Shown here: piece by piece, positions 1-51,030 of the stretch | Numbering within the stretch: the stretch's first letter is position 1 | Layout of the letters: each line of letters begins with the position of its first letter | Assembly (NCBI GenBank): GCA_964516055.1 | Contig: CAZEYK010000001.1 | Span: forward strand, 1 to 51,030 | Length of the DNA: 51,030 bases | Direction: 5' to 3' | Origin: an uncultured Gammaproteobacteria bacterium | Lineage (GTDB): Bacteria > Patescibacteriota > Patescibacteriia > Magasanikbacterales > UBA922 | Notes under the pieces: model-generated | The model's input: the letters and a program-made list of their open reading frames with translations, nothing else | What the model was told of the DNA's origin: nothing | The model's database searches: none | Made by a program: the position numbers and the translations under genes

Positions 1-1952
1 CTATCCTGTTGTGAAAAAGGATAAAAAGTATCAAGCAAACGGGCGTCCACACCATCCCATAATGAGACATCAAGCGCATCTTGTAACTGAGAAACAAATA
101 ATTCATCACCTGGATGCTGATCAAGATAGTCCGTAGCGATAACAGCAATTCCCCCTCGATACGTTTCCTCTGCAGCCAAAAATGACTGAATTTTTTTGCC
201 ATTTAAACTATACACATACACATATGGCGCATCACCAACACCCACACCAAGAACATATTCAGGAGAACCATCAGCAAATAAATCAGCAGTCGTTATATTC
301 AAAGGAGCCGTTAATCCAGGAAAAGCTATTTGCTGAACAGACTGAAAGGTATCATCAAACCGATGAAGCACCGCATGGCCGTCCACAATATATGACACAA
401 CAATATCAACAAATACGCCATTATCACGAGTAGCAGGGACAAGAGAAAGCGTTGTTCCTGTATGAGAAAATGCTTTTTTATACGTTTTTATCAATGTCCC
501 CTTAAAATCATAAACCCAAAAGAGAACATCATTCGATTCCTGAGGAGAAACAACAACTTCAGGCTCATCTCCCCCAAATACATTTCCCACTCGTACCGAT
601 ACAGGTCCATCAGTAGGAACAGAAAAAGAGCGAACACGATACCCCGACTCTGTATAAAAAGTAATGTTTGTTTCATCTGTATGTGATGCAGTCACAATAG
701 ATAGTGTTCCATCATAATCAAATACCGCCACATCATCCGCGTGAATAACCTCTGGACGAACAACAGATCCATTTATCGAATCAAAAGAACTAAAGCCATC
801 AGAAAATCGAAAAAAAGCAAATCCCGTTGGTCCAGAGGAAGCGCTCGTTAATGGCTGTGATAAAGCATACTGAACAGCAGGGCCAATCTGTAACAATCCA
901 TGCCCAAATAAATTTGCATATTCTTCTTCATTTTCTGGAGGAGTTTTACTTACGGTCTTAAACAATGCATCAAATATTTCTGAAGGACCCCACCCTGGTT
1001 GCACACTTTTAATAAGTGCTGCCGCACCAGAAACAAATGGTGCTGCAAAACTTGTTCCATTCCATTGCAACTCAGGACTATAGGTATCACGAAGACCGTT
1101 GGTGGGAGAATATCGTAATAACCCACCAATACCTACTCCTGGTGCAGTAATATCAATACAATTTGATCCAACATTTGAAAATACCGCCAACATACGTTCT
1201 ACAGAAACAGCACTTACTCCAAGTATAAAATTTTCGTCAGACATATCATCTGCACAAACAGGATAATGAGGATACGTATTTAATGATAATCGACTATTCC
1301 CAGCAGCGGCAACAAACACCACGCCATGATCATATGCATACTTCACAGCTTCCAGTAACTCAGTCACATACGCTTGTGACTCAACGTCTTCAGGATCAAA
1401 TTGTCCAACAAGACTGGTATTAATAACATCAGCACCATTATCCACAGCATAATGAATAGCATAGGGAAGATTTCCAATCCTGGCAGAACCATTATTTCCC
1501 AATACTTTAACGTTCATCAATTTTACATGCCAATTAATTCCTGCCCCTGCTTTATTATTATCCCCCACAGCACCAATAATACCAGCAATAATTGTGGCAT
1601 GATGAATATTTTTTTCATCATGTCCTTGAAGCGGATCCGGAGTGGGGTTATTATTTCCATCAAAAAAATTCCATCCATAACAATCATCAACATACCCATT
1701 GGCATCATCATCAATGTTATTATCACAAACTTCATCAACATTTTTCCATACATTATCACGCAAATCAGGATGAAACGTATCAAATCCATTATCAATAATA
1801 GCAACAACCACATCGAGTGAACCAGTGGCAAAATCCCACGCATCATACAATTTTACAAAATCATACGCAGGCTGTGTGGCAAAAGGATCATTTGGAACCA
1901 ATGCAAAAGCAGCATGTGGAAAAAATACCGTAGCAGCAACAAATAAACTCAT
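1..1952 (-). CDS. Secreted subtilisin-like (S8) serine peptidase with C-terminal FG-GAP/VCBS-like repeat region; partial, 3' end runs off the left window edge
   Basis: Absent from the ORF track because there is no stop inside the window. Hand translation of the reverse strand from ATG 1952-1950 (AGGGAG 5 nt upstream) stays open to position 1 (650 codons). It begins with the signal-like MSLFVAATVFFPHAAFA. S8 triad motifs follow: VAIIDNGFD (Asp), HHATIIAG (His), GTSFAAPFVSG (Ser). Later repeats include GNVFGGDEPEVVV and ADLFADGSPEYVLG. Confidence 0.85.
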   Translation of the reverse strand, partial: MSLFVAATVFFPHAAFALVPNDPFATQPAYDFVKLYDAWDFATGSLDVVVAIIDNGFDTFHPDLRDNVWKNVDEVCDNNIDDDANGYVDDCYGWNFFDGNNNPTPDPLQGHDEKNIHHATIIAGIIGAVGDNNKAGAGINWHVKLMNVKVLGNNGSARIGNLPYAIHYAVDNGADVINTSLVGQFDPEDVESQAYVTELLEAVKYAYDHGVVFVAAAGNSRLSLNTYPHYPVCADDMSDENFILGVSAVSVERMLAVFSNVGSNCIDITAPGVGIGGLLRYSPTNGLRDTYSPELQWNGTSFAAPFVSGAAALIKSVQPGWGPSEIFDALFKTVSKTPPENEEEYANLFGHGLLQIGPAVQYALSQPLTSASSGPTGFAFFRFSDGFSSFDSINGSVVRPEVIHADDVAVFDYDGTLSIVTASHTDETNITFYTESGYRVRSFSVPTDGPVSVRVGNVFGGDEPEVVVSPQESNDVLFWVYDFKGTLIKTYKKAFSHTGTTLSLVPATRDNGVFVDIVVSYIVDGHAVLHRFDDTFQSVQQIAFPGLTAPLNITTADLFADGSPEYVLGVGVGDAPYVYVYSLNGKKIQSFLAAEETYRGGIAVIATDYLDQHPGDELFVSQLQDALDVSLWDGVDARLLDTFYPFSQQD

Positions 1953-1997
1953 GATGCTCCCTGAAAAGATATATCGAAATATCATAAAAAATACATA

Positions 1998-3536
1998 TTA
2001 TAAACGTTCAATTTTTCCCTGACGATACCGGGTAGGATACGCATACGTATATCCATCATCACGAGACATCGTACTCGTCCTCCCAATCAAAATAGGATAC
2101 GGTGGATACACAATAAATCCACTCACTGTAGGGTCCGTACGATAAATTTGTGACGACATAGCACGAAGCTTTCCATCACTACTAAAAAAATACAATCCTT
2201 TTCCATCCGGATTACTCACCACCGTACCACGAGCATAACTATACGTATGTTCTGGCAGCGTAGTAAGTGCACCTCCTGTTGGTAATTTTCCAGACCGAAC
2301 CATAGCACCATCAGCTATTCCATTACCATTGCTATCCACCACACCAGGATCACTCGATAAAAATCGAATTTCTTCCAAATCACTAAGACCATCACCATCA
2401 GAATCAACCTTCGTATCAGAAGAACCATATCGCCGTTCAAGATCACTATCCAGTCCATCTCCATCTTCATCTGTTGCCCCACTCGCAATAGCCTCCGAAA
2501 ACGAACGAAGCGTATAATGCACTCGCTCCGCTTGATTAATAGTAATCACACGCTTTTTCCAATCTAATCCATAAAGTAACTCTTTTTCAATCTCAGACAA
2601 AAATGGTCGCAACACATATCCCGGTTCAACCGCAAATACTTCTTGTGAATCAACACCAAATCGCACCAACCATGAACCAGGTCGTGGCGAAACAGACTCC
2701 CCAACAGGATATTGACTCAACTCCACATTACTTACATAAACAATATCCCCAAAGTCAAAATCATCAAACCATGTATGAAATACGGCTAACGATGGATAAT
2801 CATGAAGCTCACCATCAAACCCATAATAATAGATTGAATCCCCTGGGCTCGTAACAATATCTCCGGCTTCTAACAATTGTCCAAAAGGGACAACAATAAT
2901 AGATTGTTTTTTTATAAATGTTCTCCCTTGTGCATCACGATATCGCACATACACTGTTTTTTTTCCTTCTCCCGTAGGCAAACTCCATCGAAGGGACTCT
3001 TGGACAGGTAACCACGGCACATCAGAAAAATCTGACGAATTACTAATTTGCATGTGTTCAACCCCCTCAGAAACCGTAGATGATACGGTAACCGTACGGT
3101 CAAACGTTGAGTCATCACCATCATTCACCGTCATTTCAATAAACGGCTGAGGATCAACGTCCAAAATAATTGCATCAGAAAATGTTGTTGATATATCTCC
3201 ATTAGTACTACGGAATTGCACATACACAACTTTTTCTCCTCGACCAAAATCCAAAAACCATTCCTTTCGCGAACTATATGGTTGCCAACTGACGTTACCA
3301 ATTTCTGGAGAATTAGCAATTCGCATACTTTCTACATCAGCCGTTCCCTTGGTAAAAGACAACACAACACTTCTTGTTCGTGTACGGGTATCACCACCAT
3401 TAATAGTAACCCGAGCCGAACGAAACACCCCTTGCGACTGCAAATCAAAAGGAACAACAGCAAAAGAAGCAACAGGAAATAACACCGTAACGAAAAAAAT
3501 AGCTAAAACAAGTTGAAAAACTTGATTTTTTTGCAT
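1998..3536 (-). CDS. Secreted cell-surface protein with two tandem ~75-aa beta-rich repeats and acidic thrombospondin-type-3-like Ca-binding repeats
   Basis: 512-aa ORF with ATG start and signal-like MQKNQVFQLVLAIFFVTVLFPVASFA. Internal repeat: VTINGGDTRTRTRSVVLSF...GEKVVYVQFRSTNGD versus MTVNDGDDSTFDRTVTVSS...GKKTVYVRYRDAQGR. Acidic stretch: DEDGDGLDSD..DSDGDGLSDLEE..DSNGNGIADG. Confidence 0.7.
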   Translation of the reverse strand: MQKNQVFQLVLAIFFVTVLFPVASFAVVPFDLQSQGVFRSARVTINGGDTRTRTRSVVLSFTKGTADVESMRIANSPEIGNVSWQPYSSRKEWFLDFGRGEKVVYVQFRSTNGDISTTFSDAIILDVDPQPFIEMTVNDGDDSTFDRTVTVSSTVSEGVEHMQISNSSDFSDVPWLPVQESLRWSLPTGEGKKTVYVRYRDAQGRTFIKKQSIIVVPFGQLLEAGDIVTSPGDSIYYYGFDGELHDYPSLAVFHTWFDDFDFGDIVYVSNVELSQYPVGESVSPRPGSWLVRFGVDSQEVFAVEPGYVLRPFLSEIEKELLYGLDWKKRVITINQAERVHYTLRSFSEAIASGATDEDGDGLDSDLERRYGSSDTKVDSDGDGLSDLEEIRFLSSDPGVVDSNGNGIADGAMVRSGKLPTGGALTTLPEHTYSYARGTVVSNPDGKGLYFFSSDGKLRAMSSQIYRTDPTVSGFIVYPPYPILIGRTSTMSRDDGYTYAYPTRYRQGKIERL

Positions 3537-3590
3537 AAATTCAGTATAAATAAATCAAAGATAGTATACCGTGAACCTAAGAAAAAAACA

Positions 3591-4988
3591 ATGATTTCTC
3601 TAAGCTACCGAGTAAAACAATTCATCTTGCTCAGCACAGATATCGCAAGTTTCTACATTGCCTTTATCATGAGTCTCACTCTCCGATATCAACGCCCACC
3701 AACGCCAGAAAACATACTACAGCATATTCCACTGTTTAGTATTGTGTTTTTTTTCTGGATTGTCCTGAACTATATTAATGGACTCTACGATCTTGTACAA
3801 TTATCATACACAAAAAAATATTATAGAAGACTCAGCGAAACCGCCATACTATCACTGATTGGAAGTGCCTGTTTTTTTTACCTTCTTCCCGCTAACCAAA
3901 ACATTACCCCAAAAACAATCCTTGTACTCAATGTTATCATTGGATACAGCATCAGCGCAGCACTTCGGGCAATGTATAACAGAATCATTGGAATCAAACG
4001 CCTACAAACAAATGTTATTTTCGTTGGAGTCACAAAAGAAACCGAAGAACTCATTGAGACCATAAAACAAAACCCCGAACGTGGATACAAAACGGTTGCT
4101 ATTATTGATCCGGAAAAACATATCAAAAATGCTACCTATGATCATTGCGAAGTATTTCACGGACTGCACACTATTCGCCCATGTATCACCAATTATCAAG
4201 GACATGTTGTCGTAATGGCCCCGCACCTCAAACAAAACGAAGATGCCCTCAGAGAATTATATCAACTCCTCTTTTGGAAAGTTCATATTATTGATTTACC
4301 CTCATTTTACGAAAGTATCACAGGAAGAATTCCCCCATCAACATTTTCTGAAAGCTGGTTTCTCAATCATCTCCAAAACAAAAATCACCCTGTCTACGAA
4401 AAAATACGAACCATTATTGACTATATTGCCATCGTATTTATTGGTGCCTACTTTATTCTTTTACTCCCTATTATTGCAATTACGATAAAGATTACCTCAA
4501 CAGGTCCTATCTTTATCAAACAAAAAAGAATTGGCCAACAAGGAAAAATATTTACCATGTACAAATTTAGATCCATGTACGCCCTTGCCGAAGATGGCAG
4601 CGCAGAAACAGATGGCTGGGAATTCGCCAAAAAACAAGACATCCGCATAACGTCTATAGGAACATTCTTACGGAAAACACGTATCGATGAACTTCCACAA
4701 GTCATCAATCTTTTCAAAAGAGATATCACACTCATTGGCCCACGGCCTGAACGCCCCGCAATTGTAGAAGAATTAGAAACACGCATGCCCTATTATCCTC
4801 TTCGTCATCTTGTACGACCGGGGCTTACCGGTTGGGCAGTGATTCACCAACACTATACCGACACACTGGAATCCTCACTCGAAAAACTGCAATACGATCT
4901 CTATTACATCAAAAATCGTTCTCTCCTCCTTGATATATCTATTCTCTTGCGAACAATAAATGTTGTTATGAGATTCATGGGACAATAA
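3591..4988 (+). CDS. Polyprenyl-phosphate glycosylphosphotransferase (WbaP/EPS sugar transferase family), initiating enzyme
   Basis: N-terminal TM helices are followed by the bacterial sugar transferase core IFIKQKRIGQQGKIFTMYKFRSM ... DELPQVINLFKRDITLIGPRPERP. The track ORF starts at a TTG (3513) that overlaps the divergent gene, so ATG 3591 (MISLSYRVKQ) is preferred. Confidence 0.85.
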   Translation: MISLSYRVKQFILLSTDIASFYIAFIMSLTLRYQRPPTPENILQHIPLFSIVFFFWIVLNYINGLYDLVQLSYTKKYYRRLSETAILSLIGSACFFYLLPANQNITPKTILVLNVIIGYSISAALRAMYNRIIGIKRLQTNVIFVGVTKETEELIETIKQNPERGYKTVAIIDPEKHIKNATYDHCEVFHGLHTIRPCITNYQGHVVVMAPHLKQNEDALRELYQLLFWKVHIIDLPSFYESITGRIPPSTFSESWFLNHLQNKNHPVYEKIRTIIDYIAIVFIGAYFILLLPIIAITIKITSTGPIFIKQKRIGQQGKIFTMYKFRSMYALAEDGSAETDGWEFAKKQDIRITSIGTFLRKTRIDELPQVINLFKRDITLIGPRPERPAIVEELETRMPYYPLRHLVRPGLTGWAVIHQHYTDTLESSLEKLQYDLYYIKNRSLLLDISILLRTINVVMRFMGQ

Positions 4989-5022
4989 AAAAATACAAGG
5001 AACGACATAAAAATTCACAAAT

Positions 5023-5052
5023 AAAAAATCCATCTGAGTAAGATGGGTTTTT
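5023..5052. terminator. Bidirectional intrinsic terminator between convergent genes
   Basis: A6 tract, then stem CCATCT (5030-5035) / AGATGG (5041-5046) with loop GAGTA, then a T5 tract. It lies between the WbaP-like stop (4988) and the epimerase stop (5070). Confidence 0.6.
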
Positions 5053-5069
5053 CGTACGTCGTACGTTAT

Positions 5070-5981
5070 CTACACACCAAAATCTTTTTTTAACATATCA
5101 ATACCCTCTTTCAAACTAACTGTTGGCTCCCAACCAAGGAGTTCCTTTGCTCGAGAACTATCAGCTTCCGTATACCGTACATCTCCTGGTCGATCAGGAA
5201 CATGTACTGATTCACCACCAATAAATTCCACAATATTATTAACTGAATGAGGATTTCCATTTCCTATATTAATCGTTTCCCCATTACATGCCGTATCTTT
5301 TGTCATCGCCAACATATTGGCTCGAACAATATCAGAAACATGCGTATAATCTCGATAATATTCTCCATCACCACAGATCGTCATTGGTTCACCATGTTTA
5401 ACTTGTTCCAAAAATTTGGCAATCACCAATGCATATGCTCCATGCGGATCAGCATACGGACCATACACATTAAAATACACCAAACTTACGGTTTCAAGAT
5501 TATATAACTCAGCAAACAACCGACAGTACTCTTCGCCAATAAATTTATGAAGTGCGTATGGCGCAATAGGTTTTTTAATAACCGTATCTTCTTTCAATGG
5601 ATACGTTTCTTGATTTCCATAAGAAGAAGATGATGATGAAAATACCACCCGTTTTACTCCATTATCTCGTGCAGCAAGAAGTACATTGAGCGTTCCATTT
5701 ACGTTTACATCATGAGTAAGTGCCGGATATTCCACAGAATAAGAAACCCGTGGCAATGCTGCCATATGAAACACACCCTCAACACCTTGCATCACCTTGT
5801 TCAAATCATCCATGTTGCGAATATCTCCTTCCACATATTCAGCTCCCTCTTGCATTCGCTCTTCCATTTTCCCGCCAGCATAATTATCAATAATACGCAC
5901 CTGATGTCCGTCTGCAAGAAGTTGTTTTGTTAAATTTGTTCCAATAAACCCGGCTCCACCGGTAATAAGATAGTGCGCCAT
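5070..5981 (-). CDS. NAD-dependent sugar-nucleotide epimerase/dehydratase (extended SDR; WbpP/TviC-like 4-epimerase candidate)
   Basis: ITGGAGFIGTNL Rossmann motif and a YxxxK catalytic motif in APYALHKFIGEEY. It sits directly downstream of a TviB/WbpO-type dehydrogenase. Confidence 0.75.
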   Translation of the reverse strand: MAHYLITGGAGFIGTNLTKQLLADGHQVRIIDNYAGGKMEERMQEGAEYVEGDIRNMDDLNKVMQGVEGVFHMAALPRVSYSVEYPALTHDVNVNGTLNVLLAARDNGVKRVVFSSSSSSYGNQETYPLKEDTVIKKPIAPYALHKFIGEEYCRLFAELYNLETVSLVYFNVYGPYADPHGAYALVIAKFLEQVKHGEPMTICGDGEYYRDYTHVSDIVRANMLAMTKDTACNGETINIGNGNPHSVNNIVEFIGGESVHVPDRPGDVRYTEADSSRAKELLGWEPTVSLKEGIDMLKKDFGV

Positions 5982-6025
5982 AATTAATTAAATAGTTAAT
6001 TGGTTAATGAATCGTCAATCAAACA

Positions 6026-7330
6026 TCACAGTGACCAATACGCCAAGCCAACATCTTCAATGTCCTGCCGATTATACAAATGTTTAATATCTGCCAGCAA
6101 GCAAGAGTGACCATTGGTAAATGCCTGTACTGTATGCGGATCCAACGAAGCAAACTCATCATGCGCCACACCAACAACAAGCAAATCAGCTTTTGGTAAT
6201 GCGTCCTTTTCTGTAAGAGAAAATCCATACTCATGCGCAACTTCAGCAACATCAGCATGAGGATCACACACAAACACCGTCATACCAGCAGCAATAAATG
6301 CGCGATACATATCAACCACTTTTGAATTGCGAATATCCGGAATATTTTCTTTAAACGTTACTCCCAACATCACAACAGTGGCATCTTTTGGATCTTTTCC
6401 TAACTGTCGCAATTGATCCATTAATGTTTCCGCAATAATGGTAGGTATCCTATCATTTATTCCTCTCCCCGCCAAAATAACATCTGGAGAATATCCAAGC
6501 TGTGTTGCCTTATGCGTCAAATAATAAGGGTCCACTCCAATACAATGTCCTCCAACAAGTCCTGGCTTGAACGGTAAAAAATTCCATTTTGTTCCTGCTG
6601 CCGCAAGCACATCATAAACACTAATATTCATGTGCGCAAAAATAAGCGAAAGCTCATTCATAAGCGCAATGTTTAAATCACGCTGCGTATTTTCAATAAC
6701 TTTTGCGGCTTCAGCTACTTTAATAGATGACGCTTCAAATACCGTTGTAACCGTACCATACACGCCAGCAATCACTGCCAAACTTTCTTTATTCATACCA
6801 GAAACAACTTTCACCACCTTATCAATAGTATGTTCTTTATCACCAGGATTCACTCGTTCTGGGGAATACCCAATCAAACAGTGTTCTGGGGCATGCAACG
6901 AAGCGGCTGCTTCAAGAATAGGCAAACATATTTCTTCTGTTGCGCCAGGATACACTGTAGATTCATAAACCACAATGGAACCCTCAACCATATGCTCCCC
7001 TACCATTTGTGAAGCCTTTTTGAGAATAGTTAAATCAGGTTCTTTATCATCGGTAATTGGCGTAGGGACGGCAACAATAATAAATTTTGCATCGGCAATA
7101 GATGCGGGATCATCACTATAAAAAATCGTCGCCTGTTGTAATTCAGCAGAATCAACTTCTTTTGTCACTTCAATCCCCTGTTTCAACTCAGCAATACGCG
7201 TTTTATTTACATCAAATCCAATCACGGAAAAATGTTTCGATAACAACACCGCAAGTGGCAATCCCACATACCCAAGTCCCACCACACAAACCTTTTCTTG
7301 CTTTGATTGTAACTGTTCAAGTGTAACCAT
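6026..7330 (-). CDS. Nucleotide-sugar 6-dehydrogenase, UDP-N-acetylhexosamine type (TviB/WbpO/WecC-like)
   Basis: VCVVGLGYVGLPLAVLL NAD motif. The catalytic-Cys motif GGHCIGVDPYYL is typical of the UDP-GlcNAc/GalNAc/ManNAc dehydrogenase branch, not GGSCxxKD. Confidence 0.8.
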   Translation of the reverse strand: MVTLEQLQSKQEKVCVVGLGYVGLPLAVLLSKHFSVIGFDVNKTRIAELKQGIEVTKEVDSAELQQATIFYSDDPASIADAKFIIVAVPTPITDDKEPDLTILKKASQMVGEHMVEGSIVVYESTVYPGATEEICLPILEAAASLHAPEHCLIGYSPERVNPGDKEHTIDKVVKVVSGMNKESLAVIAGVYGTVTTVFEASSIKVAEAAKVIENTQRDLNIALMNELSLIFAHMNISVYDVLAAAGTKWNFLPFKPGLVGGHCIGVDPYYLTHKATQLGYSPDVILAGRGINDRIPTIIAETLMDQLRQLGKDPKDATVVMLGVTFKENIPDIRNSKVVDMYRAFIAAGMTVFVCDPHADVAEVAHEYGFSLTEKDALPKADLLVVGVAHDEFASLDPHTVQAFTNGHSCLLADIKHLYNRQDIEDVGLAYWSL

Positions 7331-7396
7331 AAATAAAATGTATTTACCGTATTTATCAAAAAATGTAATACTTTTCTAAACAGATATTTGTGCTTT

Positions 7397-7672
7397 GGGG
7401 TATACTACCCCCAGCCAGCTCCATAGTGGCATAGCTCTGTGGATCTAGCTGCAAGAAATGATGCCAAAATAATATGTCATCCTGAGCGTAAGGAGGAGTA
7501 CCACGACGACTGAAGTCGAAGGATCCCGATGCAGAAAGCAAAATTTTCTATCACGAGATCCTTCGACTCCATTCGCTCGTTCCTTGCTCATTACGCTCAG
7601 GATGACATACTTCACAGCCTTGTCGGGCTTGCCTACCAGTAGGCAAAACTATGGAGCGAGAATCGTATCCCC
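7397..7672. repeat. ~276-bp imperfect palindromic (MITE-like or REP-like) element in the intergenic region
   Basis: Perfect 19-bp inverted repeat TATGTCATCCTGAGCGTAA (7473-7491) / TTACGCTCAGGATGACATA (7591-7609). Inner 12-bp pair AGTCGAAGGATC (7514-7525) / GATCCTTCGACT (7557-7568). Outer pair GCTCCATAGT (7418-7427) / ACTATGGAGC (7648-7657). Termini GGGGTATAC (7397-) / CGTATCCCC (-7672). Confidence 0.7.
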
Positions 7673-7695
7673 TTATAATTCGTAAATGAAAATTA

Positions 7696-9087
7696 TTAAT
7701 TATTCGTAATTCCCAAAAACGGAGACCCCACCGCAATAAGCGAAAATCCTGCCTTTTGCAACTCATCATATCGATGCTGCAACATCCTTCGCCCATCCAT
7801 AATAAGTGCATTCTTTTCTGGAAGAGCCAAAAGTACCTCCGCAACCTGTCGAAACTGTGGCCAATCCGTCGCAATAATAACCACATCCGCATGCATCGTA
7901 GCAGAACGAATATCCGCCATGTACACCAGTTGCTCACTCGCCGGAAAATCCATTCCAAACATATCATTTGCCACAGGATCATACAATCGTACTTCCTTTA
8001 CCCGCTTCTCTTGCAAAAATCGCACAATATCAAGACTTGGACTATTGCGTGTATCATTGGTATCTTGCTTAAATGCAAGTCCCAAAAGCGCAACTGTTTT
8101 TCCTTGCCAGTCAAATCCAGCTTCCGTTTCTGGCCGAGACAAAAATAATTCTAGCTGCCGTTTATTAGCAAGATACGTTTCATTCACAAGCGAAGAAACT
8201 TTTCCCGCTGTTTGTAACTGATGAGAAAGCGATCGAGCATCCTTGATCAAACAACTTCCCCCAGCATACAAACTATTATAAAATCCCCAATTACTAATTC
8301 GTTTATCCGCGGTAATAATAGACCGAACGTTTTCAAAGGTCACATCATCAAATGCTTCACACGTTCTCCCAATCACATCAAAACATTGCGCAAGCTTACT
8401 AAACAAATAATAATTTGCGAGAAGTTTTCCTGCCGCGGCTTCCTTTGGACTCACTTCAAGATATCCAACCGTTGATGAAGTATAAAATCGATTATATATA
8501 TTTCGCATAATACCAAAATCTTGTTCAGATTCTGCTCCCACCACTACACGATCTGGACGAATAGATCCTTCAATTGCTTTTCCTTCAACCAAAAATTCTG
8601 GATTAGACACCACCCCAAAGTTTGTAACACCTGCTTTCATTAATAACTCTTTGGTCATATCAATCATATCAATGGGAACCGTACTTTTGTTGACAATAAC
8701 TACATATTTTTGTTGAGCACCACCATTCCGTTTGGCTAGTGCGACTGCCAATTGTTCTGCTGCTGCGGTATAATAGGTAAGATTACTTTCTCCTGTTTCC
8801 CCAATTTCTGGTGTTGGCAGACACATGAACACGGCATCACACGTATCAAGGAATGCAAAAACTTCTTGATAATCACTCGTAAAACGCAAATGGTCTGCAT
8901 GTTGAGCACACATTTCCGCAAGTTCCTTTTCATGCAAGTACGATTCAATACGTGTTTTATCAAGTGAAGCAAAGGCGGCTATTTTTTCTGTATCAATATC
9001 AAAAACAAGCGTGTTGTGCCCACTATCCGCAGACACCGCCGCACTACACGCCCCCACAAATCCGCCTCCAATATATAAGATATTCAT
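7696..9087 (-). CDS. ugd: UDP-glucose 6-dehydrogenase family protein
   Basis: MNILYIGGGFVGACSAAV NAD motif and catalytic motif GGSCLIKDARSL. Length is 463 aa with an ATG start. Confidence 0.8.
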   Translation of the reverse strand: MNILYIGGGFVGACSAAVSADSGHNTLVFDIDTEKIAAFASLDKTRIESYLHEKELAEMCAQHADHLRFTSDYQEVFAFLDTCDAVFMCLPTPEIGETGESNLTYYTAAAEQLAVALAKRNGGAQQKYVVIVNKSTVPIDMIDMTKELLMKAGVTNFGVVSNPEFLVEGKAIEGSIRPDRVVVGAESEQDFGIMRNIYNRFYTSSTVGYLEVSPKEAAAGKLLANYYLFSKLAQCFDVIGRTCEAFDDVTFENVRSIITADKRISNWGFYNSLYAGGSCLIKDARSLSHQLQTAGKVSSLVNETYLANKRQLELFLSRPETEAGFDWQGKTVALLGLAFKQDTNDTRNSPSLDIVRFLQEKRVKEVRLYDPVANDMFGMDFPASEQLVYMADIRSATMHADVVIIATDWPQFRQVAEVLLALPEKNALIMDGRRMLQHRYDELQKAGFSLIAVGSPFLGITNN

Positions 9088-9115
9088 ACTATCAAATAAT
9101 TACCTAGACAACACG

Positions 9116-9161
9116 GTCATCTCGAGTAACCTCGGCAACAGCCGGGGCATCGAGAGATCTC
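9116..9161. repeat. Degenerate half-copy related to the left arm of the 7397-7672 palindromic element
   Basis: GTCATCTCGAGTAACCTCGGCAACAGCCGGGGCATCGAGAGATCTC resembles GTCATCCTGAGCGTAAGG...GTCGAAGGATC at 7476-7525 in its start, end and length. Confidence 0.4.
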
Positions 9162-9373
9162 AATGTATTTATTAGTTATATTACTGAAATGAAATATACC
9201 CAAAAATTTCATGACTACCTAGCTCCAAAAGTGTACAGGAATCCTCTTTTTTTTTCAATAAAAACGAAAAACATAAAAAAAGGGGGCTTGGGGGCGGCGT
9301 CATGAAAAAATCACAAATATTCAATATTATGATAAAACCACACAAAACAATCGTCCGCCCCCAAAACTTTTTG

Positions 9374-9397
9374 TTCCTTTTTGGTTACAAAAAGGAA
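9374..9397. other. Perfect 10-bp stem-loop in a long non-coding region
   Basis: TTCCTTTTTG (9374-9383), loop GTTA, CAAAAAGGAA (9388-9397). Its role (terminator remnant or leader structure) is unknown. Confidence 0.5.
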
Positions 9398-9502
9398 ATA
9401 TACTCAATTTCCTAGCTAATCCCATAGTAGCGTAGAACTGTAGAATCACATTGTCACCTATAGCCTATCCTATCTAAATATTACCTATACCCACAAAACA
9501 AC

Positions 9503-9531
9503 TTGACAAGAACACAAAAAAAGACTATATT
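9503..9531 (+). promoter_or_regulatory. sigma70-like promoter facing the GC-rich island
   Basis: TTGACA (9503-9508), a 17-nt spacer, then TATATT (9526-9531). It lies in AT-rich DNA about 195 nt upstream of the kinase ATG. Confidence 0.55.
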
Positions 9532-9589
9532 GCCCTGTTATCTAAGATGCCTATTTTGTAGTTAACACAGCTAAAAAATATACACCTGG

Positions 9590-9626
9590 ATAGCAAAAAC
9601 CACTCAAAGAGTGGACATTTTGCTAT
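9590..9626. other. Nested 15-bp hairpin at the AT/GC transition (5' leader of the island operon)
   Basis: Outer stem ATAGCAAAA (9590-9598) / TTTTGCTAT (9618-9626). Inner stem CCACTC (9600-9605) / GAGTGG (9609-9614). Confidence 0.5.
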
Positions 9627-9726
9627 TCAACAGTCCTTTACAATTCAACACTACGAAAAAAAACACAGATCCATCGGCGTCAGCCAATGCGATCTATACC
9701 CGCCGCAATGCGGCAGGAGTGACACC

Positions 9727-11409
9727 ATGGCTGACAATACCAACAAGAACTATCGCTACATCGACAACGACCAGTTCGGAGGAAAGGTGCTCGAGCCTGG
9801 ATCCAAGATCCAGAACACGGACATCACCGTCCTCGACATCCTTGGCGCCGGCTCATTCGGCGTCGCCTACCTCTGCCAGAACAACGGGCAGGGACAGGTC
9901 GTCGTCAAGATGCTTCGGCAGAAGTTTCGTGGGGATTCTACCCATGTGAAACTGCTGATGCACGAGTGTGACATCGGCATCGGTTTAAAGAGCATCTCCC
10001 AGGTCGCCGGAGCATTTCAGTTCGGCGATCACGACGGCATGCGCTACATCGTGCTGCCGTACATCAAAGGTGAGACGCTCGAAAAGAAACTCCGGAATAA
10101 AAAAATGACGGAAACGGAGGATGTTGTGAGGTTCTTCTTGAGCTTCCTCGACGCAGTGCATCTCATGCACAGCGCCGAGTGCATCCACCGCGACCTGAAA
10201 CCGGAGAACATCATCGTCCGCGAGGAAGATGGTGCCGCGTGCATCATCGACCTCGGCACAGCAACCCATGTCGGGGAGAAAGAAGGTGACAACGTCTATA
10301 AGACCCAAGACGGGCAGGGCGGTGTACGCGGAACCCCCGTGTACATGTCTCAACTCCAATTCTCTCACAAGGCGGCATCCCCCAAAATGGACCTCTTCGC
10401 AATCAGCGTCATGCTGTTCGAGGCCATCACGGGAAAGATGCCCATCGAAGTACAAGAGGGAGATGCCTACACGGACGTCTACCGCAAGTACTTCCAACAA
10501 AAGCACTATGAGAGCCTGGATCAGCTCGTCAAGAATGACGCAAAGCTCTCCATGTTCTTCCAAGTGCTGAAAATGGGTTTCAAAAGCGGCGAGCTCGGCC
10601 CCGAAGAAGGGTCCTACTTCGCCAGCGCGGAGGAATTCCTCGACGCGCTGAAGAACATCTGCGAAGTCAACTTCCCCACCCTCTGGGCGGAGATCAGCCG
10701 CCAGGAGGCGAAGGAAAAAACAGGCATGATGAACATCGGCGACATCATCACCCAGATCGACGACAACAAAAGGACCAATCGTCCCAAGGTCGTCGACACG
10801 GCAGACACCATGCCACCCGCCGAGGTTCACCTTGCCGCGACGGCTGAGGCGATCGAAATCACCCTCCCCCCGGGTAAGGCTGGTTCTTTCGCCAAAATCA
10901 CCGTAGCGGTGGTAGGAGCACTCATGCTCCTCGCCGCCATCGCCCTTGGAGCCATCTGGCTCCTGAGCAACGACGAGGTCACCACCAACCCCAAAACAAT
11001 AAACACCGTGCAGCAAGAGGACAGCAGGGATGTCAACGAATATCCCGCTGAACTCGAACAGCCATCCTCTCCCGACGCAGAGTCCTCAGACGCGAGCACG
11101 CTCGCGGACAAGGCTCCGCAACAGGAGAAAGACATCGGTGTCAAAGATACAGGGGGGGAAGCAAAAGTCGAAGAAGACGCGTCCAAACAGGACGTCGTCG
11201 TCAAGACTGACACCTCGCCAAAGAAGCCACCAAAAGTCGTACCTCGTCGCCGTCGCACTCGCCCCCCAAAGGTCGAGGACAACAGCAACAACGGTGCAAA
11301 AACAGATACGCCACCCACCGAGAAAAAGAAGCCAAAAAGCTTCCTCACCAAACCGCCCAGCGGTACGGAGAAGAAGCCAAAAAGCTTTCTCAACGGAGGT
11401 GGCAAATGA
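9727..11409 (+). CDS. Hanks-type Ser/Thr protein kinase with one TM helix and a Lys/Pro-rich low-complexity tail
   Basis: AGGAG lies 7 nt upstream of the ATG. Kinase motifs: G-loop LGAGSFGVAY, VVKML lysine, catalytic loop HRDLKPENIIV, IIDLGTA (DFG-like), GTPVYMS. TM helix FAKITVAVVGALMLLAAIALGAIWLL. The tail carries a duplicated EKK(K)PKSFL. Third codon positions are strongly G/C. Confidence 0.9.
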   Translation: MADNTNKNYRYIDNDQFGGKVLEPGSKIQNTDITVLDILGAGSFGVAYLCQNNGQGQVVVKMLRQKFRGDSTHVKLLMHECDIGIGLKSISQVAGAFQFGDHDGMRYIVLPYIKGETLEKKLRNKKMTETEDVVRFFLSFLDAVHLMHSAECIHRDLKPENIIVREEDGAACIIDLGTATHVGEKEGDNVYKTQDGQGGVRGTPVYMSQLQFSHKAASPKMDLFAISVMLFEAITGKMPIEVQEGDAYTDVYRKYFQQKHYESLDQLVKNDAKLSMFFQVLKMGFKSGELGPEEGSYFASAEEFLDALKNICEVNFPTLWAEISRQEAKEKTGMMNIGDIITQIDDNKRTNRPKVVDTADTMPPAEVHLAATAEAIEITLPPGKAGSFAKITVAVVGALMLLAAIALGAIWLLSNDEVTTNPKTINTVQQEDSRDVNEYPAELEQPSSPDAESSDASTLADKAPQQEKDIGVKDTGGEAKVEEDASKQDVVVKTDTSPKKPPKVVPRRRRTRPPKVEDNSNNGAKTDTPPTEKKKPKSFLTKPPSGTEKKPKSFLNGGGK

Positions 11410-12422
11410 AGCAGGAGAACAAGAACATCATGAACAGAACCATGTCGTTCCTCGCTGCCACGCTCGTGGTGGTGGGGATGCTCCTGGGTTGGGGAAACCT
11501 GGCCCAGGCGCAGTCGGACGAAGTCCTCATCACCAAGGCCGAGCAGGCCATGGTAAAGAAGGACTACGTCCAAGCCATCGAGCTGTACACCCAGCTCTCC
11601 AACCGCAACAAGGACATGTCGGTGTACAAAGTCAACCTCGCGTTGGCCTACATGTCCATGAACGACGTCTGCTCGGGCCTCAAGTGGTTCGAGCAGGCGT
11701 CAAAAAACGAAGATCTGCCGCAAAGCGACGCGGCTGTCATCCAGACTGAATATCTGGAAGGATCATACGCCTGCCAAACCCTCACCGTGACCATCATCCC
11801 CCCTAAAAAGGGTGTGAAGCTCACGGTCGAAGGCAAGCTCGTCGCCACGACGGACAAAAACGGCAAAGCGACCATCGCCAAGCCGTTCACGTCCGTCGGT
11901 CAGATCACCCTTGTCGCCACCACCGACAACCGCACGGCGTCCACCACCGTGGACATCCCGTACGGTATCGGGGAAAAGTCCGTCACCATCACCCTGCCCA
12001 AGCCTACCAAAGGCAACGGCATCGTGTGGACCGACGACAAGAAGACTGATGAGGATGAGTTCGAAGTTGGCACCAAGCATCTCACCGTCATCGGCGTCGG
12101 GACCCTGTCCCTCGCGCTGGTGACAGGCGGCGTGTTCGCCAACATTTCGGCCGCGGGAAAATACGGAGAACTCGAGACCCTCGCGGGCAAACAAGCCCGT
12201 GGAGAGCTCAGGTCTCCCGCCGAAGCCGCGAAGCTTCAAGGGGAGCTCGACGACATGAACCAGTTGATGACAGCAATGTACATCAGCGGCGGCCTCCTGG
12301 CTGCCGCCGACGTCGCGCTGTTCTTCTACTGGGAAGCCGAGGAAACCAACAACAACACCCCCACCGTCACCATCACCCCCATGCGGGATGGTGGCACCGC
12401 GGTGTTCACCCTCCCCTTCTGA
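11406..12422 (+). CDS. Exported TPR-like / beta-sandwich (PEGA-like) protein with two C-terminal TM segments
   Basis: ATGA overlap with the kinase stop. Signal-like FLAATLVVVGMLLGWGNLAQA. TPR-like helix pair KAEQAMVKKDYVQAIELYTQL. Beta-rich segment TVTIIPPKKGVKLTVEGKLVATTDKNGKATI. TM segments LTVIGVGTLSLALVTGGVFANI and MYISGGLLAAADVALFFYW. Confidence 0.7.
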   Translation: MKQENKNIMNRTMSFLAATLVVVGMLLGWGNLAQAQSDEVLITKAEQAMVKKDYVQAIELYTQLSNRNKDMSVYKVNLALAYMSMNDVCSGLKWFEQASKNEDLPQSDAAVIQTEYLEGSYACQTLTVTIIPPKKGVKLTVEGKLVATTDKNGKATIAKPFTSVGQITLVATTDNRTASTTVDIPYGIGEKSVTITLPKPTKGNGIVWTDDKKTDEDEFEVGTKHLTVIGVGTLSLALVTGGVFANISAAGKYGELETLAGKQARGELRSPAEAAKLQGELDDMNQLMTAMYISGGLLAAADVALFFYWEAEETNNNTPTVTITPMRDGGTAVFTLPF

Positions 12423-12429
12423 AACAACA

Positions 12430-12448
12430 GGGGAGGCAACGCCTCCCC
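12430..12448 (+). other. GC-rich intercistronic hairpin
   Basis: GGGGAGGC (12430-12437), loop AAC, GCCTCCCC (12441-12448), with no following T-run. It lies between island genes 2 and 3. Confidence 0.45.
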
Positions 12449-12466
12449 CCAACAAGGAACACAATC

Positions 12467-14515
12467 ATGAAACAGTTCATCCATTTCCTGATGGGGATGG
12501 GGATGGCGATGCTATTCGTCGTCTCCGGCGGCTGTGAGAGCAGCCTCATCACCTGCGAAAAGAGCGCAGACTGCCCCGCGCACGCTTCGACGTGCTCCGA
12601 GGGCATCTGCATCACGCAGATCTCCATCGACAACGACACCGACGGCAACAACGACGGCAACAACGACAGCGATGTCGTCAACCCCGACGTCCCCGATACG
12701 GACAACGACACCTCCGACGCCGACGTCCCCCTGGACAACGGCTGCGGCGGTTCGGTGGAATTCCCAGAGGGTCAACGCCCAGGCGACCCCTGCGGCGAAA
12801 ACGACGAAGGGATGTGGGAGTGCGCCGGACAAAACGCCGTTCAGTGCAACGCCCCCAACCGCAACGCGTGTGGTGGCGAACAAGAGCTCAACGACGTACC
12901 CGGCACGATGTGCGGCGACGTGTGTCGCGATGGTTCACTCCGCTGCGACGAGGATGGTGAAAACCTCTTCTGCGCTGGCGAAAACGAGCCGTCAAATTGG
13001 TACCTCGACCTCGACGAAGACGAATACGGCGCGGGCGACCCCGCCGAGTTCTGTCCGAGTCAAGAAAGAGGTGCCTACACCGCCACTGTTGGCGGTGACT
13101 GCAACGACACGGACCCCGACGTCCACCCCGACGCCACCGAGATCTGCGACGGAATGGACAACAACTGCAACGGCGACTCTGACGAGCCGCTGAACGCCTG
13201 CGGGAGTTGTCAGGTCCTCCGCGGAGAGCCCGGCACCACTTGTGGTGAAGGACTCGATTGCGGATCAGGGACCTGGGAGTGCATGGGCGGCAACGTCCAG
13301 TGCACCCCCGGCGAGAACTCAGATCTCAACGCCTGCGGCGGATGCAGCACCCTCAGCCATGAGCCTGAAGAGGCTTGTGGTCAGTGCGGTGCCTACGCCT
13401 GCGACGGCGAAAACGCCACAATGTGCGTTGGCGCCGAGCCCAACAACGTTTGCGGCGGGTGCAACGCCCTGTCAAGCGACGTTGGCGCGCCCTGTGGCGC
13501 CTGCGGCGAGTATATCTGCAACGGTCGGGACGCTGTGCAATGCAGCGACCCCGGCCGCAATGCCTGTAATGGGTGTGGTGTTCTGGCTCATCAGCCCGCC
13601 ACGTCCTGTGACGAATGTGGGACCTACACCTGCAACGGCCCCAACACCGTCACCTGCAGCAACGACGTAGGCTTCAACGCCTGCGGCGTCTGCGACCGCA
13701 ACGGTGGTGTCTGCTGCGGCACAACCCTGTGCCCGCAGTCACCGCAAGGCTGGCCTGCGACCTGCAACGAAAAAGATCACTGCGAGTATGCTCCAGCCGA
13801 CGAGCTGGAGTTCTACAAAACGGTGATCTACGTTCCCCCCGGGAGCTTCCTCATGGGGGGACCCGAAGGAATTGAGAATGAAAAACCCGTACACGAGGTA
13901 ACATTCGTGCAAGGGTACTTCATTGCAAAGTTCGAGACCACCAGCGAGTGGTACGAACAATGCCCTCCATGCTTGGAGCAGCAGCGATCAATTGCCAACG
14001 GCAACGTTGGCAACTGGGGGCTCAACACCTCCAGCAACGGTCGCTCGCTCCACCCCGTCAACGGCGTCAACAAAAATGACGCCACCACCTTCTGTCTCTG
14101 GGCAGAAGGTCGACTCCCCACAGAAGCCGAATGGGAATTCGCCGCCACAGGAGAAAATCACAGGATCTACCCCTGGGGGGATGTTAATGGAACCTGCAAC
14201 CAGGCAATACTAACAATCTGTGGTTCCTTGGGGACCACAGAAGTGGGAACAGCAGCTGGGGGCGTCACCCCCAAAGGATGTCTCGACATGATCGGCAACG
14301 TAGCCGAACATGTAAGCGACGCCTACCACCCAACATATGAGGGTGCCCCAAATGACGGCACATCATGGGATGAGGGTGGAGAACCTGGAACCATAGTCAT
14401 CCGCGGCGGGGGGTATCACCAGGATACCCCCCGCATATCACACAGAGTAAGCTCGTTTAGTGACGAGCGAAACGCAATGACAGGATTCAGGTGTGTCTTC
14501 TTTGGCCTCCCCTAG
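12467..14515 (+). CDS. Lipoprotein with Asp/Asn-rich linker, ~6-7 Cys-rich repeats, a MopE-like metal-binding motif and a C-terminal FGE-sulfatase (SUMF1/PvdO/GldK-type) domain
   Basis: Lipobox-like MLFVVSGGC. Repeats of the form NACGGCxxLxxxPGxxCGxCGxYxCxGxxxVxC. MopE-like motif DCNDTDPDVHPDATEICDGMDNNCNGDSDE. C-terminal domain: YVPPGSFLMGG..EKPVHEVTF..LPTEAEWEFAA..IRGGGY..GFRCV (about 13820-14506). Confidence 0.85.
   Translation: MKQFIHFLMGMGMAMLFVVSGGCESSLITCEKSADCPAHASTCSEGICITQISIDNDTDGNNDGNNDSDVVNPDVPDTDNDTSDADVPLDNGCGGSVEFPEGQRPGDPCGENDEGMWECAGQNAVQCNAPNRNACGGEQELNDVPGTMCGDVCRDGSLRCDEDGENLFCAGENEPSNWYLDLDEDEYGAGDPAEFCPSQERGAYTATVGGDCNDTDPDVHPDATEICDGMDNNCNGDSDEPLNACGSCQVLRGEPGTTCGEGLDCGSGTWECMGGNVQCTPGENSDLNACGGCSTLSHEPEEACGQCGAYACDGENATMCVGAEPNNVCGGCNALSSDVGAPCGACGEYICNGRDAVQCSDPGRNACNGCGVLAHQPATSCDECGTYTCNGPNTVTCSNDVGFNACGVCDRNGGVCCGTTLCPQSPQGWPATCNEKDHCEYAPADELEFYKTVIYVPPGSFLMGGPEGIENEKPVHEVTFVQGYFIAKFETTSEWYEQCPPCLEQQRSIANGNVGNWGLNTSSNGRSLHPVNGVNKNDATTFCLWAEGRLPTEAEWEFAATGENHRIYPWGDVNGTCNQAILTICGSLGTTEVGTAAGGVTPKGCLDMIGNVAEHVSDAYHPTYEGAPNDGTSWDEGGEPGTIVIRGGGYHQDTPRISHRVSSFSDERNAMTGFRCVFFGLP
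12734..13726 (+). repeat. Coding tandem array of ~38-40-aa cysteine-rich repeats (Myxococcus-type disulfide repeat-like)
   Basis: Seven units, the last partial, each begin with N[AGV]C: NGCGGSVEF.., NACGGEQEL.., NACGSCQVL.., NACGGCSTL.., NVCGGCNAL.., NACNGCGVL.., NACGVCDRN... Confidence 0.75.
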
Positions 14516-14540
14516 AGCCTAGGGTTGAGGTCTTCCCCAT

Positions 14541-14565
14541 ACCCGACTGTATTCTGCAGTCGGGT
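14541..14565 (+). other. GC-rich 9-bp hairpin just after the island stop codon (possible donor-type terminator without U-tract)
   Basis: ACCCGACTG (14541-14549), 7-nt loop, CAGTCGGGT (14557-14565). Confidence 0.45.
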
Positions 14566-14569
14566 CATC

Positions 14570-14602
14570 AAAAAAGCATTGAATAATATTCAATGCTTTT
14601 TT
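14570..14602. terminator. AT-rich bidirectional intrinsic terminator between convergent units
   Basis: A6 (14570-14575), palindrome GCATTGAATA-A-TATTCAATGC (14576-14596), T6 (14597-14602). It lies between the island stop (14515) and the minus-strand stop (14638). Confidence 0.75.
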
Positions 14603-14637
14603 GTTTATTACTAAATTGTAAAATACAAAAAAATAAT

Positions 14638-15348
14638 TTACTGTTCCAATAGATGTTTCATTCGTGCTTCAGCCACAATCCAATCATCCTTACTATCAAT
14701 ATCTTGCGAATACACCGTATCCATTTCATATCCATACCGTCTTTTCCCCCACAAAGAACCTTCCAATAAATTATTAACCCGAAACGCATAAATGGCAGAA
14801 TTCACATAATATGTTATTGGTAAATCCTGATTTCTCTTAAAATTGGTGCATTCTGATTTTACAACAGGCATAACAATTTCATCACCAATGTTTTCTAATT
14901 GTTTCAAATAACTCATCCTACCAGGAACTCGAGAAATACCAACCAAAGAATCAATATCATCCCGTTCCTCAATAATTTGTTTTACCTCTTGAATATGAAA
15001 AGATTGTCTGCCTGGACAAGAAGGCTCTAATAAAATAATCCAATCAGCATAATACTTTCTATTTTCCCTCATCCAATTAACAGCATGAATGACGACATCT
15101 AGTGACGTCGCCATATCAGTAGCCAACTCTGCTGGTCTAATAAAAGGAACATCCACACCATGAGCTTTACCAATACTTGCAATTTCTTCATCATCAGTAG
15201 ACAAAATAAAATGATCGAAAACATTACTTTGTTTTCCAACATCAATACTCCAAACAAGCAATGGCTTACCCAAAAATTCTTTAATATTCTTCCTAGGTAA
15301 ACGCTTTGATCCACCACGGGCAGTAATAAGGCCTAATATTTTTTTCAT
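14638..15348 (-). CDS. CMP-nonulosonic acid synthetase (acylneuraminate cytidylyltransferase family), copy 1
   Basis: MKKILGLITARGGSKRLPRKNIK..GKPLL.WSI motif. It is clearly paralogous to 39404-40135, sharing FDHFILSTDD, VPFxRPAELATD and YYxNSAIYAFRV. The track ORF's 34-aa N-terminal extension overlaps the upstream gene, so ATG 15348 is preferred. Confidence 0.8.
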   Translation of the reverse strand: MKKILGLITARGGSKRLPRKNIKEFLGKPLLVWSIDVGKQSNVFDHFILSTDDEEIASIGKAHGVDVPFIRPAELATDMATSLDVVIHAVNWMRENRKYYADWIILLEPSCPGRQSFHIQEVKQIIEERDDIDSLVGISRVPGRMSYLKQLENIGDEIVMPVVKSECTNFKRNQDLPITYYVNSAIYAFRVNNLLEGSLWGKRRYGYEMDTVYSQDIDSKDDWIVAEARMKHLLEQ

Positions 15349-15355
15349 AAATAAA

Positions 15356-17323
15356 CTATATATGCAAACCACACTCATTATTACCCGTATCATGAAATCG
15401 TCCCTTTCTTTCTTCGTTAGCAACATCACTTTTTTTTGTACAAGGTTCACAACCTAAAGAAGTATATCCTTCATTATATAATGGATGATATGATAACTTA
15501 TACGTTCGTAAATATTCCCATACATCATCTTTTGTCCAAAATGCAATTGGATTATACTTTACAATATTTTCTGATTTTTCAATAATAGGAGTATATTGTC
15601 GTTGAACACTTTCATCACGACGTAATCCGGTAATCCATGCATCATACTTATCTAAAATGGGAACAATGGCAGGTTTTTTCATGGCACAACACATATACTG
15701 TCCTTCATGAATAAACGAATTTGCAAACGTACTTTTTATTTCAGAAATATCATCTTCAGTAGGACGAACCCACAAAAGATTCATATGAATTTCTTGCTCT
15801 AATTCTTTTGCAAAACGAAGTGTCTCTGGAAATTCATATCCAGTATCAATACTAACAAACAAAGCATCAGACTTAATTTGCATAACTAAATCAGCAATAA
15901 CTCGAGAATCCTTACCAAATGAACAAGCAACAAACAAATTTGGATGAACCAAAAATGCATGTTCAATAATTATTTTTGAAAGTTCTACCTTTTCTTCAAG
16001 AGTTATGTTTTTTTTAGGAACATCCAATAAAAGAGGTTCTTCTTGAATGTCAGGCAACATTTTTTTCTCTGATGGAGTAATAACCCCAGCAGCAACAGTA
16101 TCTCCTGTAACTTCATCAATTAATATAAAACTTCCCAATTTTTTATTCTTCTTGTATGAATCAAAAACAAATGGTTCATGAGTAGTAAAACGCACCTTAC
16201 CTATCTGATTAAGTTCCACTTGAGAGGCTTCTTGATATTCCCCATTCAAAACATCAATAACAGAAAAAACAGTATTAATAAAACAAAAAGTCTCCTTTGT
16301 CGTTTGTTTGATAATATATCTATTTTTCTTTACCGCAGGTTGTTTATTAAACCAAAACACCACAGCATCAATATTGTTAGAAACAATAGGTTCATTACCA
16401 ACACGCACCACAATATCCCCTCGACTGACATCAATTTGGTCAACAAAACTCATAACAGCAGCCTGTCCATTAAACGCATAACTCACATCTTCTTCTGCTA
16501 CAGAAATATGTTCAATAAAAGATTCAACACCTGATGGTAAAACTTTTATATTATCTCCAACAAGAAATACTCCTCCAGCGACAGTCCCTGCATACCCTCG
16601 AAAATCTTGATCAGGACGAACAACATATTGCACAGGAAAACGAGCATCCACCATATTACGGGAAGAGATAACAGGAACATCATGAATATATTCAAGTACT
16701 GTCTGACCAAAATACCATAACAAATTATTGCCACGAGTAGCAACCATATCACCTTTTAAAGCAGAAACCGGAATAAACTGAATATTTTTTATACCAATAT
16801 TTCTCGTAAACAATTGAACATCATCCCTTATGTTTTCAAAAACACCTTGATCATATGACACCATATCCATTTTATTCACAACAACTGCGACATGGGGAAT
16901 ATTCAATAAAGAAAGGACAAAAAAATGACGTCTTGTTTGCACAGTCATTCCTTTTCTTGCGTCAATCACAATCAATGCAACTTGAGAATGAGAAGCACCT
17001 GTAACCATATTTCTTGTATATTCTTCATGACCAGGAACATCGGCAATAATAAACGTTCTTTGATTAGAAGAAAAATATCTATATGCTACATCAATAGTAA
17101 TTTTTTGTTCTCGCTCAGCTTCAAGACCATCTGTAAAAAGTGAATAATCAAGTTCATCCTCAATGTGTTCAGTATTTTCAACAGCTTGTATTTGATCTTC
17201 ATACACATTACCCGTATCATAAAGAAGCCTTCCTATTAAAGTTGATTTTCCATCATCTACACTTCCAGCAATAACAAGAGTAAGTAATTCCATGTTTCGA
17301 TTGTATTTACGTTTATTCTCCAT
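15356..17323 (-). CDS. cysN: Fusion: sulfate adenylyltransferase subunit 1 (CysN GTPase) + Fe-S type APS/PAPS reductase (CysH family)
   Basis: CysN part (aa 1-417): GSVDDGKSTLIGRLL, DVPGHEEY, NKMD. CysH part (aa ~441-655, nt 16003-15359): PP-loop-like ACSFGKDS, the Cys pair QYMCCAMKKP, GCEPCT, and the C-terminal ECGLH motif. Confidence 0.85.
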   Translation of the reverse strand: MENKRKYNRNMELLTLVIAGSVDDGKSTLIGRLLYDTGNVYEDQIQAVENTEHIEDELDYSLFTDGLEAEREQKITIDVAYRYFSSNQRTFIIADVPGHEEYTRNMVTGASHSQVALIVIDARKGMTVQTRRHFFVLSLLNIPHVAVVVNKMDMVSYDQGVFENIRDDVQLFTRNIGIKNIQFIPVSALKGDMVATRGNNLLWYFGQTVLEYIHDVPVISSRNMVDARFPVQYVVRPDQDFRGYAGTVAGGVFLVGDNIKVLPSGVESFIEHISVAEEDVSYAFNGQAAVMSFVDQIDVSRGDIVVRVGNEPIVSNNIDAVVFWFNKQPAVKKNRYIIKQTTKETFCFINTVFSVIDVLNGEYQEASQVELNQIGKVRFTTHEPFVFDSYKKNKKLGSFILIDEVTGDTVAAGVITPSEKKMLPDIQEEPLLLDVPKKNITLEEKVELSKIIIEHAFLVHPNLFVACSFGKDSRVIADLVMQIKSDALFVSIDTGYEFPETLRFAKELEQEIHMNLLWVRPTEDDISEIKSTFANSFIHEGQYMCCAMKKPAIVPILDKYDAWITGLRRDESVQRQYTPIIEKSENIVKYNPIAFWTKDDVWEYLRTYKLSYHPLYNEGYTSLGCEPCTKKSDVANEERKGRFHDTGNNECGLHI

Positions 17324-17326
17324 ACA

Positions 17327-18235
17327 CTAAAAATAGCCTTGTTTTTTTTTATGTTCCATTGAAGTGTCAGATGTTTTATCAATTGCCCTATTACTTCTTT
17401 CGGACTGTTTTGCTTCCAAAACTTCACAAAGGATTTCCTCAACTGTTTTTGCACATGACAATACGGCACCAGTAGAAGGTGAACACCCTAAAGTTCGATA
17501 ACGAGCTTCTGCTTCTATAACTTCTTCCCCTTCTCGAGCAATCACATAATTGTCCAACGCATAAAAACTATTATTGCGCTTCACCAATTTTCTTTTCTCG
17601 GCAAAATAGAGTGAGACAACTTCAATCTTTTCTTGAAGAATATACGCCCAGATATCGGCTTCAGTCCAATTAGACAATGGAAAAACGCGCATACTCTGTC
17701 CATTCTGTAATTGAGTATTGTATAAATTCCATAACTCAGGTCTTTGTAATTTTGGATTCCAACCACTGTGTTCATTACGAACAGAAAAAATACGTTCTTT
17801 TGCACGAGATTTTTCTTCTTCACGTCTAGCGCCACCAATTGCGGCATCAAAACGATACCTTTCAAGAGCGTCAAGTAAAGGCTTCGTTTTTTTATGATAA
17901 ATATAATTATCAGTATGTGCATCATTCGGACCAAAAGACAAAGCCTCCAAAGAATCATTTTTTTCAACAATCAGTTGCACACCAATTTTATCTATATAAT
18001 AATCACGAAATTCAATCATCTCTCTAAATTTAAACCCTGTGTCAACGTGCAAAAGAGGAAAAGGAATCTTTCCTGGGAAAAAAGCCTTTTGTGCTAAACG
18101 TAACAAAACTGAAGAATCCTTACCAATAGAATAAAGAAGGACAGGACGACGAAATGTCGCAGCGACCTCACGAAAAATATAAATACTTTCTGCTTCAAGC
18201 TGCTTAAGCGATGATAATTGATATTTTTCCCCCAT
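17327..18235 (-). CDS. cysD: Sulfate adenylyltransferase subunit 2
   Basis: LKQLEAESIYIFREVAA..PVLLYSIGKDSSVLLRLA PP-loop. Length is 302 aa. It ends 3 nt before the cysN fusion start. Confidence 0.85.
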   Translation of the reverse strand: MGEKYQLSSLKQLEAESIYIFREVAATFRRPVLLYSIGKDSSVLLRLAQKAFFPGKIPFPLLHVDTGFKFREMIEFRDYYIDKIGVQLIVEKNDSLEALSFGPNDAHTDNYIYHKKTKPLLDALERYRFDAAIGGARREEEKSRAKERIFSVRNEHSGWNPKLQRPELWNLYNTQLQNGQSMRVFPLSNWTEADIWAYILQEKIEVVSLYFAEKRKLVKRNNSFYALDNYVIAREGEEVIEAEARYRTLGCSPSTGAVLSCAKTVEEILCEVLEAKQSERSNRAIDKTSDTSMEHKKKQGYF

Positions 18236-18275
18236 AAAAAAACTTTTTTAGATACTAATTTTTAAAAAATTCTTA

Positions 18276-19301
18276 CTAATATAAATCTTCAATAAGAACC
18301 AAAGTATCCTCTTCAATAAATTTTTTAACCTTTTTTCCTAATACTTTATGAACATACCCCGTAGCAAGGCCCTTACCAGGTCGCTTAAATACGATATCAC
18401 TCCTTTCAAGAACTTTACCAACGGGGATATCCTTAGCAGCCACAATACTTTGACTTGCCCATCCCCTTGCAGCAATTATATGATCAACACGATTGGAACT
18501 TGCAGGAAGAATAGATGCTTCAACATCACGAATTTGTTTAACCATTTGCTTTAAATCTTCAGGATCACATGAAACAGGACAATCAAATGATCTTTTATCT
18601 GTTTTATCAAAAGAAAGATGTTTTTCAATAAGTTTTGCACCAAGCGCAACAGCCGCAATAGGAATATGTAAACCAATAGTATGATCGGAATATCCAATAG
18701 GACAATCTAATTGATTCTTTAACTGAGTAATAGTTCCCAAACTATTTATATCAACAGGAGTAGGATAAATAGTATTGCAATGCAACGCGACAATATCAAT
18801 GAGTCCCTCAGATTCCATAATAGAAAGAGAATTATGAATTTCTTCAACCGATTTATGGAGACCAAAAGAAACAATAACAGGCTTACCCCGAGAAGCAACA
18901 TTACGCAAAAAATCATTATTAATACTTTCTCCAGAACCAATCTTAAAAAATGGAATATCTAAATCTTTATCAATAAATTCTAAATCAACTTCCGTATGAG
19001 AAGTAACAAAAAAATCGATATTACGAATTTCACAATATTCCTTCAACATTCGTAAATCATTATATGAAAGTTCTTTATACTTTAATCGACTATACCAATA
19101 AGGATCTACCTTTTTTGAAACAAGTGCTTCCGTCGTTTGTGCTTGAAACTTAATAGCATCAGCACCAGCAGCCATAGCAGCATCTACCTGCCTCTTTGCA
19201 AGTGCAATGTCACCCCAATTTGTTAAACCTCCTTCTGCAACGATGTAGACAGGATATTCTTCACCGATGAAACCGTTACCAATACGTACTTTATTATTCA
19301 T
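18276..19301 (-). CDS. NeuB-family nonulosonic acid synthase (divergent), copy 1
   Basis: YIVAEGGLTNWGDIALAKRQVDAAMAAGADAIKFQ, compared with canonical IAEIGxNHNG. Metal-ligand contexts ALHCNTIYPTP and GYSDHTIG. C-terminal SAF-like IVAAKDIPVGKVLERSDIVFKRPGKG. Confidence 0.75.
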   Translation of the reverse strand: MNNKVRIGNGFIGEEYPVYIVAEGGLTNWGDIALAKRQVDAAMAAGADAIKFQAQTTEALVSKKVDPYWYSRLKYKELSYNDLRMLKEYCEIRNIDFFVTSHTEVDLEFIDKDLDIPFFKIGSGESINNDFLRNVASRGKPVIVSFGLHKSVEEIHNSLSIMESEGLIDIVALHCNTIYPTPVDINSLGTITQLKNQLDCPIGYSDHTIGLHIPIAAVALGAKLIEKHLSFDKTDKRSFDCPVSCDPEDLKQMVKQIRDVEASILPASSNRVDHIIAARGWASQSIVAAKDIPVGKVLERSDIVFKRPGKGLATGYVHKVLGKKVKKFIEEDTLVLIEDLY

Positions 19302-19334
19302 AAAATAATAATTTATTTAAGAATTAAAAAATAC

Positions 19335-20492
19335 CTATACTGATTGTTCCCACTTCACTTTTGGCATAATAGTATCTTTATCAATATTATCCTTATATTC
19401 AATAATCTTTTTCAACATACTGTCCACCAAAACGTCAGACAATTTTTGTGGTTTCAAGCCAAGATCAATGAATTTCGTATGAACAGGATTAAAATAATGT
19501 GTTTCCATCTCCTTTCGAGGATTTTCAATATTCATTATTTTCACATCAAGACCAAATTTCTTCCCTGATTCTTGAACAAGCATTGCAAGCTGATTAATTG
19601 AAAATGTTTCAGTAAACTGATTATAAATTTTAAATTCACCAGGCTCAGAAGGGTTAAGGACAGCAAGTTCAACACACTGCAATGTATCAAGAATATTCAA
19701 AAATGCACGTTTTTGTTCCCCTTTTCCATAAGGAGTAATAGGAAGACCTGCAATAGCTTGCACACAAAAACGATTTAATGCCGTACCAAAAATTTCATCA
19801 TAATGAAAACTGGTACATAATTTTTCATGAAATAGTGTTTCTTCCGTTTCAATACCATAAACAACACCTTGGTTTAAATCAGTTGCCCTAAGATTCCAGG
19901 TATTAACAGCAAAATAAATATTATTACTATCATGTACTTTTGAAAGATGATAAAAAGAACCTGGTCTTTTTGGAAATAACACACGATCTTTTCTTCCTTT
20001 ATGTTCTACATCAAGATATCCTTCTTCAATATCAATATTTGGTGTTCCATATTCTCCCATGGTACCAAGTTTAACCAAATGTGCATGTGGACAATGTTTT
20101 TTTATAGCAAATAAAACATTTAAATTTCCAATAACATTATTTGTTTGAGTAATAATAGCCTGTTCATTTCCACTCATGGAAAATGGCGCGGAAGGTTGTT
20201 CTCCATAATGGACAATGGCATCCGGTCTAAAATCCTCAAAAACTTTATGAACAAAACGAGTATTCACCAAATCGCCAACATACATTTTTATATCTTTCCC
20301 TGTCACGTCTTTCCACACACGAATACGCTCATGAAGCGTAGCAACTTCAGGTAATGGTTTAATTCCCATTTCCATTTCCCACTTTCTTTTATTGAAGTTA
20401 TCTAACACAGCAACCTCATACCCTTTTCGAGAAAAGTACATTGCAGTAGGCCAACCAAGGTACCCATCTCCTCCCAAAATCAAAATCTTCAT
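19335..20492 (-). CDS. sqdB: UDP-sulfoquinovose synthase
   Basis: Long near-identical blocks match the SQD1/SqdB sequence as I recall it. They are ILGGDGYLGW, LVKLGTMGEYGTPNIDIEEGY, SFYHLSKVHDS (Tyr/His/Lys catalytic context), ATDLNQGVVYG and FGTALNRFCVQA. Confidence 0.88.
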   Translation of the reverse strand: MKILILGGDGYLGWPTAMYFSRKGYEVAVLDNFNKRKWEMEMGIKPLPEVATLHERIRVWKDVTGKDIKMYVGDLVNTRFVHKVFEDFRPDAIVHYGEQPSAPFSMSGNEQAIITQTNNVIGNLNVLFAIKKHCPHAHLVKLGTMGEYGTPNIDIEEGYLDVEHKGRKDRVLFPKRPGSFYHLSKVHDSNNIYFAVNTWNLRATDLNQGVVYGIETEETLFHEKLCTSFHYDEIFGTALNRFCVQAIAGLPITPYGKGEQKRAFLNILDTLQCVELAVLNPSEPGEFKIYNQFTETFSINQLAMLVQESGKKFGLDVKIMNIENPRKEMETHYFNPVHTKFIDLGLKPQKLSDVLVDSMLKKIIEYKDNIDKDTIMPKVKWEQSV

Positions 20493-21433
20493 ACAATATT
20501 TGTTAATTTAGAATATTCTTCTTTAAAATAAATAAGTGTTTTATTAATACCATCTTCAAGTGTCACTTCCGGTTTCCAATTTAATTCTTTTTGTGTAACG
20601 CTGTTATCAAGGCAACTTCTCAAAATTTCACCAAGCAATGCCTCGCCATTATGTACGTGTACTGAAACATCAAGTTTTTGAGCAATAACCTGAAATAATT
20701 TATTTACACTACACTCCTTTCCAGTACTAACATTGTAAGTATTCAATGTATTTCCATTTTGTTCACCAGCAAGAACATTCACTCTTGCAATATCTTCCAC
20801 ATAAATAAAATCCCGAGTTTGCTCTCCACTACCATTGATCACAGGGGTAACACCTTCAAGTAAATTTTTAATAAATACAGCAACTACACCACCTTCTCCC
20901 TTCCTATCTTGCCTCGGACCATAAACATTGCTATATCTCAAGATGGTAACCGGCATGCCATAAACAGTATTATAATAATATAAATACTGTTCACCCGCCA
21001 ACTTATCAATACCATATGGAGAAATTGGTTTTGTCGAATGATCAAGTGTCGTTGGAAGCTGATCAGTATTCCCATATAATGCTCCTCCTGTAGAAGAAAA
21101 GACAAAACGCGAAATATTATATTTTCGTGCATATTCCAACAAATTCACCATTCCATGAACATTATTATAGATATCATTAAGTGGATCATTCACAGATTTT
21201 CTTACATTTGTAGCAGCAGCGAGATGACAAACAACATCAATCCTTTCATGAAAAAAAATATCCGATAAATCATCCGCAATATTCCGTCTATATATTGGAA
21301 CTCCTTTGGGAATATTATAATCTTTCCCAGTGCTAAAATCATCCAATACGATAGGATAATGACCGCTAACAATAAATTGTTCAACAACATGTGAGCCAAT
21401 AAAACCAGCACCACCAGTAACTAAAATACGCAT
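20489..21433 (-). CDS. NAD-dependent sugar-nucleotide 4-epimerase (GalE-like)
   Basis: MRILVTGGAGFIGSHV and the YxxxK motif in SPYGIDKLAGEQY. ATGA overlap with the sqdB start. Confidence 0.75.
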   Translation of the reverse strand: MRILVTGGAGFIGSHVVEQFIVSGHYPIVLDDFSTGKDYNIPKGVPIYRRNIADDLSDIFFHERIDVVCHLAAATNVRKSVNDPLNDIYNNVHGMVNLLEYARKYNISRFVFSSTGGALYGNTDQLPTTLDHSTKPISPYGIDKLAGEQYLYYYNTVYGMPVTILRYSNVYGPRQDRKGEGGVVAVFIKNLLEGVTPVINGSGEQTRDFIYVEDIARVNVLAGEQNGNTLNTYNVSTGKECSVNKLFQVIAQKLDVSVHVHNGEALLGEILRSCLDNSVTQKELNWKPEVTLEDGINKTLIYFKEEYSKLTNIV

Positions 21434-21457
21434 ATTCTAAGAATAGTTTTCTAAATA

Positions 21458-21486
21458 AGAATAACAAATGGCTATGGACAAGTCAA
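21458..21486 (-). promoter_or_regulatory. Possible internal sigma70-like promoter
   Basis: On the minus strand: TTGACT (21486-21481), 17-nt spacer, TATTCT (21463-21458), about 25 nt upstream of ATG 21433. It lies in one of the few gaps over 80 bp in the array. Confidence 0.3.
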
Positions 21487-21523
21487 GAGGAAAAATAAGC
21501 CTATTTTATCTAATTTAAAACAA

Positions 21524-22660
21524 TTAATACGTAATTTTTTTCATCAATAGGTCATCATCAACATCAATATTCCGAATAATTTCATAAATTTTTTTCCCTG
21601 CTGTACCATCACCAAATATATAATTATTAACAATTTTATTACGAAATTCATAGCTTGTTGCTTTATCAATAGCCTCAAGAATATCTTCTTTAACAGGATT
21701 ACAAGAAATAACGTTCACATCCCGGACCCTTCCTTCTTGACGTTTTCCAACAGTAACACTCGGCAAACCAAAATAAGGAGTTTCAATAAGACCTGAACTT
21801 GAATTACCAATAAAAAATGACGCGCCATCCATCAACCCCCAAAAATCTAAAGCATCTATATTTTTATGTACAGAAAAATACGGAACAGTACGAAACTCAT
21901 CAAGTGCACGTAAAGTTCCTTGATAACCTTGGTCACTACAGGGGTAAATCACGAGCGTCCGTATCCCATAATCCCTAAGAGCACCATATACAGATAAAGC
22001 TTCATCATATGACGCACATTCTTTCAAGGTCATAGGATGTTGAATACAAATGGCATAAGGCTCTTCTTCACCAATAGCATACATACGACGAACATCCCGA
22101 TTATTAGTAAATCTTCCTTGCATAACAAAATCAATATATGTAGCACCAACAGTATGTACCCGATGAGATTCTTCACCGAGTTTCAAAATACGATCAGCAC
22201 TATCCGCAGATGAAGGAAAATGTAGATGAGAAAGTTTAGTAATAGCATGAATTCTATTTCCATCCCTATTTCCAGCGACATCACCACCAAGAATATGTGC
22301 AACTGGAATATTTAACTCCATAGCCGCAATAGTAGCTGAAAGAACCTCTCCCCTATCACCCAAAGTAATCAATATATCTGGACGTGCTTCACTAAGCACA
22401 TCCACCATACGAGAAACAAATAGACCCAACGCCCGTCCACGCTCAACAGCCGAATCATCTTTCTGACCAAATACAACCTTATATGAAATAGGAAAAAATC
22501 GTTCAACTTCTTTTGCAGTATAGCCAAATATATTTGACAGATGCATATCTGTCACAATTAATTGCAATTCCATCAAAGGATCATTCTGGATCATCTCCAT
22601 TAACCCAATCATGGCCCCAAACCCGCCTCGTTTACCACTCAATACAGCGACCTTTTTCAT
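21524..22660 (-). CDS. Hydrolysing UDP-N-acetylglucosamine 2-epimerase (NeuC family), copy 1
   Basis: MKKVAVLSGKRGGFG, LGDRGEVLSATIAAMELNIPVAHILGGDV, HAITKLSHLHFPS. Confidence 0.8.
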   Translation of the reverse strand: MKKVAVLSGKRGGFGAMIGLMEMIQNDPLMELQLIVTDMHLSNIFGYTAKEVERFFPISYKVVFGQKDDSAVERGRALGLFVSRMVDVLSEARPDILITLGDRGEVLSATIAAMELNIPVAHILGGDVAGNRDGNRIHAITKLSHLHFPSSADSADRILKLGEESHRVHTVGATYIDFVMQGRFTNNRDVRRMYAIGEEEPYAICIQHPMTLKECASYDEALSVYGALRDYGIRTLVIYPCSDQGYQGTLRALDEFRTVPYFSVHKNIDALDFWGLMDGASFFIGNSSSGLIETPYFGLPSVTVGKRQEGRVRDVNVISCNPVKEDILEAIDKATSYEFRNKIVNNYIFGDGTAGKKIYEIIRNIDVDDDLLMKKITY

Positions 22661-22672
22661 ATATCAATTAAC

Positions 22673-23668
22673 TTATAATACAGCCTTGATACTTTGTGTA
22701 TCCAAAAAATTTTGAGAACTATATGAAAAATCGCAGATAACATTATTAAATCCTTCATACTCTGTATTGACTGATTGAACATTATCAATCAAAATCTCTG
22801 GAAGTAATACATATAATTTTTTATTCTCAATTAACGTTTGAGACAACTCACTTTCCGTAAATAAATCCTCATGCATTTTTTCTCCCGGAAATAAACCTAT
22901 CTTAGTAATAGTAACTCCACTATCAGGAAAAAATTTATCAATAAACGCCCTGGCTAATTCACCAAGTTCAATAGATTTCATTTTAAGAACAAAAATCTCA
23001 CCACCTTTTGCCAATACCGCAGAAGTCAATACAAGATCAATAGCTTCATTAGTATGCATAAAAAATCTTGTCATCTCTGAATTGGTAATAGTAATATTAT
23101 TATTCTCTTCAACTTGTTCCTTCCAAATAGGCAAAACAGAACCACGAGACCACATAACATTACCAAACCGTACACAAGAAAATTTAGTTTGAGCATTTCC
23201 CGAATAATAATTTGCATTCACAACTAACTTTTCCATCATCAACTTAGAAACTCCCATAATACTCGTTGGATTGACTGATTTGTCAGATGATATTGCTACT
23301 AATTTTTCAACATTATGTTCAATTGCGACGTCAATAACATTTTGAGTTCCCATGATATTTGTTTTTACTACTTCAAACGGATTATATTCACAAATAGCCA
23401 CGTGCTTGAGAGCCGCAGCATGAAATACAATATCTACTCCATCAAAAGCTCTTCGCAATCGATCTTTATCCCGAATATCACCAAGAAAAAGACGTAAATT
23501 TTCTGGATTACCTAACTTTTTTTGTAAATAAAATTGCTTATGTTCATCACGAGAATATACTCGAACTTGTTTTGGATTAAATGCCAAAATTTTTTTGACA
23601 AGTTCAGATCCAATCCAACCAGTGCCACCGGTGACCAAAACTATTTTATTCTCAAATTTATGTTTCAT
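22673..23668 (-). CDS. Short soluble CapD/PglF-type nucleotide-GlcNAc 4,6-dehydratase
   Basis: VLVTGGTGWIGSELV, YSRDEHKQ, and PTSIMGVSKLMMEK. Met sits at the usual SDR Tyr position, as in the PglF/WbpM/CapD family NVMGATK. Confidence 0.75.
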   Translation of the reverse strand: MKHKFENKIVLVTGGTGWIGSELVKKILAFNPKQVRVYSRDEHKQFYLQKKLGNPENLRLFLGDIRDKDRLRRAFDGVDIVFHAAALKHVAICEYNPFEVVKTNIMGTQNVIDVAIEHNVEKLVAISSDKSVNPTSIMGVSKLMMEKLVVNANYYSGNAQTKFSCVRFGNVMWSRGSVLPIWKEQVEENNNITITNSEMTRFFMHTNEAIDLVLTSAVLAKGGEIFVLKMKSIELGELARAFIDKFFPDSGVTITKIGLFPGEKMHEDLFTESELSQTLIENKKLYVLLPEILIDNVQSVNTEYEGFNNVICDFSYSSQNFLDTQSIKAVL

Positions 23669-24785
23669 ATGCTCTTAAAGTAGAAATAAGATATTCAATA
23701 ATAGCTTTAATATCCTCTTTTGTCAACCCTATATAGAACGGTAAAGCAAGGGAAGAAGCACTTACAGATTCCGATACAGGAAACATTCCCTCTGTATTAA
23801 TTGAAAAATTTTTTTGATAATAATCAGAAAGATGAATTGACGGCAAATAAGGTTTTGTACTAACTCCTTGTTTGGCAAGATCAAGTATCAAATGGTCCCT
23901 TTTATCAACATATTTTTGCAATCTTACTACATATACAAACCATGTATTAGTTGTATAATCAGCAGTTTGAGGGGAAGTAACCATATCAGAGTATGAAGCC
24001 AAAGCTTCTTCATACCAAAGTGCAATTTTTTGCCGTTCAGAAATAAAATAATCAAGTTTAGCAAGTTGAGTAATTCCAAGAGAAGCACTCATTTCATCCA
24101 TTCTATAATTATATCCAAGATGTACGTGATCCAACCACTGCAGGTTATCAGATCTTCCTTGGTTACGTAGACTTGCACACAATTTATAAATCCTCTCATC
24201 ATTTGTCACAATCATACCACCCTCTCCAGTAGTCATCTGCTTATTAGCATAAAAAGCAAAAACTCCAGACTCCCCAATTCCACCAACTTTTGTTCCCTTA
24301 TACTCAGCGCAAAGAGATTCACAAGCATCTTCTATCACATGGAGATTGTATTTCTTAGCCAACTCCATAATTGGATCCATATCAGCAGATTGCCCAAAAA
24401 TATGTGGGATAACAATCGCCGTTGTCTTGTCAGTAATAACTTTTTCAATCAATGCTGGATCCAAGTTATAAGTCATTTCATCAACATCAACAAATATAGG
24501 CGTAGCACCAACATAAACAATACAATTAGACGAAGCAATAAAAGAAAATGGAGAAGTAATAACCTCATCACCAGGTTTAACCCCTGCAGCAATTAAAGTT
24601 AAGTGAAGACCACAAGTACCACTACTAACAGCACAGGCATATTTCGTCCCAACTTTTTCTGCAAACTGACGTTCAAACTCTTGATACTTTGGCCCCAAGC
24701 TTAAACATCCAGAACGAAGTACTTCAAGTACACCGTCCTCATCAACTTTATCTAGATATGGTTTTGCTAATGGATATTTATTCAT
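23658..24785 (-). CDS. DegT/DnrJ/EryC1-family PLP sugar aminotransferase (PglE/LegC-like)
   Basis: LGPKYQEFERQFAEKVGTKYACAVSSGTCGLHL. PLP-lysine context FYANKQMTTGEGGMIVT. Confidence 0.85.
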   Translation of the reverse strand: MNKYPLAKPYLDKVDEDGVLEVLRSGCLSLGPKYQEFERQFAEKVGTKYACAVSSGTCGLHLTLIAAGVKPGDEVITSPFSFIASSNCIVYVGATPIFVDVDEMTYNLDPALIEKVITDKTTAIVIPHIFGQSADMDPIMELAKKYNLHVIEDACESLCAEYKGTKVGGIGESGVFAFYANKQMTTGEGGMIVTNDERIYKLCASLRNQGRSDNLQWLDHVHLGYNYRMDEMSASLGITQLAKLDYFISERQKIALWYEEALASYSDMVTSPQTADYTTNTWFVYVVRLQKYVDKRDHLILDLAKQGVSTKPYLPSIHLSDYYQKNFSINTEGMFPVSESVSASSLALPFYIGLTKEDIKAIIEYLISTLRAYET

Positions 24786-24838
24786 ATTTTTTATAAAAAA
24801 TTAATATATTTGGCAAACTGCACTAAATAAACAAAAAT

Positions 24839-25237
24839 TTAACGTATACTACGAATGATTTTTGCAGGACATCCTACAGCAACCACATAAGAAGGAATAT
24901 CTTTATTTACAAAACTATGTGCACCAATAACACTATGTTCACCTATTGTCACTCCTGGCATAATAATCGTATGTGCACCAATACAAACATTTTTTCCTAA
25001 AGTAACTTTTCCCTGTTTATTATCAATAGTAGAAACAGAATATATAGCACAATGAGCACCTATTTGAACATTATCTCCAATATCAACACCATATTTTGCA
25101 TTAATATAACAAAAAGCACCAATATCAGTATAGAGACCTAATACAAAATTTTTAACATGACGCACAATCCAATGCCATTGTGTCATTTTCCCTTCTTCAA
25201 TGACAGGAGGAATCCACTGAACAAATCTTTTTTCCAT
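24839..25237 (-). CDS. Left-handed beta-helix (hexapeptide) acetyltransferase
   Basis: Hexapeptide repeats IGDNVQIGAHCAIYS / IGAHTIIMPGVTIGEHSVIGAHSFV. Confidence 0.8.
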   Translation of the reverse strand: MEKRFVQWIPPVIEEGKMTQWHWIVRHVKNFVLGLYTDIGAFCYINAKYGVDIGDNVQIGAHCAIYSVSTIDNKQGKVTLGKNVCIGAHTIIMPGVTIGEHSVIGAHSFVNKDIPSYVVAVGCPAKIIRSIR

Positions 25238-25244
25238 ATGATAT

Positions 25245-26363
25245 TTATAAATTTAAATTATCCAAAATCTCTGCTATTTTTTTACCCGCAGTCCCATCAC
25301 CATAAGGGTTGATTGCATGTTTCACACGATATTGGAAATCTTTATCATACAAAGCCATACGTATTGCCTGGGTGATATCATCAACATCATGACCAACATG
25401 AAGAACAGTATCAACGCATTCTCTATTTTTTTGTCTGTTCCCTATATTTACTACAGGAGTAAACAAACTAGGGGCTTCAACAATACCACAACTGGAATTA
25501 CCCACCAATGTTCCTGCATATTTCAATAAACTCAAAAATTCTTTTCGAGGAATACTTTTATAGATAGAAATATTTTGATCATCATACTGATCTTCTATAA
25601 TATCAATAATATCACTACTTCCTGCATCAGCATTTGGATAAATAAGTATAACAGGTACATCAACTTTTTTAAGGGCCGAAAGTGTAATGATATATTGCTC
25701 TGAGGCTTCTTCTACCTCAGTAGTTACAGGATGTTGAATAAATAAAACATATGGACCATGTGATACATGATATTTTTCTCTTATTTTCTTTTCATCAAGT
25801 AACGTTTGTTGATAAAGAATATCAAGACCAGGAGCACCAACAGTATACAAATGGCGAACATCTCCGCCTAACAGAGTAGTTATCTTTTCCGCACTCTTTT
25901 GAGAAGCAGGAAAATGAATAGAAGATAATTGGGTAGTCGCATGTCTTACTGCGTCATCGACAGAACCAGAAACATCTCCACCATGTACATGAGCAACAGG
26001 AATATTCATATGTGCACCAACAATCGCCGACGCCAAGGTAAAACCAAGATCGGTCATCGCAATAATAATATCCGGCCTATTTTTTTTAAACTGGATAGTT
26101 AATTTTTCAATACAAACAGCAATAGCATTAGCCATACCAGCACCTGAAAAATCATGCTCACCATAGAGAGGTATCTCAGCAGCAATAGAAAAACCATCTT
26201 TTTTTATAAAATCAATAGTATGTCCATACTCTGGCAATAAATGCATCCCCGTAACAATAAGTTGAAGCGACAATCGAGGATGTGCTTCTATGGCACGAAG
26301 TATAGAATAACTTAATCCATATTCCGCCCTCGTTCCAGTAACAAGACATATTTTTTTTACCAT
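25245..26363 (-). CDS. Hydrolysing UDP-sugar 2-epimerase (NeuC/LegG family), copy 2
   Basis: MVKKICLVTGTRAEYG, NIPVAHVHGGDVSGSVDDAVRHATTQLSSIHFPAS. The track ORF begins at a TTG (26414) inside the upstream gene. ATG 26363 leaves a 4-nt gap. Confidence 0.8.
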   Translation of the reverse strand: MVKKICLVTGTRAEYGLSYSILRAIEAHPRLSLQLIVTGMHLLPEYGHTIDFIKKDGFSIAAEIPLYGEHDFSGAGMANAIAVCIEKLTIQFKKNRPDIIIAMTDLGFTLASAIVGAHMNIPVAHVHGGDVSGSVDDAVRHATTQLSSIHFPASQKSAEKITTLLGGDVRHLYTVGAPGLDILYQQTLLDEKKIREKYHVSHGPYVLFIQHPVTTEVEEASEQYIITLSALKKVDVPVILIYPNADAGSSDIIDIIEDQYDDQNISIYKSIPRKEFLSLLKYAGTLVGNSSCGIVEAPSLFTPVVNIGNRQKNRECVDTVLHVGHDVDDITQAIRMALYDKDFQYRVKHAINPYGDGTAGKKIAEILDNLNL

Positions 26364-26367
26364 ATAT

Positions 26368-27426
26368 TTATATAATATCATCCAAACGCAATAACGTATC
26401 AGCCTTAATATCAACGTTCGTTATCTTTCCTATTACAGTATCTATCAAATTAGGACAAATTCCTGTTCCTGGTCTTTTAATCGTAAGATACTCTGCTTTC
26501 AATACTGTACCAGCTGGAATATCTTTATTTACCACGATACTCTTTCTAGCAACATTAGCAACTTTTAATTCTTCCTCACTCGCCACTTTTTTTGAAGAGC
26601 CAAGTGCTTTCTCTATATTACGAATTGACTTAACCATAGCAATTAATTCAGAAGGCTCCAAAGACATTGCATGATCTGGACCATCCATTGTTTTATCTAA
26701 AGTAAAATGTTTTTCAATACAAACAGCTCCCATAGCAACAGCAGCAATTGAAACCTCTATACCAAGAGTGTGATCAGAATATCCAACAAGTACTCCACAT
26801 GCCTTTTGGATAGTATTAATTGCCCGTAAATGTACATGTTCCATGGGAGTAGGATACAAAGAAGAACAATGCAATACAACAATATCTTGTTTTCCAACCG
26901 CTTTTAAACTAAAAACCATGTTTTTTACTTCCTCAAGGGAGGACATCCCCGTTGAAAGTATCATAGGTTTTCCCTTACTGGCAATATGTAATAAACCTGG
27001 AATATTATTAGCATCACTTGATCCACACTTAAACAAAGGGACATTAACTACTTCATCCAAAAAATCAACATCAGTATTGGAAAATGGTGTAGACAAAAAA
27101 AGAATACCTCGTTCTTCTGCATACTTCTTTAACAATAAATGATCTTCACGCTGAAGTGTCAACCTCTCCAACATAGCGTATTGACTTTCTTTTTTTCCAA
27201 TATTTTTCGTCTGATATTCAGCCTGATCTGCGGACATTGTAACAAGAGTATGAGCAGTAAATGTTTGAAATTTAACAGCATCAACATGAGCAGCAATTGC
27301 AGCATCAATAAGCTTTTTAGCAATAACAATATCACCATTATGGTTTACTCCCGCTTCAGCAATAATAAATACAGGCCCATCAGGAGATATTTTTTTAGAT
27401 CCAACAGAAATAGAAGAAAAAGACAT
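26368..27426 (-). CDS. NeuB-family nonulosonic acid synthase, copy 2 (canonical motifs)
   Basis: VFIIAEAGVNHNGDIVIAKKLIDAAIAAHVDAVKFQTF, VLHCSSLYPTP, GYSDHTLG, and a SAF-like C-terminus. ATG 27426 avoids overlap with the upstream gene. Confidence 0.85.
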   Translation of the reverse strand: MSFSSISVGSKKISPDGPVFIIAEAGVNHNGDIVIAKKLIDAAIAAHVDAVKFQTFTAHTLVTMSADQAEYQTKNIGKKESQYAMLERLTLQREDHLLLKKYAEERGILFLSTPFSNTDVDFLDEVVNVPLFKCGSSDANNIPGLLHIASKGKPMILSTGMSSLEEVKNMVFSLKAVGKQDIVVLHCSSLYPTPMEHVHLRAINTIQKACGVLVGYSDHTLGIEVSIAAVAMGAVCIEKHFTLDKTMDGPDHAMSLEPSELIAMVKSIRNIEKALGSSKKVASEEELKVANVARKSIVVNKDIPAGTVLKAEYLTIKRPGTGICPNLIDTVIGKITNVDIKADTLLRLDDII

Positions 27427-27439
27427 ACAACAATAAATA

Positions 27440-28435
27440 CTAATAAACAAAATCAGGTATCTTTTCAAAGGTATATAAAGCCTTCAAAATATCCCAATCT
27501 TCAAAAAATGTGTACGGGTAAGAAAATTCACCTGACACGGCCGCTAAAAAATGCTGTATTTCCTCTCGATACATATCTTCTGTTGTTTCATATCCAACTT
27601 CACTTTCACCCTTTTGCAAAGATATAATGTCCCATTGACCAGAAGAACTATTATAAACTTTAATTTGATAACTCATCCAATCCCACTCAATAACACCTTC
27701 TTCACACATAATACGTAAAGTACGAAAAGGATATCTTGCTACCACGTCAATAAGAATAGTACCAATAATATTATTGGAAAATTTCACCGAAGCAGCATAC
27801 ACATCATCAGCAGACATTTCCAAATGTGAAACTTTACCCTTTATCCCCAAAATGGAAGAAACTTTTGTATCAAACAAACCAGTTAACCATATCAACTCAA
27901 ATGGTAACATTTCCCTACAGGCACCTGTTTCTTTCTGAGAAAAATATACTTTACGATAATCTTCCCAAGGATGCCAATCAGGGAGATATTGACCCAAATG
28001 ATACGAAAAAGTCAAAGGAGAACCCAAAGTACCTTGAGCCAAAATTTCCTTTATTTTTTTAACAGCCGGAAAATAACGAAAAGTGCACGATGGGGCTGCC
28101 ACAAACGATCCATCTAGAAGACCCAATAATCTTTCATACCCATCATCATGAGTAGTTGCTTCAACAAAAAAATGTTTTTTATTTTTTGCTGCATACAAAT
28201 AATATGTTGAATGATGATTTGGAGGGGTAGAAATAGAAAATATATCAGGATGAACAATATCAACAGCATCAGAAAACGAAGCAAATGTTTTTATGCCATA
28301 TTGTTCCTCAACTTCCTTTCTTCTTTCTTCATTCAAATCAAAACCAAACAGTGAATCTTCATTAACGCCATGAAACAAAAAATTTCTGATTCTTCTTTTT
28401 CCCATTGAGCCTAGGCCTACTTGTAAAATAGTCAT
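27440..28435 (-). CDS. Gfo/Idh/MocA-family NAD(P) oxidoreductase
   Basis: The N-terminal Rossmann motif MTILQVGLGSMGKRRIRN, the length and the domain order are typical of the family. Confidence 0.65.
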   Translation of the reverse strand: MTILQVGLGSMGKRRIRNFLFHGVNEDSLFGFDLNEERRKEVEEQYGIKTFASFSDAVDIVHPDIFSISTPPNHHSTYYLYAAKNKKHFFVEATTHDDGYERLLGLLDGSFVAAPSCTFRYFPAVKKIKEILAQGTLGSPLTFSYHLGQYLPDWHPWEDYRKVYFSQKETGACREMLPFELIWLTGLFDTKVSSILGIKGKVSHLEMSADDVYAASVKFSNNIIGTILIDVVARYPFRTLRIMCEEGVIEWDWMSYQIKVYNSSSGQWDIISLQKGESEVGYETTEDMYREEIQHFLAAVSGEFSYPYTFFEDWDILKALYTFEKIPDFVY

Positions 28436-28449
28436 ATAATTAATATCAA

Positions 28450-29169
28450 TTATTTACTTGCAAAAATAAAATACCATGGTAAATAAAGCGGTCCAGTAAA
28501 CTGTAATCGTTCATTGTGTTTGGTGGTAATAGTGTACGTTCCTAAATCTTTTGTATTTCTCTCTAAATCAATATCAATATGAAATGGAACAAAATAAAAA
28601 TTAGGATATCCATGATCAAAAAATAATTTTTTCACTTTATCCAAAGAATAAATATTATAATGATATAAGGAAAAATTATTTCCAAAAATATCAGGACGAT
28701 AATAATCACGGACAGTAGTATAGGATTCCAAACACCCTTCATAAAAAAGCGAGCTTGCAGCTATCCATCTAGGAGATAAATCAAACATAGACTGTAAAGG
28801 CTGTTCATAATTTTCAAGCCAAGATAACAATTGTAAACTTACAATTCCATCTATTCCAACATATTTTTCTTTAGATAAATTATACAAATCCCCAACATCA
28901 AAACTAATATTTGTAACAAAATTATCAAGCAGGTGTTTCTTAGCAACTTCAATTAATTTTACATTTTGATCTATTCCAATAAATTTTTTTTCAGGAGAAA
29001 CACGTTGAAAATAAAACACATTTGACCCCATTCCAGTTCCAATATCTAAAATAGTATCTGAACCTTTCATGCAAGGCATAGATAATATCCAATCCCAAAA
29101 AGCAATGGTACTCCGATAAGGAGAATCAAACTGCATTTTATGGTACAAAATTTCTTTCTTATTTTGCAT
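28450..29169 (-). CDS. Class I SAM-dependent methyltransferase
   Basis: Motif I ILDIGTGMGSNVFYF. ATG 29169 lies 1 nt after the upstream stop. The 60-aa hydrophobic extension in the track ORF overlaps the upstream gene. Confidence 0.7.
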   Translation of the reverse strand: MQNKKEILYHKMQFDSPYRSTIAFWDWILSMPCMKGSDTILDIGTGMGSNVFYFQRVSPEKKFIGIDQNVKLIEVAKKHLLDNFVTNISFDVGDLYNLSKEKYVGIDGIVSLQLLSWLENYEQPLQSMFDLSPRWIAASSLFYEGCLESYTTVRDYYRPDIFGNNFSLYHYNIYSLDKVKKLFFDHGYPNFYFVPFHIDIDLERNTKDLGTYTITTKHNERLQFTGPLYLPWYFIFASK

Positions 29170-29170
29170 A

Positions 29171-29965
29171 CTACAAATTTTGTTTATAAAAAGAAAAACA
29201 TGCATCCTCCAAAAAAGGAAAATTTTTACGATAATCCAATAACAATCGTTTATCAATTTGAACAAAGGATATAGGTTGAAAATTAGAAGACAAAAGTTCT
29301 TCTCCAAAAGGAGAAAAAACCTGAGAACCACCAGAATAAAAAATACCATTCCCCTCCCCCAACCGATTCACACCAATGACGTATGACTGAATATCAAGCG
29401 ATCTGGCCTTCAATAAATGCTGAAAATGAGCAATACGTATTGTAGGCCAATTTGCGATAACAACGGTTATATCTGGTTGTAATTTAGACAAAACAGTGGC
29501 CAAACCAGCGAATCTTAAATCATAGCAAATCATAAAAGAAAAACAAAATCCTTTATACCAAATCAAAGGAATGTTTGTTCCACCTGTATAATAATCATCT
29601 TCATGTGCGTAACTAAATGGATGTATTTTTTCATATCTGCCCAAACACGTACCATCACTTCCAATCATATACAAAACATTTACAAAAGATCTATTTTTCT
29701 TTTTTTCTACCATTCCAAAAATAATTGCCGTATTCTTTTCCTTTGCCAAAGAACAAAAAAATTCTTTAGTACCCCCACAAAAAAGTTCAGCAATGTCCAA
29801 AACATCCATACAAAATCCCGTCAACGTCATCTCTGGAAAAATAACAATGTCGGCATGTTGTTCACACGCTACTTCCAATACGTCTTTACATTGTTCTTTA
29901 TTTTTTTCCTTATCTTTCCAATAGATATCACACTGTGAGATACATACGTTGATCGTGTTGTTCAT
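29171..29965 (-). CDS. Carbon-nitrogen hydrolase (nitrilase superfamily, YafV/omega-amidase-like)
   Basis: Glu-Lys-Cys triad contexts: IVIFPEMTLTGF, RYEKIHPF, FMICYDLRF. Confidence 0.75.
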   Translation of the reverse strand: MNNTINVCISQCDIYWKDKEKNKEQCKDVLEVACEQHADIVIFPEMTLTGFCMDVLDIAELFCGGTKEFFCSLAKEKNTAIIFGMVEKKKNRSFVNVLYMIGSDGTCLGRYEKIHPFSYAHEDDYYTGGTNIPLIWYKGFCFSFMICYDLRFAGLATVLSKLQPDITVVIANWPTIRIAHFQHLLKARSLDIQSYVIGVNRLGEGNGIFYSGGSQVFSPFGEELLSSNFQPISFVQIDKRLLLDYRKNFPFLEDACFSFYKQNL

Positions 29966-30008
29966 AATGCTTCGAATAATTTCATTTACAAAAATTTAAT
30001 ACAACAAA

Positions 30009-31325
30009 CTAGTTATACTTTCTAAATACAGGCTTCACACAAGGACCAACTAATTTATCTTCTAAATTTTTTTTATCTAATGAATATTTCAACTGCAAGC
30101 AGGCATAATCCCAAGCTTCTACTGTTTTTTTGACATGTTCTATTGTATGAGAAAAACTTGGTGAAAAATATCCTGAAAAAAGAATTCCTCTTCCAATAAG
30201 CTCCTGTAAAAAATATGTTTTTACTTGAAACATATCATACATATCAGTAGCATTAACTGATAATGCCAAACGACAATCGACTCCATAAACATGCAACAAA
30301 GAATCGAGATCATATTTTTTATGTATATCATTTAATTCTTTTCTTAATGAAGCGCCAATCTTTGCAAGATATTTCGGAACATTTTTTTCTTGCAATTCAC
30401 GTAAAGAAGCAATTGCAGCAGCCAAAGAATGATTTTCTGCCCCATGAGTAGTTGAAATCAAAAATACTCTTTCATGATCTGTTCCATTAATCCCTCCTAA
30501 ATTCATAATATCTTTTTTACCTGCGAGGACCCCAACAGAAAATCCATTTGCAATTCCTTTTCCATACGTAGCCAAATCTGGAAAAACATTATAAACATAC
30601 TGAGCTCCTTTAATATGCCACCTGAACCCTGTAATCATTTCATCAAAAATCAAAACCACACCATACGCATCACACAATGAACGTAATTTATTTAAAAAAT
30701 TATTTTTTGGTTCAATCTCTGTTGCAGGTTCCAAAATAACACAAGAAATTTCATTTGGATACTTCTTAAAAAGATTTTCAACACTTTCAATGTCATTATA
30801 ATTAAATTTCACCGTCAAATCCTTAATAGCTTGTGGAACCCCCGCATCCATAACAGTAGAACCTATAAACCAATCATCATAACTATAAAACGCATGATCA
30901 GCACAGATTGCCACCAAATCTCTTCCCGTATATGCTCGAGACAATTTTACAGCTGCCGTTGTTACAGTAGAGCCGTTTTTGGCAAATTTCACCATATCTG
31001 CACAAGGAATAATATTCACCAAAAGTTCCGCAAATTCCACCTCCAGATGAGAAGGTCTCGTAAAATTTGCCCCAAATGATATTTGTTCTAGGACAGCATC
31101 AACAACACGTTTATAACCATGTCCCAATGTTGTAGAACGTAATCCCATTCCCCAATCAATAAATTTATTACCATCAACATCCCATACATAGGCACCTTCT
31201 CCTTTGCAAATAAATCCAGGAGAAAGCTTAGGAAATTGATCATCTCCTTTACTATACGTATGAGCACCCCCGGGGATACATGCATGTGATTTTTTGCGCA
31301 ACTCGTCGGATTTTTCAAAATTCAT
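30009..31325 (-). CDS. Class III PLP aminotransferase (glutamate-1-semialdehyde aminomutase-like)
   Basis: CIPGGAHTYSKGDDQFP, LIFDEMITGFR, ATYGKGIANGFSVG (PLP lysine context). Confidence 0.75.
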   Translation of the reverse strand: MNFEKSDELRKKSHACIPGGAHTYSKGDDQFPKLSPGFICKGEGAYVWDVDGNKFIDWGMGLRSTTLGHGYKRVVDAVLEQISFGANFTRPSHLEVEFAELLVNIIPCADMVKFAKNGSTVTTAAVKLSRAYTGRDLVAICADHAFYSYDDWFIGSTVMDAGVPQAIKDLTVKFNYNDIESVENLFKKYPNEISCVILEPATEIEPKNNFLNKLRSLCDAYGVVLIFDEMITGFRWHIKGAQYVYNVFPDLATYGKGIANGFSVGVLAGKKDIMNLGGINGTDHERVFLISTTHGAENHSLAAAIASLRELQEKNVPKYLAKIGASLRKELNDIHKKYDLDSLLHVYGVDCRLALSVNATDMYDMFQVKTYFLQELIGRGILFSGYFSPSFSHTIEHVKKTVEAWDYACLQLKYSLDKKNLEDKLVGPCVKPVFRKYN

Positions 31326-31340
31326 ATTATACTAATTATA

Positions 31341-32105
31341 TTATTTTTTAAACTGAACATTTGAATATTTTTTATTAAATCTTTGTTCATATTCTTTTTT
31401 CCTATTCCAATTTAGTTTAGAAATTTTTGGGTACTTTTTCAAAAAAGTAAACAACTGATCTAAAAAAAAACAATTTTCTTCTTTATACAAATGTGTATAA
31501 AGAACACGAACCAACTCAAGATCTTCTGGATAATCAAGCGTCAATCTATACTCAGGGAAACGATGTTCTTCAAGAGCATGAATTTGTTGCAAATGAAACA
31601 AGTTTGTTTTAAAAAAATAGCGTCCCCATCCTTCGGTATTGACATCATCCTTAATACGACAAACATGTTCTAAGGCATCAACCTTTACTCCCGAACCATA
31701 AGTACCATAAGGAAGTCCTTCAATAGAAATATAATCAGCATTCGTTTCAAAAAAACAATCAAAAATCTTTTGAATATACAACGGTTCTATAAATAAATCA
31801 TCACCATCAACTACAACAAAAAAATCAATACCAAACTGTCTTGCTGCACCCAAATAACGTTCTAACACATCTGTAACAGCACCCCTATATGATTGAACAC
31901 CTTTCATAGTATTTGCCATCTTAACCAACACATCATCCTCTGACAAAAAAGTGGTACACAAAATAACAGGAATATTTTTATTGTTGACCAAAATTCTCAA
32001 CAAACCATGTTCAAAGACAGTTTTTCCTTGTAAATCAAGAATCATTTTGTTTGGTAACCGAGTTGACCCAACTCTCGCTGTATAAAAAATTGCAATATTT
32101 GACAT
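31341..32105 (-). CDS. SpsF-type cytidylyltransferase-domain protein
   Basis: IAIFYTARVGSTRLPNKMILDLQGKTV and RLTLDYPEDLELV, as in SpsF-like proteins of spore-coat and NulO loci. Confidence 0.7.
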   Translation of the reverse strand: MSNIAIFYTARVGSTRLPNKMILDLQGKTVFEHGLLRILVNNKNIPVILCTTFLSEDDVLVKMANTMKGVQSYRGAVTDVLERYLGAARQFGIDFFVVVDGDDLFIEPLYIQKIFDCFFETNADYISIEGLPYGTYGSGVKVDALEHVCRIKDDVNTEGWGRYFFKTNLFHLQQIHALEEHRFPEYRLTLDYPEDLELVRVLYTHLYKEENCFFLDQLFTFLKKYPKISKLNWNRKKEYEQRFNKKYSNVQFKK

Positions 32106-32109
32106 ATAT

Positions 32110-33645
32110 CTATGTATTTTTTACCTTTTTTAGCTCCTTTAAAAATCCCTCAGTAATATTCATCACTGAATCAAAATGAGACAAAGATGAAAAACTATCA
32201 AAAAAATTAGTCTTATTTGCCTTAATAACAACTGATTGAAGAGCAATATAATAATTCAATACCTTCTGTTGATTAACAGTATAGCCATTGATAATAGTTT
32301 CAATTGCCTTTGTGCAAGAATCTGGGCTATCCACTCTAAAGATTCCTTCACAATACATATACCATGGATAGCCAAAAAGTAAAACAGGTCTTTGTCGAAC
32401 AATAGCTTCTAAACCAGCTGTGCCAGAAGCGGTGGCAACTGCTTGACAATTTTTAATTAAATCATATGTTGATATATTAGGTGATATAAGCTTAACATTT
32501 TTTATAGCAGCTAATTCTTTATAATATCCATTATAACGAAAAAGATGTGATCTATGATCATGAGAATCCCACTGTATTGAATACTCTTTTACATATATAA
32601 TCCAATCTTCAGGAAGTGCTGCGGCCACTGTCTTGACCATAAATATCATATCTACATAATACATTGCCAACGGACTAGTGGTGCATTCAGGTTGATAATG
32701 CAATGGAATATAAATAAACTTTTTATTCATATTAGGATAAGATTCCAATGCTAAATATTCTTTCTTATACGCATCTTTTAATCTTTTAAATTTTTTTAAA
32801 TAAAAATAATTTTTATAATTTTTACCTGATTTAAAAGACATTGATTCACCACTATAAAAAAATTGATACTTAATATAATAATAGGTAGTTTTAAAAAATA
32901 CCATTTTAAAAATATTTTTTATAATTTTATTGATTTTTGGAAATAATCGTAATTTTTTTTTCATTTTTAAATCCCTATCTTTTTTGTAAAATGGAGTGGC
33001 ATCATAGTATACATCTGACAATTTTAAAAAATAATCTTTTTCTGCAACAGGAATCTCATCAAGCGTATGTACTTCATTTTCAATAAGATGATAGTAATCT
33101 AAAAGAGACTCCGATGCCTTTTTATAATCTTGTACAACAATCAATCTATCTTGAACATTAGCCACTTCTAACATAATAGTTGGAATATTGTATAGTTTGG
33201 CCAATGAATACAAAACAAAATTATAAGCGACATGAGGAACATCACTAAAAATAATTACATCTGGTTTCATCAATGTCAAAATACCATTCCAATATGTCAC
33301 ATATTTATAATAAATATGTTTCTTTTCAAGAACAGACATATACGAAAAATCGAGTCTCGTCATCATAGTTAATACAATGGATTCACATTCTAATAATTGA
33401 GAAAGTAATTTGCTGCTCGGTGGAAAAAATTCCAAAGTATCTACTCCATTTGCAGGAATAGCCCTTATCGCCTCTAACTGATTATGAAAAATAGTTTGAG
33501 GAAATTTTTGTGTATCCTTGATAACAAGATCTCTATATATATCTTTTGCAGCTACCCAATAAACAATAGAAAAACCTTGCTTTTGCAAATTACATGCAAC
33601 ATCATACAGCACTGACGAAGAAAAATCACACAAAAAAACATTCAT
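32110..33645 (-). CDS. Putative capsule-synthesis-like (KpsS/LipB-like) glycosyltransferase; uncertain
   Basis: 511 aa from ATG 33645, which lies 1 nt after the upstream stop. The C-terminal half, IYIPLHYQPECTT..VATASGTAGLEAIVRQRPVLLFGYPWY, resembles the Capsule_synth-type fold. The track ORF's N-terminal 88 aa overlap the ABC gene. Confidence 0.45.
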   Translation of the reverse strand: MNVFLCDFSSSVLYDVACNLQKQGFSIVYWVAAKDIYRDLVIKDTQKFPQTIFHNQLEAIRAIPANGVDTLEFFPPSSKLLSQLLECESIVLTMMTRLDFSYMSVLEKKHIYYKYVTYWNGILTLMKPDVIIFSDVPHVAYNFVLYSLAKLYNIPTIMLEVANVQDRLIVVQDYKKASESLLDYYHLIENEVHTLDEIPVAEKDYFLKLSDVYYDATPFYKKDRDLKMKKKLRLFPKINKIIKNIFKMVFFKTTYYYIKYQFFYSGESMSFKSGKNYKNYFYLKKFKRLKDAYKKEYLALESYPNMNKKFIYIPLHYQPECTTSPLAMYYVDMIFMVKTVAAALPEDWIIYVKEYSIQWDSHDHRSHLFRYNGYYKELAAIKNVKLISPNISTYDLIKNCQAVATASGTAGLEAIVRQRPVLLFGYPWYMYCEGIFRVDSPDSCTKAIETIINGYTVNQQKVLNYYIALQSVVIKANKTNFFDSFSSLSHFDSVMNITEGFLKELKKVKNT

Positions 33646-33646
33646 A

Positions 33647-35434
33647 TTATAATCCCAAATTAGAAACTTTATAAAAATACGAAGATGTATCAGATAATAA
33701 TATGTCTGGAGAACCAGACTCAACCACGCCGCCATCATTAAGAACAAGAAGCGTATTACAATGATGAATTGTTGATAAACGATGAGCAATAATAATAATA
33801 GTAATTTTTCCACGAATATTTTCAATAACCTGCTGAATTTTTTTTTCAGACTCTTTATCAAGAGAACTAGTGGCTTCATCAAAAACAAGCAATTTTGGTT
33901 TACGAGCAAGAATCCGTGCTATAACAATGCGCTGTCTTTGTCCGTTAGATAACATAAGCCCCCTATCTCCTATCAACGTATCAAAACCGTTTGCACTTGA
34001 CTCAATAAAATCATAAATATTAGCCATCTTTGCAGCTTCAATAGCATCTTCTCTACTAATAGATTCATCATAATACTTAATATTATTTAAAAAAGAATCA
34101 TTAATCAAAAAATAATCTTGAGAAACATACCCAATATTTTTTCTCCAAGAATGTAAAGAAATACCTGATAATGGCAAGCCATCAATAAAAATTGTCCCTT
34201 CCTGTGGCTCATGCAAACGTAACAATACATCAACAAATGTTGTTTTCCCTGCTCCGGAAGGCCCTACAATTCCCAACATTTCACCACAACGTAACGTAAA
34301 ATTTAAAGAATTAAGTATTTTTTTATCAGAATAGGCATAACTAAAAGATACATTATTAAACACAATATCTTTCTTAAAAGAAAAAGTATCATTACCCATT
34401 TTTTTCTCCTGATTTTTTTTTGATTCCATTAAATAATTATTAACATATTCTAAATGTGGAAACGTTTCATTAATCCCCTGCCATGTAGTCTGCAATTGTT
34501 GAATATAGACAAAAATTCTTTGAATAAGATATACCAAGGCAATCATAGCAGAAAAAGAAAAATAAGACGTTTTCAATGTAAAAATAAACAAACCAGAAAT
34601 AAATAATAAACTAAATGGCTGCATCATAATAGTAACAACACTATTAAGCAAAAACCGAGAAATTTTATATGATTTCAAATCAGCAAAATGCAAAGATGCA
34701 ATGTTATAGACATTTTTTTCAACAGCCATTGTTTTTAACGTTTTTAACCCAACAATCTGTTCATTTATAAGATGAGCAATTTTTTTATTAAGATTTACAG
34801 TCTTTCTTGAAATATCCCTAGTTTTAATAATAACTGGACGTATACAAGTAAAAAATATTGCCCCAACTACCATGGTAATAAAAGTCATTATAAATGATAT
34901 GTTAATAGCAACCAAAAGATAAACAAACAAACCAGTAATAACCATTACAAAACTAGTAATCTGCTGTAACAATAATCCACTTCGCTGAATATCATGCATA
35001 ATAACATTCTCCAAATAACCGATCTTTTGTCTAATAAGGTATGCCCATGTTGAATGCAACGTTCTTTCAAGCAGTAATAACCGTTTAGTTTCTTCATATT
35101 CAGCAGTAATTTTTATTTTTATATAATTAGACCAAAATAAAAAAACGGCTTTCAATAAAAATAAAATAATAATCAAACCTAACATGTAATATACTGTCAA
35201 AGGTAATCTAAAAAAACTAAAAAATGTAACAATATTCCGTGAAATAACATCATCGCCCATATTTCCATTATTGGTAATCAAAGAAAAAAGTGGAATAATA
35301 GCATTAACACCTATCCCTTCCAATAAACCAGAGATAATACCAAAAATAAATAAATAGGCAATACTCCGTCTATATCCAGAAAACGCTAAATAAGCGTGAT
35401 CTATAATTAAAGAAATTTTATTTTGTTTTTTCAT
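33647..35434 (-). CDS. ABC exporter, fused permease/ATPase (MsbA/PglK-like)
   Basis: Six-TM N-terminal half. Walker A GPSGAGKTT, signature LSNGQRQR, Walker B LLVFDEATSSLD. Confidence 0.85.
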   Translation of the reverse strand: MKKQNKISLIIDHAYLAFSGYRRSIAYLFIFGIISGLLEGIGVNAIIPLFSLITNNGNMGDDVISRNIVTFFSFFRLPLTVYYMLGLIIILFLLKAVFLFWSNYIKIKITAEYEETKRLLLLERTLHSTWAYLIRQKIGYLENVIMHDIQRSGLLLQQITSFVMVITGLFVYLLVAINISFIMTFITMVVGAIFFTCIRPVIIKTRDISRKTVNLNKKIAHLINEQIVGLKTLKTMAVEKNVYNIASLHFADLKSYKISRFLLNSVVTIMMQPFSLLFISGLFIFTLKTSYFSFSAMIALVYLIQRIFVYIQQLQTTWQGINETFPHLEYVNNYLMESKKNQEKKMGNDTFSFKKDIVFNNVSFSYAYSDKKILNSLNFTLRCGEMLGIVGPSGAGKTTFVDVLLRLHEPQEGTIFIDGLPLSGISLHSWRKNIGYVSQDYFLINDSFLNNIKYYDESISREDAIEAAKMANIYDFIESSANGFDTLIGDRGLMLSNGQRQRIVIARILARKPKLLVFDEATSSLDKESEKKIQQVIENIRGKITIIIIAHRLSTIHHCNTLLVLNDGGVVESGSPDILLSDTSSYFYKVSNLGL

Positions 35435-35437
35435 AAA

Positions 35438-36817
35438 TTATTTTTTAGCTAGAAGTTTTTCAATACTGTTCACGATCCTTTCACAAGATTTTCCGTCATC
35501 TCGATAACAAACCTTATTAACAAGATTTTTCCTTTGAGCTTGATCAATAGAAGGATCACCAAAGTATTTATTTATACTAGAAAGCAATTCCTTATTATTA
35601 AAGACAAGATCAACAGCCCCAGTATCAAGAACCCATTGATAATGATCTTTCTTATAAAATAATTCACTCATATCCTGACCATGCTTATACAAAATACCAA
35701 AAGCAATATTAATAATAGGTAGATCAAAACAAGCGGCATCCAAAGTAAGAGTAGATGTAGTAGTAATCAATACATCAGAATGATGAAGCAAATTAGCAAA
35801 CATCTCCATATCCTTTCGAACTGGATCCCAATTATCCAAGAAAAAATTAGAAAGTGTAAAAAATGGATCTAATACAACATGTGGAGTATTCTCAAATCTG
35901 ACAAATCTATTATTATAAACATCAGAATAATGTGGACGAATAATAATTGTTGTATCCTCGTCATATACTCCTTCATCTAGCCATTTTACCAAAATATCAA
36001 CAATAGCATCATCATACGGCGCCCATACTCCTTCCGAACCAAAAAATATCAGTTTCCTCTTTGGATCAACTCCAATAAGTTTACAATATTCTTCCCGACT
36101 CAAAAGTGGTGCATCAACATAATAATCAAATTGTGGAAATCCTACAGACACAACTGAAGACTTCGAAAAACATTGCACACGAGGCACTTGTTCTTCCATC
36201 AACTCATTTTGAACCACTAATAAATCTGGAACAAATTTATAAAACATTTTTGCTATATTATCCCACCCCTTAGGCATACTAACAGTTTTTATACCACGTC
36301 GTCTTGCCTCTTTCATAAATAAAATGTCAACAGTAGAAACAATAGAAGAAGAAAAAACAAGAGACGGATTATACTTATCAAAATATTTTTCGTATGTATT
36401 ATTCCTAAAAACATGTTGTTCAACAAAACGAGCAATATATTTGAAAAAAGTAACATAACTAAAAGGTTTATACATCCATTTTTCTAGATACGCACGCCAA
36501 TTTGCCCGTTTCTTATTTTTCACATTCCCCATAAGAGAAAAAGTCCATGTCGTTTGTGTATATACAAGAAATGCAACAATTGGAGAAAAAATCTTACGGT
36601 AAATCCTTCCCAGTTTAACATTTTCAACTTCTTCAATAATTACCTGTTCTGATTCAAACTCATCTCTAAATGATTGTGGCAAATTAATTTTACGAATACG
36701 AGGAATGAAAATAACAATTTTGTAACCTCGTAATACAAGCAAATCCAAAATACCAGACCGCAAAATGTTACGAACCAAGAACCCCCGTGAAATGACAATA
36801 AACAAAGTCTCTTTCAT
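35438..36817 (-). CDS. Uncharacterised GT-B-like protein, paralog B (candidate glycosyl- or phospho-sugar transferase)
   Basis: Shares motifs with 40116-41522: ISRG..RNIL, LVFSxSI, GIKTxxMPKxWDN, GxPQFDYY, IFFGSEG, IRPH, HSDVxIxTxSTLTLDxA, CYxxDGKxxER. Confidence 0.5.
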   Translation of the reverse strand: MKETLFIVISRGFLVRNILRSGILDLLVLRGYKIVIFIPRIRKINLPQSFRDEFESEQVIIEEVENVKLGRIYRKIFSPIVAFLVYTQTTWTFSLMGNVKNKKRANWRAYLEKWMYKPFSYVTFFKYIARFVEQHVFRNNTYEKYFDKYNPSLVFSSSIVSTVDILFMKEARRRGIKTVSMPKGWDNIAKMFYKFVPDLLVVQNELMEEQVPRVQCFSKSSVVSVGFPQFDYYVDAPLLSREEYCKLIGVDPKRKLIFFGSEGVWAPYDDAIVDILVKWLDEGVYDEDTTIIIRPHYSDVYNNRFVRFENTPHVVLDPFFTLSNFFLDNWDPVRKDMEMFANLLHHSDVLITTTSTLTLDAACFDLPIINIAFGILYKHGQDMSELFYKKDHYQWVLDTGAVDLVFNNKELLSSINKYFGDPSIDQAQRKNLVNKVCYRDDGKSCERIVNSIEKLLAKK

Positions 36818-36825
36818 AAATAAAA

Positions 36826-37179
36826 TTATTTTCTAATATCAGGATTTCTCACCACTACATTAATAACAACATTATGCATATCAATAATAGGGACAATATT
36901 GATAGATGAATCCTTCGCAAATAACTCAGTAGCTTCTTCTTCCCCCTTAGCAACCGTTGGATTAAGATTAACTACATCACCAATAGGCGATGTAAGTGTC
37001 CTTCCAGAAACAAGAGCACGTCGAATATCCCCATCAGAAACCACACCTTCTAAATGATACTGATCATTAACAACCACCACCGTTCCCCGCTGATTATCAG
37101 TCATAGCAACCATCGCTTCTAACATAGTGATATTATTTTGCACTACGTAGTTATGTAATGCGAGTGTATCATGAGACAT
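36826..37179 (-). CDS. Stand-alone CBS-domain pair protein
   Basis: 117 aa. Sequence MLEAMVAMTDNQRGTVVVVNDQYHLEGVVSDGDIRRAL and a second CBS-like half. Confidence 0.7.
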   Translation of the reverse strand: MSHDTLALHNYVVQNNITMLEAMVAMTDNQRGTVVVVNDQYHLEGVVSDGDIRRALVSGRTLTSPIGDVVNLNPTVAKGEEEATELFAKDSSINIVPIIDMHNVVINVVVRNPDIRK

Positions 37180-37181
37180 AT

Positions 37182-38339
37182 TTAATACGTTAATTTTTTA
37201 ATTAACAACCCTTCATCTAATTTTACTTCTTTAAGAACGTCTACAATACGCTTGGCCGATTTTCCATCACCATATGGATTTATACACTGTTGTACTTGTT
37301 TCACAAAAACAGGAGACAATGCCATATTAATAGCATCGATAATCTCTTGTTGCTTATAATCCGTATTAATCACATTCTTTCCTTGCAAACGCCCCAGCTG
37401 CCTATTTCCAATATTCACAACTGGCAAATGAAACGAAGGCGCTTCAAGAATACCACTTGAAGAATTTCCCACCATCACATCTGCAACGCTCATCAATCCA
37501 GCATAATCTTCTCTCTTCACATTTTTATACATCTTCATGTTTGATTTTCTATACTCAAGAATCTTTCTTCTCACAATATTACCGCCAGCGTCAGAGTTAC
37601 TCGAAATAATTACCACTTGTCCATCAAATGAAGAAACAGCCTGCATAACTTCATCCATATGAGATTCCATACTACTTACCTCTTCAGTCACAGGATGAAA
37701 AACAAACAGCATAATCGGTTTTTCAGCATCAAGATCAAACTGCTTATAAATATCTTCTGCTGAAGTAATATCACCAAAAACAAAATCATCTAATTGAGGA
37801 GCACCAACCATATGGACACGATACTCTTCTTCTCCCATTTTTCGTACACGTTCAGCAGCATCATCGTTTGATGCAAAGTGCAAATGTGCAAATTTTGTAA
37901 TAGCATGCCGAGTTGACCCATCAATATTCCCAGATAATTCTCCTGCTTGGATATGAGCCGTAGGAATATACATATGTGCGCCAACAATAGCACCAACAAG
38001 TTGTTCCCCTCTATCCCCGGCGAGCAAAATCATGTCGGCACCCATTTGTTCAAGAATTTCAGGAAGTTGCAATTGAAATACCGCAAGAGATTTGGCCATA
38101 GATACATGATTGTATCCATCAAACGTATTATTAATACGAGAAAAAATTTTAATATTATCTCTTTCAAGCTCCGTAATACTCGATCCAAAAGAATCAAGTA
38201 CATGCATATTTGTCGCAATTACTCCATAATCGAGATCTTCATGTTGTTCTATTTCACGAATAATTGGACGAATATACCCATATTCTCCTCGCGACCCAGT
38301 AATAATCGCAATCATTCTTTTTTTATTCTTTTTGTCCAT
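37182..38339 (-). CDS. neuC: Hydrolysing UDP-N-acetylglucosamine 2-epimerase, copy 3
   Basis: MIAIITGSRGEYGY, LAGDRGEQLVGAIVGAHMYIPTAHIQAGELSGNIDGSTRHAITKFAHLHFAS. Confidence 0.8.
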   Translation of the reverse strand: MDKKNKKRMIAIITGSRGEYGYIRPIIREIEQHEDLDYGVIATNMHVLDSFGSSITELERDNIKIFSRINNTFDGYNHVSMAKSLAVFQLQLPEILEQMGADMILLAGDRGEQLVGAIVGAHMYIPTAHIQAGELSGNIDGSTRHAITKFAHLHFASNDDAAERVRKMGEEEYRVHMVGAPQLDDFVFGDITSAEDIYKQFDLDAEKPIMLFVFHPVTEEVSSMESHMDEVMQAVSSFDGQVVIISSNSDAGGNIVRRKILEYRKSNMKMYKNVKREDYAGLMSVADVMVGNSSSGILEAPSFHLPVVNIGNRQLGRLQGKNVINTDYKQQEIIDAINMALSPVFVKQVQQCINPYGDGKSAKRIVDVLKEVKLDEGLLIKKLTY

Positions 38340-38340
38340 A

Positions 38341-39399
38341 TTAAACAGTTATATATTCCCATTGTAAAATAGTATCTTTAGGGAAATCTTTAGTCACTCG
38401 CTTCCCAATCAACTTATCGGCATAACGTATATCCAAAAATTTAGCAGGAATACCAGAACCAGGACGTTTTGGAATAAGCATATCAAGGGTAAGCATTGTT
38501 CCTGCAGCGATATCTTCGGCAGCGACTACACTGTGATATGCCCAATCTCTAACTACTTGTTCATCTTTAGTAATATTTTTTTCACTACCCAGACTTACAT
38601 CAATTTTTCTTACTCCTTCAGCTAAATCTGCAAGCATGTCTGGTTCAAGAGCAATTTTATGATCAGGCCCATCTTGATCTCGAGATAACGTAAAATGCTT
38701 TTCAATAACTTTAGCCCCCATTGGAATAGACGCATAGGCCGTATAATTATCAACAGTATGATCAGATTGCCCAGCCCACACACCAAATTCTTCCTGCATC
38801 TTTCGAATCCGACCAAGATTAATATGTGAGTAATCCCCTGGTGGATATTCAGACGTACAATTAGTAAGAATCAAATTATCTTTGGCCCCTTCTTCTTCAT
38901 AGACAGCAACAGTCTCAACAATTTCTTCCCATTTGCTCATACCTGTAGAAACAATAACTGGTTTCCCTGTTTCCGCAGAGATTTTCGCCAACTTTCGTTG
39001 CATAGGAAGATTGGTAAGCTCTCCTGAACCAGTCTTAAATGCCTTCACGCCAAGTTCTTGTAAGACATCCACAGCAGCAGGACAAAATGGTGTACATAAA
39101 TATTCGACACCAACTTCTTCACAATAATCCATCACTTCTTTATGCATCTCTCGCGTAAACAAATTTCTTTTCAAAATATCATATAGTGGCCCATCCCACA
39201 TGTTTATAGAACCAGGAACCATTTCAATATCAGGAAGATGTAATTGAAACTTTGCAACATGAACCCCCGCTTTTTTAATCTCGTCAATCATCTTTTTTGC
39301 TGTTTCCACACTCCCATTATGAGAATCGGCAATTTCAGCGATAATCAATGTTGGTGAATCCTCAGAAATAGTATATTGTCCAAAAGTAATTGATTTCAT
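38341..39399 (-). CDS. neuB: NeuB-family nonulosonic (sialic) acid synthase, copy 3
   Basis: LIIAEIADSHNGSVETAKKMIDEIKKAGVHVAKFQ, QSDHT, and SAF-like VVAAEDIAAGTMLTLDMLIPKRPGSG. Confidence 0.8.
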   Translation of the reverse strand: MKSITFGQYTISEDSPTLIIAEIADSHNGSVETAKKMIDEIKKAGVHVAKFQLHLPDIEMVPGSINMWDGPLYDILKRNLFTREMHKEVMDYCEEVGVEYLCTPFCPAAVDVLQELGVKAFKTGSGELTNLPMQRKLAKISAETGKPVIVSTGMSKWEEIVETVAVYEEEGAKDNLILTNCTSEYPPGDYSHINLGRIRKMQEEFGVWAGQSDHTVDNYTAYASIPMGAKVIEKHFTLSRDQDGPDHKIALEPDMLADLAEGVRKIDVSLGSEKNITKDEQVVRDWAYHSVVAAEDIAAGTMLTLDMLIPKRPGSGIPAKFLDIRYADKLIGKRVTKDFPKDTILQWEYITV

Positions 39400-39403
39400 A
39401 ATA

Positions 39404-40135
39404 TTATGTTAAAAGTTTTTTCATTTTTATAGTGGCAACATCCCAATCATCTGGAGTATCAATATCAAAAGCATATTTTTCATCCATCAAATATCCCTTC
39501 GTTAAATCACCCCATAACGAAGGATCCTCTGTATAAAAATTGGCAACACGAAATGCATAAATAGCCGAATTAATATAATAAGTAGGTGATATATTTTGAT
39601 TTCGATGAATAAAATTTTTTACCTTTGTTCCATCAATAGAAGCAACTAAATCATCTTCCGTAAAAACAAGTGATTTATATGGACTAAAATGAGCAGGGAT
39701 TTTCGATATACCCACAATTGAATCAATATGATTTCCATATTCCTTAATTAATTGAACAACATCTATAACATGCGATGCTTGTCTTCCTGGAGCAGTTGGT
39801 TCAAACAAAACTACCCAATCAGCATTATATTGTTTATTATCACGCATCCACTCAACAGCATGTTTCACAACTTCAAATGATCCAGCAGTATCGGTAGCCA
39901 ACTCAGCGGGTCTCATAAATGGCACATCAATACAATATTCCTTTCCCACAGCAGCAATATCATCGTCATCTGTACTCAAAATAAAGTGATCAAAACAATT
40001 TGCATTTTTACCAACCTCAATACTCCACGCTAACAATGGTTTCCCATGAAATGGTTTAATATTCTTTCCTGGCAATCTTTTTGAATCACCACGCGCAGTA
40101 ATTATTCCTAAAATATTAGGATTTAATTTTTTCAT
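39404..40135 (-). CDS. neuA: CMP-nonulosonic acid synthetase, copy 2
   Basis: ILGIITARGDSKRLPGKNIKPFHGKPLLAWSI. Close paralog of 14638-15348. Confidence 0.8.
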   Translation of the reverse strand: MKKLNPNILGIITARGDSKRLPGKNIKPFHGKPLLAWSIEVGKNANCFDHFILSTDDDDIAAVGKEYCIDVPFMRPAELATDTAGSFEVVKHAVEWMRDNKQYNADWVVLFEPTAPGRQASHVIDVVQLIKEYGNHIDSIVGISKIPAHFSPYKSLVFTEDDLVASIDGTKVKNFIHRNQNISPTYYINSAIYAFRVANFYTEDPSLWGDLTKGYLMDEKYAFDIDTPDDWDVATIKMKKLLT

Positions 40136-41522
40136 ACGTTGTACTAATTACATCAAATAATCTTTCTCCTGCTTTTCCATCAAGTTTATAACAAAACCTT
40201 TCAATTAACTCACGTCGCTCCTTACCAAATTTATCTCCATTTTCAAGAATATCATTAATGCTATTCTTCAATTCATCAGCAGAATATGCTAAATAAGTAG
40301 ATTTAAAACTCAAAATCTCCTTATAATAATCACATACATACCATCTTCTAACACTTTTATATATTGGCAAATCATTTTCCTGTCCATCAAACATAATCAA
40401 TACAACAGGCTTTCCTATAGCCGCCCCATCCAAAGTAAGTGTAGAACACGTATTAATAATAACATCACTATGATACATGCAATTAAAAAAATGTTTCATT
40501 TGATCATAAGAATAATCCCAAGAATCCCTAAATTTCTTCGAAGGATTATTATGAGAATCAACAACAACATCATTTCTATTCAATACAGAAGAAAACTTTT
40601 CATAATCATTCTTATGACAAAAATGTGGTCTAATCAACAGTTGGCTTTCTTCAATAAGAAATCCATTTTTAATAAAATCTACAATAATTTCAGTAATATT
40701 CGAATCTGTTGGGATAACCTTTCCTTCTGATCCAAAAAATATAATACGCTTTTCAGGATCTAACCCCATGTTTTTACAAAAATCTTCTCGTGAAACAATA
40801 TAAGAATCATCACTATAATAATCAAACTGCGGTACACCAATAGTATTAATATTCTTTTCTTTATACCCTTGCAAATGTATCATCTGATGCTTCATAAAAG
40901 GACTCCATACGACAAGGGTATCAACTTGAATAGGAAACAATGCCTTAGACGGATTATCCCAAGTCTTTGGCATTCCAATAGTTTTGATACCACTTAACTT
41001 AGCTGCCTTAATAAAGGCAGCATCTTCAGACTCCATAATACTAGTAGAAAAAACCAAATCTAGTTTATATTCTTCAAAATATTTTCTATATTTGCTAACA
41101 ACTTCCTTATCAATAAGAAGACCATTAATATATATCAAAAAAGATTTATAAAATGACAACTTAGACAAAGGCAAAAAAACTATTGCTAACAAAATATATT
41201 TAATATTATGAAAAAAATTTAAAAACCAATTACGTTTGCTAACATCAACATAATCATAAAGTGCAAGACGTTTCGTGTTCAAATTAAAAACAGAAAATTT
41301 ATTTATCTTCAACACCACACTCTGTAAATAACCATACTTTTCAGGATAAAGTGGTAAAAATTTAACATTATCACCACCAAACTCAGAAATAAACCTTTCA
41401 TCCTTATATGCTGGTGTAAATATAACAATTTGTTCAGCACTTTTCTTAAGTTTCTCAAAAAAAACATTTTGCAAAATATTTCTTGCGGTACCTCCGCGTG
41501 ATATGGTAATGGCTATCTTCAT
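40116..41522 (-). CDS. Uncharacterised GT-B-like protein, paralog A
   Basis: Shares its motifs with 35438-36817 (see that entry). Overlaps the neuA-like start by 20 nt. Confidence 0.5.
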   Translation of the reverse strand: MKIAITISRGGTARNILQNVFFEKLKKSAEQIVIFTPAYKDERFISEFGGDNVKFLPLYPEKYGYLQSVVLKINKFSVFNLNTKRLALYDYVDVSKRNWFLNFFHNIKYILLAIVFLPLSKLSFYKSFLIYINGLLIDKEVVSKYRKYFEEYKLDLVFSTSIMESEDAAFIKAAKLSGIKTIGMPKTWDNPSKALFPIQVDTLVVWSPFMKHQMIHLQGYKEKNINTIGVPQFDYYSDDSYIVSREDFCKNMGLDPEKRIIFFGSEGKVIPTDSNITEIIVDFIKNGFLIEESQLLIRPHFCHKNDYEKFSSVLNRNDVVVDSHNNPSKKFRDSWDYSYDQMKHFFNCMYHSDVIINTCSTLTLDGAAIGKPVVLIMFDGQENDLPIYKSVRRWYVCDYYKEILSFKSTYLAYSADELKNSINDILENGDKFGKERRELIERFCYKLDGKAGERLFDVISTTYEKIKS

Positions 41523-41716
41523 ACTTTAATGATATATAACGTTCGTAATATCCTAGCTGAAAAAACACTAATTTTTTGAACCAAATCTTTTGGAAAAAAC
41601 AAAAATAGATACTTTTTGAAAAAATAGTTATCAATGCCCTTATAAAACAAAGAAATATCCAAAGAATTACATAATGGGCAAGTAATCAACGAAGGACTAT
41701 ATTTAAAAACTGACAT
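41519..41716 (-). CDS. Small 65-aa ORF, possibly a remnant of a methyltransferase N-terminus (CPLC zinc-ribbon half)
   Basis: ATG lies 7 nt after the upstream stop, and the ORF overlaps the downstream gene by ATGA. Only one CxxC is present (TCPLCNSLD). The rest is Phe/Lys/Leu-rich. Confidence 0.3.
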   Translation of the reverse strand: MSVFKYSPSLITCPLCNSLDISLFYKGIDNYFFKKYLFLFFPKDLVQKISVFSARILRTLYIIKV

Positions 41717-41722
41717 ACAAAA

Positions 41723-42463
41723 TTAATAATATAATGAAAAATCATTTTTCATAACCTCTCGTGCATGTATCAAATCTTCTTGAGTATCTATTTCAAGCCA
41801 TTCATACCCACTAATATCACCAATATAAAAGCCCACATGATCTGTATCCACGATCTTCTGCATAACATGTTCACTTACCGCTTGTTCAAAATCTTTTGCA
41901 ATTACGTCCTTAATAGTTTGCTTATATAATGGAAGATACTGTTCAGGACAATAGGTAATACCCACATACCCTAAACTATAATCTTGCAATGTTTTTGATA
42001 CGAATTTCAATTTATCACCTGAATCAGATGTTTTAACCTTCATATCATCATCAGTTAATTTTCTATCATTATCAGTGAATATTAAAAATTTATTTCCCAA
42101 TTGCTTCGCCATTTTATCTGCGATTTCCTTTCGAAAAATATGATCAGCATGATACACTACACATGAAGTATCAACCAAATCTAGACCACACTGCAAACTA
42201 AAAATATTACCCAAACGAAATTTTTTATTTTCTACAACTTCAACATTAGCATCAATATCTTTTACAACAGAGCGGAGTTTATCAATTTGAAAACCACCTA
42301 CAATAATGATTCTATCAGCACCAAGCGAATGTAAAAAACGAATACCATATTCTATAAGAGGTTTTCCTTCAATTTCAACCAAAGGTTTTGGTGTATCGAT
42401 AGTAATATCTTTTAATCTAGTACCCAAACCTGCGGCCATTACTACTGCTGTCAAATTATTCAT
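41723..42463 (-). CDS. Sugar-phosphate or alcohol-phosphate nucleotidyltransferase (LicC/IPCT-like)
   Basis: AVVMAAGLGTRLKDITIDTPKPLVEIEGKPLIEYGIRFL and C-terminal WLEIDTQEDL. ATGA overlap with the upstream 929-aa gene. Confidence 0.75.
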   Translation of the reverse strand: MNNLTAVVMAAGLGTRLKDITIDTPKPLVEIEGKPLIEYGIRFLHSLGADRIIIVGGFQIDKLRSVVKDIDANVEVVENKKFRLGNIFSLQCGLDLVDTSCVVYHADHIFRKEIADKMAKQLGNKFLIFTDNDRKLTDDDMKVKTSDSGDKLKFVSKTLQDYSLGYVGITYCPEQYLPLYKQTIKDVIAKDFEQAVSEHVMQKIVDTDHVGFYIGDISGYEWLEIDTQEDLIHAREVMKNDFSLYY

Positions 42464-45249
42464 AATTCTTTTAAAAAATCAGTGAATAACATTTTATTAG
42501 CAACAACGTACTTATATGATTCAAAAAACTGAACACCGTATTTAACGGCTAATTCACCATCAAACCATCTCATCGGCCAAACAAATGCTTCCCGAAGTAA
42601 CCGAAAACGTAATGCATCGAAAAAATATTTTTTTTCACTATCAGTAAATGAACGAATTGATTGGTAACCTTTCAAAAAAGAAGTAATTAAATTAACTTGA
42701 GGAATTCCATTATTAAAAGCCATCCAGATAAGCGGAGTCATAACATCAAATAACAAAATTCCCCGATAACAATTATTAAAATCAATAAAATGCAATTGTC
42801 CATCAGAATCTACAATAATATTTTCAGGTTTAACATCTTGATGAGTAGTTCCTATAGGTAATTCCACATCAAAATTCATCTGAGAAATTTCATTTCGTAT
42901 ATAAGAAACAAACTCATTAACATTTGGAAAATTCCTATTCATAACACTACCAGCATATTCGTCAACAAAAGACACAATATCATTATATTCCCACGTTTGT
43001 TTAGGTACCGATTGTTTCAGATCTTGCAAAATCACATGCATACGCCCCAATAATACTCCAACATCATGCAATTGTTCCTCTGTGGCAGAAGATAATATTT
43101 CACCAGGAATATATGTAAACAACGCATATTGTTTATTATTCATCGAAGTACCATATGTTTGTGCATTCAATAGTGGATGGATATAAGGACAAGGAAATTG
43201 TTGTAAAGCTAATGCAGTAAGAATAGAAAGTTCATAGGCAACTTGTTCCTGACTATCAAAATTATATTGCTTAAACAAATACAATCCCTCTGTAGAGTTC
43301 ACTAAATAATTAGTATTAACAACACCCATAGTTATTTCATCTACTTTTGTAGGATGAATACCATACTCAGATTGAACAATATGCGAAATATCCAAGGTAG
43401 CATAACTACGTCGAATAGCTTCTTCTAAATGGATATCATTACAAGTAACAAAATAATAATTATCGTTATGCCAAATAGATCCAATACGATCAACAAGTAC
43501 AAATCTCGCTTGATTTCCATGATACTTTTTACTAAATTTCATCGAATCCAAAATGGCTTGAAAATCTATATCATCTGGAATAGTATGAGGTAAATTATAC
43601 TTTTGTAACATAGCAATTTGTTTTTCTACAGTGTCATCATCACATATGCCCAACACTCGTGAAAGTTCAGCAGAAACACGCATTCCAATAGCAACAGACT
43701 CCCCATGTAATAGTCTATACCCAGATAAATGTTCTACCGCATGCCCAACTTCATGACCATACTGATTAACAAGCGCAATTTTTTCTTCATCATAATCTTG
43801 AGAAATAGAATCAACCTTTAATGTAGATGCTCTACGAACAACTTCTTCAAGAAAATCTAAATTTTTAATTTCCCCATTATATTCATCAAAAAATGTATAA
43901 AAATCAACATCCTGAGCAAAAGCTTGTTTAAGACATTCAGCAAGACCATCATAAACATATTTATCTTCAAGAGTCATTAAAGTAGCAGGATCAACGATTA
44001 CCTTTAATGGACTATAATAACTCCCAAGCATATTTTTTCCCAAAGTACCATTCACTCCCTGCTTTAACGCAATAGCAGCGTCACTTTGAGACAAAACAGT
44101 AGTAGGAAAACTAACAAATCCAATACCTCTATAAATTGTTGATGCAAGAAAACCGGCCAAATCTTTTACGACTCCCCCACCGACAGACATAATAATAGAT
44201 TTTTTATCAATTCCCTGAGAAATCATATAATCAGCAAGTCTAATATATTCAGAAATACTTTTTGTATTTTCACCTGGATCAACCAATATTTTTTCTATAC
44301 GATAGCCTAGACCTTTAAATTGCTTATAAATATTCTCCCCATAAAATTTATCAATATTTCTATCAACGACAATATAATGGGGAGAATAAAATGATTCATG
44401 AGGAATAATTTCATATTGATCAATATGATCAAGTATTCCTCTTTCTATAACAACATCAAAACGAAGCTTTTTATCATAATCATACACCGTTGACGGAATT
44501 AACGCTGTATAACTTGGGGTAGGATGATCTTCAGAAACACCAACATTTCTACAAAGAAAAGATTCTGCACGAATCAAATCAACCGGTAAATTGATGTCAA
44601 ACCATCTATGTTTAAATTCTGCAGAAAAAATATCATTTGCATTTCCATACTTTGCAAGCACATCACTACAAGTACGTGTGGTGTCATCAACAAAACCCAT
44701 TAAATCAAAATATCCGTTCAAACTTAAACGATATAATCCAGCTTCATACAATGGCAAACCTGTTGAACCGGTATCTTCATAAATAAGTTTTCCATCAACA
44801 AGATGAACATGAACAGTCGCCCCAGAGTCAACACCATACATAGCTCGAGCACCCACCAAAACTTCAACATCACCTTCAAAAGTAAAAGCAGACAGTGGGC
44901 TTTCCTGAAAAACAAGATCACACATACTCACAAAAAAATCATTAGCGATGAATCCACTATCGATAAGTGTTGAAATAGACTTCATTGCTGAAATCATATT
45001 AGCATCATGATCAATTTCAATGTAAGTAATATTCTTTTTTTCAAATAATTCTTTTTTTATCAACGAATCATATTTTCTAATAACAATAACAATATTTTCT
45101 ACTCCCATTTCTTCATAACGCTTTACACTACGCATGATCAATGTTTCTCCTCCAACCTTAACTAACGGTTTAGGTGTTTCAAAAATATCTAACCTTCTGC
45201 CAAGACCACCTGCCAAAATTACTCCTATATTAATATTTTTTGATGACAT
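42460..45249 (-). CDS. Tri-domain fusion: nucleotidyltransferase + 3-dehydroquinate-synthase-like sugar-phosphate cyclase + APH/choline-kinase-like kinase
   Basis: aa 1-235 (45249-44545): GVILAGGLGRRL..TPKPLVKVGGETLI. aa ~245-612 (44517-43414): SVGGGVVKDLAGFLAS..FPTTVLSQSDAAIALKQGVN..GKNMLGSYYSP..GLAECLK..YGHEVGHAVEH..LLHGESVAIGM. aa ~620-929 (43392-42463): THQDVKPENIIVDSDGQLHFIDFNN. Confidence 0.8.
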   Translation of the reverse strand: MSSKNINIGVILAGGLGRRLDIFETPKPLVKVGGETLIMRSVKRYEEMGVENIVIVIRKYDSLIKKELFEKKNITYIEIDHDANMISAMKSISTLIDSGFIANDFFVSMCDLVFQESPLSAFTFEGDVEVLVGARAMYGVDSGATVHVHLVDGKLIYEDTGSTGLPLYEAGLYRLSLNGYFDLMGFVDDTTRTCSDVLAKYGNANDIFSAEFKHRWFDINLPVDLIRAESFLCRNVGVSEDHPTPSYTALIPSTVYDYDKKLRFDVVIERGILDHIDQYEIIPHESFYSPHYIVVDRNIDKFYGENIYKQFKGLGYRIEKILVDPGENTKSISEYIRLADYMISQGIDKKSIIMSVGGGVVKDLAGFLASTIYRGIGFVSFPTTVLSQSDAAIALKQGVNGTLGKNMLGSYYSPLKVIVDPATLMTLEDKYVYDGLAECLKQAFAQDVDFYTFFDEYNGEIKNLDFLEEVVRRASTLKVDSISQDYDEEKIALVNQYGHEVGHAVEHLSGYRLLHGESVAIGMRVSAELSRVLGICDDDTVEKQIAMLQKYNLPHTIPDDIDFQAILDSMKFSKKYHGNQARFVLVDRIGSIWHNDNYYFVTCNDIHLEEAIRRSYATLDISHIVQSEYGIHPTKVDEITMGVVNTNYLVNSTEGLYLFKQYNFDSQEQVAYELSILTALALQQFPCPYIHPLLNAQTYGTSMNNKQYALFTYIPGEILSSATEEQLHDVGVLLGRMHVILQDLKQSVPKQTWEYNDIVSFVDEYAGSVMNRNFPNVNEFVSYIRNEISQMNFDVELPIGTTHQDVKPENIIVDSDGQLHFIDFNNCYRGILLFDVMTPLIWMAFNNGIPQVNLITSFLKGYQSIRSFTDSEKKYFFDALRFRLLREAFVWPMRWFDGELAVKYGVQFFESYKYVVANKMLFTDFLKEL

Positions 45250-45258
45250 AATAGAGTA

Positions 45259-46278
45259 TTAATACGTTACAATACATTTAAGAGTCTTCCTTTCCCTAGT
45301 TGCAACAAAAGCATCACTTATATTGTTAAGATGATAAATATATTCCTTAGAAATATAATATTCATGATTAAGCATACCTGCATGCCATTGTTCAATAACA
45401 ACATCATGCGCACTAGCTTCATCGTACAACTCCCCATTAAAAAATTGTATATCTCCTTGAGCTTTTATCACAGGTATACGATATTCATGATAAGCATTTA
45501 GCCCATATAAACCAATTTTCCCTTTATCACCTAAAAATGGGATAACTGCATCCAAATTTAAACAATCTCCTATAGTGTCAATAATTAAATCAAATTGAGT
45601 ATTATTATCATACAATGTACCAGCTACATTTTCATTAGTATACGGAATATATAAATTAGCACCTGCAGATAAAAATAATTTTTCACGCAAAGAACTACCA
45701 ATAACCGTAATCCTAAATGACTTATTCCGAGTATGCTCCAAAAAAGCCATAGCATTAGCTCCACTCCCAATGATACAGACTGATTGCCCCGAAGAAACAT
45801 CCATTCTGGTTAAAAAAGAAAGAGTTTCTCGCCAAGTAATAATCATCGTAGATGCAACAGGATCAACCCATTCAGGTAAAACCCTATGTACCCTATAACA
45901 ATCCCATTGAGATTGAGGGAGTGCATCATCTCGCATAGCTTGCCAGTCAGTAGCAACAGAATATTCAGCAAATGCTCCATACGCAATAGAATATGGACTA
46001 TCAGAAGGAAAAACATTGAACACACGAGTCACAACATCTCCCAGATTAATATGTCTTACTTTTTTCCCAATACCAATAACTTTTCCAATTCCTTCATGAC
46101 CAAGCACCGTTGGATAAAAAATTTTTTTATAATGTAAACCATCAATAATATGAGTATCCGTACCACTACAAATTCCTGTCGCAATAGTTTTACATAAAAC
46201 ATCATAATCACCAACAATAGGTTCCGGTAAATCACGGACCTCAAGGTTGCCAGGAGTAACTACAACAGCAGCTTTCAT
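45259..46278 (-). CDS. Zn-dependent medium-chain alcohol/polyol dehydrogenase
   Basis: GICSGTDTHI (Cys ligand), VLGHEGIGKV, and NAD motif VCIIGSGANAMAF. The four-Cys structural-zinc loop appears to be absent. Confidence 0.75.
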   Translation of the reverse strand: MKAAVVVTPGNLEVRDLPEPIVGDYDVLCKTIATGICSGTDTHIIDGLHYKKIFYPTVLGHEGIGKVIGIGKKVRHINLGDVVTRVFNVFPSDSPYSIAYGAFAEYSVATDWQAMRDDALPQSQWDCYRVHRVLPEWVDPVASTMIITWRETLSFLTRMDVSSGQSVCIIGSGANAMAFLEHTRNKSFRITVIGSSLREKLFLSAGANLYIPYTNENVAGTLYDNNTQFDLIIDTIGDCLNLDAVIPFLGDKGKIGLYGLNAYHEYRIPVIKAQGDIQFFNGELYDEASAHDVVIEQWHAGMLNHEYYISKEYIYHLNNISDAFVATRERKTLKCIVTY

Positions 46279-46284
46279 AATTCA

Positions 46285-47055
46285 TTACTTATTATACAAT
46301 TTTTGAGAATAAATAAGATAAAAATGTTTCAAAAATAAAGACACGTAAAAAAACATATATCCTATCGCAAAAAACATCACTCCATAGTCAACAATATGAA
46401 ACAATGAGCACACAAACAATACAAAAAAAACACCAGTTGAACTCAAAAAATTCTTATTCACTCGTGCCATAATGACATATATCGTACTTGCAAAACTTCG
46501 CGATACAATTACAGGGATACTCTCACCAAAAACAGCATCGTTCTTCTTTTGTTCAATAAGTTGTTGAAGCTGCAAAATCCGAGCATCAAGTAATCGATAC
46601 TCAAGTTTAGTAATACTTGCGATAGCCCCACATAAAAGAAATATTACCCCATATCCTTGGACATATAAAGCCACCCCCAAAATGAACGGAGCAAACCCAT
46701 ATTGAACATCATGACTAACAGGTTCCGTATATACACCACCAAGTAAACTCTTTTGTTCACGAAATCGTGCAACTTCTCCATCACACCCATCAAACACAAT
46801 AGATAAAAAGATAATCAAAGAACCAAGGATATTCATGAAAGTAGTATCAAAAAAGAACATACCTATCCCAATAAAAAAGGTAACAACGCTTAATATAGTG
46901 ATATTATTAGGAGTAATAGCTGTTTTCAAAAATATTTTCGTACAATAAATAGAAAAAATTCGAGAAAACAATCCCACCCAACTTTCACGTTTTGGATCGG
47001 GTGCTGTTTTTTGACAAATTGCACGAAGCTCTTTTATAGAATAATTTTTTTTCAT
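46285..47055 (-). CDS. CDP-alcohol phosphatidyltransferase-family membrane protein
   Basis: Polytopic membrane protein. Signature FDGCDGEVARFREQKSLLGG..., with the distal acidic positions of the motif imperfect. ATG 47055 is preferred over the track's TTG at 47103. Confidence 0.7.
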   Translation of the reverse strand: MKKNYSIKELRAICQKTAPDPKRESWVGLFSRIFSIYCTKIFLKTAITPNNITILSVVTFFIGIGMFFFDTTFMNILGSLIIFLSIVFDGCDGEVARFREQKSLLGGVYTEPVSHDVQYGFAPFILGVALYVQGYGVIFLLCGAIASITKLEYRLLDARILQLQQLIEQKKNDAVFGESIPVIVSRSFASTIYVIMARVNKNFLSSTGVFFVLFVCSLFHIVDYGVMFFAIGYMFFYVSLFLKHFYLIYSQKLYNK

Positions 47056-47126
47056 AATGTTATGGAAACACACGCAGAAAATTTTCTTAATGATAAATAA
47101 CAAAAAGTTAATATCCCCTATAAAAA

Positions 47127-48260
47127 CTATGAACGAATAAATGACAAAATACGTGATGCCCTACTATCCCAAGAAAATGAACATCCCTTTTCATACGCTG
47201 CTAAAGAGATAGTCTTTCCTAAAAAATTATCAGTAAGCAATGTTGTCACTTTCTTAGCCAAATCTACCGAATCATCAGGAGAACAAAGAAGTGCATTCTT
47301 CTCATCAACCAGATATGCCGAAAAACTCTCAATATCACTCGCAACAATTGGTACACCAGACACCATATACTCAAATAATTTAATAGGTGTGGTATAAGAG
47401 GCAGAACGTTCTTCTTTTGCCGTATTTGGAAGTACCAACACATCAGCAGATTTAATAAATCTAATAATATCATGGTGCTTCACAAACGGGTGAACATATA
47501 CATTATTAATACCTTTTTCTTCTATATACTTTTCAACAAGTTCACGATCCTGAGGAATTCCACCAATCAAACAAACATTTGCATCGATGAATGCAGCAGC
47601 ATCAATCAAAGTGTAAATTCCCTTCCATTTATAAAAATGTCCAACATACAAAACGACAGGACGCTTTTCAGAAAAAGAAAATGCTGATTGCCATACACGC
47701 ACATCTCGAGACACTCCCTCAAATTCTTTTACATCTACCCCATTGGGGGCTACTAATATAGCATCTAACGGCACATCATGCTGCTTATACAAAGACAACA
47801 AATTTTCTGCAACAACCACTTTTTTTGTAATGTTGCGCACAAACAAGAAATATAATGAGCGAAACCGTTTCTTTGGTTCATGATCTTCAAACACCACCAT
47901 TTTTCCAAATATACTCAACAAAAAGCATACTGTCAGCTCGCGCGAATAAATCACATCATATTTACCAAACAATCCATAAAAAAATGCAAAAATGGTAAAA
48001 CTTACTCGTTGCAAGAAAAAATACATCTTATGAAATGGTGTTTCCAAAAAAGAAAAAACGTTAGGGACAAACGTCATCGGAATATTATCTTCTACATGAT
48101 AAAATGAACGATAACCATCCGTAATATGATTCCGTCGTCGAGGCAACAAAAGCCGAACATTTTCCCCCGCACGGATAAAAGCTTCAATCGTTTTCACAAT
48201 CTGAAGCCCATGAGCTTTTTCAGTAGGAATGCGTGAATTAGCAATATATAAAATATTCAT
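47127..48260 (-). CDS. GT4-family (GT-B) glycosyltransferase
   Basis: MNILYIANSRIPTEKAHG and the E-x7-E region EERSASYTTPIKLFEYMVSGVPIVASD. Confidence 0.8.
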   Translation of the reverse strand: MNILYIANSRIPTEKAHGLQIVKTIEAFIRAGENVRLLLPRRRNHITDGYRSFYHVEDNIPMTFVPNVFSFLETPFHKMYFFLQRVSFTIFAFFYGLFGKYDVIYSRELTVCFLLSIFGKMVVFEDHEPKKRFRSLYFLFVRNITKKVVVAENLLSLYKQHDVPLDAILVAPNGVDVKEFEGVSRDVRVWQSAFSFSEKRPVVLYVGHFYKWKGIYTLIDAAAFIDANVCLIGGIPQDRELVEKYIEEKGINNVYVHPFVKHHDIIRFIKSADVLVLPNTAKEERSASYTTPIKLFEYMVSGVPIVASDIESFSAYLVDEKNALLCSPDDSVDLAKKVTTLLTDNFLGKTISLAAYEKGCSFSWDSRASRILSFIRS

Positions 48261-48261
48261 A

Positions 48262-48516
48262 CTAATCAGGCCACTTGTTTATAACACCGGTAACCTTTTC
48301 CTTTGCCTGTAAATAAACATCTACTGATTTCTCTTCAAGCTCGGGAGAAATTAATCGCAAAATTTCTTTCCCCAAAATACGATATTGCCCACCTACTTTA
48401 TTGGCACGCAAAATCCCCTTCTTGAGCAGACGTTTGATGGTACTTTCACTAACCTTAAGGAGTATTTGTGCTTCACTCGTTGTATATACAGCATGCTGTT
48501 TAATTTCTTGTTCCAT
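48262..48516 (-). CDS. Excisionase-family (MerR-like HTH_17) DNA-binding protein
   Basis: 84 aa. Sequence YTTSEAQILLKVSESTIKRLLKKGILRANKVGGQYRILGKEIL. It ends 1 nt before the GT4 start. Confidence 0.75.
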   Translation of the reverse strand: MEQEIKQHAVYTTSEAQILLKVSESTIKRLLKKGILRANKVGGQYRILGKEILRLISPELEEKSVDVYLQAKEKVTGVINKWPD

Positions 48517-48524
48517 ATACTAAA

Positions 48525-48562
48525 AGTATACCAACAGTGTCACAAGGTGTCAACAGGTGTCA
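48525..48562 (-). promoter_or_regulatory. sigma70-like promoter overlapped by three 10-bp-phased direct repeats (putative operator)
   Basis: On the minus strand: TTGACA (48553-48548), 17-nt spacer, TATACT (48530-48525), then only 8 nt to ATG 48516. On the plus strand GTGTCA occurs at 48537, 48547 and 48557, in GTGTCAcaagGTGTCAacagGTGTCAacaa. Confidence 0.55.
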
Positions 48563-48586
48563 ACAATACACAAATATTAGCCAATT

Positions 48587-49399
48587 TTAGACAATCAACT
48601 GTCTAAAACGATAATACGATATAACAATATGATAACGAATATACCGCCAAACTTGTTTAGGAGGTAATGAATGCGAAAAACCATGACGAACATAAATAAA
48701 AAATGAAACAAAAGAAATCTTAACTGCTCTTGCCAAATTTTTAAAAACAGAAATAAATATAACCTTCCTTTTACCTTTTGCCGATTCCCCAGTGAGAAAC
48801 TTTTTACGAGCGATAGACAAATAAAAATTATCTTTTTTTATACATTTTTTAAAATCAGGAGTATATCCATAAAAGCACTCCTTCATATCCATAAGTTCAA
48901 TATCTTCTGGAACTATTAATTTTTCATGAACCGGTTTATTTTTATTCCAATGTATCCCACCTTTTTTATTATACAAACGAATATAAGGAACTTTTTGAGC
49001 AAAAGAATATTTAACAATCCTGTTATCAATAATTGGCCAAAATGAAATTCTAAACGCTTTTTTTTCATCAGGACTTTTTTTTAAATTATTACGAATTTCT
49101 TCTATTAATCCATCAGACAAAAACTCATCAGAATCAAGCATCAATAGCCAATCACACTTTGCCAAACTTGCTGATTTAATTCTCATGGCGCCAAAATTCT
49201 CAATCATTACATTAGATTCATCTGTATCAACCTGCTTGAATACAGGTACACCAAAATTTTTAGCTATTTCCAAAGTTCTATCAGTACTATTTCCATCCAA
49301 CAAAAAAACATCTTGAAAATCTTTCAAACTATCCAAACATCTTTCCAAAGTATTTTCAGAATTCAACGTCAAAAGCGGAACCGAACAATTAATTTTCAT
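48587..49399 (-). CDS. GT2-family glycosyltransferase
   Basis: CSVPLLTLNSENTLERCLDSL..LLDGNSTDRT..LMLDSDEF (DxD-type motif). Confidence 0.75.
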   Translation of the reverse strand: MKINCSVPLLTLNSENTLERCLDSLKDFQDVFLLDGNSTDRTLEIAKNFGVPVFKQVDTDESNVMIENFGAMRIKSASLAKCDWLLMLDSDEFLSDGLIEEIRNNLKKSPDEKKAFRISFWPIIDNRIVKYSFAQKVPYIRLYNKKGGIHWNKNKPVHEKLIVPEDIELMDMKECFYGYTPDFKKCIKKDNFYLSIARKKFLTGESAKGKRKVIFISVFKNLARAVKISFVSFFIYVRHGFSHSLPPKQVWRYIRYHIVISYYRFRQLIV

Positions 49400-49432
49400 A
49401 CTAATCTGAATACTAAATTATTTTTTGTACAT

Positions 49433-50149
49433 TTACTCATTAAGTTTACACACCCAAAATATTTCTCCGCAATATTCAGGCAAATTACGTCCCACTTCAA
49501 ACAAAGCATCACAATATTCATTAGACAAATTTTCCATTTCTTTATTTGGCAAAAATTTTAATAAAATACCTGATTTATTAACTATCTCCAATCCACTCTT
49601 CGCCAATAATTCACCTAAAGAATTAAAATCAAAATATCTCTGGTGCCCAACTTCATGATCTCTTTCATTAAGATCATAAATAGTACTAATAAACCCCATT
49701 TCTTTTCCAATTTGACGATGAATAGAATTAGCATTGGGCACTATTATTACTACATACCCTTCTGGTGTCATGTAATTTTTTACTTTATTCAACATAAGCA
49801 AAGGATCATGGAGATGTTCCAGTATGTCAATCAAAAAAATCAAATCCATTTTTTGTTCAGGAAAATCATTCTTTTCAACATCCAACTCAATAAAATGAAA
49901 TTTGGAATCACTCTGAAATTTTTCCTTTGCCTGATCCAAATATTTTAGATCAGCATCAATACAAAAAACACTTGTACAATTTTTTATCATGTCAGAGACA
50001 TCATTTATCTTTTCTATTACATCTCCAGGGCCACAACCAACGTCAGCAATAGATTGAATTTTAATGCTACTAAAAAAATCAACTATAGCTTTGGCCCTGT
50101 ATTTTCCCATGACAGCATTAAAATCTTCTTTATATTGATTGGTAATCAT
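49433..50149 (-). CDS. Class I SAM-dependent methyltransferase
   Basis: Motif I IADVGCGPGDVIE. Post-I/II region DLIFLIDILEHLHDP..PEGYVVIIVPN. Confidence 0.75.
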   Translation of the reverse strand: MITNQYKEDFNAVMGKYRAKAIVDFFSSIKIQSIADVGCGPGDVIEKINDVSDMIKNCTSVFCIDADLKYLDQAKEKFQSDSKFHFIELDVEKNDFPEQKMDLIFLIDILEHLHDPLLMLNKVKNYMTPEGYVVIIVPNANSIHRQIGKEMGFISTIYDLNERDHEVGHQRYFDFNSLGELLAKSGLEIVNKSGILLKFLPNKEMENLSNEYCDALFEVGRNLPEYCGEIFWVCKLNE

Positions 50150-51030
50150 ACATTCAAAATTTTTTTTACATTTATTAATTTATCAGCTAAAAAATCTGGA
50201 TTACATTTTTCAAGAAAAATTTTATCACGAACTCCATCACATACCAAAATTGATTTCATTTCCAATTTTCTGGCAACATCACAGTCATCATTGGTATCTC
50301 CAACCATCCAAAAACCTTTATATTCATCTTCTCTATACTCATCTATTATAATCTGTTCTTTAGAAAAGGATCCACTTATCAATATTTTAAAAAAATATTC
50401 TTCAATTTCTAATCTTTTGATTTCATCTAAGCATGCTTTTTTATCCTTTCTTTTTGTAACCAAAACAATATTAAATTTCTCTGACATTTTTTTTAACAAA
50501 TCCAAAGAACCATACTTTAACGTATCCTGTTTTAAATATTTTTTCAACTCTATACGTTTGGTCCTCTCTTCGAGATAATCATTAATACTATTTTTTGGTA
50601 TATTTGTTTTCAAAATTATTGTACTTTCAGATTCACCACTCCTTTTTAAAAGAAGATATTGTTCCTTATTAATAGGCTTAAAATTATAAATTTTAGATAA
50701 ATCCAAATGCAATTGATACCACCTATCACTTACATCAACCAACGTACCATCAAAATCAATATATATATTTGGCTTTCCAGCCATTTTTTGAATACCCCCT
50801 AAAAGAGAATATTTCTGTTTAAAACCAAAACACTTCTTAATTTTTTTATTATCAAAAACCAAACTACTATTATTCTTATTTTCTAACTCTAAAAACTTAA
50901 TATATGAAGAGGATTTAAAAACCTTAATAACTGTTTCAGCCAACTTCTTTATTGCAATACCTTGTCCACTAGAAACATTAAACATTCCTACTCTAAAATT
51001 AAATATAGCAGAAACAATAACATCAACAGC
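50146..51030 (-). CDS. Partial ORF: C-terminal end of an SDR epimerase/dehydratase fused in frame to a HAD-superfamily phosphatase domain (5' end beyond the window)
   Basis: The frame is open from the right edge (AVDVIVSAIFNFRVGMFNVSSGQGIAIKKLAETVIK..CFGFKQKYSLLGGIQK). It continues without a stop into MAGKPNIYIDFDGTLVD (HAD motif I), LVTKR and VGDTNDD. An internal ATG at 50784 could also start a stand-alone HAD protein. Confidence 0.6.
   Translation of the reverse strand, partial: AVDVIVSAIFNFRVGMFNVSSGQGIAIKKLAETVIKVFKSSSYIKFLELENKNNSSLVFDNKKIKKCFGFKQKYSLLGGIQKMAGKPNIYIDFDGTLVDVSDRWYQLHLDLSKIYNFKPINKEQYLLLKRSGESESTIILKTNIPKNSINDYLEERTKRIELKKYLKQDTLKYGSLDLLKKMSEKFNIVLVTKRKDKKACLDEIKRLEIEEYFFKILISGSFSKEQIIIDEYREDEYKGFWMVGDTNDDCDVARKLEMKSILVCDGVRDKIFLEKCNPDFLADKLINVKKILNV

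Follow-up and report, generated by a model that had tools for sequence, protein, structure and literature searches.

A CysN–CysH fusion in a Candidatus Magasanikbacteria glycan locus, most likely supplying sulfite for a sulfonated cell-surface sugar rather than for cysteine

The fusion gene and its neighbours

The window analysed here, a stretch of 51,030 nucleotides from Candidatus Magasanikbacteria, a tiny groundwater bacterium, carries on its reverse strand a cluster of genes with predicted roles in sulfate activation and sugar nucleotide metabolism (Table 1). Among these is a reading frame that starts with ATG and, according to the ORF list, proceeds without an internal stop. The initial annotation described it as an unusual fusion of the CysN GTPase with a CysH-type reductase, and domain analysis with Pfam and NCBIfam bears this out, placing a complete CysN and a complete CysH-type domain within the one frame (GTP_EFTU at residues 13-200, E 1e-42; GTP-eEF1A_C at 318-416; PAPS_reduct at 463-630, E 2e-44).

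Table 1. Positions of the fusion gene, its component parts and the adjacent genes within the window.
Feature	Position	Strand	Basis
cysN~cysH fusion gene	15356..17323	-	Single ORF, 655 aa plus stop; Pfam and NCBIfam domain matches
CysN moiety, residues 1-416; G domain and EF-Tu-like domains II and III	16076..17323	-	TIGR02034; 1ZUN_B; G1, G3 and G4 motifs
Linker, residues 417-440 (TPSEKKMLPDIQEEPLLLDVPKKN), ~24 aa	16004..16075	-	pLDDT; alignment; DNA read
CysH moiety, residues 441-655; sulfonucleotide reductase	15359..16003	-	Pfam; NCBIfam; motifs; pLDDT
Cys545-Cys546, predicted [4Fe-4S] ligands 1 and 2	15686..15691	-	In register with CC of 7LHR and 2GOY
Cys625-x-x-Cys628 (GCEPCT), predicted [4Fe-4S] ligands 3 and 4	15440..15451	-	HMMER alignment; DNA read; motif scan
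ECGLH, residues 650-654; Cys651 predicted catalytic nucleophile on C-terminal tail	15362..15376	-	Alignment
cysD, catalytic ATP sulfurylase subunit, 302 aa	17327..18235	-	TIGR02039, 426.9 bits (cutoff 396.6); NF003587
NeuB2, divergent NeuB-family nonulosonate synthase-like	18276..19301	-	Pfam NeuB and SAF
SQD1/UDP-sulfoquinovose synthase homologue, predicted sulfite consumer	19335..20492	-	1QRR; NF041015
CMP-sugar-type cytidylyltransferase (CTP_transf_3)	14638..15348	-	PseF-like, 150 bits, under cutoff
GalE-like epimerase	20489-21433	-	Recurrent member of SQD1/CysH module
NeuC-type hydrolysing UDP-sugar 2-epimerase	21524-22660	-	TIGR03568, 327 bits, over cutoff 236; recurrent in SQD1/CysH module

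The N-terminal half scored 481.9 bits with the CysN model TIGR02034 (cutoff 336.1), residues 14-415 corresponding to positions 1-406 of the 406 in the model, and 511.5 with the stricter CysN equivalog NF003478, which is under the cutoff of 590. The GTPase motifs are intact (G1, GSVDDGKS, 20-27; G3, DVPGH, 95-99; G4, NKMD, 150-153) and are kept in all of the fusion lineages that were aligned. Comparison with 1ZUN_B gave a phmmer E value of 1e-116 and a Foldseek TM of 0.84, the Foldseek matches being mostly to CysN and EF-1A proteins. The closest CysN relatives are CysNC proteins of Patescibacteria (50-57% identity), and among the nearest relatives APS kinase is indeed the usual C-terminal partner of CysN, as previously suggested, with PF01583 present in most of the best 120 matches. 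A Pfam scan found no PF01583 domain in the fusion protein, and the score with the CysNC model NF004035 (541.6) is under the cutoff of 715 and reaches model positions 17-435 of 632 only.

The C-terminal half scored 152 bits with PF01507 (cutoff 22.5), and NF002537, the model for phosphoadenylyl-sulfate reductase, was the only curated model passed (190.2 bits, cutoff 154, residues 447-655). TIGR00434 gave 154.8, slightly under the cutoff of 165.1, and the APS-reductase model TIGR02055 gave 150.6 bits, under the cutoff of 235.3; the CysH subfamily diverges from the sequences that seeded the latter. The reductase motifs quoted in the initial annotation were all located by motif scan (SFGKDS at 468-473, CCAMK at 545-549, GCEPCT at 624-629, and ECGLH), the last of these lining up in HMMER alignments with ECGLH of 7LHR, 2GOY and 2O8V. 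The four cysteines of the CC...CxxC pattern are likewise present and fall column for column on those of two solved [4Fe-4S] enzymes, M. tuberculosis CysH (7LHR; ECCRLRK, GCAPCT) and P. aeruginosa APS reductase (2GOY; ECCGIRK, GCEPCT), whereas the PAPS reductases of E. coli (2O8V/1SUR) and Vibrio have no cysteines in these columns. The CC pair occurs in every fusion member and in 118/118 of the best standalone members of the subfamily, and the full set of SFGKDS, DTGYEF, CC, GLRRDE, CxxC and ECGLH is retained in all six fusion lineages and in 117 of those 118 standalone relatives. A closer resemblance of the domain to PP-loop ATPases other than reductases would have counted against a reductase, but its matches to solved structures contradict this, in that 7LHR (110 bits) and 2GOY (92) score far higher than CysD (32) or FAD synthase (28).

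Patron et al. (2008; PMC2275785) assign FeS-containing reductases to the class that uses APS, and PAPS reductases to a class without the cluster. The cysteines of the CysH moiety suggest that it would contain an Fe-S cluster and may prefer APS. Since B. subtilis CysH carries a cluster and reduces APS and PAPS alike, and moss APR-B reduces APS without one, the motif is not a strict marker of specificity, and its correlation with APS use falls short of proof.

In the full-length AlphaFold model (pTM 0.54) the domains are confident, with pLDDT of 93-98 for the CysH moiety, and are separated by a disordered linker (pLDDT <50 at residues 420-437) without a defined CysN-CysH interface, so that the model offers channelling no structural support.

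The cysD gene ends 3 nt ahead of the start codon of the fusion, and the cytidylyltransferase gene probably starts with the ATG at 15348, 8 nt past the fusion stop. NeuB2 falls under the NCBIfam cutoffs for NeuB and PseI; orthologues that are 55-61% identical adjoin SQD1 at seven other loci (L001, L019, L021, L026, L027, L031 and L047). The SQD1 homologue matches Arabidopsis SQD1 (1QRR) over its full length (E 7e-154, residues 2-383 against 3-384), is identical to it in KLGTMGEYGTPNIDIEEGY and the SFYHLSKVHDS active-site stretch, the match taking in the Thr...Tyr-His-x-x-Lys catalytic region, and scored 463.2 bits with NF041015, under the equivalog cutoff of 575. CysD lies immediately upstream in every fusion locus, and the order SQD1-NeuB2-CysD-fusion is seen in the window, L001 and L047/L048; contig L002 begins at NeuB2, L045 has SQD1 5.7 kb upstream, and L029, which encodes fusion lineage P0121, has no SQD1 within its 8 kb. 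For standalone CysH proteins of the same subfamily, SQD1 lies within 5 kb in 15/23 informative genome loci (directly adjacent in 12) and in 16/24 informative metagenome loci (directly adjacent in 14). The scanned ORFs of the window, those of at least 150 aa, include none for an APS kinase, a sulfite reductase or a cysteine synthase, and genes for thioredoxin or glutaredoxin were not seen beside the module.

Authenticity and distribution of the fusion

The linker DNA contains homopolymer runs, A7 and A8, and an indel within either of these, or a chimeric join, could in principle have merged adjacent cysN and cysH genes. In addition, a short JGI contig of 1927 bp (L028) is identical to the window as far as 15973 and then continues into an unrelated Trans_reg_C-like tail. 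However, a missed stop or frameshift at the junction (16000-16075), which had been the concern, is contradicted by other assemblies, in which the region from 8000 to 21000 recurs gapless and at 100% identity; these are independent ENA and JGI assemblies from differing samples (L035, L040, L041 and others). At least 21 independently assembled contigs encode the exact 655-aa protein, which is on record as PIR77470.1/UniRef100_A0A2M6P210. Moreover, the same in-frame architecture recurs in five diverged lineages, whose linkers differ in sequence and length. The discordant contig itself reproduces the CysN-linker junction exactly, and is considered to be chimeric because the window sequence beyond its breakpoint stays homologous to all relatives. 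An assembly artefact is accordingly rejected, its likelihood being negligible. A high-GC island beside the fusion gene also raised the possibility of a chimeric join, and with it of an unreliable contig; this was ruled out, since both borders of the island are reproduced in three independent assemblies.

The fusion is also not the product of a lost stop codon between neighbouring genes, since the only unfused order found is cysH-cysD-cysN (L003, L004, L027, L031, L050 and L070), as opposed to cysD-cysN~cysH at the fusion loci. The CysH moiety begins I-T-L-E-E-K-V-E-L-S-K, which matches the M-x-L-x-E-K-V-E-L-S-K N-terminus of standalone relatives, with ATA in the fusion at the position of their ATG start codon.

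The architecture is rare: when 1.84 billion representative proteins were scanned exhaustively, only this small fusion family and one different fusion of CysN with PAPS_reduct were recovered. The five further full-length lineages (P0002, P0003/P0393, P0121, P0394 and P0395) are 47-52% identical to the window protein, have lengths of 647-664 aa and all carry CC, CxxC and ECG[LI]H. The standalone CysH subfamily from which the fused domain derives is common in Patescibacteria; with the C-terminal profile, 0/25 loci from GTDB species representatives and 1/46 metagenome loci (L049) were fused. In a neighbour-joining tree of CysH domains the fused ones share a small clade with three standalone proteins, strict monophyly being recovered in 12/100 bootstraps, and in the corresponding CysN tree, which is star-like, they lie dispersed among relatives of both the CysNC and the CysN type (monophyly 0/100).

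Proposed function and alternatives

The reading that we favour, with a probability of about 0.7, is that CysD and the CysN-CysH fusion constitute a self-contained module that converts sulfate to sulfite and feeds SQD1 inside a nonulosonic-acid/glycan locus. Because the fusion gene lies beside a gene for a sulfoquinovose synthase, the sulfite is most likely intended for a sulfonated surface sugar and not for cysteine, and the presence of the SQD1 homologue and the glycan locus beside it argues for a module that supplies a sulfonation precursor as opposed to one for assimilatory sulfate reduction.

The synthesis of APS by CysD and CysN is driven by GTP hydrolysis, as established for CysDN (structure 1ZUN). 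In the proposed sequence, sulfate would be adenylated to APS by CysD, with the CysN moiety hydrolysing GTP to power the reaction, and the APS would be taken up by the CysH moiety on its flexible linker, where a predicted [4Fe-4S] cluster is held by Cys545, Cys546, Cys625 and Cys628. An S-sulfocysteine mechanism is established for the APS reductases of P. aeruginosa and M. tuberculosis, and by analogy APS would be attacked in the fusion by Cys651 of the ECGLH tail, yielding an enzyme S-sulfocysteine from which thioredoxin or glutaredoxin would free sulfite. The substrates of SQD1 and of Agl3 are sulfite and UDP-glucose (PMC4388408). The SQD1 homologue two genes upstream would presumably consume the sulfite, with no reduction to sulfide, and the product, UDP-sulfoquinovose or a close sulfonated UDP-sugar, would enter the surface-glycan pathway of the locus. 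The fusion would set the consumer of APS beside its source in 1:1 stoichiometry, perhaps permitting channelling of APS between the moieties, and removal of APS would pull the unfavourable and product-inhibited sulfurylase reaction, a part that APS kinase plays in CysNC.

The fusion could, nevertheless, be genuine, lie in a glycan locus incidentally and serve ordinary assimilation, with sulfite passing via sulfite reductase to cysteine. The canonical assimilatory route uses CysD, CysN and CysH, and there is no SQD1 nearby at the Acidobacteriota loci that carry this CysH subfamily (L012, L013, L017 and L018) or at the fusion locus L029. However, this is rather unlikely given the lack of sulfite reductase and cysteine synthase in the window, the tight spacing of the genes on one strand amid those for sugar nucleotides, the maintenance of the SQD1-NeuB2-CysD-fusion order across ~50% protein divergence, and the proximity of SQD1 at around two-thirds of the informative loci of the subfamily; Patescibacteria, moreover, mostly do without amino acid biosynthesis. 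A similarly low likelihood attaches to the idea that the C-terminal domain reduces PAPS, or both nucleotides, with an APS kinase encoded elsewhere, such that PAPS is not bypassed. The PAPS reductase equivalog NF002537 was indeed passed where TIGR02055 failed, and some relatives lie beside CysNC (L003, protein P0026) or close to an APS kinase (L031). Conversely, the four Fe-S cysteines are those of APS reductases and are missing from the PAPS reductases of E. coli and Vibrio, the window has no APS kinase domain, and APS kinase, the normal attachment of CysN, is precisely the part that has been replaced; the kinase at L031, for its part, accompanies a sulfotransferase and a separate Sat-type sulfurylase and looks like a parallel branch. 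It is more improbable still that the CysH moiety has lost catalysis and acts as a nucleotide-sensing regulator akin to the APS-kinase-like domain of fungal ATP sulfurylase. Patron et al. (PMC2275785) note this fungal precedent for degenerate sulfate-pathway domains as regulators, but retention of all of the catalytic hallmarks in the fusion lineages and in nearly all of the standalone relatives argues against degeneration here.

The favoured role as a source of sulfite for SQD1 might be extended, tentatively and with more doubt than confidence, to an undescribed Patescibacteria pathway to a carbon-sulfonated nonulosonic acid, of which the fusion would be the sulfite arm; the basis for this is the conserved gene module only. 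In such a pathway a UDP-hexose or UDP-HexNAc would first receive the sulfite through SQD1, the NeuC-type hydrolysing 2-epimerase, co-conserved in the module, would free a 6-deoxy-6-sulfo-manno sugar, the divergent, SQD1-linked NeuB2 would condense this with PEP to a 9-deoxy-9-sulfo nonulosonate, and the adjacent cytidylyltransferase would activate the latter with CMP for display at the cell surface. A full-text literature search found no paper describing a sulfonated nonulosonic acid or an SQD1/NeuB2/CysH module.

The gene represents a natural Rosetta-stone fusion, indicating that the CysDN complex can be wired straight to reduction rather than to phosphorylation, and it provides a ready system for tests of APS channelling that can be set against the well-studied CysNC. 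If the favoured reading is true, then CPR bacteria, with their reduced genomes, retain sulfate activation and reduction for the sulfite of sulfonated sugars and not for cysteine, and the neighbourhood suggests that their cell surfaces bear sulfonated sugars of the sulfoquinovose type or of a novel kind. The name in public databases, phosphoadenylyl-sulfate reductase, hides the CysN half of the protein and probably specifies the wrong substrate.

Comparison with known systems

A close architectural parallel is with CysNC/NodQ-type proteins, for example M. tuberculosis CysNC (NF004035), which likewise have an N-terminal CysN GTPase with CysD encoded separately, and in which the APS consumer is joined C-terminally at the equivalent boundary, after the GAGVI strand near residue 416. 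However, CysNC appends a P-loop APS kinase and makes PAPS, whereas the window protein appends an Fe-S reductase of the PAPS_reduct fold with sulfite as the predicted product. The standalone [4Fe-4S] APS reductases of P. aeruginosa (2GOY) and M. tuberculosis (7LHR) share the fold of the C-terminal domain, with CC...CxxC and ECGLH in register, but are free-standing homo-oligomers of cysteine biosynthesis; the window domain is tethered to CysN and represents a distinct subfamily (SFGKDSR, YKCCAMK), mostly linked to SQD1.

Unfused cysH-cysD-cysN-SQD1-NeuB modules of other Patescibacteria (L027 from Falkowbacteria, L031 and L050; L003 from Magasanikiibacteriota, with CysNC) have the same enzymes and neighbours, with identities to the window proteins of 57-61% for CysH, 64-69% for CysD and 70-75% for SQD1. 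They differ in encoding three separate polypeptides, with cysH upstream of cysD as opposed to downstream of cysN. The protein P0126 (L030) also combines CysN with PF01507 and has CysD upstream, but its C-terminal domain is 26% identical and cysteine-poor, lacking CC, CxxC and SFGKDS while keeping ECGLH, and it is probably an independent, PAPS-reductase-like fusion.

Literature searches on CysN-CysH fusions, CysH-SQD1 clusters and sulfoquinovose in CPR/Patescibacteria returned nothing relevant except Patron et al. (2008). The ATP sulfurylase-APS reductase of the dinoflagellate Heterocapsa triquetra, as presented in that paper (PMC2275785), similarly joins a sulfate activator to an APS reductase, and the authors propose rapid channelling of APS to reduction. 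The dinoflagellate protein, however, contains a homo-oligomeric, Sat-type catalytic ATP sulfurylase and is part of a eukaryotic assimilatory pathway, whereas the fusion in the window employs the non-catalytic GTPase subunit of a heteromeric bacterial enzyme and lies in a glycan locus of a CPR bacterium.

Architecture of the fusion protein

The initial annotation had proposed a CysN-CysH gene fusion, and this is borne out by a single ORF of 655 aa with an ATG start, containing the Pfam domains listed in the table. In NCBIfam, residues 14-415 score 482 bits against the CysN model TIGR02034 (cutoff 336) and residues 447-655 score 190 bits against the phosphoadenylyl-sulfate reductase model NF002537 (cutoff 154), which places the protein in both the CysN and the CysH family by these membership tests. 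It falls outside CysNC (CysN fused to APS kinase), since only the CysN half aligns to the bifunctional model, with a score below cutoff. The N-terminal part matches 1ZUN_B, the CysN of the P. syringae CysD:CysN complex (E 1e-116), on which the predicted structure superposes with a TM of 0.84, and its GTPase motifs are intact.

Among solved structures, the C-terminal 226 aa resemble CysH of M. tuberculosis (7LHR; E 1e-30), the APS reductase of P. aeruginosa (2GOY; E 4e-25) and the PAPS reductase of E. coli (2O8V; E 6e-25), and the expected PAPS_reduct-family hallmarks are present, including ECGLH at the end, which is common to the fusion and the APS and PAPS reductases aligned. A better fit to non-reductase PP-loop ATPases, named at the outset as the competing assignment, is contradicted by the far weaker matches to CysD and FAD synthase (32 and 28 bits, respectively). 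Cys545-Cys546 (YMCCAMK) and Cys625/Cys628 (GCEPCT) line up exactly with the CC and CxxC of both 7LHR and 2GOY, upholding the earlier recognition of [4Fe-4S] APS reductase cysteines; E. coli and Vibrio PAPS reductases carry no cysteines at these positions in the alignments to solved structures. The CysH moiety is predicted to bind an Fe-S cluster and to prefer APS. APS specificity needs to be treated with caution, since the protein scores below the cutoff of the APS reductase model TIGR02055 (NCBIfam) and the Fe-S motif is an imperfect predictor of it: CysH of B. subtilis accepts both nucleotides, and the moss enzyme APR-B is without a cluster.

Standalone CysH relatives begin M-x-L-x-E-K-V-E-L-S-K, to which the fusion aligns from residue 438 (...K-K-N-I-T-L-E-E-K-V-E-L-S-K) with ATA where the former ATG stood, indicating that a complete CysH ORF was joined to the CysN end (GAGVI, about residue 415) through a linker of ∼24 residues. 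The linker is poorly conserved among fusion lineages and predicted to be disordered (pLDDT < 50, residues 420-437). Both domains are confidently predicted (CysH pLDDT 93-98); because the full-length model has a pTM of 0.54, no claim is made on inter-domain packing. Within the linker there is also an in-frame ATG (Met423) with a purine-rich stretch ahead of it, and separate products could in principle arise from this ATG or from A7 and A8 runs, via internal initiation or slippage.

Authenticity and distribution of the fusion

The A7 and A8 runs in the linker DNA make a frameshift artefact a fair worry, and inspection of the junction for a stop codon or frameshift had been advised in the initial annotation. 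None was found. Indeed, the exact 655-aa sequence is on record from a Candidatus Magasanikbacteria MAG (PIR77470.1 / UniRef100_A0A2M6P210, public under the automatic name 'phosphoadenylyl-sulfate reductase' only) and recurs on at least 21 contigs of ENA, JGI, NCBI (GCA_002773155.1) and Logan assemblies, several of which match window positions 8000-21000 at 100% identity without gaps. Five further lineages (P0002, P0003/P0393, P0121, P0394 and P0395; 647-664 aa, 47-52% identity) have the same architecture with other linkers, all retaining CC, CxxC and ECG[LI]H, and an artefact is excluded. One 1927-bp contig, L028 (JGI 3300025139, Ga0210021_1058063), is identical to the window from 17527 to 15973, spanning the end of CysD, CysN and the CysN-linker junction, beyond which it carries an unrelated Trans_reg_C-like tail; the resulting 523-aa product is the cluster representative P0001. 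Since the window's continuation past 15973 is homologous to all relatives, L028 is most likely a short-contig chimera.

When 1.84 billion representative proteins were searched exhaustively with HMMER, four of the best 150 matches covered both halves: the full-length P0121, the fragments P0167 and P0254 (from clusters holding full-length P0394 and P0395) and P0126; the rest are CysN or CysNC. A profile of the C-terminal region retrieved over 5,000 proteins at E ≤ 1e-20, the best 120 comprising 118 standalone CysH proteins (mostly 216-241 aa) and two junction-spanning fragments; CC and CxxC occur in all 118 and ECGLH in 117. None of the 25 loci returned from 185,579 species-representative genomes is fused, and one of 46 is in JGI metagenome scans. 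The fusion, itself rare, derives from a common CysH subfamily whose members come mainly from Patescibacteria (among them Saccharibacteria, Magasanik-, Falkow-, Kaiser-, Sung- and Parcubacteria, Microgenomates) and also from some Acidobacteriota and Gammaproteobacteria MAGs. P0126 (652 aa, CysD upstream; L030, Logan SRR30303680) has a PAPS_reduct domain of 26% identity that keeps ECGLH and lacks CC, CxxC and SFGKDS, and probably arose as a separate fusion, to a PAPS-reductase-like domain that has no cluster.

Gene neighbourhood and a putative sulfite sink

Gene context changes the interpretation of the fusion. From 14638 to past 50 kb, every gene is on the minus strand and specifies an enzyme of sugar-nucleotide or glycan metabolism, among them an SQD1 (UDP-sulfoquinovose synthase) homologue whose catalytic SFYHLSKVHDS stretch is identical to that of Arabidopsis SQD1, and which scores below the NCBIfam equivalog cutoff.

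Features of the window; genes 1-7 are numbered in the direction of transcription
Feature	Position	Strand	Remarks
GTP_EFTU	residues 13-200		Pfam, fusion
GTP-eEF1A_C	residues 318-416		Pfam, fusion
PAPS_reduct	residues 463-630		Pfam, fusion
1 NeuC-type hydrolysing 2-epimerase	21524-22660	-	
2 GalE-like epimerase	20489-21433	-	
3 SQD1	19335-20492	-	full length vs Arabidopsis SQD1, E 7e-154
4 NeuB2	18276-19301	-	NeuB paralogue, below NeuB and PseI cutoffs
5 CysD	17327-18235	-	
6 CysN-CysH fusion	15356-17323	-	
7 Cytidylyltransferase	14638-15348	-	
Linker	16004-16075	-	Met423 ATG at 16057-16055
NeuB paralogue	26368-27468		passes NeuB cutoff
NeuB paralogue	38341-39399		divergent
929-aa ORF	42460-45249	-	
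ADH_N dehydrogenase	45259-46278		adjoins 929-aa ORF
CDP-alcohol phosphatidyltransferase	46285-47103		adjoins 929-aa ORF
High-GC island	9700-14500	+	4.8 kb
Ser/Thr kinase	9727-11409	+	island
TPR-like protein	11406-12422	+	island
MopE-motif and FGE-sulfatase-domain protein	12467-14515	+	island

The order SQD1-NeuB2-CysD-fusion is repeated in L001 (P0002) and L047/L048 (P0395); L002 (P0003) starts at NeuB2, and L045 (P0394) has SQD1 5.7 kb upstream. The 8-kb L029 (P0121) is the sole such fusion locus in which no SQD1 was seen. Around standalone CysH genes of the subfamily, SQD1 is no more than 5 kb away at 15 of 23 informative genome loci (12 directly adjacent) and 16/24 informative metagenome loci (14 directly adjacent). 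The only order found with unfused CysD and CysN is cysH-cysD-cysN-SQD1-NeuB2 (L004, L027, L031, L050), so the fused loci are rearranged with respect to it. Among the ORFs of at least 150 aa scanned in the window, none encodes an APS kinase, sulfite reductase, cysteine synthase or sulfotransferase.

SQD1 and Agl3 combine UDP-glucose with sulfite to form UDP-sulfoquinovose (PMC4388408). At the present locus, APS would be made by CysD with GTP-driven help from the CysN moiety, channelled to the tethered Fe-S CysH moiety and reduced to sulfite via a Cys651 S-sulfo intermediate resolved by a thiol reductant, and SQD1 would act as the sink by fixing sulfite onto a UDP-sugar. Given the thermodynamics and product inhibition of ATP sulfurylase, its reaction is drawn forward by an enzyme that consumes APS at fixed stoichiometry, which provides a rationale for the fusion. 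It is conceivable, if rather unlikely, that SQD1, the NeuC-type 2-epimerase, NeuB2 and the cytidylyltransferase build a C-sulfonated nonulosonic acid, as their conserved neighbourhood might suggest.

After or near the fusion, L001 encodes a TauE/SafE-family anion permease (12049-12762) and L045 (12019-12852) and L047 (13863-14696) a 277-aa protein with no Pfam match, either of which may serve to take up sulfate or handle sulfite; in the window, nothing equivalent occupies this position. The window locus also holds three NeuB paralogues, of which one passes the NCBIfam NeuB cutoff, four Epimerase_2 and four CTP_transf_3 genes, a set that points to as many as three nonulosonic-acid pathways. In the 929-aa ORF, a MobA-like nucleotidyltransferase is joined to a 3-dehydroquinate-synthase-like cyclase and an APH-type kinase; with its neighbours, this ORF may form a pathway to a nucleotide-activated cyclitol or sugar-phosphate head group. 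The island (55-65% GC, sharp borders, against 30-40% in the surrounding glycan locus) has both borders at 100% identity in independent assemblies L035, L040 and L041; contigs L042 and L043 end at its border and L037-L039 and L044 inside it. It looks like a real, recently acquired foreign insertion, possibly strain-variable. In L031 (ENA ERZ26692762, 1.03-Mb contig; 10001-20609), the unfused run is directly followed by a sulfotransferase, an APS kinase, a 946-aa PK/PUA/ATP-sulfurylase/APS-kinase protein and a CysQ-like phosphatase, so that sulfite and PAPS branches appear side by side in one small genome.

Relation to known systems

Neighbour-joining trees of the fusion halves favour neither a single origin nor repeated origins. 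The CysN half of the window protein is as close to CysNC proteins (57% identity) as it is to the other fusions (46-52%); swapping of the C-terminal module would fit these values, which are too weak a support for it to be claimed. Full-text literature searches turned up neither a CysN-CysH fusion nor a CysH-SQD1-NeuB module. CysNC likewise has an APS consumer fused to CysN, there a kinase, whereas the consumer here is a predicted reductase. Sulfate activation is also fused to APR in the ATPS-APR of the dinoflagellate Heterocapsa, where the ATPS is Sat-type and channelling has been proposed too (PMC2275785).

Follow-up and report, generated by a model that had tools for sequence, protein, structure and literature searches.

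Does a compact block of genes in an ultrasmall groundwater bacterium encode a single pathway, and what would that pathway make? The block consists of four tightly packed genes at 41723-47103 on the minus strand of the window (the whole stretch of 51,030 nt that was analysed), and the original prediction read it as one route of cyclitol synthesis, phosphorylation, nucleotide activation and CDP-alcohol-type transfer. When the ORF coordinates were checked, the predicted positions were exact and all on the minus strand. From the upstream end, the genes encode an atypical class I CDP-alcohol phosphotransferase with six helices (CDP-OH transferase, 46285..47055), a medium-chain dehydrogenase/reductase of 339 aa (Zn-ADH, 45259-46278), a 929 aa fusion of nucleotidyltransferase, DHQS-like cyclase and APH-type kinase (42460-45249), and a stand-alone LicC/IPCT-like nucleotidyltransferase of 246 aa (NT2, 41723-42463). 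The CDP-OH ORF would reach 47103 if a TTG there served as its start, but the ATG at 47055 is favoured by the gene callers and the family alignment, giving a protein of 256 rather than 272 aa. The NT2 gene and the stop of the fusion overlap by 4 nt and the remaining intergenic gaps are 6 and 9 nt, a spacing compatible with the predicted translational coupling. The block probably starts farther upstream and includes genes for an HTH_17 protein and a GT4 glycosyltransferase, since these are equally tightly spaced and are kept beside the module in other CPR loci.

Relatives of the block were found in about 146 other genome stretches, and functional coupling was counted over 57 non-redundant loci. 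The gene arrangement is far beyond chance, as the same set recurs in 17 diverged loci. A survey of gene co-occurrence, which had been suggested with the prediction, found the cyclase together with a reductase in 53 of the 57 loci (Zn-ADH or SDR, never both) and with a kinase in 54 (APH-type or PfkB-type, never both); no reductase was detected nearby in three APH-type loci. In Myxococcota a PfkB kinase replaces the APH kinase, and in all 37 PfkB-type loci (largely Myxococcota) NT::cyclase, SDR and PfkB form a compact unit of three genes. The nucleotidyltransferase NT1 is fused to the cyclase in 52/57 loci overall and in 50 of the 54 that hold a kinase. The APH kinase, part of an NT1::cyclase::APH fusion in the window, is a separate gene in other loci, and further fusions are NT1::cyclase::SDR (L093, 887 aa) and APH::CDP-OH (L070, 558 aa). 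Synteny in CPR, non-orthologous replacement of reductase and kinase, and these Rosetta-stone fusions support the view that the activities belong to one pathway.

With moderate confidence, we read the block as a conserved operon that makes a cyclitol head group, with core steps and a CPR-specific tail. The core product is likely a nucleotide-activated cyclitol of the deoxy-inositol type. In the first core step, a DOIS-like cyclase would convert a hexose-6-phosphate, most likely glucose-6-phosphate, to a deoxy-inosose with loss of phosphate. A ketoreductase (Zn-ADH in the window, SDR elsewhere) would then reduce the ring ketone to a deoxy-inositol, a quercitol-type cyclitol, which would be re-phosphorylated by the kinase (the fused APH domain in the window, PfkB elsewhere). 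Finally, the cyclase-fused NT1 would turn the cyclitol phosphate into an NDP-cyclitol, probably a CDP-cyclitol. We infer these steps, including substrate, product stereochemistry and nucleotide, from comparative genomics. Inositol-monophosphatase (IMPase)-family genes, found within or adjoining the module in L093, L014 and L013, lend this reading further support. No description of such a pathway was found in the literature.

The cyclase domain (fusion residues 255-600, 43450..44487, minus strand) matches Pfam DHQ_synthase (4e-33) and DHQS_C (3e-29) over fusion residues 321-575. It might therefore be taken for an ordinary 3-dehydroquinate synthase (AroB) fused by chance to unrelated domains: TIGR01357 aroB is its best NCBIfam model at 284 bits, the closest solved structures by overall sequence score are true DHQS proteins (the top PDB matches), and its homologues are annotated as 3-dehydroquinate synthase in their sources. 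However, the aroB score falls below the curated cut-off of 305, and 75/75 family members lack both R264, the ligand of the DAHP carboxylate, and N268. In 100/100 replicates of a neighbour-joining (NJ) tree the family forms one group separate from DHQS, and the domain is linked to a nucleotidyltransferase as well as to the reductase and kinase. A search of 93 loci and of the window turned up none of shikimate kinase, EPSP synthase, dehydroquinase and shikimate dehydrogenase, and a true AroB here seems extremely improbable. The fingerprint of the domain (R130 D146 K152 Q153 N162 E194 K197 K250 E260 A264 Q268 Y269 H271 H275 H287 K356) points instead towards 2-deoxy-scyllo-inosose synthases (DOIS). 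The family has the DHQS fold and all 12 shared catalytic residues, retaining every metal, NAD-cycle and phosphate-binding residue of DHQS and DOIS. At both of the positions that tell DOIS and DHQS apart, the family is shifted DOIS-ward (R264 to A/S/G, T153 to Q), and Y269 is common to the family and DOIS. Motifs are near-identical, with DAAIxxKQGVN and EGLVLQYGH here against DSVLSLKQAVN and EGLVLEYGH in DOIS. The cyclase forms a clade of its own that appears nearest to DOIS (sister in 67/100 NJ replicates). Identity to DOIS is just 24-29%, however, and the catalytic Glu243 of every DOIS is replaced by Gln (position 268, 71/75 members), so substrate or mechanism may differ from those of DOIS. 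The family also differs in its fusion to a nucleotidyltransferase and in its setting, which in CPR and Myxococcota is an envelope-glycan operon or a stand-alone one, lacking DOI aminotransferase and other aminoglycoside genes, whereas DOIS is found in antibiotic clusters of actinomycetes and Bacillus.

The resemblance to sedoheptulose-7-phosphate cyclases that had been proposed from the motif did not hold. SQSDAAIALKQGVN is closer to the DOIS motif than to that of EEVS or DDGS, and these two lie farthest away in the tree, while the family groups with DOIS and DHQS. Such a cyclase would yield a C7 carbasugar-like cyclitol of the valiolone type, phosphorylated and activated as in validamycin and acarbose pathways. 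Those pathways employ EEVS, a cyclitol kinase, an NDP-valienol-forming nucleotidyltransferase and cyclitol dehydrogenases of the Zn-ADH type, and they share with the block an order of chemistry in which a sugar-phosphate cyclase, redox tailoring, a kinase and a nucleotidyltransferase lead to an NDP-cyclitol. The combination of cyclase, kinase, nucleotidyltransferase and Zn-ADH in the block is reminiscent of C7N-aminocyclitol pathways, and the 'DAA' at the start of the motif recalls DAG in EEVS and DAS in DDGS. Nevertheless, a C7 product is very unlikely: EEVS and DDGS share 21-26% identity with the family, fall in a separate clade (97/100 replicates) and have M250, D/A268 and P/M275 where the family has K250, Q268 and H275, while EVS retains R264 and N268. 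The block also differs from validamycin and acarbose clusters in its cyclase clade, its kinase family (APH or PfkB), a downstream phosphotransferase rather than a pseudoglycosyltransferase, and a setting in primary envelope biosynthesis, not in a secondary-metabolite cluster. EboD-type DEIS, a DHQS-like cyclase that was recognised only recently and does not belong to antibiotic pathways, makes a C6 deoxy-inosose (PMC12904256). It lies on a separate branch and has N153, H250, S264 and D268 (Q153, K250, A264 and Q268 here), and no eboA-F genes are found near the block.

The Zn-ADH matches Pfam ADH_N (8.5e-12) and, among PDB entries, Zn-ADH, threonine dehydrogenase and sorbitol dehydrogenase (~1e-8). 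Direct reading of its sequence finds C37, H61, E62 and E105 present and the cysteine-rich structural-zinc loop missing; it is a putative ketoreductase for the inosose. In the kinase domain (fusion residues 627-929, 42463..43371, minus strand), residues 638-843 match Pfam APH (4e-21), HxDxxxxN and DFN motifs are readable, and among NCBIfam models type II homoserine kinase comes nearest (100 bits, cut-off 271). NT1 (fusion residues 1-250, 44500..45249, minus strand) matches Pfam NTP_transf_3 over residues 9-115 (3e-12) and IPCT in the PDB (2xme, 6e-7), and its catalytic motifs GxGxRL, KPL, D111 and D218 are invariant or nearly so among 40 family members.

For the CPR-specific tail, which is more speculative, NT2 and the six-helix CDP-OH enzyme might act like a split IPCT/DIPPS pair. 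Together they would link a CDP-activated alcohol through a phosphodiester to a soluble acceptor, either a cyclitol or its phosphate, and the phospho-cyclitol unit could pass to a cell-envelope glycan, a teichoic-acid-like polymer or a lipid anchor, in a structure built by neighbouring GT4, TagF-like and ABC-exporter genes. NT2 matches Pfam NTP_transf_3 (5.6e-15), LicC (1jyk, 6.7e-15) and IPCT (2xme, 3e-10) in the PDB and, as its best NCBIfam model, IPCT/DIPPS (81.5 bits, full length). It is found in 17/17 APH-type and 0/37 PfkB-type loci and therefore co-varies with the CDP-OH gene, which is present in 16/17 APH-type loci and not adjoining in 34 of the 37 PfkB-type loci. The CDP-OH protein scores 28.5 bits against Pfam CDP-OH_P_transf (cut-off 22). 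Its best NCBIfam matches are archaetidylinositol-phosphate (AIP) synthase, IPCT/DIPPS and PIP synthase, and its best PDB sequence match is AF2299 (1.1e-10). With an AF2 model (pLDDT 90.5), Foldseek ranks AF2299 (2e-5, TM 0.60) ahead of PIPS and then IPCT-DIPPS. The enzyme is an atypical six-helix relative of AF2299, DIPPS and PIP synthases, and its nearest relatives all act on inositol phosphate or soluble CDP-alcohols. It belongs to a small subfamily bound to this locus, which sets it apart from an ordinary phospholipid synthase. The subfamily motif is DxxDGxxAR...G...EPxSHD, with K150 and R154 invariant; D3 of the signature is Glu and D4 is His-Asp, shifted by one position, and the chemistry may therefore be non-canonical.

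The product of this tail could also be a lipid or a solute. In a lipid route, the cyclase, reductase and kinase would supply only a cyclitol phosphate, and the CDP-OH enzyme would combine this with CDP-diacylglycerol in the way that bacterial PIP synthases use inositol-1-phosphate. A phosphatidyl-deoxyinositol membrane lipid or glycolipid anchor would then arise through a phosphatase, and the nucleotidyltransferases would act in other steps. This would fit the presence of AIP and PIP synthases among the nearest relatives by NCBIfam, PDB and Foldseek, the six helices with K150 and R154 where PIPS binds the acceptor phosphate (region placed by eye), and the adjoining GT4 gene (compare PimA for phosphatidylinositol). 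It would also fit the IMPase-family genes of some modules, and the MIPS, CDP-OH and MMPL genes that adjoin the Myxococcota operon in L031, L046, L049 and L079. The route appears unlikely, however, as it leaves NT1, cyclase-fused in almost every genome, without a role. Six-TM CDP-alcohol phosphotransferases use soluble acceptors, and the best matches here, AF2299 and DIPPS, are not lipid-processing enzymes (PMC4634129). The modelled six-helix architecture argues that the acceptor is soluble, rather than a lipid such as diacylglycerol that would receive the group directly.

In a solute route, NT2 would take the part of IPCT and the CDP-OH enzyme that of DIPPS, with the cyclitol phosphate as their substrate, and a phosphatase of the IMPase type would finish a di-cyclitol phosphate or glycero-phospho-cyclitol osmolyte, akin to di-myo-inositol phosphate. 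The IPCT/DIPPS and AF2299 matches and the IMPase genes of some loci would agree with this, and several carrier MAG isolate names hint at saline or spring habitats. Yet in CPR the module sits within clusters for surface glycans, with GT4, TagF-like and ABC-exporter genes, a need for such solutes is not evident in groundwater CPR, and the PfkB-type (Myxococcota-type) loci mostly lack a CDP-OH gene beside the operon; an osmolyte is distinctly unlikely.

The favoured reading, a cyclitol head group, has further parallels in known systems. In IPCT/DIPPS and AF2299 of Archaeoglobus fulgidus, too, a LicC/IPCT-like cytidylyltransferase goes together with a CDP-alcohol phosphotransferase of six helices. 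By sequence and by structure these proteins match the pair here best, and they activate a cyclitol phosphate as a CDP-alcohol, as is proposed for the block. The genes here are however two and unfused, and their proteins score far below NCBIfam equivalog cut-offs. In the Kennedy-type LicA/LicC (or fused LicCA) phosphocholine route, a kinase of the APH/choline-kinase fold is followed by a LicC-like cytidylyltransferase and a phosphotransferase, and LicC is the best solved relative of NT2. In the block, by contrast, the alcohol would be made de novo by the cyclase, the kinase is nearest to type II homoserine kinase models rather than choline kinase, and a CDP-OH family enzyme takes the place of LicD as transferase.

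The HTH_17 DNA-binding protein (84 aa, 48262..48516, minus strand, Pfam HTH_17) is probably encoded by the first gene of the operon, as a module-associated gene outside the core. Its gene ends 1 nt ahead of the GT4 start, and homologues with 71-76% identity adjoin the module in L006, L007, L018, L019 and L021. Among the promoter-like sites of the region, whose overall number is not above chance, the best is at 48553-48525. The GT4 protein (377 aa, 47127..48260, minus strand, Pfam Glycos_transf_1, 4.5e-26) is a module-associated putative glycosyltransferase, adjoining the module in 9/17 CPR-type loci; its NCBIfam matches are generic (MshA just 48.7 bits). The surroundings of the block carry surface-glycan functions (NeuABC, TagF-like, ABC exporter and Capsule_synth), in support of the head-group reading. 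Located 200 nt downstream of the block, the TagF-like phosphotransferase gene (468 aa, 40116..41522, minus strand) encodes a protein matching Pfam Glyphos_transf (1.7e-11) and the NCBIfam BFO_1060 family (56.7 bits). With homologues no more than 9 kb from the module in 12/17 CPR-type loci, it is a candidate consumer, outside the core, of a CDP-activated polyol.

Four genes with the activities claimed for them in the original prediction are found on the minus strand at positions 41723-47103, as read from ORFs and Pfam domain content. From upstream to downstream, they encode a CDP-alcohol phosphotransferase (CDP-OH protein; 46285-47055, with a TTG-extended ORF to 47103), a Zn-dependent dehydrogenase (45259-46278), a 929-aa fusion of a nucleotidyltransferase (NT1), a DHQS-like cyclase and an APH-type kinase (42460-45249), and a separate second nucleotidyltransferase (NT2; 41723-42463). 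The intergenic gaps are 6 and 9 nt, the fusion stop and NT2 overlap by 4 nt, and genes for an HTH_17 and a GT4 protein follow upstream at equally close spacing. The contig has 30-35% GC, and the window genes are nearly all on the minus strand with surface-glycan functions: NeuA/B/C, two TagF-like proteins, an ABC exporter, Capsule_synth, and several methyltransferases and glycosyltransferases. A promoter and terminator scan gave counts not above those in shuffled sequence.

The cyclase belongs to the DHQS superfamily, with matches to the Pfam DHQ_synthase N- and C-terminal domains of 114 and 102 bits. The metal ligands E194, H271 and H287 (AnDHQS numbering) are conserved in all 75 aligned homologues (75/75), as are the phosphate and NAD-cycle residues R130, D146, K152, N162, K197, H275 and K356, save in two fragments that do not cover the K356 region. 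[quoted passage not shown] It had nonetheless been predicted to stand apart from bona fide AroB and from any shikimate pathway context, and it does on both counts. The score against TIGR01357 is 284.3 bits, below the cut-off of 305, R264 and N268 are absent from every member of the family, and no shikimate genes were found in 93 related loci or in the window in a search with an AROM protein and two shikimate-kinase domains. AroB proper was rejected on these grounds.

To place the domain by its active site, the fingerprint was rebuilt from reference sequences of DHQS, aminoDHQS, EVS, EEVS, DDGS, EboD-like proteins and six DOIS, aligned with the 75 homologues. The references were taken from eLife 2015 source data, plus BtrC and AnDHQS, verified as identical to PDB 2d2x and 1dqs. 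The family departs from DHQS at the positions where DOIS does: T153 is replaced by Gln, R264 by a small residue, and position 269 is Tyr. Q153, a non-Arg residue at 264 (A/S/G/E, with Glu in 5/75) and Y269 are shared by the window protein and essentially the whole family, and the same pattern is seen in the six reference DOIS. Position 268 is Gln in 71/75 members and Leu in 4/75; it is Asn in DHQS and Glu in 6/6 DOIS, and this catalytic Glu243 of DOIS is thus missing from the family. A nearer relationship to the sedoheptulose-7-phosphate cyclases, which the original prediction had favoured, is not borne out. The window residues (Q153, K250, A264, Q268, H275, K356) match neither the EEVS and DDGS types (M250 and P/M275, with a D281-type residue in EEVS and an A268-type residue in DDGS) nor EVS (V153, R264, N268, R356), and the fingerprints of EEVS, DDGS, EVS and EboD/DEIS are clearly unlike that of the family. 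In the neighbor-joining (NJ) tree, the members group as a single clade in 100/100 bootstrap replicates, and this clade is sister to DOIS in 67/100, not nested inside it; EEVS and DDGS form a separate clade (97/100) far from the family. Together, fingerprint and tree placement leave an affinity to the sedoheptulose-7-phosphate cyclases unsupported. Judged on sequence, the cyclase domain is a distinct DOIS-like clade, for which a hexose-6-phosphate would be the best guess as substrate.

Scanning one genome per species turned up 146 related stretches, in Patescibacteria (Candidate Phyla Radiation, CPR; Saccharibacteria, Magasanik-, Falkow-, Taylor- and Parcubacteria), in many Myxococcota, including a record titled Lujinxingia vulgaris strain TMQ2, and in a few other MAGs. 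The homologues are NT::cyclase fusions of about 620 aa. The CPR-type module consists of the CDP-OH protein, a reductase, NT::cyclase, an APH kinase and NT2, often with HTH_17, GT4, TagF-like and ABC-exporter genes nearby. In Myxococcota there is a compact operon of NT::cyclase, an SDR and a PfkB kinase (from a Pfam scan of two loci and tblastn on the rest). The co-occurrence anticipated for these genes could be counted in 57 non-redundant loci with enough flank. A reductase is present in 53/57, either Zn-ADH or SDR and never both, and a kinase in 54/57, either APH or PfkB and never both. NT2 and the CDP-OH gene co-occur and are restricted to APH-type loci, with NT2 in 17/17 and the CDP-OH gene in 16/17 of these, and both in 0/37 PfkB-type loci. 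The parts are further tied together by fusions: NT1::cyclase::APH in the window, NT1::cyclase::SDR in a Parcubacteria locus (L093, 887 aa), APH::CDP-OH as a single 558-aa protein in the Magasanikbacteria genome UBA10197 (L070, 10001-11700), and NT2::methyltransferase in the related locus L006. In three loci, the module contains or adjoins genes of the inositol-monophosphatase family. The Myxococcota SDR is nearest to polyketide ketoreductases, a match that is not diagnostic. For the Myxococcota PfkB, assignment to the archaeal myo-inositol kinase type was rejected, its match to 3w4s/4xf6 being weak and unspecific (E 0.002). Likewise, GT4 gave generic matches only, and an MshA- or PimA-type inositol glycosyltransferase was not retained.

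NT1 and NT2 match Pfam NTP_transf_3 and NTP_transferase and are LicC/IPCT-like, with the GxGxR(L) loop, the KPL motif and the catalytic Asp; in NT1, A13, G15, K27, D111 and D218 are invariant. NT2 is, by sequence matches, closest to LicC (6.7e-15) and IPCT (3e-10). Against the IPCT/DIPPS equivalog NF041135 of NCBIfam (cut-off 580), NT2 scores 81.5 bits and the CDP-OH protein 31.6 bits, and the two are separate genes, so that neither falls within the equivalog; together they look like a split IPCT/DIPPS pair. The kinase domain is a member of the APH family (76 bits), with HQDVKPEN and IDFNN visible in the translation as the HxDxxxxN and DF(D/N) loops. It reaches no NCBIfam equivalog cut-off (homoserine kinase, 100 bits against 271). 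The dehydrogenase is of the Zn-dependent medium-chain type (ADH_N, 45.7 bits; ADH_zinc_N, a weak 18.5 bits). C37, H61, E62, E105 and the Rossmann motif GSGANA can be read in its sequence, and the structural-zinc cysteine loop is absent.

The CDP-OH protein matches its Pfam family with 28.5 bits (cut-off 22). When the class I signature D1xxD2G1xxAR...G2xxxD3xxxD4 was looked for, D1, D2, G1, A, R and G2 were present, with D3 replaced by Glu111 and D4 by His115, next to which comes Asp116; these three residues are invariant. The resulting subfamily motif is DxxDGxxAR...G...EPxSHD, and K150 and R154 are also invariant. This atypical motif, with Glu at D3 and His-Asp shifted at D4, is relevant to how enzymes of the CDP-alcohol phosphotransferase family work. 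The subfamily is small and discrete (88 clusters), with scores falling sharply outside the group. The AF2 model is a six-helix bundle (pLDDT 90.5, pTM 0.87) with the six-TM fold of the AF2299/DIPPS/PIPS type. With Foldseek, it matches AF2299 (E 2e-5, TM 0.60), RsPIPS (5d91) and IPCT-DIPPS (4mnd), each with probability 1.00, and AF2299 is also matched by sequence (1e-10). CDP-alcohol phosphotransferases with lipid acceptors have three or four extra helices (PMC4634129), and the six-helix fold would thus favour a soluble-type acceptor. The lipid-acceptor chemistry implied by the original prediction needs correction in this respect: on the model, a reaction like that of DIPPS, AF2299 or PIPS, in which a cyclitol or its phosphate is the acceptor, is favoured over direct transfer to diacylglycerol. 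The most divergent subfamily members (about 34% identity) occur without a cyclase in a related locus, L092 (7001-9568), beside a GFO_IDH_MocA oxidoreductase (inositol-dehydrogenase family) and an SDR; the surrounding glycan cluster has two TagF-like genes. Thus, the subfamily is not absolutely bound to the cyclase.

The strongest argument for an order of cyclization, ketoreduction, phosphorylation and nucleotidyl transfer is that, at two of the steps, unrelated enzyme families stand in for each other. In this order, the product would be a deoxy-inositol-type cyclitol, the nucleotide would be CTP, and an envelope glycan, polymer or lipid may be the destination. A reading modelled on the pneumococcal CDP-2-glycerol pathway (Gtp1-3) would make the DHQS-like domain a polyol dehydrogenase; the paper on that pathway gives no family for Gtp1. 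This reading was rejected since all cyclase-specific phosphate and metal residues are conserved and a separate reductase is virtually always present. The logic of the cyclitol pathway, as originally predicted, was largely right, outside the cyclase assignment and the lipid acceptor. Each single step has a known analogue, in DOIS, IPCT/DIPPS, LicA/LicC and NDP-valienol formation. Literature searches found no CDP-cyclitol pathway of such a kind, no DOIS-like enzyme in CPR or Myxococcota and no quercitol activation. A February 2026 review of cyclitol biosynthesis covers DHQS, DOIS, EEVS, EVS, DDGS and, as the latest addition, DEIS, and the window family is absent from it (PMC12904256); with aminoDHQS counted, the characterised types are seven. 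We conclude that the pathway is real, conserved and apparently undescribed. Since CPR bacteria have minimal biosynthetic capacity, a pathway of several enzymes that a number of their lineages have kept probably yields a product important for the envelope or for host attachment. The cyclase would join the small set of characterised DHQS-like cyclases, and DOIS-type chemistry would be seen at work in primary or envelope metabolism. The core operon occurs in the record titled as the cultured strain Lujinxingia vulgaris TMQ2 and, in Trinickia symbiotica JPY-345, there is the cyclase only, so the hypothesis is directly testable.

A wider proposal, offered tentatively as one we hold to be somewhat improbable as a whole, is that an eighth type of DHQS-like cyclase (Gln268 'QYGH', always NT-fused) founds a primary-metabolic CDP-deoxyinositol pathway. 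CPR, which produce few of their lipids or cofactors themselves, would install phospho-deoxyinositol through the AF2299-like transferase as the head group or linker of an envelope glycolipid or teichoic-acid-like polymer, and Myxococcota would draw on the same activated cyclitol for some product. If true, DOIS-type chemistry would for the first time have a role beyond antibiotic biosynthesis, and the substituents of bacterial surfaces would gain a new class.

The Trinickia locus (L086, 4974-17665; a record titled as a strain, not a MAG) encodes its QYGH-type cyclase as a separate 402-aa protein that lacks a nucleotidyltransferase domain. Its neighbors are about five GT4 genes, an SDR, a UDP-GlcNAc 2-epimerase and a polysaccharide deacetylase, and no kinase was seen near the cyclase. 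In loci of the Bradymonadales type (L079, 4326-9561; L031, L046, L049), myo-inositol-1-phosphate synthase, a more canonical CDP-alcohol phosphatidyltransferase and an MMPL transporter adjoin the operon divergently, which hints at a link of the cyclitol pathway with inositol lipid synthesis. Downstream of the 887-aa fusion in the Parcubacteria locus L093 (7852-14640) come genes for an APH kinase, a member of the inositol-monophosphatase family, NT2 and a B12-binding radical SAM enzyme; the radical SAM enzyme suggests C-methylation of a nucleotide-linked intermediate. SAM-dependent methyltransferases are recurrently attached to NT2 or directly after it: three in tandem in L005 (11540-14413), the NT2 fusion in L006 (10788-12113), and an adjacent gene in L019. 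Unusually well conserved for a DNA-binding protein of its small size, the 84-aa HTH_17 protein at the operon head (48262-48516) has 71-76% identity across loci L006, L007, L018, L019 and L021, where the neighboring enzymes are only 33-55% identical.

Elsewhere in the window, an island of about 5 kb on the plus strand (9727-14515) has 57-61% GC within the 30-35% GC, all-minus-strand glycan cluster, and encodes a Ser/Thr protein kinase, a TPR-like protein and a protein with a MopE motif and an FGE-sulfatase domain. The CTP_transf_3 gene downstream of it is found again in assemblies of four samples, two of which also contain the upstream flank with UDP-glucose dehydrogenase genes. Thus, the island is not a one-off chimera, and it was apparently acquired recently from a high-GC donor. 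At 15356-18235, also within the glycan cluster, a GTP_EFTU and PAPS_reduct fusion (CysN/CysD-like) is found together with a second PAPS_reduct protein; a second NeuB and a CTP_transf_3 gene adjoin them. This suggests sulfate activation for a sulfated surface glycan.

Follow-up and report, generated by a model that had tools for sequence, protein, structure and literature searches.

A lineage-specific nucleotidyltransferase-cyclase-kinase fusion in Candidatus Magasanikbacteria points to a putative CDP-cyclitol pathway for the cell envelope

LicA and LicC are a choline kinase and a CTP:phosphocholine cytidylyltransferase, respectively, TarI and TarJ provide CDP-ribitol, and HldE is a fusion of a kinase with a nucleotidyltransferase (NT). 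In the NDP-valienol branch of validamycin and acarbose biosynthesis (PMC9200736), a cyclase resembling 3-dehydroquinate synthase (DHQS) removes phosphate, a kinase re-adds it and an NT yields the NDP-carbasugar. EboD is a further DHQS-like cyclase of hexose phosphates that was recently recognised outside aminoglycoside pathways (PMC12904256).

Here we analysed a window of 51,030 nt, meaning the whole stretch of DNA under study, in which one gene joins NT, cyclase and APH-fold kinase domains. This gene belongs to a conserved five-gene cassette of CDP-alcohol phosphotransferase, Zn-dependent alcohol dehydrogenase (Zn-ADH), NT-cyclase(-kinase) and a second NT, which sits in a ~37-kb surface-glycan cluster. 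The features of the window are listed below, with the supporting evidence in brackets.

40116..41522, minus strand: TagF-like CDP-alcohol:polymer phosphotransferase, candidate CDP-alcohol consumer (Pfam Glyphos_transf)
41723..42463, minus strand: NT2, free second nucleotidyltransferase, 246 aa, LicC/IPCT-like (ORF listing, profile and PDB matches)
42460..45249, minus strand: tri-domain ORF NT-cyclase-kinase (P0001), 929 aa, ATG start, 0 internal stops (ORF listing)
42463..43395, minus strand: C-terminal APH-fold small-molecule kinase, aa 619-929 (Pfam APH, AF2, Foldseek)
43381..43413, minus strand: fusion junction RRSYAT/LDISH, aa 613-623 (aligned with locus L010; window in frame throughout)
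43396..44490, minus strand: sugar-phosphate cyclase domain, aa 254-618 (Pfam, PDB, fingerprint, tree; pLDDT >90)
44491..44541, minus strand: NT/cyclase linker, aa 237-253 (pLDDT 72-81, without regular secondary structure)
44542..45249, minus strand: N-terminal nucleotidyltransferase domain, aa 1-236, IPCT/LicC-like (Pfam, PDB matches, invariant columns)
45259..46278, minus strand: Zn-dependent (MDR) alcohol dehydrogenase, 339 aa, proposed inosose ketoreductase (Pfam ADH_N)
46285..47103, minus strand: membrane CDP-alcohol phosphotransferase, 256-272 aa, AF2299/DIPPS-like (Pfam, NCBIfam)
47127..48260, minus strand: GT1-family glycosyltransferase flanking the cassette (Pfam)
50146-50985: HAD-domain gene, four genes from the cassette

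The tri-domain gene and its junction

The prediction of a single ORF with three catalytically intact domains was borne out. Pfam placed NTP_transf_3/NTP_transferase at aa 9-115 (3e-12), DHQ_synthase at aa 321-431 (4e-33), DHQS_C at aa 435-575 (3e-29) and APH at aa 638-843 (4e-21) of the 929-aa ORF. All motifs quoted in the original prediction were found, i.e. GGLGRRL (aa 14-20) and TPKPLV (aa 25-30) in the NT, GGGVVKDLAGF (aa 357-367), LAECLKQ (aa 436-442), YGHEVGHAVEH (aa 497-507) and LHGESVAIGM (aa 514-523) in the cyclase, and HQDVKPEN (aa 803-810) and FIDF (aa 821-824) in the kinase. The Glu/His/His ligand motifs are thus all present, but the first His ligand is H499 in YGH (equivalent to DHQS H271) and not in GHAVEH, the H503 of which corresponds to DHQS H275. 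Family alignments showed the catalytic residues to be kept in all three fused domains, and the structure models of the fused protein were confident by pLDDT. The estimated junctions at ~44530 and ~43400 agree with the modelled boundaries (linker at 44491-44541; T618/L619 at 43393-43398).

In the fused NT domain, modelled at a pLDDT mostly >90, the catalytic G15, R19, K27, D111 and D218 form invariant alignment columns across the family; its nearest PDB entries are IPCT 2xme (8e-8) and IPCT/DIPPS 4mnd. The following linker is poorly conserved in A2. The AF2 model of the kinase (pLDDT 95) matched homoserine kinase II (TM 0.79) and NahK (TM 0.80-0.81) in Foldseek, and also APH(9) and LicA; the modelled fold is nearest to kinases of small-molecule hydroxyls, NahK and APH(9) among them. 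All homologues of this kinase are stand-alone proteins of ~310 aa.

A sequencing or assembly error that erased a stop codon or a frame offset between an NT-cyclase gene and a kinase gene would give the same ORF. In line with this possibility, the kinase is a separate gene in the closest relative (58% identity) as well as in 17/17 other kinase-bearing loci. T618 aligns with the final residue of the stand-alone cyclase gene and L619 (TTG, 43393-43395) with Met1 of the stand-alone kinase in this relative, where, exactly at the junction position, the cyclase end SYTV-stop overlaps ATG-AAC (MNIEE...) via ATGA (L010). Moreover, all fusion-bearing contigs represent one near-clonal Candidatus Magasanikbacteria (CPR) population with 99.98-100% identity. 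However, at least 23 contigs, which come from nine samples and three pipelines (ENA/MEGAHIT, JGI, Logan), carry the 2790-nt gene in identical form. The read-level check of the junction was approximated by comparing nine loci in assemblies of different samples (ENA, JGI, Logan), among which the fusion gene differs by 0-1 nt. A second 929-aa allele (S195G) also keeps the reading frame, the junction lies outside any homopolymer, and, compared with L010, the step from overlap to in-frame junction requires several changes and not one miscalled base. We consider such an error extremely improbable. The tri-domain form is a genuine lineage-specific fusion that arose as a one-lineage event. An ancestral two-domain NT-cyclase gene and an APH-fold kinase gene immediately downstream would have merged, with the ATGA stop/start overlap becoming in-frame.

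When 1.84 billion representatives were scanned exhaustively with HMMER, the query was the sole sequence spanning residues 1-929 and no further NT-cyclase-APH protein was found. The earlier remark that the architecture is not recognised from any characterised protein therefore stands: none has it. The description as three normally separate enzymes was overstated because NT-cyclase proteins form 74 clusters at 90% identity and have 206 two-domain relatives among GTDB species representatives, in Patescibacteria, Myxococcota and others; the NT-cyclase fusion is the usual state of the family and the kinase is the sole addition. The fusion fixes a 1:1:1 stoichiometry and proximity for three of four soluble steps, but does not by itself show channelling. 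Since the ketoreductase is encoded as a separate polypeptide, a closed channel within the fusion, suggested earlier as a compact metabolic channel, is not implied. In biological terms, the cassette as a whole and its uncharacterised cyclase clade matter more than the fusion itself.

The cyclase domain and the conserved partners of the NT-cyclase family

[quoted passage not shown] If it were a shikimate-pathway 3-dehydroquinate synthase fused to unrelated enzymes, this would fit the best PDB and NCBIfam matches, which are DHQS/aroB (1e-48; 284 bits), and the identity of 11/14 classical DHQS active-site positions. However, 284 bits is below the aroB model (TIGR01357) cut-off of 305. The equivalent of DHQS Arg264, which we take to bind the carboxylate as in the A. 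nidulans structure, is A, G, S or E in 73/73 family sequences, and Gln stands in for Asn268 in 69/73. Scanning the neighbours (14.6-51 kb plus four upstream genes) revealed no further shikimate gene; the surroundings are those of glycan synthesis, and the conserved partners comprise a reductase, kinase, NT and CDP-alcohol transferase. An ordinary DHQS is hardly credible on these grounds.

The fingerprint of the domain reads R374 D390 K396 Q397 N406 E438 K441 K478 A492 N495 Q496 H499 H503 H515 K574, and the family shows no variation at the phosphate, metal or catalytic residues. DOIS-like traits are the K-Q motif, the small residue at position 264 and (E/Q)YGH, and DOIS was the nearest clade in an NJ tree, at a bootstrap of 29-39%. 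By fingerprint and tree, the cyclase belongs to a DOIS-like, uncharacterised clade within the DHQS superfamily and is DHQS-like in fold only. The invariant catalytic residues, together with the missing Arg264 equivalent and the aroB score under the cut-off, predict an enzyme that eliminates phosphate but lacks activity on DAHP. Since Gln takes the place of DOIS Glu243 in these proteins, their chemistry may differ from that of DOIS.

The start of NT2 overlaps the fusion stop by 4 nt, and NT2 adjoins the NT-cyclase gene in every APH-kinase locus with enough flanking DNA; its PDB matches are LicC 1jyk (7e-15) and IPCT 2xme. The cassette thus contains two paralogous NTs. The membrane CDP-alcohol phosphotransferase matches 4o6m (1e-10) and 4mnd and carries a conserved variant motif, DGxDGEVAR...EPVSHD, that is non-canonical in having E-x4-D instead of D-x3-D; 18 orthologues adjoin NT-cyclase genes and all 18 have the same motif. 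Genes for an ABC exporter and for GT1, GT2 and TagF-like enzymes surround the cassette, both in the window and at many loci from CPR or Gammaproteobacteria. TagF-like genes recur within 10 kb in many type A/B loci, and GT1 homologues of up to 55% identity are found near the cassette in several relatives. Assembly comparison revealed a T7/T6 homopolymer polymorphism at ~40485 in the TagF-like gene of the window.

Across 80 genomic loci, NT-cyclase genes are accompanied by reductases of the Zn-ADH (9 loci) or SDR type (61 loci, with the SDR gene directly after the cyclase) and by kinases of the APH (17 loci) or PfkB type (50 loci). Where APH and NT2 are missing, PfkB fills the equivalent operon position beside NT-cyclase and SDR. 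Independent fusions within the same cyclase subfamily join it to a GHMP kinase (P0120) or an AKR (P0224), and locus L026 exhibits an NT-cyclase-SDR read-through. In Myxococcota, neither a conserved transferase neighbour nor nearby glycan genes were found for the three-gene module, and different lineages may therefore use the product differently. Some Myxococcota MAG names suggest saline sources.

A putative route to a CDP-cyclitol and alternative products

We propose, at a probability of about 0.6, that the lineage-specific fusion serves a pathway from hexose 6-phosphate via inosose, cyclitol and cyclitol phosphate to CDP-cyclitol, followed by transfer. The fusion would thus point to a widespread, uncharacterised pathway that probably supplies the cell envelope with a carbocyclic sugar alcohol in nucleotide-activated form. 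The steps are drawn from homology, conserved residues and gene association. Using NAD+ and a metal, the cyclase would act on a neutral sugar phosphate, for which a hexose 6-phosphate is the most likely choice (candidates are glucose-6-P, mannose-6-P or another sugar phosphate), close the ring and eliminate the phosphate to give a keto-cyclitol (inosose). The adjacent Zn-ADH would reduce the ketone to a (deoxy)cyclitol, and the C-terminal kinase would re-phosphorylate a ring hydroxyl, the order of these two steps being tentative. The N-terminal NT and/or NT2 would then join the cyclitol phosphate with an NTP, probably CTP, yielding CDP-cyclitol. Finally, the AF2299/DIPPS-like transferase, possibly together with the TagF-like enzyme, may transfer cyclitol phosphate onto an acceptor of the surface-glycan cluster, either a lipid or a glycan. 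The pathway logic is suggested by the non-homologous displacement of reductase and kinase types across the 80 loci and by the independent fusions, the CDP-alcohol logic by the similarity of the NTs to IPCT/LicC, of the membrane enzyme to AF2299 and IPCT/DIPPS, and of the kinase fold to the hydroxyl kinases named above. The original order of cyclase first, kinase next and nucleotidyltransferase last is consistent with comparative genomics, while that scheme omitted the ketoreductase step, for which the Zn-ADH lies next door (45259-46278) and is kept or non-homologously replaced in relatives.

Alternatively, sedoheptulose 7-phosphate could be cyclised, phosphorylated and nucleotidylated to a valienol-like NDP-carbasugar serving glycosyltransferases as a pseudo-sugar donor. 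The validamycin and acarbose pathways (PMC9200736) draw on the same enzyme families, with a DHQS-like cyclase, a cyclitol dehydrogenase of the Zn-ADH type, a cyclitol kinase and a nucleotidyltransferase, and GT1 and GT2 genes flank the cassette. Yet PGAP-named sedoheptulose-7-P cyclases show K250 to M, N268 to D and H275 to P where the NT-cyclase family has K, Q and H, and they branch apart from this family in the tree. Those pathways rely on kinases of the ROK type, with ROK genes on the flanks of the cyclase genes, and not on APH or PfkB, whereas here the NT is IPCT/LicC-like with a CDP-alcohol phosphotransferase as conserved partner. A C7 product is accordingly unlikely.

The similarity of NT and membrane transferase to IPCT and AF2299/DIPPS would also fit a soluble compatible solute, a di-cyclitol phosphate or similar, made by a MIPS-independent IPCT/DIPPS analogue; so would the Myxococcota module without nearby transferase or glycan genes and the saline MAG names. 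The embedding of the cassette among glycosyltransferase, TagF-like and exporter genes argues against this, and locus comparison showed the HAD-domain gene close to the cassette in none of the relatives. We regard a solute as improbable, if slightly less so than the C7 product.

Another reading, as unlikely as the C7 product, is that kinase and NT2 form a LicA/LicC-like pair activating a different alcohol, e.g. an amino alcohol, with the cyclitol phosphorylated by another enzyme or never and the fusion reflecting mere co-expression. The best solved relative of NT2 is indeed LicC, the kinase fold also matches the choline kinase LicA, and APH and NT2 co-occur wherever flanking DNA sufficed. Against it, PfkB replaces the pair in 50 loci, the GHMP kinase is directly fused to the same cyclase subfamily, and the window kinase is fused to NT-cyclase rather than to NT2.

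Comparison with known systems

DOIS (BtrC; PDB 2d2x) shares with the cyclase family the fold, the NAD+/metal catalytic core, the K-Q motif after the catalytic Lys, the small residue replacing DHQS Arg264 and x-YGH. It differs by the Glu in EYGH (Gln in the family), by Asn instead of Lys at the position aligned with DHQS Lys356, and by its location in aminoglycoside clusters as opposed to NT-fused, envelope or CDP-alcohol contexts. AroB (PDB 5eks, 3qbd, 1dqs) is the top sequence match and agrees with the family at most positions of the active site, in the metal ligands and in the Gly motif for NAD binding, but the family lacks the equivalents of Arg264, Leu267 and Asn268, the score for aroB and the shikimate context. 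EboD from a complete ebo operon shows K250 to H, R264 to S and N268 to D, and groups with the S7P cyclases, far from the NT-cyclase family.

The NDP-valienol branch (ValA/AcbC, cyclitol kinase, Zn-ADH-type dehydrogenase, ValB/AcbR) follows the same overall logic as the cassette, but ValA/AcbC act on sedoheptulose-7-P with another fingerprint, the kinases are ROK-type, the products are secondary metabolites and the enzymes are unfused. NT1, NT2 and the membrane enzyme find their best structural relatives in the di-myo-inositol-phosphate pathway of hyperthermophiles (IPCT/DIPPS; 2xme, 4mnd) and in the CDP-alcohol phosphotransferase AF2299 (4o6m). Common to both sides is the pairing of a CDP-alcohol phosphotransferase with an IPCT-like NT for a cyclitol phosphate; in contrast, the cassette has two NTs and most loci lie in an envelope glycan context. 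LicA/LicC, TarI/TarJ and HldE use non-cyclitol substrates and work without a cyclase. As proposed here, an APH-fold or sugar kinase in these systems supplies an NT that forms a CDP- or NDP-alcohol for the decoration of surface polymers, the TarJ/TarI pattern combines a Zn-ADH with an NT as in the cassette, and HldE sets a precedent for the covalent linkage of kinase and NT.

The three-domain gene and its origin

The ORF at 42460..45249 on the minus strand starts with ATG and encodes a protein of 929 aa (P0001, from here: the fusion) with zero internal stops in the ORF listing of the window, which bears out the single uninterrupted frame of the original prediction. Three Pfam domains were assigned to it.

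Pfam domains of P0001
aa 9-115: NTP_transf_3/NTP_transferase (nucleotidyltransferase, NT)
aa 321-575: DHQ_synthase and DHQS_C (cyclase)
aa 638-843: APH (kinase)

In the AlphaFold2 model the NT domain (aa 1-236) and the cyclase domain (254-618) are both confident and are joined by a short linker (237-253). The kinase segment was poor in the full-length model because MAFFT had not aligned the two-domain proteins correctly with the stand-alone kinases. The kinase was therefore modelled alone with its own alignment, reaching a pLDDT of 95 and a pTM of 0.92.

The exact P0001 sequence is encoded by at least 23 contigs. Nine loci, drawn from different samples in ENA, JGI and Logan assemblies, have the 2790-nt fusion gene with 0-1 differences, and in the flanking DNA they match the window at 99.98-100% identity; the carriers are thus one near-clonal population that was sampled repeatedly, not several lineages. 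The reading frame is agreed by independent read sets and three assemblers. Partial copies of the fusion exist at NCBI in a Candidatus Magasanikbacteria MAG, and a second allele (S195G) likewise encodes 929 aa.

The origin of the junction is visible in the closest relative, locus L010 (58% identity). There, the cyclase gene ends with ...SYTV and a stop codon that overlaps the start of the kinase gene (MNIEE...) as ATGA. In the window the junction ...SYAT-LDISH... is in frame, with L619 (codon TTG) at the position of the kinase Met1; it has no linker and lies outside any homopolymer.

A word-indexed search returned 74 clusters of the two-domain NT-cyclase protein (~620 aa), with the three-domain form confined to the query's own cluster. 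The architecture had been called unfamiliar at the outset, and in an exhaustive phmmer search of 1.84 billion representatives no second protein spanned residues 1-929. Scanning one genome per GTDB species gave 206 relatives. The best 80 of these 206 loci belong to Patescibacteria, many Myxococcota, some Gammaproteobacteria and one Cytophagia MAG, the Myxococcota carriers among them including the cultured Lujinxingia vulgaris and a Haliangium MAG. Within the same best 80 of 206, the APH kinase is a separate gene in 17 of the 17 loci that have it, and every kinase homologue found is a stand-alone protein of ~310 aa. Since P0001 is also the sole full-length match, the tri-domain form is a recent event upon a common two-domain family, in a single lineage so far. 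As an evolutionary event the fusion is ordinary, and so far it has been seen in one population.

Tetra- and tri-domain fusions suspected in Myxococcota from long stop-to-stop ORFs were high-GC artefacts. Only one real cyclase-SDR read-through was found among the long ORFs checked, in the CPR genome of locus L026 (Patescibacteria MAG JBDRCJ010000020.1, 1052-3207), where the NT-cyclase ORF runs stop-free into an SDR (...KGRKEEKVMAKNIIVTGGSKGIGKAI...). Here the three domains are NT, cyclase and reductase, a fusion distinct from P0001 that was seen in one MAG only and is truncated at the contig end.

The class of the cyclase

The cyclase scored 114 and 102 bits against the N- and C-terminal DHQ_synthase domains of Pfam. 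The residues E438, H499, H515, R374, K396, N406, H503 and K574 and the motif GGGVVKDLAGF are invariant in 73 sequences of the NT-cyclase family, and the Glu/His/His ligands, the Gly-rich NAD motif and the phosphate-binding residues place the domain in the sugar phosphate cyclase (DHQS-like) superfamily. All motifs that had been quoted for the three domains were located at their positions. For the metal ligands the motifs held, but the first His ligand is H499 of YGH and not the His of GHAVEH.

Among PDB structures, the cyclase is most similar to DHQS (5eks, 1e-48), followed by DOIS (2d2x, 2e-35), ValA (4p53, 9e-31) and DDGS (5tpr, 6e-26). The whole-protein score against AroB (TIGR01357), 284.3 bits, lies below the equivalog cut-off of 305, which leaves the protein outside that family. 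In DHQS, Arg264 (A. nidulans numbering, as for all cyclase positions from here) binds the DAHP carboxylate. The Arg264/Asn268 pair of the RxxLNxGH motif is present as R...N in two aroB sequences and in two solved DHQS structures; the window protein has A492 and Q496 instead, and Arg is found at the Arg264 equivalent in 0 of the 73 family members. No other shikimate-pathway genes were detected among the window genes scanned, and the genes conserved alongside the cyclase encode a reductase, a kinase, an NT and a CDP-alcohol transferase.

Fingerprints of the cyclase classes were derived empirically from PGAP-named plasmid genes and from alignments with PDB structures, including the two solved DHQS. 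They cover the 14 classical active-site positions of DHQS, in A. nidulans numbering.

Fingerprints of cyclase classes at 14 active-site positions; the bracket after the third letter gives the residue following K152
DHQS: R D K[T/V] N E K K R L N H H H K
DOIS: R D K[Q] N E K K G L E H H H N
S7P cyclases: R D K[T] N E K M x V D H P H x
EboD: R D K[T/N] N E K H S L D H H H K/Q
NT-cyclase family: R D K[Q] N E K K [A/G/S/E/D] x Q H H H K

Assignment to the sedoheptulose-7-phosphate cyclases (EEVS/EVS/DDGS) was rejected: four PGAP-named members show K250 changed to M, N268 to D and H275 to P, where the family keeps K, has Q and keeps H. Equally, the changes K250 to H, R264 to S and N268 to D that mark EboD/DEIS (EboD from a complete ebo operon) do not occur in the family, and ebo genes are absent from the window. 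The K-Q motif, a small residue at position 264 and an x-YGH motif are common to the family and DOIS. The family differs from DOIS in the Glu of EYGH, Glu243 of BtrC, which is equivalent to Asn268 and is replaced by Gln in 69 of the 73 family sequences. A neighbor-joining tree placed the family beside DOIS with a bootstrap of 29-39%, its deep nodes being weakly supported.

Because the metal, catalytic and phosphate-binding positions are invariant and the Arg264 equivalent is never Arg, we infer that the cyclase would work by DHQS-type chemistry, eliminating phosphate from a substrate that lacks the DAHP carboxylate. This substrate is most likely a hexose-6-phosphate, as it is for DOIS.

Partner enzymes, cassette and glycan cluster

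In the fused NT, residues G15, G17, R19, L20, K27, D111 and D218 are invariant or nearly so, giving the GxGxR(L) loop, the catalytic Lys and the two metal-binding Asp of the IPCT/LicC-like sugar/alcohol-phosphate nucleotidyltransferases (NTP_transf_3), and the Pfam score is 47 bits against a cut-off of 27. It is nearest to archaeal CTP:inositol-1-phosphate cytidylyltransferase (2xme, 4mnd), and from the IPCT match (8e-8) a specificity for CTP and a cyclitol phosphate is predicted. The separate second NT (NT2) is nearest to LicC and IPCT.

In the kinase alignment, H803, D805 and N810 are invariant, and D823 of the FIDF motif at aa 821-824 is at least 90% conserved. The HxDxxxxN loop, the DFG-like Asp and the bilobal fold of the pLDDT-95 model identify an APH or eukaryotic-like small-molecule kinase fold. 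AlphaFold and Foldseek had been suggested for each domain with the original prediction; with the kinase model, Foldseek retrieved kinases acting on hydroxyls of small molecules: homoserine kinase II, N-acetylhexosamine 1-kinase, amicoumacin kinase, the aminocyclitol kinase APH(9) and LicA. No protein kinase was present among the top 50 Foldseek matches. TM-scores to homoserine kinase II and NahK were 0.79-0.81; homoserine kinase type II (ThrB_alt) was rejected as an assignment, the scores being far under the cut-offs, at 100 bits versus 271 for NF003558 and 78 bits versus 256 for TIGR00938.

The fusion lies in a five-gene cassette.

Genes of the cassette and its flanks (all minus strand)
46285-47103: CDP-alcohol phosphotransferase
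45259-46278: Zn-ADH
42460-45249: fusion
41723-42463: NT2, its start overlapping the fusion's stop
cassette flanks: TagF-like enzyme and GT1

The membrane enzyme at 46285-47103 is nearest to the CDP-alcohol phosphotransferase AF2299 and to IPCT/DIPPS. Together with 18 orthologues (e.g. in loci L010, L021 and L064) it shows the strict variant DGxDGEVAR-x9-G-x2-[YF]-x-EP[VIL]SHD, in which Glu-x4-Asp replaces the Asp-x3-Asp of the canonical DGx2ARx8Gx3Dx3D. The pairing of NT and CDP-alcohol transferase is kept in 18 loci.

Three cassette types were distinguished in 80 loci, the best 80 of the 206 relatives.

Cassette types
Type A (window and CPR relatives): CDP-OH transferase, Zn-ADH, NT-cyclase, APH, NT2
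Type B (CPR, Gammaproteobacteria and Cytophagia MAGs): like A, with Zn-ADH replaced by an SDR directly after the cyclase
Type C (Myxococcota, 50 loci): NT-cyclase, SDR, PfkB-family kinase; otherwise no conserved neighbour

Types A and B carry two paralogous NTs. An adjoining conserved transferase was sought for the Myxococcota module and not found. The same cyclase subfamily is also fused N-terminally to a GHMP (HddA-like) sugar kinase (P0120, 711 aa), an aldo-keto reductase (P0224, 795 aa) or a PaaK/DVU_1553-like AMP-dependent ligase (P0105, 832 aa), the last of which may point to yet another variant of the pathway, one with an acylation step. Reductases of three families and kinases of three families are thus repeatedly tied to the cyclase. 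NCBIfam gave no substrate-level clue for the displaced partners SDR, PfkB, GHMP and AKR.

The cassette is embedded in a surface-glycan cluster of ~37 kb with three NeuB/epimerase/CMP-transferase sets, an ABC exporter, a KpsC/S-like gene and CysDN. The NeuB-type nonulosonic-acid synthase genes are three separate genes on the minus strand (18276-19301, 26368-27468 and 38341-39399), each with a UDP-GlcNAc 2-epimerase close by, and CTP_transf_3 cytidylyltransferases also occur between 18276 and 39399. Three such sets are a large outlay on sialic-acid-like sugars for a CPR genome.

The TagF-like gene (40116-41522) has a T7/T6 homopolymer length polymorphism at ~40479-40485 that differs between samples. 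With T7 the TagF-like protein is an intact 468 aa (window, L001, L003, L004 and L007), with T6 it is split into 368 + 92/105 aa (L002, L005 and L006). Either sequencing error in the homopolymer or slipped-strand on/off switching of a surface-polymer enzyme could account for the two forms. Between GT1 and GT2 (~48260-48590) the gene callers place an 84-aa HTH_17 (excisionase-like) protein, and the right edge of the window (50146-51030) holds a piece of a 502-aa epimerase/dehydratase and HAD-phosphatase fusion.

A 4.8-kb island at 9700-14520 on the plus strand, opposite to all neighbours, has 56-62% GC within a region of 33-40% GC. It splits the glycan cluster, with UDP-glucose dehydrogenases on one side and a CMP-sugar transferase on the other.

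Genes of the high-GC island (plus strand)
9727-11409: Ser/Thr protein kinase
11406-12422: TPR-like protein
12467-14515: FGE-sulfatase/MopE-motif protein

An rRNA block was ruled out, as an Rfam scan of the window returned no RNA families. A chimeric assembly is unlikely: four further loci from separate assemblies have the same context, which makes horizontal acquisition of the island the more likely origin. On the minus strand, a CysD-like PAPS_reduct protein of 302 aa (17327-18235) is followed by a protein of 655 aa (15356-17323) in which a CysN-type GTPase (aa 13-416) is fused to another PAPS_reduct domain (aa 463-630). The usual fusion partner of CysN is APS kinase, and a PAPS_reduct partner is unusual. 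Together with the FGE-sulfatase of the island, the CysD/CysN-type proteins suggest glycan sulfation.

A proposed pathway and its relation to known systems

Mainly from the non-homologous displacement of reductases and kinases around the cyclase, we infer a model in which the cyclase would act first, followed by ketoreductase, kinase and nucleotidyltransferase; the nucleotide used and the acceptor are as putative as each reaction step. As the cyclase would strip the phosphate from its substrate, a kinase would be needed before the NT could act, which would account for a kinase being present in every case. The metabolic channel proposed for the single protein is not supported in that form, since the reductase step sits on a separate protein, so that an intermediate would have to quit the fusion and come back to it, except in the case of a kinase that takes the ketone as substrate.

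In the boldest reading, to which we give a probability of about 0.4, the family cyclases may open a route to a CDP-activated deoxy-cyclitol that is independent of MIPS and resembles primary metabolism. Its product would serve CPR bacteria, Myxococcota and some Proteobacteria as a phospho-cyclitol head group of envelope lipids or glycans, or as an osmolyte, and P0001 would be a 'Rosetta stone' holding three of the four soluble steps. An example of such a product would be a quercitol-type deoxyinositol made from glucose-6-P via an inosose. A reductase is documented to convert 2-deoxy-scyllo-inosose to quercitols (PMC7348060), and for the inositol lipids of Bacteroidetes a route by CDP-inositol and a CDP-alcohol transferase was proposed (PMC9246714).

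The distinct clade spans at least 206 species-level genomes, is in all cases accompanied by a reductase and a kinase, and lies within envelope-glycan clusters of minimal-genome CPR bacteria. To our knowledge, CPR envelopes are almost uncharacterised. If the model is true, it would describe a widespread bacterial route to a nucleotide-activated carbocyclic 'pseudo-sugar' or deoxy-inositol for the surface, a new head-group chemistry for CPR envelopes and a new enzymatic source of NDP-carbasugars for glyco-engineering. As a single construct, the fused protein is handy for testing three steps together. We regard the scientific weight of the fusion as modest, and that of the clade and cassette it exposed as moderate to good.

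Sugar-phosphate cyclases are familiar chiefly from the shikimate pathway and from the secondary metabolism of antibiotics and sunscreens. A 2026 review of cyclitol enzymes covers MIPS, DOIS, DDGS, EEVS, EVS, DHQS and DEIS only and does not include the family (PMC12904256). In the literature searched, to which most subscription papers did not belong, neither the family nor an NT-DHQS-like fusion nor a CDP-deoxycyclitol pathway is described. NDP- or CDP-cyclitol formation by cyclase, kinase and NT is a pathway type known from validamycin/acarbose and DIP biosynthesis. New here, as far as that literature shows, are a distinct cyclase clade hard-wired to an NT and its cassette, the pathway type itself being already known. 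In the IPCT/DIPPS-type system the cyclitol phosphate is supplied by MIPS, whereas the window, from which MIPS is absent, holds a cyclase, a reductase and a kinase instead.
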